Assembly (NCBI RefSeq): GCF_052425735.1
Contig: NC_135768.1
Coordinates: 6,882,001-6,946,000, forward strand
Source: Oculina patagonica
Taxonomy: Eukaryota
Length of the DNA: 64,000 nt
Reading direction: 5' to 3'
Part shown: positions 1-64,000 of the stretch, one piece after another
Position numbering within the stretch: the first letter of the stretch is position 1
Layout of the letters: every line of letters begins with the position of its first letter
The notes under the pieces: generated by a model
Told to the model about the DNA's origin: nothing
The model's database searches: none
The model's input: only the letters and a program-made list of their open reading frames with translations
Program-made: the position numbers and the translations under genes

Positions 1-241
1 ATTATAAATAAATTACTTTCTTTTGGCAACCTGTTTTCCAATCAAACTGGCTTCAACGGCGCACGCAATGCTGTCTACATTATAACATAGCTTGAAGAGC
101 AAGCCGCGCAATTACATTCAGTTTGCGTAAGCGTGCACCATAATCCAATAGTGCACGTTTATTGCGTGAGCAAATCACTTCGCTAGAATTTTTTTCTCCG
201 GCGAGTGGCCCGAGTTTGAGCGGGGAATAACCATTTTAAAA

Positions 242-416
242 AACAATTGGTTCATGCTTTTCGCTGTGCACTACTATCCAGTTAAGAAGAAGCTAGAGTT
301 GCTCTCGGCTATTGCCTCGAGCAACTCTTAAGCGCTTCTTTCTGTTCGTGCCCTGTTAACTTCCCGCGTGCACCATAACATATCAATAGTGCACGCTAAT
401 GCATGAACTAATTGTT
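242..416. mobile_element. Palindromic terminal hairpin of a non-autonomous (Crypton-like) element
   Basis: aacaattggttcatgc (242-257) is the reverse complement (1 mismatch) of gcatgaactaattgtt (401-416). Internal palindrome agagttgctc...gagcaactct. A related gcgtgcacca...gtgcacg motif lies at ~132-158. Confidence 0.5.
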
Positions 417-888
417 AACTGGAAACATTTTGTGAAAATGTCAATACAATAGTAGAGCTGTATGTTTCCCATTTTGTGCTTATGGAATTAGCATTATTTC
501 ATTATGCCACAGTTACTACAAACAAGTAAGTTCGTATTATTGAGATTACAGTAATGAAAAATATATGAGTAAGTTTGTGCAATTAAAATCAAGGCGCACT
601 AAAGCGCATCATCCGGCTTCCACACCTCTTTACACTGCGGAGAATCCGACATACCCGTACCCCTGCGTTTGCGAGGTATCTCGTCTTTTGATACCCTTCC
701 TACTTTCAATTTGATAGCGCAACTACACGGCAAAAAACTACACGCCACGAGTGTGACGAATAACGTCACCGGCTTGACATAACATTATTGACCTATTATT
801 CCGGGGTTATTATAACACGCGAAATCCAGCGAAAAAGTTGTATAGATGAGCATAAGAACTTGAAAAATCGGGAAGCTTGAATTAAGTG

Positions 889-1818
889 ATGAACATAGAG
901 CTTACTTTTCGCCTTGCTACACCGAGTGACTTCGACGAAATCCTGAAATTGTCAGAAGGAATCTACGATGGACTCGATTATCTTCCATTTAGATATCATA
1001 AGTGGATGAACATGGATAATTTAGCTGTTATGCTTGCTTATTGTGGCGAGAAACTCGTGGGTTTGATTGCGTGTTCCATTGTTGATCAAGGAAGAACAGC
1101 ACTCAGTCGAGCAGCACGTACTTTGGCAGAGTTTCGCGGACGAGGTGTTTATAAACAGCTATCACAAGCAATGAATGATTTCATACGAAAGCAATACCCA
1201 AGTGTATGCCGAGAACGATTCGCCGTCACGGGTCTGAAGAGTTTACCTGCGGAAACGAAATTTGTTCAGTTGGAAATGTTGAAATGTTACGCTAAAAAGA
1301 AGACATTTCTCTCCCGTCACTTTTCTACAACAAATAATTCCATTCAGATTGAAGCTTGCACTAAAGAATACCTATGCGATGTTATTTTCTCTAGCCCTGT
1401 GGCACAGAAATTGTTTTCAGACAGTTTTATCCTTCTGGAACTATTTCCTGTCGAACCTGTTCGATCAAATATCGATTACTTGCAGCAAGAAATCGACTTG
1501 TATTTCGCTGTCGAGAAATGTAGCAATGGTGCTTTTCCTCGATCGGTCAGCTTCGGTGTATTGTCGCCAAGAGTTAAATGTACGATTTGGTCTGTGTCTG
1601 TTTACACCAGTGATCCAGTTCTGTACGAAGCTCACCTTTTGTATCAATTGAAGCGAGCCTGTGAAGTTATCAAGGGTGATTTTATTTTGTACTTGTTTCA
1701 AGACGATTGTTTGAAAAACTACGGGAAGAGAGTGCTGGAAGAATTGTTACGAGTGGAATTAGATGAAGAGTTGTCCAAAATGTCAGTGAAAGTCTATGAA
1801 AACAATTTTCTTCCGTAA
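889..1818 (+). CDS. NAT16: NAT16/histidine N-acetyltransferase-like GNAT, copy 1 (intronless, 309 aa)
   Basis: N-terminus LTFRLA..DFDEILKLSEGIYDGLDYLPFRYHKW resembles the NAT16/HISAT signature (IYGGLDYLPSRYHSW). Acetyl-CoA motif A is EFRGRGV. First ATG at 889 (the ORF track starts at GTG 886). Confidence 0.88.
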   Translation: MNIELTFRLATPSDFDEILKLSEGIYDGLDYLPFRYHKWMNMDNLAVMLAYCGEKLVGLIACSIVDQGRTALSRAARTLAEFRGRGVYKQLSQAMNDFIRKQYPSVCRERFAVTGLKSLPAETKFVQLEMLKCYAKKKTFLSRHFSTTNNSIQIEACTKEYLCDVIFSSPVAQKLFSDSFILLELFPVEPVRSNIDYLQQEIDLYFAVEKCSNGAFPRSVSFGVLSPRVKCTIWSVSVYTSDPVLYEAHLLYQLKRACEVIKGDFILYLFQDDCLKNYGKRVLEELLRVELDEELSKMSVKVYENNFLP

Positions 1819-2837
1819 TGTCAACTTTTAAGACGGAACTGTATTTTACTTTTTTGTTGATATTTTTTATTGTGACTGCGTGACAGCTTTCACGAGGTCG
1901 TGTCAAAAATTGTTGCTAGAATTTTACAGCAGTATGGCGGCCTACGCGTGCCATAGTGAAATTAGACATTATTTCTCGTTCTTTTTGCATTTTTTAACTT
2001 TGCTGTATATATATTTTTTATTTTTATTGCTGTTTTACTTTTGAATAAAATACTTTTTTGTACATTACTTATTTATATGAAGAATGATTGTTGTTTCAAT
2101 CGAAAAACAGTTTTATTTGGTCTCAGTTTATTTTCAGTTTTATTTTGTTTCAGTTTAGTTTCAGTAACAACAGCATCATGGCCTATGAGGGCCATAGCCC
2201 ACAATGCAATGCACCCAAACAATCCTTTTCAATATGGCGGACTGTTCCTGTCACATCAGTACAGCTGTCAGTATGTCGCAAATTCATAGCAGCAAGCAAT
2301 CAAGCCTGTTTATTTACAAGACAAGTAGGTTTTACTTTACCTCACATGTTAAAAAACTGTAGACAGTAAAACAATGACATGTTGCATGAATGTTTGATGA
2401 CTCATACCTTAACGATCGACTAGTGTACTTGTGGTCAAATATTATTATACGCAGTGGCTATTACTGTGGGAGTCCACAATTTTCGTAAAATTTCTGGGTA
2501 ATTACTTATTTTTACCAATCCAAAATATGATATGTCTATTGAGATACAGTAACCGATTATATTGAGCACGGATAATTTGATTCACGAGGTCAATATGCTG
2601 CCCTCAGATAACATGAGTTCCACCATCCAAGTAAGACGTAATAATCTAGCACGAGGTCAATATACTGCCCTCAGATAACATGAGTACCCTACGGAACTCA
2701 CCATCCAAGTAAGATATAATAATCTAGCACCAGGTCAATATAATGCCTTCAGATAACACGAGTACCCTACGGAACTCACCATCCAAGTAAGATATAATAA
2801 TCTAGCACCAGGTCAATATGCTGCCTTCACATAACAT

Positions 2838-3588
2838 GGGACGTATACAAAACATGGACCCGGGTCCATGGACCACCCCTGTGGACCACCCCTAATTTTC
2901 GAAAGAAAATCAAAGTGTAGAATGGGGGCAGGGTATAAATTGATGGCAGGTACTAAAACACAAAACAAAGAAACGAAACCACCGAAAAGACCGAAACAAA
3001 ATTAGCGAAACCACCAAAACGACCAAAACCAAACGCCGGAAAGGGTTGAAACAAGCGAAATGAAACAAAATCACTAAAACCCATTACCATTAGCGAAAGC
3101 TAACCGTAAACAGGCTAACCTGAGCGTTATTCAGGCTAACCGAAGTGCTATTGAGGCTAACTGGAGTGCTATTTAGGCTAACTGGAGTGGCCAACCGGAG
3201 TGGAAGGCATGGAAGGTGCTCTCCGGTTTATAGACTGAATAGCACTCTGGTCAGCCTAACTAACACTCTGGTTAGCCTGTTTACGGTTAGCTTTACTTTA
3301 CGGTTAGTTTCGGTGATTTTGTCTTGTTGTCTATGCCACTCTTTTGGCCGTTTCGGTTGTTTCGGCGGTTTCGTTTTGATCGTTTTGGTGGTCTAGCTTG
3401 TTTCGGTCGTTTCTTTTCGGTGGTTTCATTTCGTTGTTTTGTGTTTTAGTACCTGCCGTCAATTTATACCCTGTCCCCATTCTACACTTTGATTTTCTTT
3501 CGAAAATTAGGGGTGGTCCGTGGACCGGGTCCACAAGGTGGTCCATGGACCGGGTCCACAGGGGTGGTCCATGTTTTGTATACGTCCC
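2838..3588. mobile_element. Foldback MITE (751 bp) with 7-bp TSD
   Basis: TIR gggacgtatacaaaacatggacc / ggtccatgttttgtatacgtccc; arms are imperfectly complementary over most of the length. Flanking direct repeat ataacat at 2831-2837 and 3589-3595. Confidence 0.92.
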
Positions 3589-5233
3589 ATAACATGAGTA
3601 CCCTACGGAACTCACCATCCAAGTAAGATATAATAATCTAGCACGAGGTCAATATGCTGCCCTCAGATAACATGAGTACCCTTACGGAACTCACCATCCA
3701 AGTAAGACATAATAATCTAGCACGAGGTCAATATACTGCCCTCAGATAACATGAGTGCCATTAGGAATTCACTATCCGAGGTAAAGATAGTAATCTAGCA
3801 CGAGGTCAATATGCTGCCCTCACTTAACATGAGTACCCTACGGAACTCACCATCCAAGTAAGATATAATAATCTAGCACGAGGTCAATATGCTTCCCTCA
3901 GATAACACGAGTTCCAAAAGGAACTCACCAACGAAATAAGACATAATAATTTAGCAAAAAATCAATTTGCTACCCTCAGATAACTTGACTTTCATAAGGA
4001 TCTCAGCAACCAAGTAAGACATAATAATCTAGCATGAGGTCAATATGCTGACCTTAGATCCAACGAGATCCATTAGGAACTCACCATCCAATTAAGACAT
4101 AATAATCTAGCACGAGGTCAATATGCTGCCCTCAGATAACATGAGTTCCATTAGAAACTCACCATCTAAGTAAGAGATAATAATCTAGTACGGGGTTAAA
4201 ATGCTGCCCTCAGATAACATGAGTTCTATAAGGTACTCACCATCGAAGTAAAACATAATAATCCAGCACGAGGTCACTTTCCTGCCTTAAGAAAACATGA
4301 GTTCCATAAGGAACTCACCTTTCAAGTAAGACATAATAATCTAGTACGAGGTCAATATGCTTCCCTCAGATAATATGAATTCCATAAGCTATTCACAATC
4401 CAAGTAAAACATAATAATCTAGCACGAGGTCAATATGCTGCCCTCAGATAACATGAGTTCCATTAGAAACTCACCATCGAAGTAAGACAAAATAATCTAG
4501 CACGAGGACACTATGCTGCCCTGTGATAACATGAGTTTCATAAGGAACTCACCATCCAAGTAAGACATAATAATCTAGCACGAGGTCAATATGCTGCCCT
4601 CAGATAACATGAGTTCCATTAGAAACTCACCATCGAAGTAAGACAAAATAATCTAGCACGAGGACACTATGCTGCCCTGTGATAACATGAGTTTCATAAG
4701 GAACTCACCATCCAAGTAAGACATAATAATCTAGCACGAGGTCAATATGCTGCCCTCAGATAACATGAGTTCAATTAGGAACTCACCATCCACGTAAGAC
4801 ATAATAATCTAGAACTAGAACGAGGTCAATATGCTGCACTCAGATAACATGAGTTCCATTAGGAACTCACCATCGAAATACAACATAATAATCTAGCACA
4901 GAGTCACATTGCTGCCTTCAGATAACATGAGTTCCATTAGGAACTCACCATCCAAATAAGACATAATAATCTAGCACGAGGTCAATATGCTGCCCATTAG
5001 ATAACAAGAGTTCCATTAGGTACTCTCCATTCAAATAAGACATAACAATCTAGCACGAGGACACTTTGCTGCCCTCAGATAACATCACTTCCATTAAGAA
5101 CCCATCATCCAAGTAAGACATAACAATGTAGCTGGGAGTTACTTTGCTGCCCTCAGATAACATGAGTTCCATTTAGAACTCACCACCCAAGTAAGTCATA
5201 ACAATCTAGAACGGGGTCAATATGCTGCCTTTA

Positions 5234-5778
5234 GGGCCTGATTACATGAGCCGGGCTGGCCCGGTTAGCCGGGCTGGCTCGGTTTGCCGAGATCTCGGCA
5301 CGTCTGTTAAACGCAACAAAAATCAACTTTGCGATTACATGACAACCGGGCCAGCCCGGCTAGCCGAGATCCCGGTATCGCGATGCCGGGATCTCGGCTA
5401 GCCGGGCTGAAAATTTTCCATGTAATCGCGTTCACCGGGCCAGCCCGGCTAAGCGGGCCAGCATTAAATTTCTCTTCTGAGCACAATATCCGACGAAAAA
5501 ATCAATGCAACTCCTTCTAAATAGGACGTAGAGGTAAAGTAACCCATCCAGATGCATAAGTGCAAAAAATTAACCACCAAATAATTTTTTTATTGCCGGA
5601 AAAAGGTGATTAAGATCATTCGTGCTCTGATCATTTATGCTAAAACCGGGCTGAAAGTCATCTCGGCAAACCGGGCCAGCCCGGCTAACCGGGCTCATGT
5701 AATACCGGGCTGAAAGTCATCTCGGCAAACCGAGCCAGCCCGGCTAACCGGGCCAGCCCGGCTCATGTAATCAGGCCC
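5234..5778. mobile_element. PIF/Harbinger-type MITE (TTA TSD)
   Basis: Long TIR gggcctgattacatgagccgggctggcccggttagccggg... / ...cccggctcatgtaatcaggccc, with TTA on both sides (5231-5233, 5779-5781). Confidence 0.9.
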
Positions 5779-6139
5779 TTAGACACAATAATCTAGCACG
5801 TGGCCAATATCTGCCCTTAGATAACATTTGTTCCATAAGGAACTCACTATGCAAGTAATTAAGACATAATAATTTAGCAGGAGTCAATATGCTGCACTCA
5901 GATAACAAGAGTTCCAATAGGAACTCACCATTCAAGTACGCAGTAGTGTTAGTAGATTCAACACGTTTGGGTTTCCTTCAGAATTGCCGGCCACAATTGC
6001 GCGAGATGAGAATATTGCTTATGCAGTCTTGAGGACAAGGTTATACAAAAAGTAAATAATCGCTCTCGCATTGGCAGTGCCAAAGTTACAATTTTATTTC
6101 TGGTTTGATATTATTAACAACTCCGAGGTTCCAACATTA

Positions 6140-6596
6140 TCGTTTTAGAGATATGATATCTGAAAGAAGGTGCTTATTTGGATAAATTTGATTTCGTCAC
6201 TCGATATGACCACTGCGGTTTCTGGCAACAAAATGTTTTAAATGAATAAATGCAGGCCAACATTTTATTTGAGTGGGTCTATTGAACAAATATATTTCAC
6301 TTTTAAGGCCCCTTAGAGTAAACGTTGTCTTTAACAATTGGATTTGCAAACGTTCAAAGAGCAAAATGCTGCAAAATTTGACTGATTCGATCGCGCGCGG
6401 GAAGAGAAAATGAAAAAATAATAAATTTCTAACATTCGGATTTGGTTCATTTTTTGTCAATCGGTAGAGATTTATCCCAACAGGTTATTTATCCCGAAAA
6501 AAATGGGGGTCACCGACCGTTTAAGAGAGCAAACTGCAAGCGGAGTTAACACAACGACTACTCACCCAATATGTGTTAGGAAAGATTTCTCAGCGC
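6140..6596 (+). repeat. Dispersed repeat fragment (DNA-transposon derived); second copy at ~37690-38218
   Basis: gatatctgaaagaagg...atatgtgttaggaaagatttctcagcgc aligns over ~450 bp with a CFAP70-intron copy, which is preceded by ttaaggacgttcgc (TTAA-flanked, Kolobok-like end). Confidence 0.8.
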
Positions 6597-6618
6597 GCGC
6601 GCTCGTGCATGACGTGGC

Positions 6619-7562
6619 GGAAGGGATCTACGAGAGGCACGACTATCAAGTAGATATCACAAGTGGATAAAGATGGACATGTTACATGTTATGCTCGCTC
6701 ATTATGGAGAGAAACTTGTGGGTTTGCTTGCGTGTTCCATTGTCGACGAAGGAAGAACAGCCATCCGTCGAGCAGGACGAACTTCAAAGGAGTTTCGTGG
6801 ACAAGGTGTTTATAAACAGCTATCACAGGCGATGAATGATTTCATACGAAGAAAATACCCAAAATGCAAGTGTACCGTATTTACTCGAATAAGCGCCCCC
6901 CCCCCCCCGAATAAGCGCCGCATTTCGGACAAATAAATTAGTAAGCGCCGCCCCCGAATAAGCGCTGCAGTCTCGATGCAGCGCTTATTGAAGGAAATCT
7001 GTTTTAATTAAAAACAACACTAGAAAGTAACTCTAAAACAAAACTTGGACATTTCTTTCCATGAAAAGCGATGTTTCGCAGTTCAAAGTGATTGTTTTAC
7101 CGCTCGCCCATTAGTTTTTCTATCCAACATTCTTACAATACGCAGTTCTGTAAACGTTGTGAAGGCAGCGAACTTTGCCAGGACAGCTAACGACACTTCT
7201 CTCTTCAGCAAGAGACAAATATTGGTAATCAAAAGACGTTATTTCAATTAATGTAAAGGATTAGATTCTTGGCGGCGTTGAAATTTTTAATTAGCGCCGC
7301 CCTCAAAAAAGCGCCGCCCTCGAATAAGCGCCGCACATGAGACGCGAAAAATTTAATAAGCGCCGCGGCGCTTATTCGAGTAAATACGGTATGCCGAGAA
7401 CGATTCGCCGTCGCGGGTCTGAAGAGTTTACCTGCGGAAACGAAATTTTTTCAGTTGGAAATGTTGAAATGTTACGCTAGAAAGAAGACATTACTCTCCC
7501 GTCACTTTTCTACGACAAATAATTCCATTCAGATTGAGGCTTGCACTAAAGAATACCTATGC
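6619..7562 (+). pseudogene. NAT16-like GNAT pseudogene, 5'- and 3'-truncated and split by a MITE
   Basis: EGIY..HDY remnant with a deletion, then MLAHYGEKLVGLLACSIVDEGRTAIRRAGRTSKEFRGQGV. MITE at 6875-7389. Segment 7392-7562 is nearly identical to copy 1 (1206-1377). Ends abruptly in a Crypton remnant. Confidence 0.9.
6875..7389. mobile_element. Tc1/mariner-pogo-type MITE (TA TSD)
   Basis: TA|ccgtatttactcgaataagcgcc ... ggcgcttattcgagtaaatacgg|TA with repeated subterminal aataagcgcc motifs. Removing it restores the GNAT sequence agtgTAtgccgag. Confidence 0.93.
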
Positions 7563-7994
7563 CGGATGAAAGGCATCTTAAAAGAAAGTCCTATCCAGTG
7601 AGCATCATTAATGACCTAGCATTTGAAAAAGTTAAGAAAAACACTCCAGTCTAAACAAAAGCAGCTCAAGAAACAGGGAAGAGGAAACAAGCCTAATGCA
7701 TCGGTGGCTCTAACAGAAGATAAAATAAAACTTCTCTTCGACAAAGGCCTCCTCGGTGTTTCAAGTCCTGAAGCCATTTTAAACACCCTGTGGCTGAACA
7801 ACTGCCTCCATTTTGGGCTACGAGGAGTAAAAGAGCACCACGACATGCGCTGGGGCGATGTAAAGTTGTGCAAAACAGACCAGGGTGTTGAATACTTGGA
7901 GTTCAATGAGCTCCATTTGAACGAAAAAAAGAACTGGCGCCGACCACCGCGATGTGAGACCCTTCGCACCAAAAATGTTTTCAACGGATGGTAG
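7563..7994 (+). mobile_element. Crypton-type tyrosine recombinase (DUF3504/KIAA1958-like) remnant
   Basis: Translation ERHLKRK.YPVSIINDLAFEKLRKTLQSKQKQLKKQGRGNKPNASVALTEDKIKLLFDKGLLGVSSPEAILNTLWLNNCLHFGLRGVKEHHDMRWGD, including the FGLRG..EH catalytic-Arg region. Frameshifted and truncated. Confidence 0.85.
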
Positions 7995-10609
7995 CAAACA
8001 ATAGAAATCAACACGGAAGTCTGAAAATCTTCCCCGGAAGTAAACCAAACCGGAAACCCTGGAAAAACATTTTTTTGTTTTCCATGGTCAAATGTTCAGA
8101 AGTATCAGCTTAATTTTGTAAAAACACCTAAGAAATCGTGATACGGTGCTACATAAATGAAGTATTTTCTAATTCTACCCTTCTCTTTGAACGTAAAAGA
8201 TACCATGAATAAAAAAAATGCATATGGACTTCCTTTAAGCGTCGATACTGAACGGAGATTTAAAACAACAAACGACGGCGTCACCAAGGACAAGGTCGAT
8301 TGAAAACTCAATTTATAGTTGAATTACAAATCTCGCTAGAACTACTGTTTTCATTCAAATCGCCGTTCCAGTTGAAAAACTGAATATGGCAGACAGTGCA
8401 CGATTCAAAATAATTACTAATGACGCAGAATTTGAACATTACGCGTTGTTGTTTCGCTGAAGAAAAAGAATTGAACAAAAATTATAACACACGTGTGCAC
8501 GTGTTGAGTTGCAAAAATGCTAATTACGCCTTTTCAATAGCGTTGACCGGTGTGCATGTGGCCTTTAACGTCTTTATTAATATCACCGCCATTCGACGAG
8601 GAAAAAATTGTTTGCTCGAAAACATGCAACCTATCCTGAAAAAATGCGCTTTCAGCGAGAAGCCTTTCCAATATACAAAAGTTACCAAACAAAAATATAC
8701 GAAAGTCGCCAAACAATTTTTTTTATGAACAGAACAATAGCTTGTCCGTGCGTTGTGCATTATGTAAATTTCTTAGCCGTCCTCTGCAAAACAACAACGG
8801 ACACACGCACGCAGTCTTCACAGACGGAATCCTGGAAGGCTAGCAACACCTTTGGTTTAAAACAAATATAGCAGAATGCTCAAGAAAGAGACTAAAGGAA
8901 ATACAAACACCAGACGCTATTTTGTTAACTCTCTCTTTAGTTAACTGCAGGACGTTATTGTTACTTTTGTTGCTTCAATAAACACAAGTTCAGTCGATAC
9001 TGTGTTAGAAATACTGTAGTTCAACTTTTTCGATTTACTTCCGTTCTGGGAAATTTACTTCCGCTAAGAACTACGAGCATGCGCAATAAAAACCGGAAGA
9101 CCAAGGTTCTTCCTGAAATCGACCTGAAATTTATCTGATCCATTCCAGTTTCCCAGAGTCCATCCCATACCGCTGACCGACAAGATGGACTCTGGGCTCG
9201 AGATTGTGATGACCTTGGACAGTGCTCAGTGGGAGTTTGGGAGATTGGGAACCACATATGATGACGCAATATTTGCCACATTTTATGTGACGAGTCGTCT
9301 AAACGAGCAATTTTCGTAAGTGACCACTTTTATTTGTCACATAAAAGCTAACACGCCAACTTGTCGACAAATATATTTGTCTACTCGAGCAAATGAAAAT
9401 TGTCACATAAAAATTACTCCCAATCAGGCTTTGTTGTGTGGCCATGAGGGGTTAATAGTTTCAGATGAAATCGTTCGTTCGCCCAGAGAGCATATGAAAC
9501 TTCACTAGTATTACCTAGCATGATGTGCTAGCCTGTTCAAGGCGTTCCATTTTGCTAACGATATGCCGGCATCGCTGCTCTTTCTGACATAACAAAATTT
9601 TTTAGATAATTTGTTTTTCTTCGAGACACCGTTTTCGACATTTTTTATCACGACTTTACAAGTCTTGGTATTTGGGTTTACTGTAACAACTGACGAAAAT
9701 GATGACTAGCAGAGGTTCAGTTTTGGTTCTCGTTGAAATACATTCTTAACTTCCATACTCAAAAGGTTCTTTATGTTCTCGTGGCAAAAACGATATCTCA
9801 CTCGTTCGCTACGCTCAGTCGTGAGATATCGTTTCTGCCGCTCGAACCTAAAATTCATATCTTCTCGCCACCGTGTAATATCCTCTATACATTAACTTAC
9901 AATAGTAGAGCATATTCACTGCCGAACACTGCTTTATTGTCAAAAATAATCCAAATGACCTTGGTCACGCTATCAATAAAATAGTTGGGACTACCTCAGG
10001 ACGTAGCCTCCCAGATCCTACGCGGACGTTCTTTTGACTCGTCATGCAATTTTTCCTTGAGAAGGAAAGATTTCGTGAGGAGCCTAAAAAACTTCATTCA
10101 ATGTCACACACAATGGATCTTTAAAGAAAAACAATCACAAACTGCTGATCGGCCAATGCAGGCAAACCAATTCCTCACAATAAGTACTATCCTTGCAAAC
10201 TTAAAAATATCAGTAATTGCCAATGAAACTTTTGTATTTATACTAAAATACTAATCAAATGAATCCATGTCGCCAGAAACCTCTTCCACCGTGACATCTC
10301 TAATGAGTCACTAATGTGCAGAATTTTACAAAAAGCTTTATGCATGACAAAGACAACGAGCGTGACGAATGACGTCACCTCATCGGGCTGACATGACATT
10401 AAAAAAAAAAACAAAAACAAAATATGTTTACGTTGGGAAAATAATCCCCAGATGAACATGTTTATTATTTTTTCAAGAAATGCCTCACGAAATATGTTTA
10501 AGGAAGAGTTTCAGTGCTTCTAGATAGCCAAATTTCTGGAGGGCATGTCACCAGAACCTCCCAGCAAGATTTTGCCACGTCTATGTCAAAGATCTGGTTA
10601 CGGCCCTGA

Positions 10610-11539
10610 CTAAAGGTGACTTTGCTGCATCACATCTTCTTCGTACAAATTCACGGGTAGCTCTTCACCAAATTCTACCTGCAGCTTTTCCTTTAACACT
10701 CGTTTACCATGGTACGTCAAACTTTTGTCGTGAAAAGAATGGAAGATAAAATCGCCTTTGATAACTTCACAGGCTCGCTTCAATTGATGCAAAAGATGAG
10801 CTTCATACAGGACTGGATCACTGGTGTAAACAGTCACAGACCAATGTACTATTTTCACTCTGGGAGATAATAAACCAAAACTTACTGATCTGGGTAAAGC
10901 ACCATCGATGCATCTCTCCACAGCGAAGTACACATCGTTTTCCGTCGTTAAGAAATCGATGTTCGATCGTATAGGCTCAATAGGGATTTTTTCCACGAGA
11001 ATGATGTTATCTGGAAACAGTTTTTGTGCTACAGTTGTAGAAAAAACAGCATCACAGAGGTACTCCTTAGTGCATGCATTGATCTGAACGGAATTATTTG
11101 TGACGTGGAACTGACACGAGCGTAGAGTACCCTTTACTACAGGAAAGCTCAAAACATCTTGGTGCGCAATTTTTCTTAGCGATGGATAAAATCTCTCCCT
11201 CGCTAATAGTTGTCGGTAAACGTTTGGGAAATGTCTTCGAACGACCTCATTCCTTATCGCTTGAAGTATTCCTTTAGTTACACCTTGGCCGCGAAACTCC
11301 TTCAAAGTGCGTCCTGCTCGGGCAACCCACGTCCGTCCATCGTCGACAACAGAACACGCAACCAAACCAACAAGTTTATCTCCATAATAAGCAAGCATAA
11401 CAGCAACATTTTTCATCTTCATCCACGTATGGTATCTAAATGGAAGATAGTCGTGTCCATCGTAAATTCCTTCTGACAATTTCAGGATCTCGTCGAAGTC
11501 ATTCGGCCTAGCGAGGCGGAAAGTCAGCTCTACGTTCAT
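10610..11539 (-). CDS. NAT16: NAT16-like GNAT, copy 2 (309 aa from first ATG; C-terminal SHL)
   Basis: MNVELTFRLARPNDFDEILKLSEGIYDGHDYLPFRYHTW, motif A EFRGQGV, full-length colinear with copies 1 and 3. The frame stays open upstream to an acceptor-like ctctctattttgatcag at 11613, so an upstream exon is possible. Confidence 0.88.
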   Translation of the reverse strand: MNVELTFRLARPNDFDEILKLSEGIYDGHDYLPFRYHTWMKMKNVAVMLAYYGDKLVGLVACSVVDDGRTWVARAGRTLKEFRGQGVTKGILQAIRNEVVRRHFPNVYRQLLARERFYPSLRKIAHQDVLSFPVVKGTLRSCQFHVTNNSVQINACTKEYLCDAVFSTTVAQKLFPDNIILVEKIPIEPIRSNIDFLTTENDVYFAVERCIDGALPRSVSFGLLSPRVKIVHWSVTVYTSDPVLYEAHLLHQLKRACEVIKGDFIFHSFHDKSLTYHGKRVLKEKLQVEFGEELPVNLYEEDVMQQSHL

Positions 11540-11759
11540 CTTAGACTCGCCTGCCGAATCGCCGACCGGTACACCTTTTTTGTCTTTAATAATAGCAACT
11601 CCTTGCTTAGCACTGATCAAAATAGAGAGTTACCAGTGTGTGGCTAAACTATAGCCCAAAATAAGTCAGTTGATCTAGCGAGTTGGACAATAAACTCTAG
11701 CTATTTTAATTCATCGATTAACTTGTTGTATATGTCATGTCCTTTGTTATTAAAATAGT

Positions 11760-11936
11760 CAAACCCACAAGTTTCGAGCAACAAAAAGCAAGCATCACAT
11801 CTAACTTGTCCATGTTCATCCACGTATGGTATCTCAATGGTAGATAGTCGTGTCCATCGTAGATCCCTTCTGATAATTTCAGGATCTCTTCGAAGTCACC
11901 CGATGTGGCGAGGCGAAAGGTCAACTCTAGGTTCAT
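11760..11936 (-). pseudogene. 5' fragment of a NAT16-like GNAT (~59 codons)
   Basis: MNLELTFRLATSGDFEEILKLSEGIYDGHDYLPLRYHTWMNMDKLDVMLAFCCSKLVGL; homology then stops before motif A. Confidence 0.85.
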
Positions 11937-12650
11937 CACTAAACTCTCAATTCTTTCAACTTCTCTTCAGTTTTTTATCAAAAACAATGCAACCCTCGCT
12001 TCGCTGGATCTCGAATGATATGATAAAATTGATATGGTAAAATTTGTCACGCTTGGTGGCTTTTTCATGCAATTGTGCAATATAGTAAAAAACCCGCGAG
12101 TAAAAACTTAACATTTAATAACCTGTTAGGCTGAAACTGGCAAATTGGACTCTATTTTTTTGAGTACCTATTTAGCCTAGAATTCGAAAACAGGTTCAGT
12201 CTTATTTTCTAAAATTGATTAAAAATGCTTACTTTGGGAAAATAAGTTTGGACAAGGCTAAACTACATGAATACAAAGTCATGTTCTGAATGATAAGTGC
12301 TTCATTTTTGCATAAACACTTGTGTGGTATGCAAACTTACTACAAATAAAAGGCCGAATATCACTTAAAGCTCTATTACAACAATGTTAATTTTTTCTTA
12401 CAAAATATTAACCTAAATAGCCTAAATTTGTGTTAACTACCATTTATGCAGTTAGTTTGCAAGTTTTTTGCGTTCCAGAAATTAATCGGAGGGCTATAAA
12501 ATAAATTAATAAATAAACCCCTTCTGGCTTGCTGATATATTGGTGGATTATGCCCTTGACATTACGGCCTCGAAGCTTTGCTTCATTTTTCCGACAATCC
12601 CTCAGCCTCGGACATTATCCTTCAATATACCAGCCGCCTGAAGAGGCCTA

Positions 12651-12813
12651 CAGTTAACTCTCTCCTAGCGGACACCTCGCTATTACGGACACCCCGTTAT
12701 TACTGACAGGAATTGAAGCCCCGGCGAATAAGAATTACTGAAAATAACTCTCGTTACTACGGACTTCCTGTATAACGGACACCAAATGGTGGTCCCGAAG
12801 GTGTCCGTTACTG
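12651..12813. mobile_element. Degenerate Tc1/mariner(Tigger)-like MITE
   Basis: TA|cagttaactctc... with repeated (t/a)acggacacc motifs, ending ggtgtccgtta-ctg|TA. Confidence 0.55.
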
Positions 12814-13073
12814 TAAACCCAACGCCGAGTTAACTTCGATAAACACTCGAGTTGTATTACAAGCCTGTGAAGTTATCGATGGCGATTATAGACACATTCT
12901 TCTTTGTTTGCTTCACTTACGATGCGTTAATCTGAGCTGTTATGCAAATTTTGCGACTGCCGGAGGACATTTTGTTTTTTAATTTAAGTTGGCTGGGTAT
13001 TATGAATTCCGCGGAGTCCCAATTTCTAAAGTCCTCGATTTTTCGAAAGTCCGCCCAGTTACTCGAACTAGTA

Positions 13074-13853
13074 ATGTCCGACAGCAAGTTCGCCGCGGAT
13101 TACCAGCGAGTCTCTGCATCCGTTCAGAGAGGAGATGGAAAACAATTGATTGAAAAACTTTCGCAGCGCCTTGGAGACGCCATCTTGGATTTGGGTTGTG
13201 GTACTGGCGAGCTATCTGTTTATCTTGCTGAGCTTGTAGGACAAGATGGCAAAGTTGTGGCTGTTGATCCTGACATCAATCGAATTAAAGTGGCCCAGGA
13301 ATCTCACAAGGGAGTCAAAAACGTCACGTTTGTCGAAGGGAGCGCTGCCAACTTTCCCGGAATGGGTTCGGACACTTACGACATCATTTTCTCGAATTTA
13401 GTTCTGCACTGGATTCCGGATAAAGGACAGGCCTTCAAGAACATGTTTAGCAGTCTTAAACCAAACGGAAAAATTGCTCTGCATTATTATGACCGCCTAA
13501 CCGATGTAGTGGACCTTGCATTTCGTGAACTCAATCCAGAAAATTTGCAGCGTATACTTAATATGTATCACTTCAAATCTAGAGCAGAAGTTGACGAGAT
13601 GTGCATAGCGGCTGGATTTGACATTGTGGAGAGTTACTACGAGGAAATTGATCGCGAGTTCGAAAACTGTGAGAGTCTATGCTCATTACTACAGGCAACT
13701 ACACATGGCGCATTTGATCCACGGCTAGCGACGGAAGAAAGACTAACACGATTTTGCAGGCACTATGCGAGCAAAGAGGAGGCGACGTTGAGAATTTGTG
13801 ACAAAGAGGGTGACACCCGCAGCACATTGATTGCAGCTAAACCGGCCCTCTAG
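13074..13853 (+). CDS. Class I SAM-dependent small-molecule methyltransferase (Methyltransf_11/31; Tam/BioC/JHAMT-like), intronless, 259 aa
   Basis: Motif I ILDLGCGTG, post-I VVAVD, motif II YDIIFSNLVLHW, motif III LKPNGKI. ATG 13074 (MSDSKF) preferred over the upstream in-frame ATGs at 12942/13002. Confidence 0.88.
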   Translation: MSDSKFAADYQRVSASVQRGDGKQLIEKLSQRLGDAILDLGCGTGELSVYLAELVGQDGKVVAVDPDINRIKVAQESHKGVKNVTFVEGSAANFPGMGSDTYDIIFSNLVLHWIPDKGQAFKNMFSSLKPNGKIALHYYDRLTDVVDLAFRELNPENLQRILNMYHFKSRAEVDEMCIAAGFDIVESYYEEIDREFENCESLCSLLQATTHGAFDPRLATEERLTRFCRHYASKEEATLRICDKEGDTRSTLIAAKPAL

Positions 13854-14296
13854 GGCCTGCTCTGTTTATTTCGAATATCGACCGAGTGTTAAATTGCTTT
13901 GTTGCACAATTTACGGTCTCTTGATACTTACGATAAGAAAAATAGTTTCTGTTAAGAACTATACCTATTTATTCTGACTACAGTGCACAAAAAATACCCT
14001 GACTGCAAATGAATACTTTATTGGGTATTTTTTTTTTCATTATTCCCACTATTTTATGTAGTAGAGTTTGTATCAAAAGTTAATTCTATTGTTTGATTTG
14101 TATTGGGTTTACAGTTGTGTACATGCGATCTGAATACTGTGCTGGGATTGGTTTGCAACCGCATGAATATGTAATGAATTTTACAACTTTAGTTACTTCT
14201 TACTTAGTGGTTGACAGGATTATAAAGCCATTCAATTATAAGCCATTCAATAAAACGCTAACCACATGTGTAATGCCGCTGAAAAACATTGACTAT

Positions 14297-15081
14297 TTAA
14301 CAAATAGATTCCATTTTGCCGTGCGTCTGTTCAGTTATAGATCACAGATGACGTCAAAATGTGGTATGAACAGAGAAGTGGCCCACGAGGCGCTAGCCGA
14401 GTGGGTCACTGATGTTCATACCACATTTTGACGTCTTCTGTAAACTATAACTGAACAGACCCACGGCAAAATGGAATCTATTTGTTTTATATAATAACAC
14501 AAGACTTCGGCACACTTCAGTTTGAGCAATGCCGCCGTAAAGGTGAGCTAAGTTGTTTTGATTTCACTATTAAGTTTTCGTTAACACGAAGCACTGTTAA
14601 TCCGATTGAATAAACAGAAAAAATGGTCAATTGAAAGTCAATGAAAAAACTAACCTTTATTCCGATTTGGAAAGTTGTTCAAATCTGTAAGCATTAACCG
14701 AAGCGTTCAACCGCAATTCGTTTGGTTCCCGTGGCGTCGTCCAACTGTACAACATCGGTCAAACTTTCATACAGATTTCGGATAATTTCTCGAATAATTC
14801 ACTGTCTTCTTCAAGCTTGTTTCGCCCAGTTAAATGCTTCGAAAGGTGAACGATGCTTGGCGTATTGTTTCTCACTTAAGATTTGTAATTAAGCTGAACT
14901 TTTTTGCTTTGTTGTGGCCCCGCAAGTTTGAAAAACTTTGCCGACAACTCTAATTTGGACTATGAACTCTGATCACGCGCGCGAGTCACACCACCGCGTG
15001 ACGTCATCCATGTGTCTGTACTCTAATAGATCATAAGTAAGAACCAATCAAAATGCGCGTAGAATTCAGGTTATTATATAA
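14297..15081 (-). mobile_element. Non-autonomous element: terminal ~188-bp hairpin + inverted-repeat-bounded body
   Basis: Hairpin 14299-14486; IR ttatataataac (14487-14498) / gttattatataa (15070-15081); CCAAT at ~15044. Confidence 0.75.
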
Positions 15082-15482
15082 AAACTAGTAAAGCATATAT
15101 CAGAAAACAGTGTCAGCTCAAAGGGACATCCAAATTTATTGCCATGGTGCTCATAGCCATCTTAAATTTGTAAATAAAAAACATAGCTGTGAATCCTGAA
15201 ACACATATTTTTTAGAAATTTGTAAAAATGTTTGTTATGTTGATTAAAAAAAAATTACCAAATCTTCTTTTAACGTTACCACGGCAACGTATTTCGACGC
15301 AAACCTCGCCTCAGTTAATTCAAAAATATGAGCTAAAAGTTGTTCCTTGACCTAATTGTTGTAGCTGTGACAAAATACCAAAGACGGCAATGTCTAAACA
15401 GATACGAGCCATTTAAAAACAGAGAAATTGACACATATCTGCCCCCCTCCCTTTCGCTTCGTTTATCATCAGTTGAGTATAA

Positions 15483-16238
15483 AGGCCCGGCCAAACGCAC
15501 GCAACATTTCACGCAACATATCCCAACATTGTTCCGCACAGCATGTTGCAATCGTTTGGCCACCTTGTTGCAACAAGTTGCAACATGTTGGATGATGTTG
15601 GACCAAGTTTGAAAATAGTCAAATTTTTCTCCCAACATCTTGCAACATTTTTGGATGTTGCATGATGTTGTACTCGTTTGGCCACGTTCGTGCAACATTG
15701 TTGCGCTGGAGCATGCGCACTAGTTCGATTTGCGCCATCACAAAATCCAGCTCCCAGTTGGCTTGATAGCTCAGTTGGTTAGAGCGCTGCACTAGTATCG
15801 CAGAGGTCATGGGTTCGATTCCCGTTCAAGCCTGAATTTTTTTTCAGGCTTGCTTTTCTCAACTGCTTAAGTTGAGTACATTACTGCGATGATCTTTCAT
15901 TTGCTTAAAATACTGCAACATATCGCGACAGGGTGGCCAAACGCGTGCAACATGTAGTGCACAACAATGTTGCGATATGTTGCGTTTTTAAAATTTACTT
16001 ATTAACTTTTTTAATACAAACTTATTTATCTTCACATTTAGAATTTCTCTTTTTTGTTTGCGTGTTCCCAATTAGCAGCAATGCTAAATACCCCAGACAC
16101 GTTTAATATTAAGGTTTTATTGTTGTTGTTGTTGAAATGTTGCGCGCGTTTAGCCAGCTGCTTCACAACATCTCACAACATGACCCAACATTGTTGGGAT
16201 ATGTTGCGTTGAGATGTTGCGTGCGTTTGGCCGGGCCT
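15483..16238. mobile_element. PIF/Harbinger-type MITE (TAA TSD) with nested insertions
   Basis: TAA|aggcccggccaaacgcacgcaacat ... atgttgcgtgcgtttggccgggcct|TAA with many caacat/atgttg subrepeats. Carries a tRNA-like insert and a (TTG)n-tailed insert (~15986-16133). Confidence 0.9.
15760..15833 (+). tRNA. tRNA-Thr(AGT)-like sequence, most likely the head of a tRNA-derived SINE/pseudo-tRNA
   Basis: Acceptor stem GGCTTGA/TCAAGCC, A-box TAGCTCAGTTGG, B-box GGTTCGATTCC, anticodon loop CT-AGT-AT with an A:C mismatch in the stem. Followed by a cctgaa-T8-caggc tail and nested in a MITE. Confidence 0.6.
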
Positions 16239-16377
16239 TAACAGCTGTTATGCAAATTTTGACCTTGAACAGCTGTTGGACTTGAATATAAATGGCCGGG
16301 TGATATGAATTCAGTGGAGTTTCAAAGGTTGTTTCGCTAGGATTTTATTTCAATTCGTCGAACAATGCAATTTTACA

Positions 16378-16568
16378 CCCAAGTGACTTCGACGAAATTT
16401 AAAATTTTCAGAAGGGATTTACGATGGACTTGATTATCTTCCACTTAAAGACGTCTTTAATAATGATGAACTTAGAGCTAACGTTTCGGCTCGCTGTACC
16501 AAGTGACTTCGACGAAATTTTAAACATTTTCAGAAGTGATTTACGATGGACTTACAATGGACTTGATT
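16378..16568 (+). pseudogene. Two scrambled 5' fragments of NAT16-like copy 3
   Basis: ccaagtgacttcgacgaaatt...gattatcttccact (16378-16446) and atgatgaacttagagctaacgtttcggctcgct...ggacttgatt (16463-16568), both frameshifted. Confidence 0.85.
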
Positions 16569-16802
16569 GCGTGCGTTTGGCCGGGCTTTAACAGCTGTTA
16601 TGCAAATTTTGACCTTGAACAGCTGTTGGACTTGAATATAAATGGGCCGGGTGATATGAATTCAGTGGAGTCTCAAAGGTTGTTTCGCTAGGATTTTATT
16701 TCAATTAGTCGAACAATGCAATTTTACACCCCGATTTCTTGAAACAATTTTCCTTTCCCTTGCATGTTTCAGAAATCGAGTTTACATTGCATAGCGCAAA
16801 AA

Positions 16803-16912
16803 ACGTCCGAAAACAAGCACGCCGAGGATTACCAGCGGGTTCTGCATCCGTTCGGAGAGGAGGCGGAAAACATTAAATTGAAAAAGTAACAACGCGCCTT
16901 AAAGACGTCTTC
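16803..16912 (+). pseudogene. Decayed copy of the methyltransferase 5' coding region, now the leader of GNAT copy 3
   Basis: ACGTCCGAAAACAAGCACGCCGAGGATTACCAGCGGGT-TCTGCATCCGTTCGGAGAGGAGGCGGAAAACA aligns with 13074 ATGTCCGACAGCAAGTTCGCCGCGGATTACCAGCGAGTCTCTGCATCCGTTCAGAGAGGAGATGGAAAACA (ATG to ACG, 1-nt deletion). Confidence 0.9.
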
Positions 16913-16913
16913 A

Positions 16914-17858
16914 ATGATGACCTTAGAGCTAACTTTCCGGCTCGCTGTACCGAGTGATTTCGACGAAATTTTAAAATTTTCAGAGGGGATCTACGATGGA
17001 CTTGATTATCTGCCACTAAGATACCATGCGTGGATGAAGATGGACAAGATGGATGTTATGCTTGCTTATTATGGAGAGACACTTGTGGGTTTGCTTGCGT
17101 GTTCCATTGTAGACGATGAAAGGACAGTAATCTTTCGAGCAGGACGTACTTTAACGACGTTTCGCGGGCAAGGTGTTTATACCCAGCTATCACAAGCGAT
17201 GAATGAGTTCATACGAAGACAATACTCAAGTGTATGTCGAGAACGATCAGTTAGTCTAAAGAGTTTACATGCAGTAACGAGACTAACGAAACTTGTGCAG
17301 TTTGATATGTTGAAATCTTACGCTAAAAAGAATTTATGCTCGCATCACTTTTCTACAACTAATAATTCCATCCAAATTGAAGCTTGCACTAAAGAATACC
17401 TATGCAATGTTATTTTCTTGAGCCCTCAGGCGCAGACATTGTTCCCAGATAATGTCATCATCTTGGATTTTTTCCCAATGGAGCCTCTACGATCAAATAT
17501 CGATTACTGGCAGCAAGAAAACGAGTTGTACTTTGCTGTCGAGAAATGTAGCGATGGCGCTATTCCAAAATCGGTCAGCTTCGGTGTACTGTCGCCAAGA
17601 GCAAAATGTGTTCAATGGTCTGTGACTGTTTACACCAGTGATCCAGTTCTGTATGAAGCTCATCTTTTGTATCAATTCAAGCGAGCCTGCGAAGTTGTTA
17701 AAGGAGATTTCAGTTTTGACACGTTTCAAGATAAACGTTTAACAAACTACGGGAGAAGAGTGCTACAAGAACGATTGCAGCTGGAATTGGATGAACAGAT
17801 GTCCAAAATGTCAGTGGAACTGTACGAGGCGCGGTTCTTTCAGCAAATTCATCTTTAA
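16914..17858 (+). CDS. NAT16: NAT16-like GNAT, copy 3 (intronless, 314 aa)
   Basis: MMTLELTFRLAVPSDFDEILKFSEGIYDGLDYLPLRYHAW, motif A TFRGQGV; closest to copy 1. Confidence 0.88.
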   Translation: MMTLELTFRLAVPSDFDEILKFSEGIYDGLDYLPLRYHAWMKMDKMDVMLAYYGETLVGLLACSIVDDERTVIFRAGRTLTTFRGQGVYTQLSQAMNEFIRRQYSSVCRERSVSLKSLHAVTRLTKLVQFDMLKSYAKKNLCSHHFSTTNNSIQIEACTKEYLCNVIFLSPQAQTLFPDNVIILDFFPMEPLRSNIDYWQQENELYFAVEKCSDGAIPKSVSFGVLSPRAKCVQWSVTVYTSDPVLYEAHLLYQFKRACEVVKGDFSFDTFQDKRLTNYGRRVLQERLQLELDEQMSKMSVELYEARFFQQIHL

Positions 17859-18641
17859 ATGACAATAAATTCGTAGAAGCTTGCATATGACATATAGGCC
17901 TGAACGATACATACCATACGTTTACATTCGCATTTAGAACGTCACATGACAAAAAGGAATCAAAACTAGAAAAAGAATCGTAACCCTCGGACGTACAAGC
18001 AAACTCATCCCCCCACCATCGTACAAGGGCTAGATTGATTGTCTTAATTTAGACATAATGTAAAAGAAAGTTGTAAATAGGTAATTGTAACTTGGATTGA
18101 CAAATCCATATTATACCAGGGCCAGAGGCCTGCCAGTATAATTGAAATTATATAAACAAACGAAATGAGAAATATATGAGTCCTTACCCTCAAACCTAGT
18201 CTCTACCTTCCTTACACCGCGTAAAAAGATGCAAGAGGATCATGGGACCATGTACTTGTACAGGGGCACTATGGGATTGTGTCATCTTTAAGCCTGTCCC
18301 CGGTAGGGTCAGGCTTTGTTATGTGTTAAAAAATGGTTCGAAGCACAATAAGCGGAATTCTACCTGATGTTCTGTCATATATTTCGAACGGAGTTTGTAT
18401 AATATCATCCTCTTTGGGAGTTCAATAAACGTACGTATGATTCATTCGCGTACCGGCTACTGACAAAACGAGAGCGATTGAATTTGTACATTTGAGGTAG
18501 TTCTTACTATATACCTACATGGCTAAGTAAGCCTGATGGTTATTCCCTCATTATGACCAGTGTTAAGCAAGTGCAGGCTAGTATTTTTAGTAAAGAAAAA
18601 GATCAATTGGACCTGAGCGACAGGGCTTAGGAGCGAATACC

Positions 18642-18972
18642 ATGTTCTAACAACTTGCAAAGCGGGCAATTTATGCTTTGATCAGCGATGTTTTCATGTG
18701 CGCGAAATTGGAAAGTAGGTGGCTGTCTCAGCGAGTGTAGTGCAAGCTTTCACTACATTTGTGTCCGTGTCTACTGCTGCATTGATACGGACCGAAATTT
18801 ACTATTCATGTTCTCACAACTTGCAAAGCGATCAATTTATGCTTTGATCAGCGATGTTTTCATGTGCGCGTAATTAAAAAGAAGGTGACTGTCTCAGCTA
18901 GCGTATAGTGTAGGCGTTAACTGCATCCGTGTTCAAAACTGTCGTACATATATGGACCGGGATTTGCTATTG
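18642..18972. repeat. ~165-bp tandem duplication (2 copies)
   Basis: catgttct..caacttgcaaagcg..caatttatgctttgatcagcgatgttttcatgtgcgcg at 18642 and 18807. Confidence 0.8.
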
Positions 18973-19476
18973 ACGGTCCATGCGTTTCATTTGGACCGTC
19001 ATTATTCTCTCTTTCGGACCGTCATTTGTGAAATATGGTCTTTAGGTGTCACTCGAAAGATCGCCCTAATCACGATCCAAATACAGAGTGTACTTAGAAG
19101 AGAGCGATGTTGAAAGAAAGATCAATGACAAGGAAATGCAAAAATCTATAACTAAATATCTCCCAAAACTTTAATTCCATAGCAATAATTCATCAAAACG
19201 ACCATATTATGTACACCTCACAAAAGGTCTTATTTCAAAAAAAAGTTTAAGTTAAGTTTTACAAGATAATTTTTTTCTTATGATGCCAAAAAGGTAGCAC
19301 AAAGATTGTAGGGTAATAACGATCTACCCAACAAACATCATGAATAATTTCAATCTGATACTTAGCTATGAAAACTCCCATAATTACATGAGAAATTTTG
19401 ACCCTTAAATACCCAACTGCATTATTGCAAACTCATTTGTCCTTTAACATTCCCCTCTCGGGTTATTAATTCAACA

Positions 19477-19510
19477 TTAATTAATTAATTAATTAATTAA
19501 TTAATTAATT
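19477..19510. repeat. (TTAA)n microsatellite
   Basis: About 8 perfect TTAA units. Confidence 0.9.
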
Positions 19511-19905
19511 ACAATAATTACTTTCTGGGGGGCTGACCTCAGAGAACAAGGCATACCACTGGCTCTTACATAAATACAGTCACAACAATTCCCCTGAGCT
19601 AAAAAAGCAATAAATGTAGCGTTAAAATGGGCAAATGAAAATAGAGGTACCAAAGAGGGAGTGGTTTACTGCTGAATGCTGGCACACAAGACCTAACATT
19701 GATTCTTCGTTGTTGTGCTCTGCAACTGTTTCAATGCAATGTGACGTTTATTGAACAGTTTCTGTGTTACTTTATGGCGCGCTAGCATTACTTTGTGAAA
19801 GAAAATTAAACATAAAATGGAATTGACCGTGGTACCACGCAACAAAATAAGCGGTATATCATATTCTATGGAAACCTTGACATTTTGTTGTATTTTGTTC
19901 CATTA

Positions 19906-20315
19906 TGTCCAAAATGTGTCAAATTACAGGAGCTTGGTATAATTTTGTTTTGTATTTTGCAAAAAAACCTATTTTTTACTCCAGTTTTTTTTAGTCTGTT
20001 TTATTTCATTGCGTTAAGAAACAGTATGCGCTTTAAAATTTGTATCATTTTCTATGGAGCCTGGACATTTCAATGTACTGATTTTGTTTAATTTGTGTCC
20101 AAAATATGCCAAATAACAGCAACTTGGTATCTTTTTTCTTCTTTATTTTGCAAAAAAACGCTGTATTTTTACTCCATTTTGTTCTGTTTCAGTCTTTTTC
20201 ATTTCGTTTCATTTTGAAACAGCATACGCTTTTGTTTTTGGAACCTGAATATTTCATTGTATTTTGTTTAATTCATGTCCAAAATATATATCAATTTACA
20301 ACAACTTGGTATCAT
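19906..20315. repeat. Degenerate ~185-bp tandem repeat (~2.2 copies)
   Basis: tgtccaaaat...cttggtat recurs at 19906, 20096 and 20276. Confidence 0.7.
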
Positions 20316-20999
20316 CATGAGGGCCACGAGTTCATCAGTGTTTACTGTTAAGTGTCACCCTCGGAAAATAAAATAAAGTTGATCATCATCATCATCATCA
20401 TCGATTTCAAGGGGAAGGGTTAAGGGGGGGGGGGGGAGAGGTTGCATCTCCCCAAAGAAAAGTTACTTGTATTCGTCCTGTTTCGCTGCAAAACCCTCTA
20501 AGGTCTTGCAACTTTGTTTCTTATATTGTTTAATCCTTCGCCCATCGCTGATGAGCCTGGGCTCCGTTGTTTTGATGCTAAGGGCCATACAATTAACTGG
20601 CTGCAGAGCATGGAACCCATTTTTCTCCGGCTGTTTTGTACCCGGAGTCCTGAAGCTCTAAATCCCTTTAGGGCCCTTAAGATTGTTTAAGACTGTGATG
20701 GATGTGGGACGGCAAACTTGAAAAAATTCAAGTAAAAATTTGCAGGCTAATGGTTCGCTTTGTTTCTCTGATTTAGCACCAGAAAAGAGGGTGGTGTTTT
20801 TATACCGCCATCTTAAAGTGGGCATTAAAAATAAAAGTATAGCGATGTTTGCTGGCAAGAGATATATCTGACTCGTTTTTTGGGACAATGGAAATGTTTG
20901 AATTTACTTTCCAAAGGTAATTTTGAACCCTCCTGGTACACAATTGACCAACCATCGCTTCTAAAAAGCATGTTAAATGCACAGTTGTTTTAATGTACG

Positions 21000-21570
21000 G
21001 AGAATGGCTTCGATCATCTTTTCCAAGTTAACTGCTAAACTATCTTCACAAAAGCCCGACAGCAACCCTTGCCTTCACCTCAAAGCCAGTAAAGTTGCAT
21101 TGAAGCACGAAGGGTGGTTTCGATCAGCTTTTCAGGGCTAACTTTGTGTCCATCTTTACTAAACTCTTACCAGTTCTCGCCATCACTGAATTTTTGAAGT
21201 TCATTTGTGTTGAATCACAAAGGGTGGTTTCGATCATCTAAACCGTTAAGCCTGGCAACCTCTTGCCTTGTAAGCTCACCCTCCAGAAAAAAAAAATGTC
21301 CACCTTTTCCTCCACCGAGTATCTCAACTTCAGCAAAAAACTCGAAGGGTGGTTTCAATCGTCTTTTCAGATTTAATTTTTCAGCCACTTGTCACAAAGC
21401 CTGATCAACTCCCGCCTTCACCAAGTATCTCAAAGTTCAGCTGTATTGAAGCAGGGAAGGTGGTTTCAATCATCTTTTTAGAGTTAATGTTTCAACGATT
21501 GTCGCACAAGCCTGAAAAGAACTTTCGCCTCCACTTAATACCTCACAGTGTAGTTGTATCAAAGTATGGT
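21000..21570. repeat. Degenerate ~110-bp tandem repeat overlapping the GPCR stop codon/3' UTR
   Basis: (aag)ggtggtttc(g/a)atc..ctttt recurs at ~21005, 21111, 21220, 21346 and 21457. Confidence 0.7.
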
Positions 21571-22730
21571 CTTTCCGTTCTACCACTTTGATTAGTCGTC
21601 TGACTCCCCTCTTGAGGGTGTACTTGATTGATGTTGAGCCGGGGGCAGATCTTTCCACAACAGCAGCTCAGAGTTTGCCTCAAAATATGCAAGTAGCCGG
21701 CTCGAAAGTTCTGATTGAAAATTGGATAGATGTACGGCGTGATGGCGCTGTTAGAATAGGACATGAAATACCTGATGAAAGCAAAACTAACGCTGTTGCA
21801 GAAGCCCGGAGCTGGCACAGTTAAGCAACCGGCGATAGCAACCCAAGAAGGCATCCAGCAAATACAGAACACAATCACTACCGTTGTAAGCATGGATATC
21901 ACTTTACGGTTAACCGTACGGTTGCGGGCGGTGCCAGAAGCCGTCTGATTCCCAGGGGTTCTTCTAGTGCACATTTTCACCCCAATAGCAGTGTATAGGG
22001 CTATCGTGGCGGTAAGAGGAATTCCCTGCGTGAAGACGAAGTCACAGATTAAATAAGTATGGTAGTTTTCCGAAGTTTTTAGAAGATCTCTTATAAGGGC
22101 ATTAGCACAGTATGTTTTTCCGTTTATGTCGATAAGTATGGCGTAGTGGAACGGCAGGTAGTAACAGCAGCATGGCAGAACCCAGGTGAAGATGATTATT
22201 GCAGCCATTATTTTTCCGGTCATTGGGCGTCGAAGCGGGAAGAACACGGCTAAGAATCTACCCAAGGCGATGAACGCAAAACTCAAAGTGGAAACAAGCA
22301 GTGAGATAAAAGGTACTGCGCTGTTGATTTTGCACGTGAGAAGGCCAAAGGTTCCACCGACGAGCCACTCATAACCCACAAGTACGATGGAGATCAATCG
22401 TGGCACATTACATATAGTAATAAGCAGATCTGCGAAACAGAGATTTACAATCAGGTAGTTGCTCAGTGTTCGCATTCGCCTGTTAACATTCTGGTAAACC
22501 GAGCCGATGGTCAGAGAATTGCCGACGAGAGAAAACACTATGACAATAGCGCAGGCTAGGACTTTGAAAACTGTTGAAGTCAAGGGTTCCTGGACAAAGA
22601 GAACAAACTGATTTCTCCCAGTGGGAAGCGTCCCGTTTCCATTTCCGTGAGTCCAGTTCGCTGATCCATTAGCAAAATCTGCAAAACCTGCAGTGGAGGA
22701 CTCGAAAAACGTTTCGTTCACGAAGCTCAT
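21543..22730 (-). CDS. Intronless class A (rhodopsin-like) GPCR, neuropeptide-receptor-like (395 aa)
   Basis: N-glycosylated N-terminus, seven hydrophobic segments, TM1 GNSL, TM2 LCFADL, TM3 Cys, TM4 W, TM6 CWMP, helix 8 NQNFR. DRY is GRF and NPxxY is TPYIY. Confidence 0.9.
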   Translation of the reverse strand: MSFVNETFFESSTAGFADFANGSANWTHGNGNGTLPTGRNQFVLFVQEPLTSTVFKVLACAIVIVFSLVGNSLTIGSVYQNVNRRMRTLSNYLIVNLCFADLLITICNVPRLISIVLVGYEWLVGGTFGLLTCKINSAVPFISLLVSTLSFAFIALGRFLAVFFPLRRPMTGKIMAAIIIFTWVLPCCCYYLPFHYAILIDINGKTYCANALIRDLLKTSENYHTYLICDFVFTQGIPLTATIALYTAIGVKMCTRRTPGNQTASGTARNRTVNRKVISMLTTVVIVFCICWMPSWVAIAGCLTVPAPGFCNSVSFAFIRYFMSYSNSAITPYIYPIFNQNFRAGYLHILRQTLSCCCGKICPRLNINQVHPQEGSQTTNQSGRTERPYFDTTTL

Positions 22731-25051
22731 CTTTCGGGGGAAATTTTCAAATGGACTATTTTATGCTGTTGATAACGAGTTAAATGATCGCCTTTAGCTT
22801 ATCAAATCCTATTTTCTCAGCTGTCAGGTGATCGTTGGAGATTATTAAATGTAAGCTTCTTTTAATAGCAATCTTGTTTGTAATGGAAATTCTGGATCAA
22901 TAGCTATTAGAAGGTTTTTCACACAACAATGTTTTTTCGACTAGTATTGTTTTTCATCTAGTCACTTCTATCAAACGAATTGCGGTATTTACCATAACTG
23001 GAAACTACTTTGCACGTCATAAATTTCTCTTAAAAAAATAATTAATTCTCAGATAAGCCTTTACTAATGAACCTGCCCTTTAAATTTTGTAGTAAACGAC
23101 GAATTGTTTTTATTTTAAGCGAAAATTATGAGTACATAACGAACTTAAACGAGTATTAGTAAAGACAATGGCCATTTAATGAGTTCAAGCAGCTTGCATA
23201 TTAGAGTGAGGATTTTGCCCAAAATTTTCAATAAAATGTACTGCAGATTTTTATTACAAGTTTGTGATGTGATTAAATTTGAGTTATCACGTTTGAAAGG
23301 CATTGTTTTCATTTTCGTACCGTATTGCGGTATAGAATTGAAACAAAATAAACATTACTACGTTTTGGCGATAAAAACACCGCAAAGCAAGACATTGTTG
23401 CATAAATTAGAAACGTCTCGTAGCCTCGCTATTACTAAATAAGACGCTTGCGTTTTCATGTTTGAAAATGATCCGTTATTGAATCCCCGTCATCAAAATC
23501 TCCTCAAAAGCTCTCTTAAGCAAAACCTCCCCTCGTTTCTCTCCCACCATCGGCGACAATTCTGTTAAACAAGCTACAAGTAATGTTGCGGCAGCTTATG
23601 TATAGACGGCAATTTTCTAATACACTTTATCTAAACAAGACGAAACACAAGCGATGCTTTGTATTGACATAGACAATCACCTAAAGCAAAAATGCACCAT
23701 TTAATTTCGCTTATATGACACCAAAAACTGAATTATGGGCCGGAAACTGATAGAACGAATATTAAAGTACAGCTTTGTTCGAAGACGCTTTGAGAAGGTT
23801 TATTAGTTTTCTTCTTTAATTTGATTGCATCGCGCATAAGCTTCCTTTTCCAAACTATGAAAAGCACCTAAAGAGCAACAAAAATTGATCCTTTTGATTA
23901 TTCAGCTTGTTTCAGTGGATGACATTTGAGAGATAGCTAGGGTGCTGTACACAATAACCAGAACAAAAAAGATCAGAAAAGCAATATTGAAATGCTACGA
24001 GATTTTTGTTAGTTTCAGACTCTATTTACTCAGCCAAGCTGGTGTGTGTTTAGAACTATTTATCATGTTTAAATGAAATCAAAGAGACGCAATGGCTAGT
24101 TGGTGCATTGAAGAATCGTCTCGTCATATTTGCGACTTTCGTTCTTTTGTGTTATGCTCATTTTGCGGCTCAATCAGTCTCAAATAGGTCCAGAATAAAA
24201 TTACTACTTCACCTTTTCGCTTAATCGACAACCTAATCGGCAATCAAAAGCAGTTTGGAAGCTTGTAATGATAAATATACACGATTAAATTTCACTTTAA
24301 AATTTACTTTAATTCAGATATTCTTCGTCCCATGCAGTCCTGTCGTCTTTGGGTCGCTACAGCTAAATAATCGTGCATTACTAAAGTTGCAAGAAGCACT
24401 AAATTGAAAAGAAAGAATAAAAAAAAAACACAAACAAACAAAAAAAAAAATGGGGAAAGGAGGGGAGGGGAGGGGAGGGGACGGAAGGGGATAAAGTCAA
24501 GAAGGAGGGGGACAGACAAAAAAAAGGAAACGATCAATCTCCATTCGTTTATTCTTTACAACTTCACTATTATATACAAGGATAATATAAGGATTACAGT
24601 GTGAGAATATTAAATTAAACATAAAATACGTACATAAACCCTCATCCGAATGAAAATTGTTTTTCACTTGCTGCAACAGTCATCAAATGTCTTTGGGGTT
24701 AATTACAAAGTTCCTTGGTCTCGAAAAAAGGAAAACGCCGTACGAACTTCACCTAACATACACCATAATACATTTAATAACCTAATAGGGCGAATGACGA
24801 ATCTAACGAGGCACCATACTCAGTTCAAACTTTTCCACAAAAGCGGAAACATTACTAAATCTCCTTTAATGCACTAAATTCTGCCAAGTGAACTAAAACC
24901 GAGAACGCATGTACAGTATATGTATAAAAAGCTTTGTGCATTCAAATGATAATTTGTTCAACATGGCGTCAATAAGACATAAACGCCCGATGAAACTTTA
25001 CATAGGTAAATTGTATTGATGGGCATTCAGGGAACGCCTTTCACAGACAAC

Positions 25052-25418
25052 TTATGCCACCATCGGATTTCCAAAGCCGACCCTTTGTTGTGTTTGGTGA
25101 ATCTCCTCGAGTAGATTTTCGTCCTGTAAATTTAACTATGAAATAAAAAAAATATATATAAGGTATGAAGGACCAAATTTTTAAAAGCTATTTGCGTCTG
25201 TTATTGAAAATAAACGTTTCTAACATTCTAAAAGGACCCTAGTCAGCCTCCGCCATTGTTGATGACATCGAAATTATGAAAATTGTATGGTGAAGCGAAA
25301 TCTTATTGCATTGCTGTTAGTTATATTCCTGGAATGCCTGTTTAATTACCTTTAATAAATTCACAGTGATCTCTTTCGTTTAGACACGATCCAGGTAAAA
25401 TATAATACCGAACTTCTC

Positions 25419-25454
<36 letters not shown>

Positions 25455-28400
25455 TCCTTTTAAATAGAAAAAGTAAAATTTCCATATATTTAACAATTAT
25501 TCGCCGAAGGCGAAGTGATTATTGTTGAATAATCACTGAGCCTGAGGCGAATAATTGTTTTAGTATAATTTTAAGAGGTGATCATCAAGAACTTAAAAAA
25601 AATAACGATAGCAAACAAGAAAACAGCAAACACAAGTGTTCGCTTGCATACATGTACAGTGTAAACCAGTTTAATTAATCGATTGCAATCAGAATTTATT
25701 TAGTTAAAGCAATAAAACGGAACAAATCAAACACTATAAGAAAGATAGATGTCCGTTACCTTTGTATGATTGTTGATGACTTCTAAGTGAATGTGCGAAT
25801 CCTCTCGAAAATGAGTAGCTCCGGTGAGAAGAGAACTAAATAATGTTTGCTCAATCGATCTGACTGAGTTTCTCATCGATCGCCCAAACCGCCGTGTTTA
25901 CGATCATTTCTAATGCCTTGAGAACCATCTCTTGAAAATATTTTCGGTCCAAAAGCCTCGGTAGTTAATTTGCAAAATTCTCAATGTTTAAAATATCCAG
26001 GACTTGGACTGGTTTCTTTCAAATCAAAGAAATTTTCATTCAGCAAAAGCGGCCATGTTTACTTGCCTGGATGTCAAAGGTGGCGTGACTAAGTAACCAA
26101 GCCTTCAAAGCTATAATAACCTCGCGCGGGGTGAATATAGCCTCATAAGCTGAGCTTCTCGACCAATCAGAATGCTTCAATTCTTATAATCACCTCTGAA
26201 ATTATACTAATTAGCAATACTTGGCTTACGTAGGTCAACTGGTCGAAAGTGTTAAAAACGCTGCAGTTCGTTCCACGTTTGTGGGAATCAAGATTACAAC
26301 TATACAAGATCGTTGATAATCTTTTGGTCCGTCATCGTAAACGTCAACGTCATCATCGTAGTCATCATTGTCGTCATCGTCGTCGTCATCATCGTTATTA
26401 TTGTCGTCATCATTGTCGTCATCACTGTCGTGATCATCGTCGCCATCATTGTCGTCCTCATCGTTATTATTGTCCTCATCATTCTTGTCATCATCGTTAT
26501 TACTGTCGTCATCACTGTCATCATCATCGTTTTTATTGTCGTCATCATTGTTGTCTTCACTGTCGTCATCATCGTCGCCATAATTATCGTCATCATCGTT
26601 ATTATTGTCGTCATCATTGTCGTCACCATCGTTATTATTTTTGTCATCATTGTTGTCATCACTGTCGTCATCATCGTCGCCACCATTGTCGTCATCAGCG
26701 GTATTATTGTCGTCATCATTGTTGTCAACATTGTCGTCATCATTGACGTCACCATCGACGTCATCATCGTTATAATAGTTGTCGTCAATACCGTTGGCCC
26801 TATCGTCGCCTTCGTCATCACCATTGCCATCGTGTTGTTGCCCTTTCCACATTTTGTATCCCCAAGGCAGTAAAGGGCATCTTCCAGTAGCCTCCCTCAT
26901 ACGGTTCTTTTCTATTGAATTTGCTTTGTCACTGGACTAGTCTGTGTTTTCCAGCCCAGACATTTGCCAACTCGATATAACATTATCCGGAAGTCGCTCA
27001 GTTATTGGCTAAAGAAAACATTCCCAAAAGGCTTCGTTCTGCGTCGGCTGGTGTTATATATTACGCGGGAATATTTGGTAACGTAAACACTTGAAATGAT
27101 TTGTACTTTTTTTCGCTGCAGATTTTTAAGCTTCTATATTGTTTTGTGGTTTTCATTTTATTTCATGAACCTGGGTTCAAATGGTTTAGAATCTCGAAAG
27201 GTTCAAGAAATTTATCGCAAGCCTTCGGTTCGTAATTTACAAGCTCGTCACGGCTTACAACTAATATTACAGAACGCTTTTAAAATAGCCTACTAAAATG
27301 TTTTTAATTGTTACCCACCTTCAAAGCGTACTTGTAAGATTGTTCGGCTTCCAGTTGTCGCCCAGTCTACAAAAAGAAATAATTAACAATAAACATTTGA
27401 CATACCTGGGTCCTCTATTTGTAAAGTTTTTTAAACACCTGGAAGATACCTTACGTCAGCGTTTTGCCGACTGAAAATTTTCCTTGCGTCGTTTTCTACT
27501 GTTTTCATATTTTGACGTTTGAACTTGATGGCTCCCTGATTACGCATTACAATACTAACGCAATTAGACAGAAAAAGCGCGCGATAAGAACGTTGGCTAC
27601 TCAAAATAACGAACAATTAATATTTTCAATAAAATAATCAAGGCTAAACCTCACCTGCAAACAAACAAGAGACAGATATGACCACACCTCCGCGTCCTTA
27701 TTATTCAATATGTTCGCCTCAGATAAAGCGTCCTCAGCCTCTGCTAGGTCTCCCAGCTACAAAAATACAAATGATTAACATTTAAAATCTCCTTTGAAAT
27801 CGACACAAAATGAGCCATGCGTGTAATGAGAGTTAAAGAATTGATCAGCTAAATAGAAAGTGTCTTGATAGGAAGTCAAATTCTCATCACTTGCTACAAA
27901 CGAAATGTATGGAGACCGGTAAGGAGAAGTCATATTTTGACACGGGATTGACTACTCACTCACCCTATAACAAGCAATTCCTGCCCCAAGCCAAGAGACA
28001 CAGGACGGTGAGCGAATGCAGGCTTTGAGGAAGGTTGTCTTTGCTTTATCAAACTGAATGTAAATAAAAAAAAAAGTACAGTTCAGTGGATAAATACTAC
28101 AAGAAAAGTATCTAACCTTACAGAAGCTTGTATATCCGCCAACAAACGAAGCGGACTTATGTAGGCAAGGTACATAGTAGTGGCCAATAGAGCCACTAAC
28201 ATGTATCTTGCCCACATACCTTATCTCCAGTTTCTGTGGCACTAAGCGACTAGGGGCTACTACCCCTCAGATGGGATGCTAGTCCATCACAGGGTTACTC
28301 GAGCATTTAATTCACCAGTACCCATTTATACACTTGAATGGAGAGAGGCACTGTGAGAGTAAAAATCTTTACCAAGAACACAGCACAATGATCCCGACCA

Positions 28401-31400
28401 GGGTTCGAACCTGGACTATTAGGCCACCTGCACATTCTTCAAGGTACATGTATTATCCACAAAAGTTAACATTATTAAAAGCTTTCTTCATAGTCATCGT
28501 TTTAAGTAAAAGACAAACTATTTCATAGCCTGCTTAATTATCGTGACCAACGTTTTAGCTATCTGTCACCCATTTTACAAATTTAGTGCAGAAAATAAAA
28601 CTGTTTGAGAGGTATAGAATAAACGATTAAGTTTACTAATTTTAAGGCATGCGATTTGTCCTAGTTGTGACTCATAGGATGCCAGTTCATTACAAATTAT
28701 TTAAAAAGCCTCACCTCGCCCTTCTCCAGGTAGATTGACGCAAGTCTCAGATAGATAGCGTGCATATCTGAGGCTTCTGTCGTATAGGCCAGCGTTCTTT
28801 CGTAGCAGTCCCGGGCTTCCTCGGTTCGGCTTGTCAAGTAATAAAGATGTCCCATCAAGCCCCACGCGTCTGGGTTCTGTTACGATATAACATTAAAATA
28901 TTTAGCAGCTGTGTTAGTGGGGTATCCCCTTCTGATGTCCGAAGAGTTAACGAATCTAGACGGGTTTATTTCTTAAAAGTTCCAAATCTCGGCAAGTTTC
29001 CACTTTCCCAAAAATTCCGATTCTCCGAAGAGTTTCCGAACCTCGACGAGTTTTCGATATCCTTAAAATTCCGATTTCCGAAGTGCTACCGTTTCCAAAA
29101 GATTTTTGGTTTTCGATTCTTCGTCGCAAGTGAATAGTCAGCTTGTTTGAGATGCTTAAACTTTCCACGGAGAAAGGAAAAATTACTACGTATCCACGGC
29201 TTTAACATGGTTTCCACAGATTCCCTGACTTGTCTCTGATAAAAATATAATTTCCCTGACCAAACAAACACAAAATGCCATATATAGTACTAAGGGGCTT
29301 CTAGCCTCTGCTCCCCCCCCCTACCCCCCGAAAAAAAACAAAACAAAAACAAAACAAACAAAACAAAAACATCGCTGAGATCACATTGAAATGAAATGTT
29401 TCTTCCAGCCTTTAATGGTATTAAATCAGCAGGGATATAATTTCAATTTCTCTGACTTTTTTTCAAAATGTCAATTTTCCCTGACTCAAAATAAAATTCC
29501 CTGACTTTTCCCTGATCTTCAAGAATTTTATTTTCCCCTGACTATTTACTGACCTGCGGCAACCCCGTCTTTTAAAAAGCTCTGGCTCGACTTGACTCCA
29601 ACAGACTTACCTGGTGCTTCAACACGATGGCTTGTTTAAGATTCTCCTCTGCCTCAATGAACGATTTTTGCTGAATCCTCAACCTTCCAAGGAGAACGTA
29701 GTAGTCGGCTCCAGGCTCCCCATTAGCTGCTACCAGCTCGTGCGCCAAAGCCCCGTCAGTTAACTAGTACCCAGTAACAAAAATATAGAAATTAATGTTA
29801 GTCAAAAATGATGCGCCGAGTCAAGTATTTTAATAAGAAAATTTAGCCGACTCGATGAGACGTTAAATGAGGTCGCGAGACCTTGAACAAAATATTCTGG
29901 ACACGATTTGATTTAAACTTGCAGTGCAACACAAGCTCACAATGGCTTTTTAATTTTCAATGCGGCGACCTATAAAGCTAACCAGAACGCAATGCCTTGG
30001 GTTTCGCACCTGAATGGTTCAAAATGACACAAGTCTGTGTGCAAGCGTCGCACGACTTTTTTTTTTTGACCTAGCATAACATGCCTTACACCGAAGCAAA
30101 GGCAAAGTTTCGTTTTACAATCAATCCAAATCCTTTAGCCACTTTACCTGCAAGGCGTTTACTTCCAGTAAGAAATTCGCCGCCTGCAAGAAAATACTAG
30201 CATTTGGCTTGACCTCCGCTGGCTTCTCCTCAGGAGGTACCGCGTGTTCGGAATCCTGAGGAGGCGGCGATTGGCGGTGAGAACTACCAGGGCTTGGAAC
30301 ACGTGAGCTTTGTTTGGAAGCCACGTGAGTGGAGGACTGGGTCGGAGGTTTCGTTCCAGGCTTCCCAACGGGTGTTGCTGAGCTTATTACGACTGACGGG
30401 GGGAAGGCTGCGGCTGCCGTTGGCGGGGCTGAAGGCTCAGAAGATGTTTCGCCAGTTCCTGGAACAGGTTCCTCGCGTGCTGCATCGTCAACTGAAAACG
30501 AACAACAAACAAAGAAATCACTGCCTGCCTTCTTTTTTTCCCTTTTTTAATGGCACTTTTAACAGACCGGAAAGAGCTTAAGACGGAATCCATAAGGAAA
30601 TTGTGTAATATTAATTTTAGTTGGACAACCAGAATAATTTAAATCCTACTGCTTTATTTTCTACCCTTTTTAAAAGCTAAAGATGTATGTAATTATCCGT
30701 GATAACACCAACAACATTTTTTATCAGAGCCCGAGAAAATGAATTTCAAAGTTCGTAAGAACCATATAAACTATAGGTAAAATTTCACGTGTAGCTATTT
30801 TGTAAAATCGTCTTTTAAGCGATTCAGTGGAATTCAGTAGAACTTCGAAATGTATTTTCGATGTTTGGTGTTTTTAAAAATGATTTCTTTTGACAAGATA
30901 TTTGAAACAGTAACACAGAAGTTTGCAATAAAATGTAAATAATTTTGGTGCATAATTTTGTCCAATTAATACTCGTAGTCCTGGCGGATTCCGCCTTAAA
31001 ACTTTACATATTTAAGAACAGTTTAGAAAAAATGACAAAAAGTACAACACTGGACCACGTCGCATATTTACACGAGACCGAAAGTTGCTGAAAGTTTTTC
31101 TACGCTAATATTTTTTTTGTTGGCTCATAATTGCTCAAGAAAAGACCATTCGTACCATGAACTTCCGGTAATTTTTGGTCCTCGGAGACACCAGTCCCGG
31201 GAGCACCCTCGCTAGCAGGTTCCTCGGCACCAGTCTCCGAAACAGAGCCGTCGACCTCGGCTGGTACATTAACTGGGCCTGCCAGCTCAGTAGAAGACGG
31301 CGTTGCTACGTTTAAGCGGTTAGCTTCAAGGAACGCACGTTCAGCTCCAATGTCGTTTTGTATGCTGTCGTAGTACAACCCTGTAGGGAGGGAAAGTGCA

Positions 31401-34400
31401 CTGTTATTAGTACCACTGGCAGAGGAATACGATTTGAAACATTTAGCACAAATGCATGGCATGTCCGTCTACAACTACGAATGGATACCTTATTATAGGA
31501 ATATAACGAAACAATTTAACGCAAACAAAAGTTACGTGTAATAAAATTAACGCGAATTTTCGAAAAATTATGTTTACATACATATAATTAACGTGCATGG
31601 AATTAACGCGAATTTTTGAAATTCGCGTTAATAACATGTATCGTTGATTTCCTATAATACGGTAGTTTACTTGCAAAATCCTATTAATGAGGATCCTCAA
31701 GTTTCAGTATGCAGCGTTCGAGTGTTGACAAAGACAAGTGACATTTCCCGAAAACTTGAGCTCTATGCGGAAAAGGGTACCATGGGCGTTCAGAAACAAA
31801 ACAAAATAAACACTGCGTACTGACCACGGAATTTGGGGGACGCAGTGGCCTCATGCCTCATGGATAGTGCGCTGGACTTCGGATCGAGCGGTCGGGGCCA
31901 GGGTCACTGTGTTGTGTTCTTGGGTAAGACACTTCACTCTCATACCGCCTCTCTCAACCCAGGTGTATAAATGAGTACCGGCACATTAATGCTGGGGAGT
32001 AATCCTGCGATGGACTAGCATTTCATCCAGGGGGGAGTAGCAATACTCCTGGTCGCTTAATGCTACAAAAACCGGGATAAGCTCCGGCGGTATGGGCCAC
32101 TTGGCTCGACACAGAATTTTTCTTTACCTTACTGATCACGCTAAAGAAGGGATGAATTGGTTCCCTCTGTTTAGCAGTAAATATGTCGTTAGCTTTTCAT
32201 TTTAGTAATTTGTTTGGTCTTTTTTGTCGACACTGCCACATTCTTCTTCTCTGTAGGCGTGAAAAATTTGTCCAGGATGAGACAAATTTTTGCTGACGTC
32301 ATTCTTAGCAACAAGTTGACTGACACTGGTTTATTATGTTGCCAGGCACGACAACGTCTTCAACAAGTGCTGCCTTCATACCCCATCCAGACCCTAGCCT
32401 GAGTAGCTAAATATGATTGTTAAGACTTCTCTATTTACTGGGTGCATCAATGGCATAATTACCTAGCATGGTCCATGCAATAACACTCTTGCTCTCAGCG
32501 CATGTCGCCGCCTCAAAAAACGTCTCGGCTTCTTCGAACCTCTCGGTCATCAGAGCCATGCAGCCGTACATTAGGAGACTGGGGAGAAAAAATTACCTTT
32601 AGTTAATTGTTTGGCCGGGAGGAGACTAGGGTGACTGTAGTACGTCATAAATGGTGCACTCGAGAACAATTTGCCCAGATGGCATGAGCTTTGAATTTTT
32701 CAACGATTAGGCTACGTGTTTTTCTTCCTCTGCAGTGAGAAAACTCCCGAAGATTATATGCTTGAACTTTTGAGCAATTTTCTTTATGGCGAAGCTCGTT
32801 GCTATTTGAAACACTTGTATAATTAATCACGGGTATCAAAACTTCAAGGAGTTTTGCTAGCACATTTACAAGGGGGATTACAAGGAAAAACTGTGTTAAG
32901 GCCATTAAATGAAACAAAACAAAAATAATTTCGAAAATTTTCATACTTTTTCGGGTGCAGGTTTAGTCACACAGGTATGTTCTAAAAACTATGAAAGAAG
33001 TCCTACAACTTGATTTTGACTTGCAAAACAAGAAAAAAAAAGCGAACACAAACACAAGCACAGGAAAAAAAGGAAAAACAATGAAAGCTGGTCACCGTAC
33101 CCTGGTACATGTTTCTGGGAGATTGCTATCGTCTCCTTGAAGCACTCCTCAGCCTAAACGATATAAAAAATTAACACAAACGTTATCAAGGATTATACTT
33201 TTCGCCTCAATTGGCCACGTGAGCTACAATAGACGTTAAAGACCAATATTCAGAAATTGGCAATTCATTTAGAAAAACAAGGCTATTTTATACTTATTTT
33301 TTATGCAAACGTTAACCAATAACACCATGACCGCCTTTTAAAATATCGTTTTCTTAAGAGCTCCAGACAGTCAGTATTGGAAATTTGGAATCCCTTACCT
33401 TTCCATAGTCACCAATAAGTAAACAAAAGGCTCCGTAATCGAACCAATGATCAGGATCGTTCTTGTTACGAGACAGTCGCTAATGAAACAAAGAAAGAAA
33501 GCGACATGAATAACAGTCCACACATATGATGCCTCAGTCAAACTCAAAGATATTCTATGTCTTTGCTTTTTTAACAAGTACGAAAACCACATAGAAAGGT
33601 ATTACAAGTACCTCTTGGTAATACTTTGCGGCCAGCTCAAAATTCTGGTTCACCTACAAAAGAGAATATATGTATTTAAAAATTGTTAAAAACAACAAAC
33701 ATGAACGTTCTCTTTCGCGAAAATTGTGTGACAAGTCAACTGTCACACAATGAACTATAGCTTACCTCAGCTTCCCTCGCAAAGTGTTTAAGAGTTGCGG
33801 AGTCCGTGACAGGCGGGGGCTCTTCTGGAGTTTCTTCTGCCGTGAGAAACTGAAAATGCAAGGAATCCCGAGTGAAAATAAAATATAAACATGCACTGAG
33901 AAGCCGCATGTGGTTGGTAAGTCAACTTTAACGCGACATTTTGGAAAGGAAAATCAGTTCAACTAAAGATTACTCTTTAATTTTGACTATGTACTTTCGA
34001 GATCTAAAATGTTCAATATTCTAAGCTTGTTCAAACCAAAGAAAAAGGGGCAATAAATCTGATACTAATTCAAATGGAGAAAGCGTGTTGTTTTAACAAA
34101 TAATAAAAGTTCCAATAATTTCTGATTCTCATTAGACTTAACCAATCACAAAATACCACGAGCACACGTGAACAAAACGTAAGTAAAAACGTCACTATGG
34201 CGTCACGAGGCTAAATCTTGTTGCTTAGCAACTACGCTGACCAGCAGACCAGCTGGCTCAGTAAATCATTCCTGGAGTCAAGAAATGGTATGCGTTAACC
34301 CGTTTTTTTAACTAAAGCACTGTCGTTTACAACAAGGACCATTACATAAACCAACACTGTCAAATTACCTTGTTTAAGGCGACGTGCATCTGATCGATAA

Positions 34401-37400
34401 GGAAAACGTACAGCTCGCTGAGAAATGCCTGAAGTTTTTCCTTGTCTGTAAAAGCTGTGGTGTTTAAATACTTCTCTCGAACAATTTTTATGACACTGTT
34501 CTGTTAATCAAGAGAACAATGGGTCAGGAAGCTAACATACTAAAAATAGAAAATCTCGTTTACTCCCGCAGCATGCTGACAGTTTCAGAGTTTTCATAGC
34601 TATTAAGTGTGCCCAAAGTAACGTGAAATGCATCACGCGTCATGTGATCTGCGTTGCGCGTTGTGTGAAACACGATGTGTGATATATGTTGGACGGTTTG
34701 TGTTCAGTTTTCAACAAGTTCCGAGGTCATCTTTAGAACGTTACAGCTTGAAGCTGGGAAGCATTTAGCGAACGAGGAGGTGGGGGAGGGGGGGGGGGGT
34801 AATTGAGGAGCAATTTAACAAAAATTTGAAAGTACAACTTTGAAATTTTTTTCACGAAATAGCGAATGCGTCTCACAATTCACGAAAACTATAGTGTACT
34901 TCTAAAGAGAGTGGTCTTATTTGTAGTGGAGGAAAGAAAGGATGAGAGAGAAAAGGGAAAATTTGGGTGGGGGGGGGTCAGAAAGGGCTGAAGTCTGCTT
35001 GGCGAATGATTTACAGTAGTATAAGATGCATTTGTAGCGAGAAATTTTGTCAAGGCAAGTCGTTTATCCACTCGTAACGTAAGCGTCATGTGTTTTACCT
35101 TCAGTTGCTCTTTGAATGCGAAGTATTTTCCAGATGTATTCAGCTCGTACAGAAACTTCTGCCTCCTGCACACAAAGACAACAAAAGTTAGTGAATAACC
35201 CAATTGACTACGGCATACATCCCTTAAACGACCCCGGGTCAGGTTGCACTGTACTTCGTAAGTTTAATGTTGAAGAAATAAGAATTGTACCTTTGATCCA
35301 TGGCATCGTTTGATTGTGGAAGGTCACCTTTCATTAAATCATCGCCGTACATTTGCCTGAAATATACAGAAGACTAATTAACTACGCGTGTTAATGCTAA
35401 ATACAACTCTTCTCTGTACACTGTAACTTCCAACATGTTTGTTTGTTTAATAGCTTTCAGAGGTCATAAAGATCCATAACAGCATTTAAATTGCACAAAA
35501 AGTTAACTGATCCTCGTTTACTCAGTCAAGATTACCTATGCGAGCTCATTTTCCCGAACAATGGCTGGAAATCTAGGCTATTGTTTTGCTTGTGTTTGTT
35601 TGTTTGTTGTTCGGTGAATAGGGAGGAGGGGAGATGTAAGAGATTTTCGCAGCATTCTGAGCACTCCAAAAATTGGTCACGTCAGAAATGACGGCGATCT
35701 GTCTTCTGCGGTCTTCTTCAGAGAATGGTGGTTTCGCGAGATTCACAGAATTCTAATAAGCTGGGACGTTAATGTTTGTTGCCCCCAAGGGAGGCAACCA
35801 GTGATGCGTAAACCCTTGGGAAGGGTGCCCTTTCATTCACGGAGTTTTTACCCCCCGGACAATTTTACTTTTTAGATTTGTTTAAACGTTTTTAAAATTT
35901 CTAAGTAGTGTTACGTTGTTAGGTAACGTCCCAGACGCGGGCCCAATTAATTCTAGGAGACTACCAAAAGGCACTTTAATCTCTCTACTACAGTGCGCAA
36001 CTCAACGGAATACAAGATTGACAGGAAATCCATCATAATCAACCTCATGAGGATTTGCCAATGATTACTGACCTGAATTCCTCAAGTAGGGAGTTTGCAA
36101 CTGTGGTCAACTGAGTGTGGAAATCTTCCACAGCCTGTAAAATAGAAGGTCAGTTAGACTTGCAGAATACATTTTTGTGTTCGAGTTCTCCTATCCCCCC
36201 CCCCCCCCCCCCCTCTTTAGACCTCCTTACCCTAACACCAATAGCCTTCGCATAATTTAATAATATAACTTCAATCCCTGTGCTCTCATCGAATTTCAAA
36301 ATTTTGATGAGTAAATGAGATTTCTCCTCCTTTTTAGGAAAATGTTTTTAACTCTCACATACTCAGCCCGTTTTACCGAGCGCTGAAGATAGCGGATACT
36401 TCATAAAACCCTCGTCTGAACTCTCACCGCCGTTAACCCTACTCGAGTCTCGTCCTCGTTTGATTTAGAGTTTACGTTAAGAACTACGCAAGCGAGGAAA
36501 CATCGTTGCATAAACATTTCTTCCCCAAATCGTTCCCTTGACACACAAATGGCGAAACATTTGGGTGGGAAGCGAAACGTTTCGGAAAAAAATAATCAGA
36601 AACATTTTTTCCTTGGAAACAAAGTTTACTTTCGCGAAAAACACTACACGTGAGCGCAAACAGGGAACATCGACGAAAATTTGTTTCGTCGGTTTGCGGG
36701 GTCCTGTAAGGCTATTTCAATTAGTAATTAAAGTTCAATATTTCGCCATTACCTTTTTGGACCCTCCTGTTTTGCGAGCAAATACAGGCCGTGGAGGGAT
36801 GTACTCAGCAACTCTACAAATACGAGTAAAAAAAAAAACGAATGAGTAAAATAAGTGTGACATCTGTCGATACAAAGATCACTTTCAAGGTTACAGTAGT
36901 AGAAGGTCCAAATGCCGACTAAAATACAAGTTCTCTTCACTTGTCTCCAGACATTTCTTGCAGTGTTACCGTGTAGTTAGGGAGAACTTGGTAAAATATC
37001 ACACAAAGACAATCTCCCGTTGAAGATCATTTTCTAATTTCTCAGAACCTGTTAGCTTGATTATGTATAGATCTAAAACGGTAAAATTAGAGCTGATTGC
37101 AATCATTATGAGGGCTCAAACGGTCTTAAACTGTTTTTTTTTTTTTTTGCTCGCCCGATACAATCTAGCGAACAAATCAAAGCTCGAACTAAAGCAAATA
37201 CAAAAAGCCAGCGCAAAGCGCAGGAAAACGTGTGAATTCGAGCCACGATTGGTTCTGTTTTTTTTACACAGCGTGAGCTTTCTAAAGCAAAGGCAAATGC
37301 GCATAACTTGTGACGCTCAAGTGAAACTCGCTCTAAATAAAAGCAGCTCTAATTTTTAATAACGTCAAGTTTCACCAACTTACTTTCTTGCAAGAGAGGA

Positions 37401-40400
37401 TGGCGGCCTCTTTGGTACCAGTGGCTTGTCGAGGACAAACTCTAACGTAATAAACGTTCGGGATTCAAGGTATTGCTGCGAAAAAGAAGGACAAAAATTG
37501 ACCAAAATGATCGTTATTTGAAATGATCTATCATAACGAGTTTACGAAGCCAATCATTCTTGTGAACTGCGAGTGAAAAAAAAAGGAAAGAGATATTCTC
37601 AGTTATATACATGTACATGTATATCTGAAAAGAACTTAAGGACGTTCGCACGAGAATCTTCCAACATTGCAATTTTTTGGTCACCGAATTCGTTTTCGAG
37701 ATACGATATCTGAAAGAAGGCGCTTATTTGGATAAATTTGACTTCGTCACTCGATATGACCACTGCGGCTTCTGGCAACAAAATATTTTAAATAAACTGA
37801 TGCAGGCCAACTTCCTTTGTCCCAATTTATTTGAATGGGTCTATTGAACAAATATACTTTCAAAGTCCCTTAGAGTAAACCTTGTCTTTAACAACTGAAT
37901 TTGCAAACGTTCAAAACAGCAAAATGCTGCAAAATTTGACTGATTCGATCACGCGCGGGAAGAAAAAAAAAGAAAAAATAATAAACTTTTTCTTTTTTTT
38001 TTCTTTTTTTTTTTAATACACGGTAAAAATCATCAGGTAAATACTAGTAATTACAGGCGCTTAAACTTCTAACATTCGAATTTGGCTCATTTTTTGTCAA
38101 TCGGTAGAGATTTATCCCGTAAAAAATGGGGGTCACCGACCGTTTAAGAGAGGAAACTGCAAGCGAAGTTAACCAACGGCTACTCACCCTATATGTGTTA
38201 GGAAAGATTTCTCAGCGCAACATTCTGTCAAAAAAAAAATTAGCTTGTGATACCATTTACTTATTGCATGTACATGAAATGCCCACCTGTCCTTCAAGAT
38301 TCCTGGCTTCGTGGGATTCACCTTCTGGTAAGACATCAGGTTTGAGGACAGCACCTGAGGGCTAAACGATATAATAACCTTATATTAACTTAATTTAACG
38401 ATTTCATCAAAACCAAGTAATAGAATCAGGGCTCACCAAAACCCCTGTCCGGTCGTCCGGGACAAGTAGATTTTCCTGTTGGGCAAGTGACTTCTCATGC
38501 TCACTTGCCCGACGGGCAAGGGCCCAGGCAAACCATCAATTAACTTAATTTCCATAACAACGATTTTGAAACAAAGCAGTACATATAAATGAACTTTTAC
38601 AAAAACTAAAGGAAGCTTAAATAAACACGCAGGCTACTTTGAACAAGGCTTCTTGACAGTGATAAATTTACCGTTTGCAAGCCTTTAAGACCCTTTATTT
38701 TGGTTTTTATTTTCCATAGAATCAGCCACCCAAAAAAATAAGTCAATTAAACAACAATTATAATGCCCAGCATCAAAAACTGTTCCAATCAAAGATTTGA
38801 TTCAAAATGGTTCTCAATGGTTTTCGGATTTGTTGAAATTTGTTGCCAATGTCTCAAAACGCATTCCAAATGTTTTGCAACGGTTTTGAAATAATTTTCA
38901 ACAGAATTTTCATTTCATCGAAGAGGTCATTGAAATGCGTTGTCAATCTTCCAAAACGCATTGACAATTTCATAATGCAATCTCAATGTTTGAAAATGCA
39001 TTGAAACATGAAATGGTATAATGGTCCTTTCCTTTAAGGGTCGTTTTCACAAATAGGGTCACAATTTCCCTGGTGTTCCCTGGGGGGTTCATGAATTATT
39101 AATAAGTTTAAGAACCTGGGCAAGGGGGAAAAGTGTCCAGGCAAGCAATATTTGAGAGTTACTTGCCCCATGGGCAAGCGGGAATTCAAGTTTTTGTCGA
39201 GCCCTGAGAATGAACATTGTTGGAGATCCATGGCCTCCGAAGATGCTGAATAGCAAGCTATTACAAGTTCAGTATTCAATGTATCATACCGTATTTTTCA
39301 AATAAACAGCAGAGGCGCTAATTTAAATTTTGACCTTGAAGACCCTACACTTACATGTACTTGCACCCGGCATTAATTACTTTCATCACATTCGACAATT
39401 TCATGTTTGCTGATTACATCACGGCGATCAGTCCAAACTTAACAAAACTTCAACAACTAAGGTGACAAAGGTTTTTGTTCGTAACATTACGGAGTTATTT
39501 GTTCATGAACCTTAATCAGTACACTCAGTGGTCGCAGTGAGAATCAGTCACATACATTTAATCGAGTAAATACGGTATATATCATTTTTCGCTTTTCGTC
39601 TTTAGAAATACAACAATATCCATACCTTTGATTTGGCATCTGCCTTGCCTTGTTTAGAAGGCGGAGGAGCTTTCTGAGCCATGGCTGAGGCGAGAGTACG
39701 GCTCATTCCACTAGCCACTCTAGCAGCCTCCTCTGCTAATGTGCCTTTCCGTTTGGTTTTCTCGTAAACTTCATTCTCGATAAAAGGCTTTACTAAATAC
39801 GCACCTCTTATCCTACGGATGAAGTACAGTGTAATAACATCAGGGAGAAAGAAATTTTCTAAACAAACAAACAGCTTTATGTTGTTTTCTCTGAGGTTTA
39901 GCAAATTGAAACCAAGTCACAGTGTGGAACAGGGAACTGTTAATGCTGAGTTAATTTATCTTGGATTATCTTGGAGTTCTGCTTTCTGAATGGCTGAGCA
40001 GTTTAGAGAGCCAACACAAACTTAGGCAGATACTTATTTGTTGTCAATAAGCTGTACGTGCAGAACTTTGCTTTTTGATTTTCTGAAACATTCAGAAAAC
40101 AAACACAAAGACGTCGAAAAGATGTCCAAAGTTAATTGGCAAAAAAAAACTAAAATAAAGAATAAAAGAATAAAAACTAACAAAACTATGTCAAAGTGGC
40201 GAGTGGTAAAGAGTGGCAGGTTTTCAAACGCCTGTAGCAGATAAATTAGAGAAAGTCGCTTTTTAGTATGATAACTTCAGACCCATACCTTTTTACTCCA
40301 GGGTAGAGTAAGGGCGCCATGTTGACATACGCTACTCCGTGGAATGATATAGGGATGTCTTCCTCTACCGAGCCTTGTTTTCCTTTAGCCTTAGTGGCCT

Positions 40401-43400
40401 GTTGAACTGGTGTCCTCATTATTTCTACAGGCCAGAAACGATTCTGTGCGATCTTATTCTGCAAACTGGAGAAACAAATATATAAAGGTTTCAGTTAGGC
40501 AAGGCTGCAAATAACAGTCGGTCATCGGACATTGGCCGACCAAAATTTGCTCATGTCCGACGAAATCCCAAGTGTGGTTGGACATGATGTCCGGACAATT
40601 TTTTGACGGTATATCATTTAACGGAAACAATGAATAAAATTAAACCTTTTGTTTTTAGTGATGTCCGACCAGAATTTTGTTTTGTCCGACCATAATGGTG
40701 TTTTAATAGGACATATGTCCTTTCAAGTGAAAAAAAATTATTTGCAGCCCTGGTTAGGTGGAGATAAAAAGGGCTGGTCATTGTCGTAATGTTAAGGCTG
40801 GTCAAAAGGAGGCGCAAGTAGACGCAACTTGCAAACAAACGAAAGAACGCACGCACGTACGCACGCACGGACGGACGGACACGAACGAACGGACGTACGG
40901 AAGGAAGGACGAACGGAAACGGACGGACGCAAAGCCGGACAGAAAAGAGAGAGAACAGAGAGATATAAGGAAAATTTCACCTTTCAGCCGCCTCTGCACT
41001 TATAAAACACCGTCTTTCCGCATTCCAAGTCACGTGATTCTTATCATTAATAGCTTCATGGCGGAATGCGACATCTTCTTTGTCTCTGAGATCGCCATCT
41101 TCATCTTCAAACGGCGTGTCTTCGATGGCACTGAAAGAAAAGAAAGGTCCGATTTGTCATTTGTTACTTTTCCCATAGCAGTAAACAAGAGCACTGTGTG
41201 TTATTCAGAGCTTCAAAATGAAATTATTGATTACCGTATTTATTCGATTAAGCGCCCAACCTCGAATAAGCGCTCACCTCGAATAAGCGCCCACCCTGAA
41301 GGTAGGAAAAGTTAATAAGCGCCCAGCCTCGATTAAGCGCCCACCCGCACCCCACCAAGAAGGTGAACTACTAAGAGAATTCCCCGAAGACCGAGTTTAT
41401 TTAGTATTTTACAGACACTTTCAATGAACAGTTGAAATTTTGCTTTGGTACACCTTCACGTTTTTATTGTTTTGTTACAAAATAAAATTACTACTTGCTG
41501 AAAATAGTGAAGATTTAATAAGCGCCCAGCCTCGAATAAGCGCCCACTCTCAAGGTCCAAAAATTTAATAAGCGCCCAGGGCGCTTAATCGAATAAATAC
41601 GGTATGTGCGGATTACCGATTCTGAAACGATTCGCAAAGTGACGGCTTAAAGTAACAACAAGTAAGATTACTTTGCGTTCACAGGCTACTCGAGATCTTC
41701 TGACCCAGCAAAAATCATCATGCAGTGTTCTATGGGAGGGGTAGCGTGAGAAGAATTACTTGGCAAAAGAACAGGACTGGGAAGACTAAACACAAAATTA
41801 GTGAAGGAATGGACAGTCCTAGAGGACGCTTTCTCTCAGAGGGTGGTCAAAGACAGGAAAACGTGGAGTGACCTGGTTGTGGCGTTGTTTGTGGTGCCTC
41901 CAACGACACCCCCTCTCCCCCCAGATTATATGACAAAAAGTGAGGAGTTGATTGTGAAATTTAAGCCTGCTGAACAGGCATTTTGCGAGGGAAAACGCGA
42001 AGCAAGAACACAAGCCCGAGGGGAACCCGAGAGGAACAAGAGACGAAAAATTCAACTCGCGCCCTGCACGCACTCGACCTCGCGCCCGTTTTCGCGCCCT
42101 GCGCTCTGCCCCCGCTAAGTTAAGCCGCCTGTTCTGAAGCAAAAAAGCATAAAAATGCAAAAAAAAAAAAAAAAACTTTTTACTCTAAAACCTTTTAACT
42201 CTGTTACCTATCAGCAATGTACAGGCAGGAACCAGATGCACTCGGAGCAGCCGACCATTTTCGTTGATTCATAGTTTCCTGGTAAGTAAAGACAAGCCGC
42301 ATTGGTAATAATTCTAAAACGTTCAGTGTTAGAAAACAGGGCCCACTGGACCAGTAGTTGTTCAAACGACAATTAACGTTAATCTGCGTGGTTATAAGGC
42401 TAAGCTTAGTAAGGTTTTAAACGTATACTTTTTTCTTTTTTTTTTTTTACGTGTCTGTAAAGTAAAATCCCGATTTCTCTAACCTCCAGGAAAAACAAAA
42501 ATTGGTTTAAGAAATCAGGGGTTTAATTAAAGAGAAGTAGATGTACTATTAAAGGGAATCAAAAATTGGTTCTAGAAATCGGGCTTTTCGAGAAACCGAG
42601 GGTTCGATAAAACGGGATTCTACTGTATTTTCACATCAAATTATACTTTAGTCTAAAAATTCGCTCTTTAGCTGATAATATAAGAAACAGAAATTGCTCG
42701 TTAAGCCGCGGAAACATTGGCACCTCAATTAAACGAACCTCTATACAACAAACGATATTCTTCCCCCGAGTAACAGTAATATATATGAAAATAGTTCATG
42801 AAAACTAAATCTCGTTATAGCAGACATATTTGCCAGTCTCTTGGCCTTCCGTTATGTCAAAGTTACACTGTACGTCTTTACGACTTTCGCTTAAAATTAA
42901 TTTAAAAAAAAGAAACAAACAAACAACAACAAAAAAAAACAGCTCACCTTTTCGCCTGGAGCACGAAGCATGCCATTGGACAACACTATTGTATTCTCCT
43001 TCTGTAAAAGTGAGTATTGTAAAAATGTAGAATAAAATGATTCGTCGAATACTATTGAGCACACATACCGGCATTTGTGGTGAGGAAGTAGCCTAAAGAA
43101 AGAACGTCAAGGGTGTCGCGTTTTGGCCAAAACTTAGCCTTTAGAATCTTTCCAAGTTTGTCTTTTGTAATCCGTCTGTATCTTCCGCAATTATAATCAT
43201 CCTTGTTTATTTTTGGTTTATCGTTTATACTTCTTTGGTGCTTTGCTTTACAGTCATAGACTGAAATCTCTTATCTTATCAAATATGAAAACGTTTTAGT
43301 GTATGCTTTCTTTTCACACTTCACGTTCACCCCTAGCCTGCGTCGCAGACGAACAAAACCCCGTTGTTCGTCTGCGACGCAGGCTAGTTCACCCCACCAC

Positions 43401-46400
43401 CCCCCCCCCCCCCTCTGCCCCCACCTCCACTAACCCCTCTTTTGTTAAGTTAATAAAAGTAACGGTTTCTCGTATAAAGCATAAATACCAGTTTTTGTCA
43501 TGAAAATCTACAGTCAAGCAGATCTAGCAGTACCAACAGCACAGGGTTAGAGACCTCTGGGGCAGTGTTAAATGAGAATACATGTATATTATTACCAAAG
43601 CTTTATCTCACCTCACTGGAGACTGGCACGGGTAGGCTAGCAGTGTAGTTAAACTGCTGAGCCATTTGAATCTGCCAGGAGTCTGGTACAGAGAAGGCAC
43701 TATCCACGTGGACACTTAACAGATTACTGCCAATCAAGACAAAAACTTCCTTTGGAATTTCTTGCATATTATAGTGTATTAAATACACAGACTTACGATA
43801 TAATACAGATGGTATTATTATTCATTCAAAATATTTCTGTGTTTCTGATTGGCTTTCGATCCCCGGCTAATTCCAGCTATTCGGCTAGCGCCGACCAAAT
43901 TTGGAAGAAATTCCAATTATTGGCATGGATCGCAATCGTCCAATATCAAAAATTATTGGATCGCAACCTCGTTCCCAAGAACCGCTGATGTCACGCGACT
44001 GAACGGCTTTGCTGCCGAGGAGCAGGTTGAAAGCGCGAAAATGTCCGCTATATTTGAGCATTACGAAGAGGTAAAATTTAAAGTTATTAGAAGACAAGGA
44101 AAGTCAAAACACGGAAAAAGCAACGAAGGGGAGTTGATCGATTTTAAAAGTGTATCTTCAAGAGGAAAAGATCCCTGATCCAGCCACAGCGGAGGACTTG
44201 GAGCGGTTTTACGAAAATTCTACGTCGAAGTAAGCAAGAACGATGGAAACCTGTACTCGAAAACATCGCTTTGTGTCATCAGATTTAGCTTCAATAGACA
44301 CTCCAAGCAAGTGCTAATTAATATCGACATTATAAAGGACAAGAAATTTAATGAAGGTAACCGAGTTTTTGAAGTTTAAATCAAATTTAAAAGCGAACGT
44401 TGTGTACTTTGCTTACTGTCAAAACCCTATTAAATTAATTTTGTGCATTTGGAGCTCTGGAAATATTTTGAATGAATAATAAAACAATTATTGAATTCGG
44501 CTTTCGTATGATATGAAGAATTATGCAGATCTCGGAGGGTGTAACACCCTCCGAGATCTGCATAATTCATATCATACTCATACTCATACTCAGCCTCATC
44601 CAATAATTGCTAATTATTTGCGGTTTTCAGTGATATGCGAACTCTGAAATTCAATCCTCAACCAATGATTTATAAATGCTTTTTGCTGCCGTCAATCATC
44701 TTAGCGGACTTCTCGTGCAACAGAAGTTCACTTCAACCAGGTCAAAAGGTCAGGTCCATTTGTTGTGATTGGTAGATTTTGATCCATTTTGTTTGTGTTT
44801 CTATTTTTCATTGTTTTTTGGCTGTCACCATAATAATATAATTATGATTGACGGCAGCAAAAAAGCAATTGTTAGTTGGATTTTAAATTTCAGAATTTCC
44901 ATATCACTGAAAACTGCAATAAAGCATGGCAAGCCATTATTTACAGGTTACAAAGTCATGTACGTTACTGACTGCAGTTGTAACCGCTGGCTTTATAGGC
45001 TTGGACAAGTAAGTGGCTGGCAAAATTGTCAGTAAAATTCTCTTGATAGGCAAATTAGAAATTTTTTTCAAAATAGTACATAAAATTGAATTTTAAAAAA
45101 ATTATACTAACCTGTTATTCAGCTGTGTTTCTGTCAGAAGGGGCTGTGCTACGGACACTTGGACCTCAATTTCAGGCTAAAATATATAAAAAAAAAAACA
45201 ATTTAACACACCGTAAGCACAAATTGTACCTGAAAGCTAGACAAACCAACAAATAACAGAAGTCTAAGGTGCCTTCAGTCCTAAATTATGCTGGATTGAC
45301 ACCAAAGTTCTCTTTACTTTTTTTTACATGCTTTGTAATATTCCAATTGGGAGAGCATGGATTGCATGTACTTGTACAGACCATAACTGCATTGTACCCT
45401 ACATACCAGAACATGTTCTGTGGTGGCTGTTTCAGCTGGTACAGTGACTGGATGAACAAACTGCACAACACTGAACTTGGTTTCTCCTTTAAACAGAGAG
45501 TAGACATTAGCACGAACATGTCAGTCAGTGTCAGGTATTGACACTCCACTTTAAAAGTGTACATGTATGCCATTGTAGGGACTATGGCAGATCCAGAGAT
45601 TATCAAAAGCAAGGTAGGGAAGGGGGCAAAATAAAATGCTTGAAAGGGGAAAGGGTGCAGGGTGAAGTTAATTGGACCTCTTTCTTCTTGTTCCAAAAAG
45701 GGAGAGGGGACAAAACATTTTGCTGTCCTTTGGGCCTTATATTTTTTGTAAACAGGATGGGCACCTCAAGGCCCCTCAGTACTCCTCCCCAAGATCAACT
45801 GCTGACTTTAATAGATAGAATGGATGAGTAATTTATAAGTTAAACCCATTGTGTATGTCCTTACCACCACAAAAAGTACAAATAAAAAAAGGAACAAATG
45901 TGTCAACATTAATTTAAAGGAGCTACGCCACATACAGATAATCTTGAAAGCCAAACTATTTTTGAGGTTTCCTTCAACTTGAAAGTACACGTGGGTAACC
46001 AGAAAAATGACTTACACTCCTTCTTATAAAAGCGTGAACACTAAAAAATATGTCTGGAATGTTTGTGTTTAGCCAATCACACGCGAGAACTTCAGACCGC
46101 AGAAACCACAAACAGCAAATGGGTTTCCATCGGTCACGGAGCAACTTTAGTTCTTATTTTGTTTCAGGATACACGCTCTGTCTTTGAAGAATTTAAAGAA
46201 CTGCTATTCTTTCGTATCGTCGGCCACATCCAGAACATGGTTTCAGGGATTTTTGAAAGGAAAAAAAGGACGGTTTCTCTAGCGACGTTATACGACATGG
46301 TTCAGTGCATGCAGTATGTTGTAGACACGTCTAGACATAAGATGTAAACCCGATAAACCGAATATAAAATACAAAATTGTGGAGTTTTCGTTACTGATTG

Positions 46401-49400
46401 TAAATCTTTTCGGTAGAACAAGGGATTCGATTTATTTCGGCAAACGATTTCAACCCTTAGGCAATCAGAGGTTCCGTGATCGCAAGACTGCAAACTGCAA
46501 AGGCTCCAGAGGAAAATTATTCAAAATGTTGGCGTGATTGGTGCAAAGTAAACAGTAAACACCTCAATCGCTCAATCGTTTGATTTTCACTTTTCCTTCC
46601 CGCTATCGTTTCGCTGTTATCGAAGAAACAAACCTTCCTTCTAACAGTGTTTAGGTCTGCTACAATAGTTGGGGTGAGATAAAAACCGGAAAATGCAAGC
46701 TTACCTCAGTACAAATTGTAACTTGCCATCAGGCGAACGGTAACTGCAGATACGAATTCGTTACAATTTTTGAAAGTTGGCGGCAACTGGGGCAAATCGT
46801 AGCGTCGGGCGCATCGGTTTTTCAATTTTTTCTATAAAAAAATCACTCAAACCTATTCTTCAGTAGGGCAGTGAATGTTCTCAAAAAGGAAGGAATTACA
46901 ATTGGTATTTACTTGTAAATTGGAGCGAAACGAGAACCGAATATTGTTCCGTGACCGATGGAAACCCATTCGTTGTTTGTGGTTTCTGCGGTCTGAAGTT
47001 CTCGCATGTGATTGGTTAAAAGACAAAGAACATTCCAGACATATTTTAAGTGTTCACGCTTTAATAAGAAGCGGTGTAAATATATCGACACGGCTTCAAG
47101 TACTAAAAGCCTTACCATGAAGTAGGGGTAGCAAATCAATGCAGGATTGACCCAAAACATTTGTTTTCTCTTCTTTTCCTTTCTTGTCCTTAGGTAGCAC
47201 CTCTACAACAGTGACTGCAAGTGACAAAAATTAATACACACAAATTAATGTACCTTTTAAACTAAAAAATCAAATAGCAATGAGCTAGAGCAAACATAAG
47301 AAAAGCCTCCCAAATAACATAAGAGTCGAACCATTCTGTGCGACCACCTTGGGGCTCTCATGCCCAGAGGTGATTGGCAGCGGAACTACTTTAAATTTTC
47401 CAAAACACCAGTCACATTACTGCAGTTAGAAATTCTTAACTCTTTCTAGTCTTAGTATTAGCATTATGTTATGGTAAATGTGATCACGAAGTGTTGGCTT
47501 CTACAAATTACAATTGTACATGTAGGGCGTCCACTTACGAGAGCCTTAAAAAACAAAGGAAAATACCAGTTTGTAACTCCCGAAGATTGATTGTCTCAAT
47601 CACTTACAGTAGCAACCCTTCAAGTATTTTTTTTTTCTTAGTGGCCATCAATTTGGCCACCAACTGCCAAAGTTTGGTAGCCAGTGAAAAATTTTAGTCG
47701 CTAAATTAAGGGGGGTCCTTCTTAACTACCAATTTGCTGCTAAGAAAGATTTCTGACCGTCAAATTTTGGAAACCGAACCTCCTATGGATGAGATTTTTG
47801 CACAACTTAGTTCTATTGAAGAGTCCTTCAAAAGTTTCAAAACACGGCCATATTTGACAAGTCACGTGACCAGAATAGAAAAAACCCTAAAACTGAAAGG
47901 GCGTTTAGATATAAGAATTAAAATCAGCAGGGCTGCAAATAACAGTCGGTCATCGGACATTGGCCTACCAAAATTTGCTCATGTCCGACCAAATCCCAAG
48001 TGTGGTCGGACATGATGTCCAGACAATTTTTTGATGGTAAATCATTTTACGGCAACAATTAATAAAATTCAACCTTTTCTTTTTGGTGATGTCCGACCAC
48101 AATTTGTTTTGCCCGACCAAGATGGTGTCTTAGTAGGACATATGTCCTTTCAAGTGAAAAAAATTATTTGCAGCCATGAATCAGTGTCAACAGATAAAGA
48201 ATGTCCATGTGCTTAATGCTTCGTATGGTTTTTAGGAAATTCGCATTATTATTAAAGTTATGGCGTAATAAACTCACGTATTTTCAGACTTTCTTCAGTA
48301 GCGTTCTATTCTTACATGTAAATGGTAATTCCATACGAGGGATTATGAAGAAGGATATGTTATCTCTAATTCTTTGAAAAAAATCGGAACTTTACTTTTC
48401 TCTCAAACGTTTTAGGGATTTTAAATTCTAGCGCGCGGTTTGGGACTGGCACTAGTTACGTGCGCGCAATATCAATTTTTTCAATGCGGTCGTCCTCCCC
48501 ACCGAAAATTCACCGTTAAGCGTTGCCAAAGGCTCCAAAATAGCTTGCCACCAACCATCTTGACCAATTCCATAGCAACTGCTCTAGATCTGTAGTTAAG
48601 AAGGACCCCCCTTAAGCTCACGCTTCCAATCCTTCTTCTCAATTTTAGTCACCAGGCTGCAGTGTTTTCAAAACAAGCCAGCAATTGCCAGAGTTCTGCT
48701 GGCTACTTGATTATATGTCACCAGTTACTCTGGCCATAACAATCAGCTTGTGACAGTCGCCTACTCTTCTGGTTGCTGACGCCTACTTCAAAACATTTTG
48801 AAAACCCTGAGGCTGGCGACTTCCGTTCCAAATTGGTTGCCAGCTCCAAAATTTTAGTCACCAATGGCTACTAAAATGGTGGTTGTAACTAAAGCTGGTT
48901 GCTTACAAGGGTGCTCGCAAGGAAAGCTTCGACTCTAGTTACTTTAGAAAACCATAACTAACCTATTACAGGCTTATATGATATGGAATCCAAGGAAGAT
49001 GCATCTTCAAAAGTACAATCAAATGATGCATTGAAATTGTACTCTGTACTGTGGGTTTCTGTGTTGGCTTCAACTTTTGGTGATTCTCCAAGCAGATTTG
49101 CTCCAAACTCCAGCCTTACTAAGGAGTTTAGTGAATCACCTTTGGATCCTTTCTATAAATTAAAAATAATGTTTGCAATACAGTGAGTCAAGTAAGCAAC
49201 CCAATGATTATGTAGGATCACTAATGCAGAGAATGTTGGCTCTTTGCCATGAAAGGTTGTCTAATAATTCCAGACTGAAGACTGCAGAATTGCAGACTTC
49301 ACTCTGGTTAGCCTGATTACCGTACCCAAATTCGCAAGTAGCCAATCAGAAGCGTGATCTACTGTCCTGATATCCTACGATATCAAGTCACTGACCTGAT

Positions 49401-51378
49401 ATGCCACCATATCACGGTCACTTTGAAGTAAAGTAGTGTTACTGTACGATGAATTCAAAAGAGGTTTTACCAATAAAACAGAACTTCGTAATTTAAATTT
49501 AGCGGTGTTTAGCGGTCATAAAAAGAGAAAAACTTTCCCTCCAAAACTAAACTTGAGCGCGCTCGCCAGTTGCGCGATGTTTTCCGACGAGTACTAAGAC
49601 ATTCAGACTGAAAAAATGGAGTCAGAATTTCCAAATCTTTCGCTTAATTTTGATTTAGAAAATTTAGAAAATGAAACTCTAAGCGGCAAACAAGTGGGAA
49701 AAAAAAGGCAGAAGAGGAACTTGGAAAAAGTGTTGAAGACCAAGTCCACACAATTTGCAGTACGTACCTTGCAAGCATGGTTTCAACAGAGCGATAAATA
49801 TAACCGGGTTTTGGCTGAATTTGGGTACGGTAAATACCTAATCGTACCTTTTTGGTACGCTTCGGCTGCATATCAGGCTCGTTTGGTCTCGCCATGGGTA
49901 TTTTGGCTCGACTGCGTCTCGCCAAAATACGAACCATGGCTCGACCAAACTCGCCTGATATGCAACCGAAGCGTACCAAAAAGGTACGATTAGGTATAAA
50001 TAGCACTCAGGTTAATACCCTGTGGGAGGCATGGTGGCCCATATATGGTTAGTGCGCTGGACTCTGGATTGAGTGGCCCAGGTTCGAGCCCTGGCCAGGG
50101 TCATTGTGTTGTGTTCTTGAGCAAGTCACTTTACTCACACAGTGCTTTTCTCTATCCATGTGTATAAATGGGTACCCGGGGGGGGGGGGGTACTTGACCT
50201 AAGTTTAGGTATAGGGGTGCCGCTGGAGGTTTGAAACCCTGACCCTGTTTAGGACAATAAAAACTTAAAATGCCTACCCTGTGTAGGACAACACCCCCTA
50301 TTCTAAGACCCTATTTAGGACAAAGGACAACATCAACAATCATTTACGCTTTATTGTGATTGCGTCCCATACGCGATGTTTGAAGCATTGAAATGCAAAA
50401 ACACCTATCCCACCGAATAAAATAATGCGTTTATTGAAGCGAAAGCGAAAACAATGTAAATACATGGACGACAGTCTTGCAGCCATACCCTGTCTAGGAC
50501 AGCTTCAGGCCCTGTTTAGGACAGAGGAGCTTGAAATTATATACCCTGTTCAGGACCGGAGGAGTCAAAAACCATACCCTATCCAGCGGCACGTCCCCGT
50601 ATAGGCCATATAGGGGAGTGCCCCCCCCCCGGGATGGGTACCGGTGAATTAAATTCTGGGAGGTAACCCTTCAATGGACTAGCATCCCATCCAAGGAGCA
50701 GTAGATATACTCCTAGTTGCTATATGAAACCTGGATAAGCTCTGGCCCCGTGGGCCACTAGACTAGAACGCAGACTTTACCTACCTTACCTAGCCTGAAA
50801 TTTAAACACTTTAATTAGCCTGTTTACAGTATGTTCTCATCAATGGCAACAGTGACACAAAATATACTTTTAGTCTACAGTTTCCAGACAGTCTGCAGTT
50901 TGCAGGGTGCAATTGTTAGACACCGATTAGAATTGACGGAGCCATATTAAAAACTTCAGTTCATATGCCATAGCTATGAAGTACAATTTTACTTTGCAAC
51001 TAAAATTTAATTACATTCATTGAGATATACTTTGTCGTGTAAAGTGAGAACGTCTGGCAAAATGATGAATTTCATAATTTTGCAAGACGATTAAGCTTAC
51101 TGCTCCACGGTCAACAAACATCATTATCACACGAGCCTTTTCACCTTATTTTACACCAAAAACATGTAAGCTTACTAACGGAAAAGTACACTTCACCAAA
51201 GCAAACAGACTTCTTATAAAATTATTATAAACTTAAGCTACTAAACTCAAAATTATTGATTGATTGATCGAGGCTAGCGTTGTTTTGTAAATTTACTCAC
51301 CAGATTTTTACATCGCACGACCGTAATTGTAACTGGTTCCGGTGCTCTGATACTCACTGCCTCTTCTTCGTTGGCCAT
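25052..51378 (-). CDS. CFAP70: Cilia- and flagella-associated protein 70 (TTC18), 31 coding exons, ~1134 aa, C-terminal TPRs
   Basis: Hand-spliced GT-AG exons with consistent phases, in transcript order: 51301-51378, 48963-49152, 47116-47214, 45407-45486, 45112-45176, 43612-43726, 42948-43001, 42208-42278, 40981-41130, 40289-40465, 39626-39812, 38287-38361, 37384-37475, 36753-36813, 36073-36134, 35291-35356, 35099-35165, 34369-34500, 33766-33849, 33612-33653, 33399-33479, 33101-33153, 32463-32578, 31156-31380, 30148-30491, 29611-29763, 28715-28876, 27964-28053, 27655-27756, 27319-27366, 25052-25135 (sum 3405 nt). Recognisable peptides: [97 protein letters not shown]. Confidence 0.95.
25232..25459. 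mobile_element. TTAA-type (Kolobok-like) MITE in the CFAP70 last intron
   Basis: ctaa|aaggaccctagtcagcc ... ggctgactagggtcctt|ttaa. Confidence 0.75.
25490..26210 (-). mobile_element. Non-autonomous element: terminal hairpin + IR-bounded body
   Basis: Hairpin aacaattattcgcc...ggcgaataattgtt (25492-25559); IR ttagtataattt.agaggtgat / atcacctctgaaattatactaa; CCAAT at 26163. Confidence 0.75.
26330..26830. repeat. Compound trinucleotide low-complexity tract (TCA/TCG/TTG/TTA)n; reads poly-Asp/Asn on the minus strand
   Basis: Four overlapping low-complexity ORFs in the track; lies in the CFAP70 last intron. Confidence 0.9.
28180..28430 (-). mobile_element. SINE (same family as 31835 and 50024), minus orientation, degenerate
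   Basis: Reverse complement of gtgttcttgg.aag..actctcac..gtataaatgggtac..gatggactagcatcccatc. Confidence 0.75.
31835..32130 (+). mobile_element. tRNA-derived SINE
   Basis: tRNA-like head (gtggcctcatgg..agtgcgctggact), central gtgttgtgttcttgggtaagacactt..ccaggtgtataaatgagtaccgg, tail tttaccttac. Imperfect TSD tactgaccacg/tactgatcacg. Confidence 0.85.
38427..39206. mobile_element. MITE with CAGGGCTC termini and 5-bp flanking repeat
   Basis: agaat|cagggctcaccaaaa ... tttttgtcgagccctg|agaat with subterminal acttgccc/gggcaag repeats. Confidence 0.75.
39289..39575. mobile_element. Degenerate TA-flanked MITE (ccgtattt family)
   Basis: TA|ccgtattt ... gagtaaatacgg|TA. Confidence 0.6.
40500..40752. 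mobile_element. MITE with 6-bp TSD (copy A)
   Basis: gttagg|caaggctgcaaataa ... ttatttgcagccctg|gttagg; near-identical to 47928-48178. Confidence 0.88.
40845..40930. repeat. (ACGN)n tetranucleotide microsatellite
   Basis: acgc/acgg/acga/acgt runs. Confidence 0.8.
41234..41602. mobile_element. Tc1/mariner-pogo-type MITE (TA TSD), related to 6875-7389
   Basis: TA|ccgtatttattcgattaagcgccc ... gggcgcttaatcgaataaatacgg|TA. Confidence 0.92.
43334..43386. mobile_element. 53-bp palindromic mini-MITE, TAG...CTA termini, 9-bp TSD
   Basis: gttcacccc|tagcctgcgtcgcagacgaacaa...ttgttcgtctgcgacgcaggcta|gttcacccc. Confidence 0.85.
43815..44613 (+). mobile_element. Crypton-like non-autonomous element with tyrosine-recombinase N-terminal remnant
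   Basis: IR ttattattcattcaaaatatttc (43815) / gaaatattttgaatgaataataa (44460-44482); ATTGG at 43848; terminal hairpin 44483-44613. Decayed coding [64 protein letters not shown] (~44087-44378). Confidence 0.82.
44616..44921. mobile_element. Palindromic MITE (~305 bp)
   Basis: ttgcggttttcagtgatatg..tctgaaatt / aatttcagaa..catatcactgaaaactgcaa; inner ttttgctgccgtcaatcat / atgattgacggcagcaaaa. Confidence 0.75.
46015..47076. mobile_element. Non-autonomous DNA transposon, CAC...GTG termini, ~130-bp TIRs, TA flanks
   Basis: TA|cactccttcttataaaagcgtgaacact..ccatcggtcacgg / ccgtgaccgatgg..agtgttcacgctttaataagaagcggtg|TA. Confidence 0.85.
47710..48611. mobile_element. Kolobok-like element (TTAA TSD) with nested MITE
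   Basis: TTAA|ggggggtccttcttaactac ... gtagttaagaaggacccccc|TTAA. Confidence 0.88.
47928..48178. mobile_element. MITE with 6-bp TSD (copy B), nested in the Kolobok-like element
   Basis: aatcag|cagggctgcaaataa ... ttatttgcagccatg|aatcag. Confidence 0.88.
49317..49997 (+). mobile_element. Crypton-like non-autonomous element with 164-bp terminal hairpin
   Basis: Perfect 17-bp IR ttaccgtacccaaattc (49317-49333) / gaatttgggtacggtaa (49817-49833); CCAAT at 49342; remnant [20 protein letters not shown]; hairpin 49834-49997. Confidence 0.78.
50024..50790 (+). mobile_element. tRNA-derived SINE interrupted by a MITE
   Basis: Head ggttagtgcgctggactc..ggttcgagccctggcc, same core as 31835, tail actttacctaccttac. 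Confidence 0.85.
50175..50633. mobile_element. MITE with cccggg(G)n...(C)ncccggg termini and 7-bp TSD
   Basis: atgggta|cccgggggg...ccccccggg|atgggta with internal repeated accctgtttaggaca motifs. Confidence 0.88.
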
Positions 51379-51464
51379 TTTGTGGATTTATTCAATTTAA
51401 ATGGGGTTGTATGAGAGTAAAACTGCTGTTTCAGAGTCGTTTTTCGCCGTCAACTGGGATAACA

Positions 51465-51510
51465 GCCGCCATATTGATTTTTTTTTGGTTTTCTTTGTAA
51501 CTATGACAAC
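51465..51510. promoter_or_regulatory. CFAP70 promoter: RFX X-box and YY1-like site
   Basis: gtaactatgacaac (51497-51510; reverse complement GTTGTCATAGTTAC) fits the 14-bp X-box, ~120 bp upstream of the ATG of a motile-cilia gene. gccgccatatt (51465-51475) is YY1-like. Confidence 0.65.
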
Positions 51511-51911
51511 TGGCGCCTTCGATGTAAACCGCTGGCAGAACATTGTGCCCTCTCTTCGTCACGCCAGTCACGGCACGAAACAATCAAATTTCTAAAATAT
51601 CATACGACTGAAAAGAAATAAAATATTTACAATACTTGCAAAATTTTGCCTGATTTTCCTATGTTTTCGAGCAGTCTTCTACCTAGACTCCGGAAATCTT
51701 TGGAAAAGACCTCGAACGACCTGTTTTCTCGAGTTTTCGGATACTACCTCTTGCGACCTAACGGTCCACTTAGAACGAACGAACTTATCAGTGTAGTGTT
51801 TGAACTACACTAATGCGGTAGATTGTTTGGGAGGTGAAAAGTGCTAACGGGATAACGCTAGCTGCAAACAATTCCAAGCATGCCATTCATTTCAAAAGAT
51901 CGGCTTTCAAA

Positions 51912-51963
51912 TAGCCTGCGTTGTTGCAGCCAGACGTGTCACCAAATCCTTACTGCCAGGCTA
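51912..51963. mobile_element. 52-bp mini-MITE, TAGCCTG...CAGGCTA termini
   Basis: ctttcaaa|tagcctg ... caggcta|ctttcaag (7/8 flanking repeat). Confidence 0.6.
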
Positions 51964-53349
51964 CTTTCAAGAGATCGTGTATGATTATATATATATGCAA
52001 GTTTTAAATCCTCGCGTTTCCAGGTATGAATTGCAAGAATTACTTGTCTTTTGCCGAAAAACTGAGAAAAAAAATGAGAAACAGCAAATACATGTCAAAA
52101 AGCAAGTTTCTTTGATTTGTCAAACATGCATGAAAGCGAATGGAATGTTTCCAAATTTATATTTAAGCGACATGACCTTTTCCCAACATCAACAATCCGT
52201 CACGCAAATTGAACATTTCTCAAGTATTTCCTTCCATGAATGAAACTTTTGTTTGAGAGCGGAATATTTTTTCAGAAGAAAGTTTTCAGACCGTCGGACA
52301 TTATAACAAGTGTGCCGTGTGAAATCTTCGTAGTGCAAAAACCAATACTTTCACTGCTGATTCCATCTGTTGAAAAAAAAAAAACATTTACCGCAGTTTT
52401 CTGTTGTTTTTTTTTTAACGTGGGAACTGTGCTATTCTTTAGAGAACGGGATCACGACCCCCCTTTTTGCTACGCTCTTTACTGCAAGTCACAACAATGC
52501 CCCTTGTTTTCACCTCTGTGGTTGGGTTTTGCATCTAGATGAAACTTTTGTTAGCTATTTTGTCGCCTAAGTGATCTTAACAGACTTCAAGTTGATATGC
52601 AACGCTAAAATCAAATCTCTGCAGTTTACGCTTTCCGAGCGTGACAATCTAAACAGGGATCGCCTCGATTTTTGCGTGAATGTGAAAACATTTTGGTTAT
52701 TTATTCGTGACGCGTGAAAAGGCCAAATACTTTTTCGTCATTCAATTTTGCACCGTATAGGGGATCCTGTAAACAACTAACGTTACAAGTCAACTGTTGA
52801 CAAATATCCGCGCGCATGAAAACGATTGCAAAAAAATAAATCGTCGACAAGAAGTAAGCTTTCCTTTTTCAAAAGGGAAACCTGTGATCAAAGCTATCGA
52901 CAACAAGCCGGTGAATGAAAAAATCAAATCGTCGACAACTAAAACCTTTTCTTTTTTTAGAAAGAAAACCTGTGTTCACAGCTATCGAGAATGTCGAAGA
53001 GAGGGGGAAGTAAGCCGTACACTTGAAGGTGATTAGCAAATACTATTTACCTCCGATCAGCCGAAGAGAAACAAAATGGCCGCGCGTTTCGCTTCGGCTA
53101 CCGAAAGTAATGATTTTGTCCGCTATTTAATTCAGCTTGTGTGATATATACTAAAAGGATTATTCACCTCAGTGTCAGTGAAGGTGGTCAGTGTCGCGGC
53201 TCGGTAAATAGCCACCACTATTCACCTCCACTTCAGTGAAAAATTGTTAATTATTGTCATCATCGTCATTATTATTATCGATGTGCTTGCAGTGCCTTGC
53301 ATGTAGACCTTGAGAAGTTTTTCTCCGCGCTGCTTTAACAAAGACAATC

Positions 53350-54417
53350 ATGAACTTTCTACAGAGGACACACGCTTCCTTGATGCGTCACTTGGCACCA
53401 AAGCTTATCAGAAGTTTTAGCCAAAAGGGTGTTGTCCAGAGAAAGGAGCTCACTTTTCGCCTCGCTGAGTCCAGGGATTTCGATGCAGTTGTCAAGCTGT
53501 CAGAAGGTGTATACAATGGATACGACAATCTTCCACTAGTTTATCACAACTGGCTTAAAATGGATAACTTAGATATTATGCTGACACACCTTGGCGAGAA
53601 ACTGGTTGGTTTAGGAGCATGTTACATTGTTGATGACGAAAAAACGTTCGTCCTTAGAGCAGGACGGGTTATGCCAGAACTCCATGGTCGTGGCATCGTT
53701 CGAGAGCTCAGTCACGTTTTGGAGGATCATGTACGAGAAAAGTTCCCGAAGGTTTCCCGACAATGGTTAACAACTACTTCTTCACATTTTTTCTTCTTCA
53801 ATCAATGGAGGCAAGTCCTCGAGCAGGACATATTGTTCTATGATATCGCAGAGCAACCTTTCCGTGCGGGAATACCCTCCACGGGAAAAGAAGCTACAAT
53901 AGAATCATGTTCGAAGGAATGTTTCTCCAAAATTATCCTGTTTAATCCAGCAACCGAGAAACTGTTACCAAGTAACGTTCTTATTATCGACTGGTGCCCT
54001 TACGAGCCCCTCCGATCTAATATCGATTACATCCTGAGAGAGCATGATGTGCATTTCTTTGTAGAGAAGCGTCCCGTCGGGGCCGACCCAGTTTCGTTTA
54101 GCCATGGGGTACATGGGCGTAGAACGTCGACAGGCGTGGAATGGTTGGCTACCATTTACACAGATGATCCAGATCTGTTCGAAGCTCATCTTTTACATCA
54201 GTACAAACACGCCAGTGAAGTAATAAAAGGAAAGTTCATAATCGTAGTATCACTGCAACGTAAAAGCGAGGCAGGGTGTGCTCGAAGGGTGCTTGGAGGT
54301 ATCTTGAAGTTAAGAGAAACCAGTCACGTTTACGAAAATGAAACGTTAACATTAAGAGAAACTAGTCACGTCTCCGAAAATGAAACAATGAAACTGTTCG
54401 AAATAGATTTCAATTAG
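53350..54417 (+). CDS. NAT16: NAT16-like GNAT, copy 4 (355 aa), predicted mitochondrial presequence
   Basis: ELTFRLAESRDFDAVVKLSEGVYNGYDNLPLVYHNWL, motif A ELHGRGI; Arg-rich, acid-free N-extension; 14-aa tandem duplication near the C-terminus. Confidence 0.88.
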   Translation: MNFLQRTHASLMRHLAPKLIRSFSQKGVVQRKELTFRLAESRDFDAVVKLSEGVYNGYDNLPLVYHNWLKMDNLDIMLTHLGEKLVGLGACYIVDDEKTFVLRAGRVMPELHGRGIVRELSHVLEDHVREKFPKVSRQWLTTTSSHFFFFNQWRQVLEQDILFYDIAEQPFRAGIPSTGKEATIESCSKECFSKIILFNPATEKLLPSNVLIIDWCPYEPLRSNIDYILREHDVHFFVEKRPVGADPVSFSHGVHGRRTSTGVEWLATIYTDDPDLFEAHLLHQYKHASEVIKGKFIIVVSLQRKSEAGCARRVLGGILKLRETSHVYENETLTLRETSHVSENETMKLFEIDFN

Positions 54418-55921
54418 TGTAGAAAGTCGCTCTGAGTAGATCAAACTTTCAAATGCATGATCAGAGAAAGAGAATGCCTAGAGACTAGTCACGGGGGTCA
54501 AGTTATTGGTAACTGCGTTCCCTAGCAGACACCCTTTTGGTTTGTCAAGCAATCTTTTCTTATAAGTGTGACGAGTACATGGGGTGACTGCAAAGGAGTC
54601 TGGGTGTTTGGTGTCAAAAACTAGGTTTTCAAACCGAGTTGGGCAACTGTTTTTAGTGCAAAACCATTCAAGGTCATTCAAAGGAAAAAAGTGTTTAATT
54701 TTTTTGATGTATCAAATGTGCTACGTATTTTTTTTTGTTTTATTTCTACTTATTTACCTATTTTTCCATTATTTTTTGGAGCTAATTTCTAGTTGCTCAT
54801 AGTTAAGCGGTGACTATTTCAAGTGCCGTGAAGGGATAAGTAGGTAATGAAACAGCTAGGCCGTAGTGTGGGCGCAAGTTGTGTATCAGTAGCCTATATG
54901 CAAGTCCAGCGGTAAATTGTTAGGATTGCTGTGCTGTCATGTAAAAATTGCATAATGATCCACGGTAGTGGGCGGAGATCGCCCCAAAAGATAACATAAA
55001 AGAAATATTGGTGTAGCGATTGTAATTCTTATCTTTGTGCCAAGACTCGAAGTGAAACATAACTAGTTCAGACGAGTTTTTTATTTGAAAATCCAACTTT
55101 ATCCCAACAAACTAACTTACAAGGCCAAAAAAGAGGCAAAAAGTGACTTTCCAACATTATTTAATTTAATATCTTTTTATTTCTATGAAATCTTTTTTAT
55201 TTTTTAATTGTCTATTTCCATGTTTTTCCATGTTTTTGATCGAGCTGTCTTCTGCCTAGACTCCGGAAATCTTCACAGAGAAACTCAGGCGACCTTCGAC
55301 AGTTTTCGGACACGGTGGCCGTTTCGATTTGGATGTTTTTTTAAAAGACACTATGGGATGCTCAGGGGATAATTTAATATGTGTTTCGCTTGCCTAGTTC
55401 CTAGGCCTTTATTTTCGTCGCGGTCAACCCGTTTCGGGTCACGTGGCACGAGCGAAAAAAAATTGACTGAGTAGTGAATTCAACAATAACGCGAAGGCCT
55501 AGGAAAAAAGCGTACAGGAGCTAGGCAAGTGTTAACCTATTCCTTTTGCACTTACAAGGTTCACAGTCATTCACTGAAAAGGGGTAAGTTTTTCAGTTGT
55601 AAGTTACTGTCAAGGTCCGATCTGTCGGTCCACTTAAACGAACGAATGAACGAGCAACTTAGCACGACGATTTAATTTATCGCCAGAGTCAGTCTCAGAC
55701 GTCCGAGGTCGATCGCGGCAACTTCGCTTCGCCGCGATCGAATCAAGCTAGTTGCGGTCTTGCATTTAAACTAATTAATTGGTAATTGCAAGACCTGTCT
55801 AGTAAACATCTATTTTCTGCCTAAATGGAAGGAATCTGTGCCGAACGACATCTTCGGGACGGCCAGTTAAAGTTGCATATTTTATTATCGAATACCATTC
55901 GCGAGGCCCTGTAAGGGGTTA

Positions 55922-57777
55922 ATTCCGATAGGCGACACGGCGACATGAAGGAACTTAAATGACTATGGATGAACGACAAGCTGCCGTGAAATCATGACAG
56001 CGACAAAGATAAAAGCAAAGTAAACAGCGACAATGCTCAAGAAAAAGCGAAGGAAATCAGGCAAATCAGGTGGGAACAAGTAAAGGAGGTTTCTGTTCTT
56101 AAGTTAGAGTAAGAAGTTTTGCGACGAAATCGCGATAAAGTTTTCCCACCCCTAACTGAAAGTCCTGACTAAACCAACAGGAAGGTAAGTATTAATATAT
56201 TCTTTTTTCTATTTATGAATAAATGATACGCTCCAGCGTTCCCTTCAAGCGAGTTTGGATCACACGACTAAAAGCTACTAAACTACGAACATTTGATAGT
56301 CAATAAATGCTCCAGCGATTTGAAATTGTAAAATCTGAAACAATCCCAACGTTTGGCACCTTGAAACTATATCATTCTATTTGCGTGCATGTTTTCCGAA
56401 CAGTGCACAGCTTCAAAAGTATTGTCATACCTCTCATGATCATACTGTGTGAAAACACTTGAAAATATTTAGCAATTAAAATTGCCTTGTCTTTCCGTTC
56501 GAGAAAACATCAACCTTAAGCACCCAGTTTAGCTTCCTATTGGTTTGCTCAATGGACTAAAGAACTCTTTTGGCGATTCGTCTTTCTCGATCGACTGGTT
56601 TCTTTGAAGGATTGCGATGTATGACAATACACTCTTTTTTATATAAGAACGTCTAATTTTCCACCAAGGCTGAACGTTCTTAACTTTTTCGAAGATTTGA
56701 GCATAAAATGTTCTTAAAATGTTCTTATTTTTGAAATTTTAAAAAACAAAGTAGTATTCCATTAAATTCATTCCGAACCGATATGTACATGTTCACCTCA
56801 CCAATGAGTGATGACAATGTTGGTTACAGGTCAGGATTGAAGAAAAATTTATTCATTTAGTATATATATTTTGTCACTCACGAGAAATAAGAAAAAATAA
56901 AATTCGTTCTTAACCAAATATTAGCTTTGGAAACGTTCTTAAGATGTAAGTTCTCAAATTTTGGCCTTTTCTAGCTCTTGGACAAAAAAGGAGTGTACTT
57001 TTAAAGCTGTACACTGTTCGGAAAACACGCAAATAGAATGATGTAGTTTCAAGGTACCAAATTTTGGTTTTGTTTCAAGTTTTGCAATTTCAAATCGCTG
57101 TAGCATTTATTAACTATGAAATGTTCGTAACATTTTGTCATTTACTATTCCTGTTGGTTTAGTCATGAAACCTAACAATAAGGATCCATTTTTATTGACA
57201 GTTGCTATATTGTAGCTCTGAAACTATTAACAAGCGTCTTTGGCTGCGGATAGCCATGATGAAAGTAGATTACAACTTGAAAAGTTAAGGCTTAACTTTT
57301 CAAGTTGTTTCCGCACGTCTTAAAAAAATCGATATTTATAGCAGTGGTTCGATTTCTCTCCGCAAATTAAGGTTATATCTTCCTTTAGACGTTTTAGATA
57401 GTGTTTTTCATGGGTTAAGTGGTCTACCTCTAATTTCAGAACAGTTTAGACCAAAATTGCGCGAAATCCCCGTGACGTAGCTCCTTTAAGGGTGGCAAAA
57501 ATTCAATGCGATGTCGTCGCAAAACTTCTATTCTAACTTCTTAGAACAGAAATATAATTTACTTATCCTTGCCTGATTTGTCTGATTCCCGTCGCTTTTT
57601 CTTGAACATAACAATGCCAATCACTCATGTCTAATTTAAAAAACGCCAATGTCGCTGTTCACTTGCTTTTATCTTTGTCGCTGTCGTATATTCACGGCAG
57701 CTTTTTATCTCGTCGTCTTCGCCATTTCAATTCCTTCATGTCGCTGTTTCAGAGACGTGCATGTCGCCTGTCGGAAT
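55922..57777. mobile_element. Degenerate long foldback element (~1.85 kb) with nested insertions
   Basis: attccgataggcgaca..gcgacatgaaggaa..cagcgacaaagataaaagcaa (55922-56150) is the reverse complement of 57510-57777. Inner arms 56170-56420 and 56996-57165 also pair. Nested TA-flanked cactc...gagtg element at 56630-56995. Confidence 0.75.
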
Positions 57778-58972
57778 AGGCGCCTCGATCTGAAGGGCCG
57801 GCGCCTGTTTCGACAGCGCCTCTTAAGTGAGCTTCACAGTAGTCGTGCGTTGAGCTTTAGACGGAAAAACCTCATAGTCCGCGCAGATTAATTTAATAAC
57901 CGTTTCCCCCGTGTTCGTATCCTATGCTTTTGAGAGACTACCGAATTTCGTGGATAATGCTCCTGTTATTCCAGGGCAGTACGTTTCGGCGGCAGAGTTT
58001 TGAATTACGAGAACGCATTTATGTTATGGAGCACGGCAACGAGATAAACCTGATTTCCGAATTTCCAACAGCAACACAAATTAAAACCTTGCGAAATTGC
58101 GACATGAAAAGGCTTAAAATTCAGACGGGGGACATACGGGACCCCCCTAACAGGGCCTCATTTGCATGCTGCATAAATATGCACACGCACCCTGCAAGCA
58201 GAGCCTTTAAACTCCTCGAAGCTATGCTTGCAGGGGGACTATGCTATTCGTTAGGGTAACCTACAGATAACAGGTCACAACAATGTCCCTTTTTTTCAAA
58301 CTTTTTTCAGCTATTTTGTCGCCTACTTGATCTTATTAAACAGACATGATATATACCAGGCTAAAAACAAATGTCTGCAGTTTTACGCTTTTCGAGCGTG
58401 ACAGTCACTGCAGTCTAAACAAAGATCTTCTTAATTTTTGCAGGAACGTGAAAGCATTTTGTTTATTGTTATCCGTGACACGTGAAAAGGACAAATATTT
58501 TTACGCGATTCAATATTGAAGAGCCATCAAGAATGCGAAAGAGAGGATGAAGTAAGTCTATGGATCCTTCATCTCTCTTGCGCCTTGATAACTTCTTTAT
58601 ACGTACAAGGCCTTTACAGAGGGTCCTGGGAGGGAGGGAGGGGGGGGGGGGGCGTGTATAAAATTCTATTGCCCAGCCAAAATTTTGCCCAAATTCCATT
58701 TCCCAGCGTAATGCTTTTCCGATTTTCCAAATCCCAGTGGCAGTTCTAATGTTTATTTGTTTGCGATTCCTTGTCCCAGTCACTCAAATACCTACATTTT
58801 TCCAGTGGAAATTTGCCCAAATCACAGTTCTCATTTTACCCCTTCAGACTCCACTTTACAGTATCTTTATAATTATATGTTAGAAATTATTGTCATCATT
58901 GTCATTATTATTATTATTATTCTTGATGTGCTTGCAGTGCCTTTTTCTCCGTGCTGCTAAACAAAGCCCATC

Positions 58973-60010
58973 ATGAACTTTCTGCAAAGGACACGCGCTT
59001 TATTGATGCGTCACTTGACACCAAAGTTGATTAGAGGTTTTAGCCAAAAGGGTATGATCCAGAGAAAAGAGCTCACTTTTCGCCTCGCTGAATCAAGGGA
59101 TTTCGATGCAATTGTGAAGCTGTCAGAAGGACAATACAATGGATACGACTATCTTCCAGTAGTTTATCACGACTGGCTTAAAATGGATAATTTAGACATT
59201 ATGCTTTTTTACCTTGGTGAGAAACTGGTTGGTTTAGATGCATGTTTTATTGTTGATGACGGGAAGACCTTCATCCGTAGGGGAGGACGGGTGGTGCCAG
59301 AAAGTCGTGGTCGTGGCATCAAGCGAGACATAAATCAGATTTTGGAGGACCATGTGCGAGGAAAGTTCCCTAAGGTCTCCCGATACCGGATAATGTCCAC
59401 CTATTCACATTTTTCCAATCCGCTGTGGAGACGAGTTCTTGAGCACGATGTTTTGTCCTATGATGTCGCAGAGAAGCCCTTCCGTGAAGAAATACCCGCC
59501 ACAGGAAAAGAATCTACAATAGAATCCTGTACGAATGAATTGTTCTCAAAAATTATCCTGTTTAATCCATCAATCAGGAGACTGTTACCAAATGACATTC
59601 TTATTTTCGATTGGTGCCCTTACGAACCTCTCGGATCTAATATCGATTACATCTTAAGAGAGCATGATGTGCATTTCTTTGTAGAGAAACGTCCCGTTGG
59701 GGCCAACCCAGTTTCGTTTAGCCATGGGGTACATGCACGGAGAACGAAAGCCGCGGAATGGTTGATTACCATTTACACAGATGATTTAGACCTGTTCGAA
59801 GCTCATCTTTTACATCAGTTCAAACACGCTTGCAAACTTATCAAAGGCAACTTCATAATCTCAGTATCAGTGCATCATAAAAGTGAGGCAGAGTGCGTCC
59901 GAAGGGTACTTGGAGGTATCTTGAAATTAAAAGACACCAATCTTGCTTACGAAAATGAAACAATGAAACTGTTCGAAATGGATTTTAATTGGTGTCGGAA
60001 ATCGCTCTGA
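58973..60010 (+). CDS. NAT16: NAT16-like GNAT, copy 5 (345 aa), predicted mitochondrial presequence
   Basis: ELTFRLAESRDFDAIVKLSEGQYNGYDYLPVVYHDWL, motif A ESRGRGI; close paralog of copy 4. Confidence 0.88.
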   Translation: MNFLQRTRALLMRHLTPKLIRGFSQKGMIQRKELTFRLAESRDFDAIVKLSEGQYNGYDYLPVVYHDWLKMDNLDIMLFYLGEKLVGLDACFIVDDGKTFIRRGGRVVPESRGRGIKRDINQILEDHVRGKFPKVSRYRIMSTYSHFSNPLWRRVLEHDVLSYDVAEKPFREEIPATGKESTIESCTNELFSKIILFNPSIRRLLPNDILIFDWCPYEPLGSNIDYILREHDVHFFVEKRPVGANPVSFSHGVHARRTKAAEWLITIYTDDLDLFEAHLLHQFKHACKLIKGNFIISVSVHHKSEAECVRRVLGGILKLKDTNLAYENETMKLFEMDFNWCRKSL

Positions 60011-60690
60011 GCATATCGAGCGTTAATTTTCAGTAACTTCCACGAGTAGCTGTGGAATTTATAAAAAGTCCGATCTTGTTCACAAAATTAATGATAATTA
60101 ATTTGATGAAAAAAAACGCCTGAAAGCCACCTACAAGCTGCGGTGAAAATAATTTTCTGTTATTTATTGCCAAATACTCGCTATAAAACTGATTGTTCGC
60201 GAAAAAATTACTTCTATGGATTTAAATGACAAAACCGTAGCTTCATCAGCTAATGTCTTCCGGGCGTTAAAGGTGCCAACAAACAAGATTAACTTTGAAA
60301 ACTGTTCAGCCAAACAATTACTAAAAACCTATGTCGCAATCCGTTTTAATCATCTTAAGTAAATTTTTATCCAGCCTTACCTTATTTTGTATTTGCTGTG
60401 TTGCTGAAATGTTTCTTTATGGGTTTAAGTGGTTATTATTTTAGGTGGTCATTTTCTTTTGTCTAAATTTGGCTATTATACGCTTTTTTTCCCGCTCAAT
60501 TGATTTTGCAGGTAATTTTATTACGACACCGAATTGCACACATGCGAGCAGTTCGCAGGTCCTAACGAAGGACTAGTCACGGCAGTAACTGCAGTTCTAA
60601 GCTGCCGTTCTTTGGGTTCGTAACGCAATCTTTCCTCCCAAGTGGACGAGCGTAAGGGACGTCTGCATTGGTGTCTAGGTGTTTAGTGTC

Positions 60691-61160
60691 TTAATAATAT
60701 ACATGAAAAAATTACTCGATTCTGATTGGCTAAGAGCAGTGCAGTTCAGCTGTAACACTAGTGCAAATTACACATCAATATTCTGGATCACGTTTGGCTT
60801 AAAGACAGCAGGAAATTTTCTAACGTTAACATGGTCAATTGACAGCTGTCAAAACAAGGTATCCGCTGACCATTATCACATGACCATATCGCGGAATCAG
60901 GTGTAAACCTCATTGAGGTCATTTGTTTTTTGAAGCTGACCGCTGACCAAGATACTTTTTACCATTGTATCGCGGGCTCAACTTTTTTCATGTTTATACT
61001 ATTAATAAGTAATCATACGGTATTTCTCGTTCAATTTGAAATTAATTTGCACTTGTGAGTTTTTAAAAAGCTGAAATTGCACTCGCCGCTTGCTTTTTGA
61101 AAAACTCACTCGTGCAAATTAATTCCAAATTTAACTCGAAACCGTATGATTACCTATACA
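60691..61160 (+). mobile_element. Non-autonomous element: IR-bounded body + terminal hairpin
   Basis: acatgaaaaaa / ttttttcatgt IR; ttctgattgg at ~60720; hairpin gtaatcatacgg...ccgtatgattac (61009-61153). Confidence 0.7.
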
Positions 61161-61241
61161 AATATGTCAACGAAATATTGCCAGGTTTTCAAACCTAGTT
61201 GGCACAACTGTTTGCGGTGCGAAACCATTCAAATGAGGACG

Positions 61242-61362
61242 CAGACTCGTACCCAGTCGTTACTCGTTTTTTCCCTACGCTCGAAGAGGTTGATGGGAAG
61301 TCCTTCCCGTGATGCATTGCGCGCCGTTCAAAAAGCGAAAGAAGTAACTGGGTACGAGTCTG
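61242..61362. mobile_element. 121-bp MITE with 9-bp TSD
   Basis: atgaggacg|cagactcgtacccagt ... actgggtacgagtctg|atgaggacg. Confidence 0.9.
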
Positions 61363-62104
61363 ATGAGGACGTGTTTCACTTTAATGAAAGTGTACTTGTG
61401 AGTACAACTCATTTTCATATGAAAGGTTTCGCATCAGGACAGTAGTTTTGGAAACGAAAGTTTTTATATCCGTGATTTAAAAATGCGTGCCTCCATAATT
61501 TAAATAATATCAATAATTCAACCCAGCGTGCTAAAATTTTGAAGTATTTCAAGTGCTTTCAAGGGATGAATAGGTACTAAAAGAGGCCCGATCATGGTGG
61601 GCGCATGCACAAATTAGAATATGCAAGTGTAGCGGTGAATTGTAAGAACCGTTATCCTGTCATGTAAAACCGACTCAAAACCGCGTAAGGTTTCGGGGTA
61701 ATGGACCGAGATCGCTCAAGAGAAGATAAAATAAACTGGAACGACTGTAATTCTTTTTGTTGTTGTTGTTGTTGTTGTTGTTGTGCCAAGACTCGAAGTC
61801 AGTGAGAGCATAAAGTTAAAACGAGATTTTTGTTTGAATGTCCAACTTTATTGTTATTCCAACAAACTAACTTATAAGGGCCTAAAGATGAAGACAACAA
61901 GCGACTTTTTAAACACCCTTTTTTGGATTTCAAAGCTTCCCGTTTCAGTTAAGGGTTTTAATTGTCTTTTTCCGGACAGGCTAATTTAAAACTTGCATTG
62001 ATCAAGCTACCATTTCTGAGGCGCTATGATATCCGCAGTGGAAAACTACATGTTTGTCAGTTAAGAATGCTGTTCCCTTAATTTGTTGGATTTCTTCGTG
62101 CTTC

Positions 62105-63445
62105 TTACACGAGGTGGTTGCTGAAGATGGCTGCCACTTCGAACCCATCCAAAGCCTTGTTGTAAACTCGATATTCGTCAAGGGTGCCCTTGGTTTTCCA
62201 GCCATAAAGATGACCGAACTCGAGTGCTTTGTTGTTGTCGACGCTGCCTTTGACAGCTGAGATGTCGAGGGCGTTTGACTGCTTTTTACCATTGATGTAA
62301 ACGAACACTCTCTTCTGTTGTTCGCGATCAAAAACGACTGCGTAGTGAACCCATTGGCCAAGCAGCTGCGGTGGTTTATAACCGTTGTCGAACTCAATGT
62401 ATGTATCGACCTTTCTGTTCTCCTTGTCCCGAATGCACACGCGAAGACCCTTAGCTTGGTAACCGTGCGCTGTTTCCCAACCGGGTACCCAGCCCTGGCG
62501 GCCTGGACCATAATAGCAGCCCTGGCCTTTCTTGACAGCGAAGGTTGTTAAAGGGTATGTGACGTCCAAAATCTTGGCCCATCCAACAACGCTGAAGCTT
62601 GTGAGGCCAAAATTCAGGATGACAGAGTCTGGAACATTGATGATTCCATTGGAATCAAAGTAACGACCGCGAGAAAATTTGGACAGTCTAGGTACCGGGC
62701 CACTGGCCGAGCCGTGGTTCTCATGACCCGAGTCATCCGCGACCTCGTTTCCAGTTTGCTCGTCCATGCGCCAATGGCCAACCAAGCCAGGTACACGGTT
62801 GTTATAGCAACCCTTGACCGGGCTTCCTTGGGGATAATATGGCTGCCACTGCTTTTTGGAGCAAACTTCTAAGTACTTTTGGCCGTTGGTGGAGCGAAGC
62901 ATGCCTGTTCTCATTGTGGTGCAGGGTTTTTCTTCAAACGTCAGAAGGTCAGCGCTCTGAATATAGCGAGAAAACAAACAAAATATCAGACATTTACAGT
63001 AGTATAAGAAGCAATTGAACAACGATTTCCGCACTGAATGTTTAATTTATTTAAGATCCCTCTTATATTTTGCCGTGTTTACTGCAACACTTTGAATAAA
63101 ATATTTCTGATGTTCTGCGTCTAAAAACTCACACTTTAAATTTTTGAATTAAGAATATTTCGTTTTTTTCTTAAACAAAACGACGTTTTCAGTTGCATCA
63201 GTAGTTTTATTTAACAAATTTGCTTCAGTGATTTCTTTAACGAATATTCTGTTTCAGCCTGCGGAAATAGCACAAAGTTAGAATGTCTAAAGTTCAGCAA
63301 TAATTATGCTGCAGATCTAGAAATGTGAATTGTTTTGCAAAAAATAAATGCGTGAACGGCCAAATTTTTTTACCTCGCAGCAGTTACCCCAAACCTCTCT
63401 AGCGACAAGGAATGAAGCGAACATCAAGGCTAGCAAGCTCTTCAT
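62105..63445 (-). CDS. Secreted LamG/concanavalin A-like (Laminin_G_3/pentraxin-like) protein, 2 exons (63374-63445, 62105-62956), ~307 aa
   Basis: Exon 1 is a signal peptide MKSLLALMFASFLVAREVWG-NCCE|gt. Acceptor ttttctcgctatattcag. Exon 2 has GHWRMDE..VADDSG, WVHYAVVFD..VYINGK, GTLDEYRVYNKAL. Confidence 0.85.
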
Positions 63446-64000
63446 CTTCGAGTGGATCAGTGTAGATTTGCTTAATTTGCACTTAACGCGGTGCTTGTAG
63501 ACGTTTGAAAATGCTGATCCAGAGTCTTTCTTGTATAACTGAGCCACGTAGCTTTAGAGTATCACATACAAATATATGCGATCTTCCACATAAACCGGAA
63601 GTGAGTCATCTAAAAATCAAACGCGCATTTTCGGGTATTTGAGTAGATTAAAAACAATCAGACTGCATTAGCAACGAGTAAGTAAAAAAAAAAGACAAAG
63701 TAATGTAACAGAAAATTTGAATGTCGAAAAAATACGAAAATTTTTTCTAAGCTGTATCAGACGTCCTCATCGTTAGGACCTGTTGCAAAAGGGTCGTAGA
63801 GATTTAAACTATCGTGAGCTAAGCATTAAAAATAGGTTTATTCTTTATTGACTTTTATATTACCACGGATGAAAGCTTCAGCATTGTTTAGGCTAACCTT
63901 TATTTAATTTGAATAAATCAAGGAAATCACTTGTTCACGCTGTCTGACTCTATTCAAATTTGCTACACATTACTTTGTTGTGATCAATAAAAATATTGCG

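Follow-up and report, generated by a model that had tools for sequence, protein, structure and literature searches.

A probable tandem array of intronless HisAT/NAT16-type acyltransferase genes and its embedded methyltransferase in the stony coral Oculina patagonica

The region described here, a window of 64,000 nucleotides from Oculina patagonica (NCBI RefSeq GCF_052425735.1, contig NC_135768.1, positions 6,882,001 to 6,946,000 of the forward strand), probably lies within a large tandem array of intronless HisAT/NAT16-type double-GNATs that is actively duplicating in a scleractinian coral; the adjacency of a methyltransferase (MT) to these GNATs is, on balance, best read as inherited by descent. 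A single MT from a large cnidarian MT family probably entered the GNAT array once, and has since been inherited and segmentally duplicated together with its GNAT neighbours. The adjacency is also chemically compatible with a two-step route, in which N-acylation would be followed by methyl-esterification of the free carboxylate. The analysis establishes the gene content, the folds, the residue states, the linkage with its single origin, and the co-duplication; the substrates, the order of these reactions and any coupling between the enzymes are what we infer from the genes.

The gene inventory of the original prediction is confirmed through ORF listing and tblastn: within about 17 kb lie three intact intronless HisAT/NAT16-type double-GNATs (G1-G3), one broken copy, several 5' scraps and one MT, and two distal GNATs (G4 and G5) are found at 53-60 kb of the window (Table 1). 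The two enzyme classes are adjacent, with the MT positioned 1.5 kb from the start of G2 and 3.1 kb from the start of G3. The ATG assigned to G2 is in line with the other GNAT starts, and the mechanical ORF extends to a TTG at 11620; the mechanical ORF of the MT spans 12942-13853. G2 is 90-93% identical to two copies in the neighbouring Oculina array (L001). The GNAT pseudogene consists of two pieces in different frames with a 526-bp insert between them, and lacks about the first 22 and last 138 codons; the pieces align to G1 residues 32-104 and 105-171 with 75-80% identity by tblastn, and to G1 DNA with 81% and 96.6% identity by blastn. A DUF3504 ORF is located at 7623-7991, downstream of this pseudogene. 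The two scraps ahead of G3 arose when the region around the G3 start was locally duplicated; 16217-16380 matches 16567-16731 at 97.6%.

Table 1. Features of the acyltransferase/methyltransferase locus, in positions of the window.
Feature	Position	Strand	Length	Description and evidence
G1	889..1818	+	309 aa	Intact intronless HisAT-type double-GNAT; ORF, Hisat_C E 2.4e-16
GNAT pseudogene	6620..7595	+		Pieces 6620-6862 and 7389-7595; tblastn, blastn
G2	10610..11539	-	309 aa	Intact GNAT; C-terminus -SHL
GNAT remnant	11759..11946	-	about 60 codons	GNAT 5' end, between G2 and MT; blastn
MT	13074..13853	+	259 aa	Class I SAM methyltransferase, from conserved Met at 13074
GNAT scraps	16374..16553	+		Two GNAT 5'-end scraps; tblastn, blastn
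MT relic	16720..16913	+		Decayed MT gene relic; ancestral MT 5' flank and about 37 codons
G3	16914..17858	+	314 aa	Intact GNAT
G4	53350..54417	+	355 aa	Distal GNAT; N-terminal extension of about 30 residues
G5	58973..60010	+	345 aa	Distal GNAT; N-terminal extension

The coral copies are true HisAT/NAT16-type double-GNATs. The Hisat_C domain (PF24066) is present in G1-G5 with scores of 60-72 bits (gathering score 27), and the Pfam E-values for G1-G3 range from about 1e-16 to 1e-17; a profile match to NAT16 chains has an E-value of 1e-27. The AlphaFold model of G1 (pLDDT 89.3) has its best PDB match in human HisAT (9EMD, TM 0.86); the top three matches, 9emd, 9en3 and 9emp, fall at TM 0.85-0.86 with an E-value of 2e-26, and the next is at TM 0.62 or below. 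The model also features a hairpin at residues 181-188, comparable to the β7-β8 hairpin of HisAT. In all pairs compared dN/dS is 0.23-0.46, which indicates functional genes. Only 9 of 113 coral GNATs, and none of the MTs, have a PTS1-like end; general peroxisomal targeting was therefore rejected as a family feature.

Residue mapping used the substrate contacts of human HisAT, with an alignment of 33 sequences (A1) and a tree of 117 sequences. In the human enzyme Tyr74 and Tyr79 hold the carboxylate of the substrate and Trp246 stacks on the imidazole ring; HisAT-type enzymes require a free carboxylate, and human HisAT takes longer acyl-CoAs as well (PMC12219266). Tyr74 is kept in 109 of the 117 sequences of the tree and Tyr79 in 114; both tyrosines are present in G1, G2, G3 and G5, and the Tyr79 equivalent of G4 is Asn. 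The acyl-CoA residues Arg131 and Gly134 are kept in 32/33 and 33/33 sequences of A1, respectively, with His at the Arg131 position in G4. Based on these conserved residues the coral GNATs are predicted to be free amino-acid N-α-acyltransferases.

The residue equivalent to Trp246 is Leu185 in G1 (codon 1441-1443), Lys184 in G2 (codon 10988-10990) and Phe186 in G3 (codon 17469-17471), so that the stacking feature of a histidine-type site is absent in G1-G3; within the window Trp is kept only in G4 (Trp215, codon 53992-53994) and G5 (Trp214, codon 59612-59614). Across the 117-sequence tree this position holds 11 residue types through about 25 changes, and its states are clade-specific, with an 11-member His clade alongside Phe, Ser, Tyr and Leu clades. 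Since the stacking residue is replaced differently in each subfamily, the paralogues probably acylate different amino acids; the column ranks 74th of 309 in variability, and its changes could therefore partly reflect relaxed constraint. The region following motif A had been named as the most divergent between paralogues, and this holds: 0-5 of every 10 columns are identical among G1-G3 over G1 residues 111-150 (0-2 of 10 over residues 111-140), and residues 111-150 carry the highest parsimony change counts on the tree. The substrate diversification that had been proposed from this linker is borne out, and is clearer at the Trp246-equivalent position than in the linker itself.

The MT had been assigned to the Tam/BioC/JHAMT type, and both its fold and its retained JHAMT Gln/His pair agree with the assignment. 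It matches Methyltransf_31/25/11 in Pfam, and its glycine-rich motif I, LDLGCGTG, is invariant. The full-length fold matches of the MT model (pLDDT 89.6) are Tam at TM 0.77, JHAMT from Bombyx at 0.74 and BioC at 0.70-0.74, the best of these being carboxyl O-methyltransferases; PDB entries of JHAMT and Tam, when compared to the model, give TM of about 0.70. JHAMT uses a catalytic pair formed by Gln from the N-terminal helix and His, with an adjacent Trp (PMC8526772). Gln18 (codon 13125-13127) and His112-Trp113 (13407-13412) of the coral MT line up with the corresponding residues of JHAMT 9un4, and are conserved in 33/34 (Gln18), 33/34 (His112) and 31/34 (Trp113) coral homologues. A poly-A tail was looked for at the 3' boundary of the MT and none was found, which leaves retroposition of the window MT unsupported.

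Linkage of the MT to GNATs extends beyond the window: in L001, and in two loci from other assemblies (L003 and L004), an MT is likewise located among GNATs. The GNAT-linked MTs group in a single clade with an SH-aLRT of 99, which points to one origin of the linkage, and all four members with enough flanking sequence sit among GNATs; two others (P0038 and P0003) have no GNAT on their contigs, which at 5.5 and 2.6 kb are too short to weigh for or against linkage. The dS of the MT pair (0.246) is nearly equal to that of the G1 pair (0.226), and the two genes were therefore duplicated together. A divergent pair, GNAT on the minus strand and MT on the plus strand, recurs in the window, L001 and L004, with a spacer of 1.1-1.5 kb in the window and L004. 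The array region is heavily rearranged, with orientation changes, pseudogenes and transposon inserts, and the MT of L003 is a truncated pseudogene that has lost the Trp. No MT is found within 10 kb in the GNAT arrays L005, L006 and L013, and a scan of JGI metagenomes for further linked loci was uninformative, giving only 58%-identical MTs on short contigs without GNATs. The earlier interpretation is upheld in part: MT-GNAT linkage recurs in three further loci with MTs of one clade, but is missing from the three arrays L005, L006 and L013.

An MT leader had been proposed in front of G3, and this is established by blastn and by alignment of 16720-16913 with MT genes of other loci. Positions 13073-13179 of the MT match 16802-16907 with 79% identity (blastn, E 4e-19), and the relic also matches L001 9928-10106 at 83%. 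Alignment with the MT genes of other loci, and translation, reveal that the relic is decayed: its start codon reads ACG in place of ATG, 1 bp has been deleted and the frame is interrupted by a stop. Its end coincides exactly with the ATG of G3. In the multiple alignment the ancestral MT 5' flank is missing from the window MT; rearrangements of the array probably left this flank, with the first 37 codons, fused before G3. The converse proposal, that a GNAT remnant before the MT reflects an exchange of DNA between the enzyme families, stands only for the remnant, which is present 1.1 kb upstream of the MT. The remnant, just upstream of G2, is an incomplete tandem duplicate of the 5' end of a GNAT (84.6% identity to G1 and 82% to G2 by blastn) and L001 carries the same remnant at 5570-5806; it is therefore not really an exchange between the families.

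A single origin of the linkage may amount to simple inheritance; embedding at four loci despite rearrangement, the recurrent divergent pair and an MT 5' flank placed at a GNAT are nonetheless what one would predict under selection for holding the two genes side by side. A true two-enzyme cluster, in which a GNAT would N-acylate a free amino acid and the JHAMT-type MT would methyl-esterify its carboxylate, is on present evidence rather unlikely. Such a cluster would yield neutral N-acyl amino-acid methyl esters, with different amino-acid cores supplied by the GNAT paralogues, and the genes would be held together, with regulatory DNA partly shared, by selection. This accords with the single MT clade linked in four loci from at least three assemblies, the joint duplication of MT and GNATs, the divergent pair in the window and L004, and the MT 5' flank directly before G3; moreover, a HisAT-type product still has a free carboxylate for a carboxyl MT with the Gln/His pair, and the longer acyl-CoAs accepted by human HisAT (PMC12219266) fit the proposed chemistry. 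Against it, a single MT would need to serve GNATs with very different side-chain pockets, the PTS1-like -SHL end occurs on some GNATs and on no MT, the majority of the GNAT arrays examined outside this lineage have no MT in the surrounding 10 kb, L003 holds a truncated MT, and the ancestral 5' flank is gone from the window MT. Direct co-expression is also missing from the RNA evidence, which consists of assembled contigs from four runs and leaves the proposed co-regulation unsupported: RNA contigs cover 13182-13772 of the MT in three of the four at a low word depth of 9-44, and G2 is partly present, but G3 has almost no contigs (depth about 0) and the captured MT 5' flank upstream of it (16720-16913) has none in the four runs. 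The broader proposal built on this route is speculative: stony corals may make neutral N-acyl amino-acid methyl esters in which the residue replacing Trp246 picks the amino acid and the co-inherited JHAMT-type enzyme caps the carboxylate; the two enzyme types would then make up a compact, evolvable cluster whose diffusible products serve in signalling or defence.

It is quite possible that the MT is instead a passenger in an unrelated pathway, for example one methylating farnesoic-acid-like sesquiterpenoid or other carboxylic acids, with the fragment at G3 a scar of a duplication breakpoint. The MT family has hundreds of members in corals, the majority located in MT-only arrays, and its catalytic residues are conserved throughout; a signature of neofunctionalisation was sought in the linked clade, and only four clade-specific substitutions set it apart from the rest, too few to interpret. 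The decayed and, in the four runs, untranscribed relic suits this reading as well, but persistent embedding and co-duplication with GNATs do not. It overlaps largely with inheritance by descent, a reading that commits to no particular substrate for the MT. Inheritance by descent is favoured by the arrays without MT (L005, L006 and L013), the MT-only arrays elsewhere and the truncated MT of L003. It is very improbable that an integrated viral or mobile element brought in these genes as cargo, although all of them are intronless and the flanks hold many transposon fragments, repeats in which RNA contig depth is very high, and the DUF3504 ORF: members of the GNAT family, a relative of vertebrate NAT16, occur across scleractinian genomes, the window has a flat GC of about 0.40, and GNATs flank ordinary host genes on both sides. 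This candidate was rejected since the GNAT profile found no relative in a scan of 2.9 million viral contigs.

The function and structure of HisAT/NAT16 in humans were assigned only recently, and to our knowledge acetylhistidine still has no clear role. Literature searches on coral N-acetylhistidine, coral histidine N-acetyltransferase and cnidarian JHAMT yielded no account of this locus. Corals carry dozens of intronless HisAT/NAT16 paralogues in which the carboxylate and CoA residues are fixed and a single side-chain contact in the second domain varies by clade; they form a natural series for working out how the HisAT fold selects its amino acid, and suggest that reef builders hold a range of N-acyl amino acids yet to be explored. 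If the MT does act on GNAT products, the locus would be among very few animal-encoded multi-enzyme small-molecule clusters, and would be simple to reconstitute.

When compared to human and fish HisAT (NAT16; PDB 9EMD, 9EMO and 9EN3), the coral GNATs have in common the fold (TM 0.86) and the Hisat_C domain, as well as the acyl-CoA motif Arg131/Gly134 and the carboxylate pair Tyr74/Tyr79; the hairpin motif DWxPYxP, which contains Trp246 in human HisAT, also occurs in G4 and G5. The coral enzymes differ in the replacement of Trp246 by Leu, Lys and Phe in G1-G3 and in having Ala for the β-bulge Gly123 in most copies; their genes are intronless and have expanded to 15 or more copies over about 125 kb. 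Mammalian peroxisomal ACNAT/BAAT join acyl groups from acyl-CoAs to free amino acids and carry a terminal PTS1 signal; this end resembles the -SHL of G2 and its relatives, however the fold is unrelated, being thioesterase-like rather than GNAT. Insect JHAMT (PDB 7EBX, 7EC0 and 9UN4) and bacterial Tam/BioC are alike to the coral MT in the class I SAM fold and cap architecture (TM 0.74-0.77), and the catalytic N-terminal helix Gln and His-Trp motif of JHAMT are conserved; sequence identity is only about 20%, however, the family is expanded in corals, and over the SAM core plant phosphoethanolamine N-methyltransferases score higher by sequence. Among cnidarian biosynthetic clusters, products and co-expression have been demonstrated for the mycosporine-like amino-acid genes of corals and anemones and for octocoral terpene clusters. 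The GNAT/MT locus, by comparison, shows adjacency, single origin and co-duplication only and consists mostly of one tandem family; as in those clusters, it places small-molecule enzyme classes side by side.

The gene inventory of the window's intact intronless GNATs (G1-G5, of the HisAT/NAT16 double-domain type) and of its class I SAM methyltransferase (MT) was obtained by listing ORFs, by tblastn queried with proteins encoded in the window, and by Pfam; the inventory of the original prediction is correct, and the observation of a GNAT array with an MT is confirmed. All five intact GNATs pass the gathering score of Hisat_C, the Pfam C-terminal family PF24066. GC content is flat at ~0.40 across the window, which contains no N runs. 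The satellite array lies between G1 and the broken sixth GNAT copy; the DUF3504-domain ORF directly 3' of this pseudogene is probably a piece of the mobile element that disrupted it. The rhodopsin-family GPCR is located in the stretch that separates the GNAT/MT block from the distal GNATs. The 308-aa ORF also has a weaker Pfam match to a lectin-like receptor-binding family, which is probably due to a shared fold only, and the Asp/Asn-rich repeat is probably not a gene.

Features of the window (window positions)
Feature	Positions	Strand	Basis or remarks
G1, intact GNAT	889-1818	+	ORF listing, tblastn
Satellite array	2583-5234 + 5781-5938		~78-bp units, ~80-85% identity; inverted segment 2836-3590
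Broken sixth GNAT copy	6620-6862 + 7389-7595		frames differ, 526-bp insert between, both ends missing
DUF3504-domain ORF	7623-7991	+	E 7e-10
G2, intact GNAT	10610-11539	-	ORF listing, tblastn
Short GNAT 5' scrap	11759-11946	-
MT, class I SAM methyltransferase	13074-13853	+	Pfam; single copy
Short GNAT 5' scraps	16374-16553	+
G3, intact GNAT	16914-17858	+	ORF listing, tblastn
Rhodopsin-family GPCR, intronless	21543-22730	-	7tm_1 E 4e-32
Asp/Asn-rich low-complexity repeat	26235-26900		long ORFs in several frames
G4, intact GNAT	53350-54417	+	ORF listing, tblastn
G5, intact GNAT	58973-60010	+	ORF listing, tblastn
308-aa ORF	62105-63034	-	concanavalin-A-like/Laminin_G_3 domain, E 1.5e-11

Homologues of MT and the GNATs number in the hundreds in scleractinians, including Stylophora, Orbicella and Porites (MT and GNAT searches); no paper describing this locus was found in the literature searched. 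The closest MT paralogue (83% identity) lies on the same chromosome at L001, a neighbouring array related to the window as a segmental paralogue with rearrangements, where it is flanked by three GNATs on each side; dS is 0.246 for the MT pair and equivalent, at 0.226, for the G1 pair, so MT and G1 were duplicated as a block. Linkage is also seen at L003 (ENA ERZ25067872), with a G1-like GNAT 1 kb upstream of an MT, and at L004, a Tara scaffold with the order GNAT(-), MT(+), GNAT(+). In a 120-sequence tree the GNAT-linked MTs form one clade (SH-aLRT 99) together with two MTs on contigs too short to judge linkage; other MT clades are located in MT-only arrays. No MT occurs within 10 kb of the GNAT arrays L005 (which shares its assembly with L003), L006 and L013, and the L003 MT is truncated past ~residue 158, with the Trp gone. 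This pattern indicates that an MT was inserted once into the GNAT array and then inherited, with some decay, by species at dS ~0.45-0.7; it is compatible with selection for linkage without demonstrating it. The G2-like GNAT at 4060-4989 of L004, adjoining the MT, keeps its -SHL end despite a single in-frame stop, which marks it as a pseudogene of recent origin or else is an error in the sequence. At L006, from another coral assembly, a G1/G3-like GNAT lies beside cytochrome P450 exons (3409-7254), with no methyltransferase there.

The two families were also predicted to have exchanged DNA, which is upheld for the MT leader in front of G3 and needs revision for the GNAT remnant. The first ~35 MT codons (13073-13179) match 16802-16907 by self-blastn with 79% identity (E 4e-19), a stretch that stops 6 bp short of the G3 ATG. 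Alignment of 16720-16925 with MT-gene 5' regions from other loci extends the relic to 16720-16913, comprising MT 5' flank plus ~37 codons with an exact junction to the GNAT start codon; on translation it is decayed, with ATG changed to ACG, a 1-bp deletion and an in-frame stop. The 5' flank is common to the relic, the L001 MT and the MT of another locus, L008, while that of the window MT is non-homologous; the ancestral MT upstream DNA thus now stands before G3, not before MT. The GNAT remnant near MT is present, but it lies on the minus strand just upstream of G2 and is an incomplete tandem duplicate of the 5' end of a GNAT; the same remnant is found in L001.

Co-regulation of the cluster, which the original prediction considered possible, was approached by comparing 12000-17900 (5,901 letters) with the assembled contigs of four public runs, presumed to be RNA. 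In three of the four runs the MT coding region has a word depth of 9-44, and the remaining run gives no depth there; G3 and its upstream relic have no word depth in the four runs across 16334-17121, the exception in G3 being a conserved block (17516-17712) for which paralogues could supply the words. Words of G2 are partly found in the same runs. Co-regulation of MT and G3 is therefore unsupported by these contigs, which are too weak to exclude it. Blocks on both sides of MT (12400-12984, 13970-15151 and 15743-15939) show very high depth in all four runs with many loose ends, and behave as expressed interspersed repeats.

The GNATs share the fold of the human histidine acetyltransferase HisAT (NAT16). 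A profile built from 33 coral sequences finds human NAT16 chains with an E-value of 1e-27, and the best PDB matches of the G1 AlphaFold model (pLDDT 89.3) are human HisAT crystal structures (TM 0.85-0.86), the next matches being far lower. In HisAT the histidine ring is sandwiched by Tyr74 and Trp246, the latter being the sole second-domain residue involved; the carboxylate is contacted by Tyr74, Tyr79 and the Gly123 amide, CoA by Arg131, Gly134 and Ala136, and longer acyl-CoAs are also accepted (PMC12219266). Contact residues were mapped through an HMM alignment, a pairwise alignment of G5 and a family alignment; Tyr74 and Tyr79 are conserved in 109 and 114 of 117 sequences of the family alignment, and Arg131 and Gly134 in 32/33 and 33/33 of a smaller one. 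At the position equivalent to Trp246, G1 has Leu, G2 Lys and G3 Phe, and only G4 and G5 have Trp; across the family 11 residue types occur there, the tree shows ~25 changes, and the residue is constant inside subclades (His in 11/12 of one clade, with Phe, Ser, Tyr and Leu each in clades of their own). Such a distribution would be expected if substrates diversified while the scaffold that binds the amino acid stayed fixed. Caution is called for, as 73 of the 309 columns are more variable than this one (rank 74th), and variability peaks in residues 111-150, the block pointed out in the original prediction. It starts at the position aligned with Thr160 of the human enzyme, whose backbone contacts the amine of the substrate, and then crosses a lower-confidence inter-domain linker, so its variability may be owed largely to weak constraint. 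Pairwise dN/dS of 0.23-0.46 indicates functional GNAT genes under moderate constraint. As the window's only copies with the histidine-type Trp, G4 and G5 may be canonical HisAT orthologues; both have a ~30-residue N-terminal extension (53350-53445 and 58973-59068) that is absent from G1-G3.

The closest full-length folds to the MT model (pLDDT 89.6) are trans-aconitate methyltransferase (TM 0.77) and the juvenile hormone acid O-methyltransferase (JHAMT) of Bombyx (TM 0.74), with BioC and other carboxyl O-methyltransferases also among them; by sequence, the SAM core scores highest against plant phosphoethanolamine N-methyltransferases. In a profile alignment to JHAMT 9un4, Gln18 and His112-Trp113 line up with the catalytic Gln/His pair of JHAMT and the Trp next to that His (PMC8526772), and coral homologues keep them in 33/34 (Gln18), 33/34 (His112) and 31/34 (Trp113) cases. 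Given these fold neighbours and conserved residues, MT is considered a putative JHAMT-type carboxyl O-methyltransferase. Genes of the MT family are intronless, and beyond two cnidarian clusters the nearest look-alike clusters in the ESM Atlas consist without exception of class I methyltransferases from bacteria or archaea; an ancient bacterium-to-cnidarian transfer is a candidate origin and a lead.

The enzymology guessed for a small-molecule tailoring cluster fits better than expected, with HisAT-fold GNATs of diversified side-chain contact and an MT bearing carboxyl-methyltransferase residues; the pathway itself is represented only by inherited adjacency, and true coupling of the GNATs and MT in one pathway is doubtful. 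If they do act in succession, acylation by a GNAT followed by methylation by MT would be the chemically sensible order, since enzymes of the HisAT type need a free carboxylate.

Follow-up and report, generated by a model that had tools for sequence, protein, structure and literature searches.

Methyltransferase-derived 5' sequence joined to a constrained histidine acetyltransferase-like gene in Oculina patagonica

In a gene cluster of the stony coral Oculina patagonica, a HisAT/NAT16-like acetyltransferase gene, GNAT copy 3 (GNAT3), stands directly behind sequence that originated in a methyltransferase (MTase) gene. Judged by alignment, GNAT3 is joined to 590 bp or more from the 5' region of an MTase paralogue (about -480 to +111), a stretch that is collinear with a sister locus on the same chromosome (L001), and the substitution pattern of GNAT3 tells us that this gene is under purifying selection. 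To the whole account, in which this is an old chimeric locus whose MTase-derived segment acts as the GNAT3 promoter or 5'UTR, we assign a probability of roughly 0.5. The window referred to below is the entire stretch of DNA that was analysed (64,000 nt, contig NC_135768.1, positions 6,882,001 to 6,946,000), which contains no N.

Results

The window holds a tandem array of intronless acetyltransferase genes of the HisAT/NAT16 type, recognized by their Hisat_C matches, and in the 100 kb examined this HisAT-like family reaches at least 15 copies, interleaved with SAM methyltransferases. The following genes and broken copies were located in the window:

889-1818, + strand, GNAT copy with Hisat_C match
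6620-7562, broken GNAT copy
10610-11539, - strand, GNAT copy with Hisat_C match
11718-11939, broken GNAT copy
13074-13853, + strand, intact class I SAM MTase, 259 aa, Pfam Methyltransf_31/25/11
16914-17858, + strand, GNAT copy 3 (GNAT3), HisAT/NAT16-like acetyltransferase, 314 aa, Pfam Hisat_C at E 2.6e-16, protein exactly that of the called gene
53350-54417, + strand, GNAT copy with Hisat_C match
58973-60010, + strand, GNAT copy with Hisat_C match

GNAT3 and its paralogues resemble the HisAT/NAT16 histidine N-acetyltransferases (PMC12219266; PF24066) in their Hisat_C match (E about 1e-16) and their GNAT acetyl-CoA motif, and relatives in the same genome carry the source name “histidine N-acetyltransferase-like”. 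Within GNAT3, Hisat_C (PF24066) spans residues 162-272 with 60.1 bits against a cut-off of 27 and follows a GNAT fold in which the acetyl-CoA motif, RGQGV, is present. The family described here differs from HisAT/NAT16 in forming a large tandem array interleaved with SAM methyltransferases, and its members are putative histidine acetyltransferases.

The intact MTase of the window is one of the two close paralogues found of the gene from which the sequence upstream of GNAT3 derives. Its homologues measure 258-268 aa, which argues that the ATG at 13074 is the true MTase start and that the longer ORF from 12942 is not. A second MTase, P0002, with 83% amino acid identity, is held by L001 (CM126645.1 6,792,385-6,813,161, some 80 kb upstream) in a sister cluster flanked by HisAT-like genes. 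Both the source MTase and P0002 look like class I SAM methyltransferases (Methyltransf_31/25/11/23, GxGxG SAM loop); the name “juvenile hormone acid O-methyltransferase-like” is an automatic annotation only. A further locus used for comparison, L002, overlaps positions 1-3513 of the window exactly, which puts the window at about 6.88-6.95 Mb of CM126645.1. On L003, a Tara coral-associated metagenome scaffold of 6207 bp, an MTase gene (-) and a GNAT gene (+) are arranged head to head about 1.1 kb apart. Given that MTase and GNAT genes are adjacent in L001 as well as in L003, their linkage is older than the local duplications in this genome.

Upstream of GNAT3, and at the intact MTase itself, we recognized the following segments:

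16803-16912, + strand, relic of MTase codons 1-37, 79% identical to 13074-13184 and 82% to L001 10001-10111
16730-16802, + strand, proximal MTase-type 5' flank (-73 to -1), which the L001 MTase has and the window's own MTase lacks
16567-16731, + strand, block A', an MTase-type upstream block together with 25 nt of transposon end, 72.7% identical to 12935-13022 and 71% to L001 9790-9879
15215-15476, + strand, distal MTase-type 5' flank (about -480 to -220), separated from the rest by a transposon, 66.9% identical over 275 columns to L001 9521-9782, E 3e-25
12935-13022, + strand, upstream block of the intact MTase, common to block A' and its duplicate, block A

According to the initial annotation, 16803-16912 aligned with MTase coding sequence at 13074-13184, had suffered a change of ATG to ACG and a deletion of one nucleotide, and adjoined the GNAT ATG at 16914. 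The alignment that it called for (12930-13190 with 16590-16913) was run, and every one of these statements about the sequence was correct. When the window was compared with itself by blastn, 16802-16907 matched 13073-13179 at 79.4% over 107 nt (E 2e-20); ACG occupies 16803-16805 in place of the MTase ATG, and a base is absent after 16840. All identities given are blastn figures, a global-alignment script having produced inflated values through its lenient gap penalties. From the old MTase start at 16803 to the GNAT ATG at 16914 there are 111 nt, that is, 37 codons, and the relic comprises only codons 1-37, which lie 5' of the SAM loop. Under sensitive alignment settings MTase homology extends to 16912 and that to other GNAT genes sets in at 16910-16912, so that the breakpoint (16908-16911) is clean, with an overlap of at most 3 nt, and falls some 2-6 nt 5' of the GNAT3 ATG. 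Translation of 16803-16912 revealed stops in both reading frames of the relic, and these, together with the offset between the MTase frame and the GNAT frame, rule out an in-frame MTase-GNAT fusion protein. Retroposition is ruled out as well, because a poly(A) tract is absent and the 5' flank is included.

The similarity does not stop at the former start codon. Positions 16730-16912 are 82% identical to L001 9928-10111 (E 1e-42 to 5e-46), a match that includes 73 nt of proximal 5' flank, and further upstream 16593-16676 is 72.7% identical to 12935-13022 over 88 nt (E about 1e-6, window against itself by blastn). The 19-mer AGCTGTTATGCAAATTTTG, which had been reported as shared by 12935-12953, 16243-16261 and 16593-16611, occurs exactly three times, at 12935, 16243 and 16593, as against 0.07 matches with up to 3 mismatches in shuffled sequence, and 0 of 100 shuffles reached three. 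A second block described as shared, GGC.GGGT..TATGAATTC.G.GGAGTC, was likewise recovered in the alignment. Similarity to the MTase 5' region reaches beyond both of these blocks, across the transposon to 15215; 5' flank and first coding bases of a second gene (16593-16912 together with 15215-15476) are thereby joined directly to the acetyltransferase gene.

This MTase-derived leader is closer to the L001 MTase locus, and over a longer stretch, than to the window's own MTase. The letters in which it agrees with L001 against the window's MTase are mostly found in the outgroup L003 too and would represent a retained ancestral state, so that no particular donor can be named. About 70 nt of proximal flank, kept by the L001 MTase (9880-10000) and by the GNAT3 leader alike, is missing at 13023-13072 from the intact MTase of the window; since this flank was lost, the 5'UTR/promoter of the window's MTase would have been remodelled relative to its paralogue. 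Within the leader, 16724-16803 is about 74% like 42443-42583 (-), which ends in a poly(A) run, and an old SINE-like element may have contributed part of the MTase 5' region. A tblastn search for the remainder of the truncated MTase found none 3' of GNAT3 or elsewhere in the window on either strand, which lends no support to the idea that GNAT3 was inserted into an MTase gene or that a head-to-head pair was inverted. No other GNAT copy was found behind the same leader, be it in the window, L001, L002 or L003.

Between the distal flank and GNAT3, the MTase-type sequence is interrupted by a transposon and by local duplications:

15482-16239, no strand assigned, TIR transposon of 758 bp, in which 16187-16239 is an inverted match to 15533-15482 at 94.3%
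16217-16380, + strand, block A, transposon end plus MTase-type upstream block, 97.6% identical to 16567-16731
16379-16445, + strand, fragment B, a copy of GNAT3 CDS nt 37-104, 91.2% identical to 16950-17017
16444-16553, + strand, fragment C, a diverged copy of the MTase/GNAT junction (-16 to +90 of GNAT3), 88.2% identical over 110 to 16898-17003

The transposon possesses TIRs of 53 nt (94% identical), a TAA target-site duplication (15479-15481 and 16240-16242) and an internal tRNA-Thr(AGT)-like sequence (15760-15833, ARAGORN). Its very high depth in all four runs mapped indicates a high-copy family, which we take to be Harbinger/PIF-like, and one of its ends lies 8 nt upstream of an octamer-like ATGCAAAT motif. 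Block A carries the 19-mer (16243-16261), ATGCAAAT at 16250 and TATAAA at 16287. In fragment C, the GNAT start comes directly after the MTase-derived TTAAAGACGTCTT, so that the junction is recorded here once more, in diverged form (88% copy, 16444-16470). As a result of the transposon and the 350-bp duplication (16381-16731), the proximal 320 bp is now split from the rest of the MTase-type upstream region.

The GNAT3 ORF is intact over its 314 codons, and the ATG at 16917 is conserved among the paralogues and has a better context (A at -3, G at +4) than that at 16914. Both halves of the gene yield dN/dS values of 0.27-0.41, compared with 0.30-0.42 for intact paralogues; its own branch has a dN/dS of about 0.3 (5' half) or about 0.4 (3' half), at a dS of 0.08-0.36 overall and about 0.33-0.36 in the 5' half. 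An intact ORF combined with dN/dS of about 0.3-0.4 argues that the recipient of the MTase-derived sequence is a working gene under purifying selection. A second product on record for the GNAT3 locus is partial (146 aa, residues 153-298). The 5' half forms a long branch of its own and is at most 84% identical to any paralogue found. The 3' half (from about 17330) groups with the P0121 gene as its sister, which is located 24 kb upstream of GNAT3 (L002:10001-10945 compared), with a pairwise dS of 0.20, 89-95% nucleotide identity and tree support of 0.999, whereas identity to P0121 is no more than 60-81% in the 5' half and the trees of the two halves disagree. On these grounds GNAT3 is a mosaic, one that looks like the product of gene conversion between array members.

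The coding part of the relic differs from the MTases by a K of 0.21-0.24, which is roughly what would be expected of one lineage decaying neutrally. This is similar to the own-branch dS of GNAT3 (0.08-0.36), which argues that the junction is old and that GNAT3 has stood behind the leader for much or all of its life. No usable GNAT3 orthologue was found for a comparison of leaders, the best proteins outside this genome being about 70% identical.

Block A' contains the 19-mer (16593-16611), the octamer-like ATGCAAAT at 16600 and TATAAA at 16637, and it would be the nearest candidate core promoter for GNAT3; transcription that began about 30 nt past the TATAAA, near 16665-16675, would leave GNAT3 with two uORFs in a 5'UTR of about 245 nt. 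The octamer is unconserved, in that ATGCAAAT is found in the window's MTase and the L001 MTase has ATGTTAAT instead. Moreover, block A' is 71-73% identical between loci as compared with 69% between the two MTase flanks, and as it is no more conserved than neutral flank, there is no clear footprint of constraint in the leader. The longer of the two uORFs is the following:

16764-16889, + strand, 41-codon uORF whose ATG is new and shares the reading frame of the old MTase start

This new ATG lies 39 nt upstream of the former start, at a place where L001 has GAG, and the uORF ends 24 nt before the GNAT ATG; the other upstream ATG, at 16716, opens an 8-codon uORF, and upstream ATGs are absent from the equivalent 200 nt of the L001 MTase leader. 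It had been argued that loss of the MTase ATG is what selection for GNAT translation would favour. This argument fails, because a given 3-nt codon will have changed by chance with a probability of about 1 - 0.79^3 (~0.5) at 21% divergence, and because the gain of ATGs at 16764 and 16716 means that there has been no net purging of upstream starts. It would survive only if the TSS lay downstream of 16766. A transcript initiated in block A' would, on the other hand, include the 41-codon uORF, which should lower translation.

The RNA runs X1, X11 and X22 consist of short Logan contigs that are 3-5% diverged from the assembly. Most bins of the MTase CDS have RNA contigs in these runs (depth about 3-46), and the letters in which these contigs depart from the window (4-5%) correspond fully to neither known MTase. 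None of the three runs yielded a contig on 16343-17130, that is, on the leader and the GNAT3 5' half; as the runs stem from diverged material, such a coverage gap proves little. Of the chimeric gene that the initial annotation proposed, with MTase coding sequence turned 5' non-coding, the structural half stands, and the functional half, a captured promoter with regulation in common with the MTase, is a hypothesis. The GNAT3 3' half (17151-17721) attracted a few RNA contigs at 95-96% identity. The differing letters of contigs on 17150-17720 are mostly common to P0121 and other paralogues, and at two sites, 17433 C>A and 17611 T>A, the contig letters occur only in P0121, so that these contigs are probably cross-mapped P0121 transcripts. 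In a Logan-derived protein collection there were no partial proteins at least 90% identical to the N-terminal half of GNAT3, and the share-of-words figures of the run search, being dominated by transposons, say little about either gene. The RNA data thus provide neither a positive sign of transcription through the leader nor firm evidence against it.

Discussion

The alignments show that a DNA-level rearrangement, a partial duplication or deletion inside the tandem cluster, joined the 5' region of an MTase paralogue to a HisAT-like coding sequence about 4 nt before its ATG; the remainder of that MTase copy is gone, and its coding piece decayed to non-coding DNA. Later, the TAA-flanked TIR transposon split the flank, and local duplications gave rise to a further promoter-like block and to two fragments of the GNAT 5' end. 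GNAT3 would have been under purifying selection throughout and must therefore have been transcribed. That the MTase-derived segment is used as its promoter or 5'UTR is plausible, at perhaps a shade under even odds, because GNAT3 has been constrained while MTase sequence has long stood in front of it, which is the one argument in favor of such a capture and an indirect one. It is unlikely, by comparison, that the regulation of GNAT3 is shared with the MTase, and we likewise doubt that a duplicated MTase promoter drives GNAT3 in such a way that an MTase and a HisAT-like enzyme of one coral cluster are co-expressed.

Conceivably, the MTase piece could instead be inert debris without significance for regulation, the stump of a truncated MTase paralogue that birth-and-death turnover left behind, with GNAT3 being transcribed from elsewhere (the transposon, read-through or an internal start) or having recently fallen silent. 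We consider this quite possible, although clearly short of an even chance. It would account for the leader and the GNAT3 5' half having no RNA contig while the 3' half is apparently cross-mapped, for a second recorded product that spans residues 153-298 only, and for a leader that is without clear constraint and has gained upstream ATGs. It would also suit a locus full of rearrangements, in which a transposon sits 8 nt from the octamer-like motif and other GNAT copies of the cluster are broken (6620-7562 and 11718-11939). However, with its ORF intact and dN/dS at 0.3-0.4 along a branch whose dS is 0.08-0.36, GNAT3 must have been expressed during most of its existence, and the 320 nt upstream of it consists of MTase-derived sequence only; given runs that are 3-5% diverged from the assembly, gaps in RNA coverage prove little against the promoter/5'UTR reading.

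An assembly artefact, in which reads of an MTase and a GNAT paralogue were mis-joined, is very improbable. The region is certainly repeat-rich, with local duplicates at 97.6%, and in X16 there is almost no depth on 16343-16539 and one contig stops matching at 16841. Yet the MTase piece is 79-82% identical to either MTase and the GNAT3 5' half at most 84% identical to any paralogue, so that no known pair would yield the junction; the junction is, moreover, present twice, at 88% identity, and X16, a run of uniform DNA-like depth whose match to this locus is 95% or more, spans 16540-17130 at single-copy depth, about that of the MTase gene. Least credible of all is a dispersed element inserted independently beside both genes, for although the likeness of 16724-16803 to 42443-42583 (-), about 74% and with a poly(A) end as in a SINE-type tail, would suit one, the similarity continues unbroken past the flank and through 110 nt of MTase coding sequence, stays collinear with L001 for 590 bp and concerns a segment of single-copy depth in X16.

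Chimeric genes that recruit the 5' sequence of another gene have been described among the tandem-duplication chimeras of Drosophila yakuba (PMC5460883), and chimeric genes can also be repeat-mediated (PMC2211543). The GNAT3 locus is like such partial or tandem-duplication chimeras (PMC5460883, PMC2211543) in that the 5' flank and first codons of one gene are joined to the body of its neighbor in a tandem cluster; former coding sequence has become leader, and the locus has neither introns nor a poly(A) tract to suggest retroposition. It is unlike them in that the recruited coding piece is untranslated in the product, such that no protein chimera arises, and in that the recruited promoter is a candidate only; the junction is also old (K about 0.2), unlike segregating duplications. 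Structurally, the GNAT3 locus is a well-documented instance of a common process, and on present evidence it reveals no new mechanism.

Were the recruited segment a working promoter, the locus would constitute a stepwise record of the rewiring of an animal enzyme cluster, in which the junction, the decay of the ORF, the transposon and the duplications can each be read, and it would hint that methyltransferases and HisAT-like enzymes act together; the MTase-GNAT adjacency in L003 fits such a functional linkage. Should the two genes in fact share their regulation, an animal metabolic gene cluster would have gained co-regulation by copying the promoter of one member before another.

Two minor observations concern the DNA between the MTase gene and GNAT3. 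On 16343-16539, depth in X16 is 2.5 as opposed to 150-480 alongside, and the 350-bp duplication with its GNAT fragments may be absent or diverged in the organism from which X16 came, possibly as a structural polymorphism. Finally, 14290-14470 forms a long near-perfect inverted repeat (MITE-like) of very high depth in all four runs.
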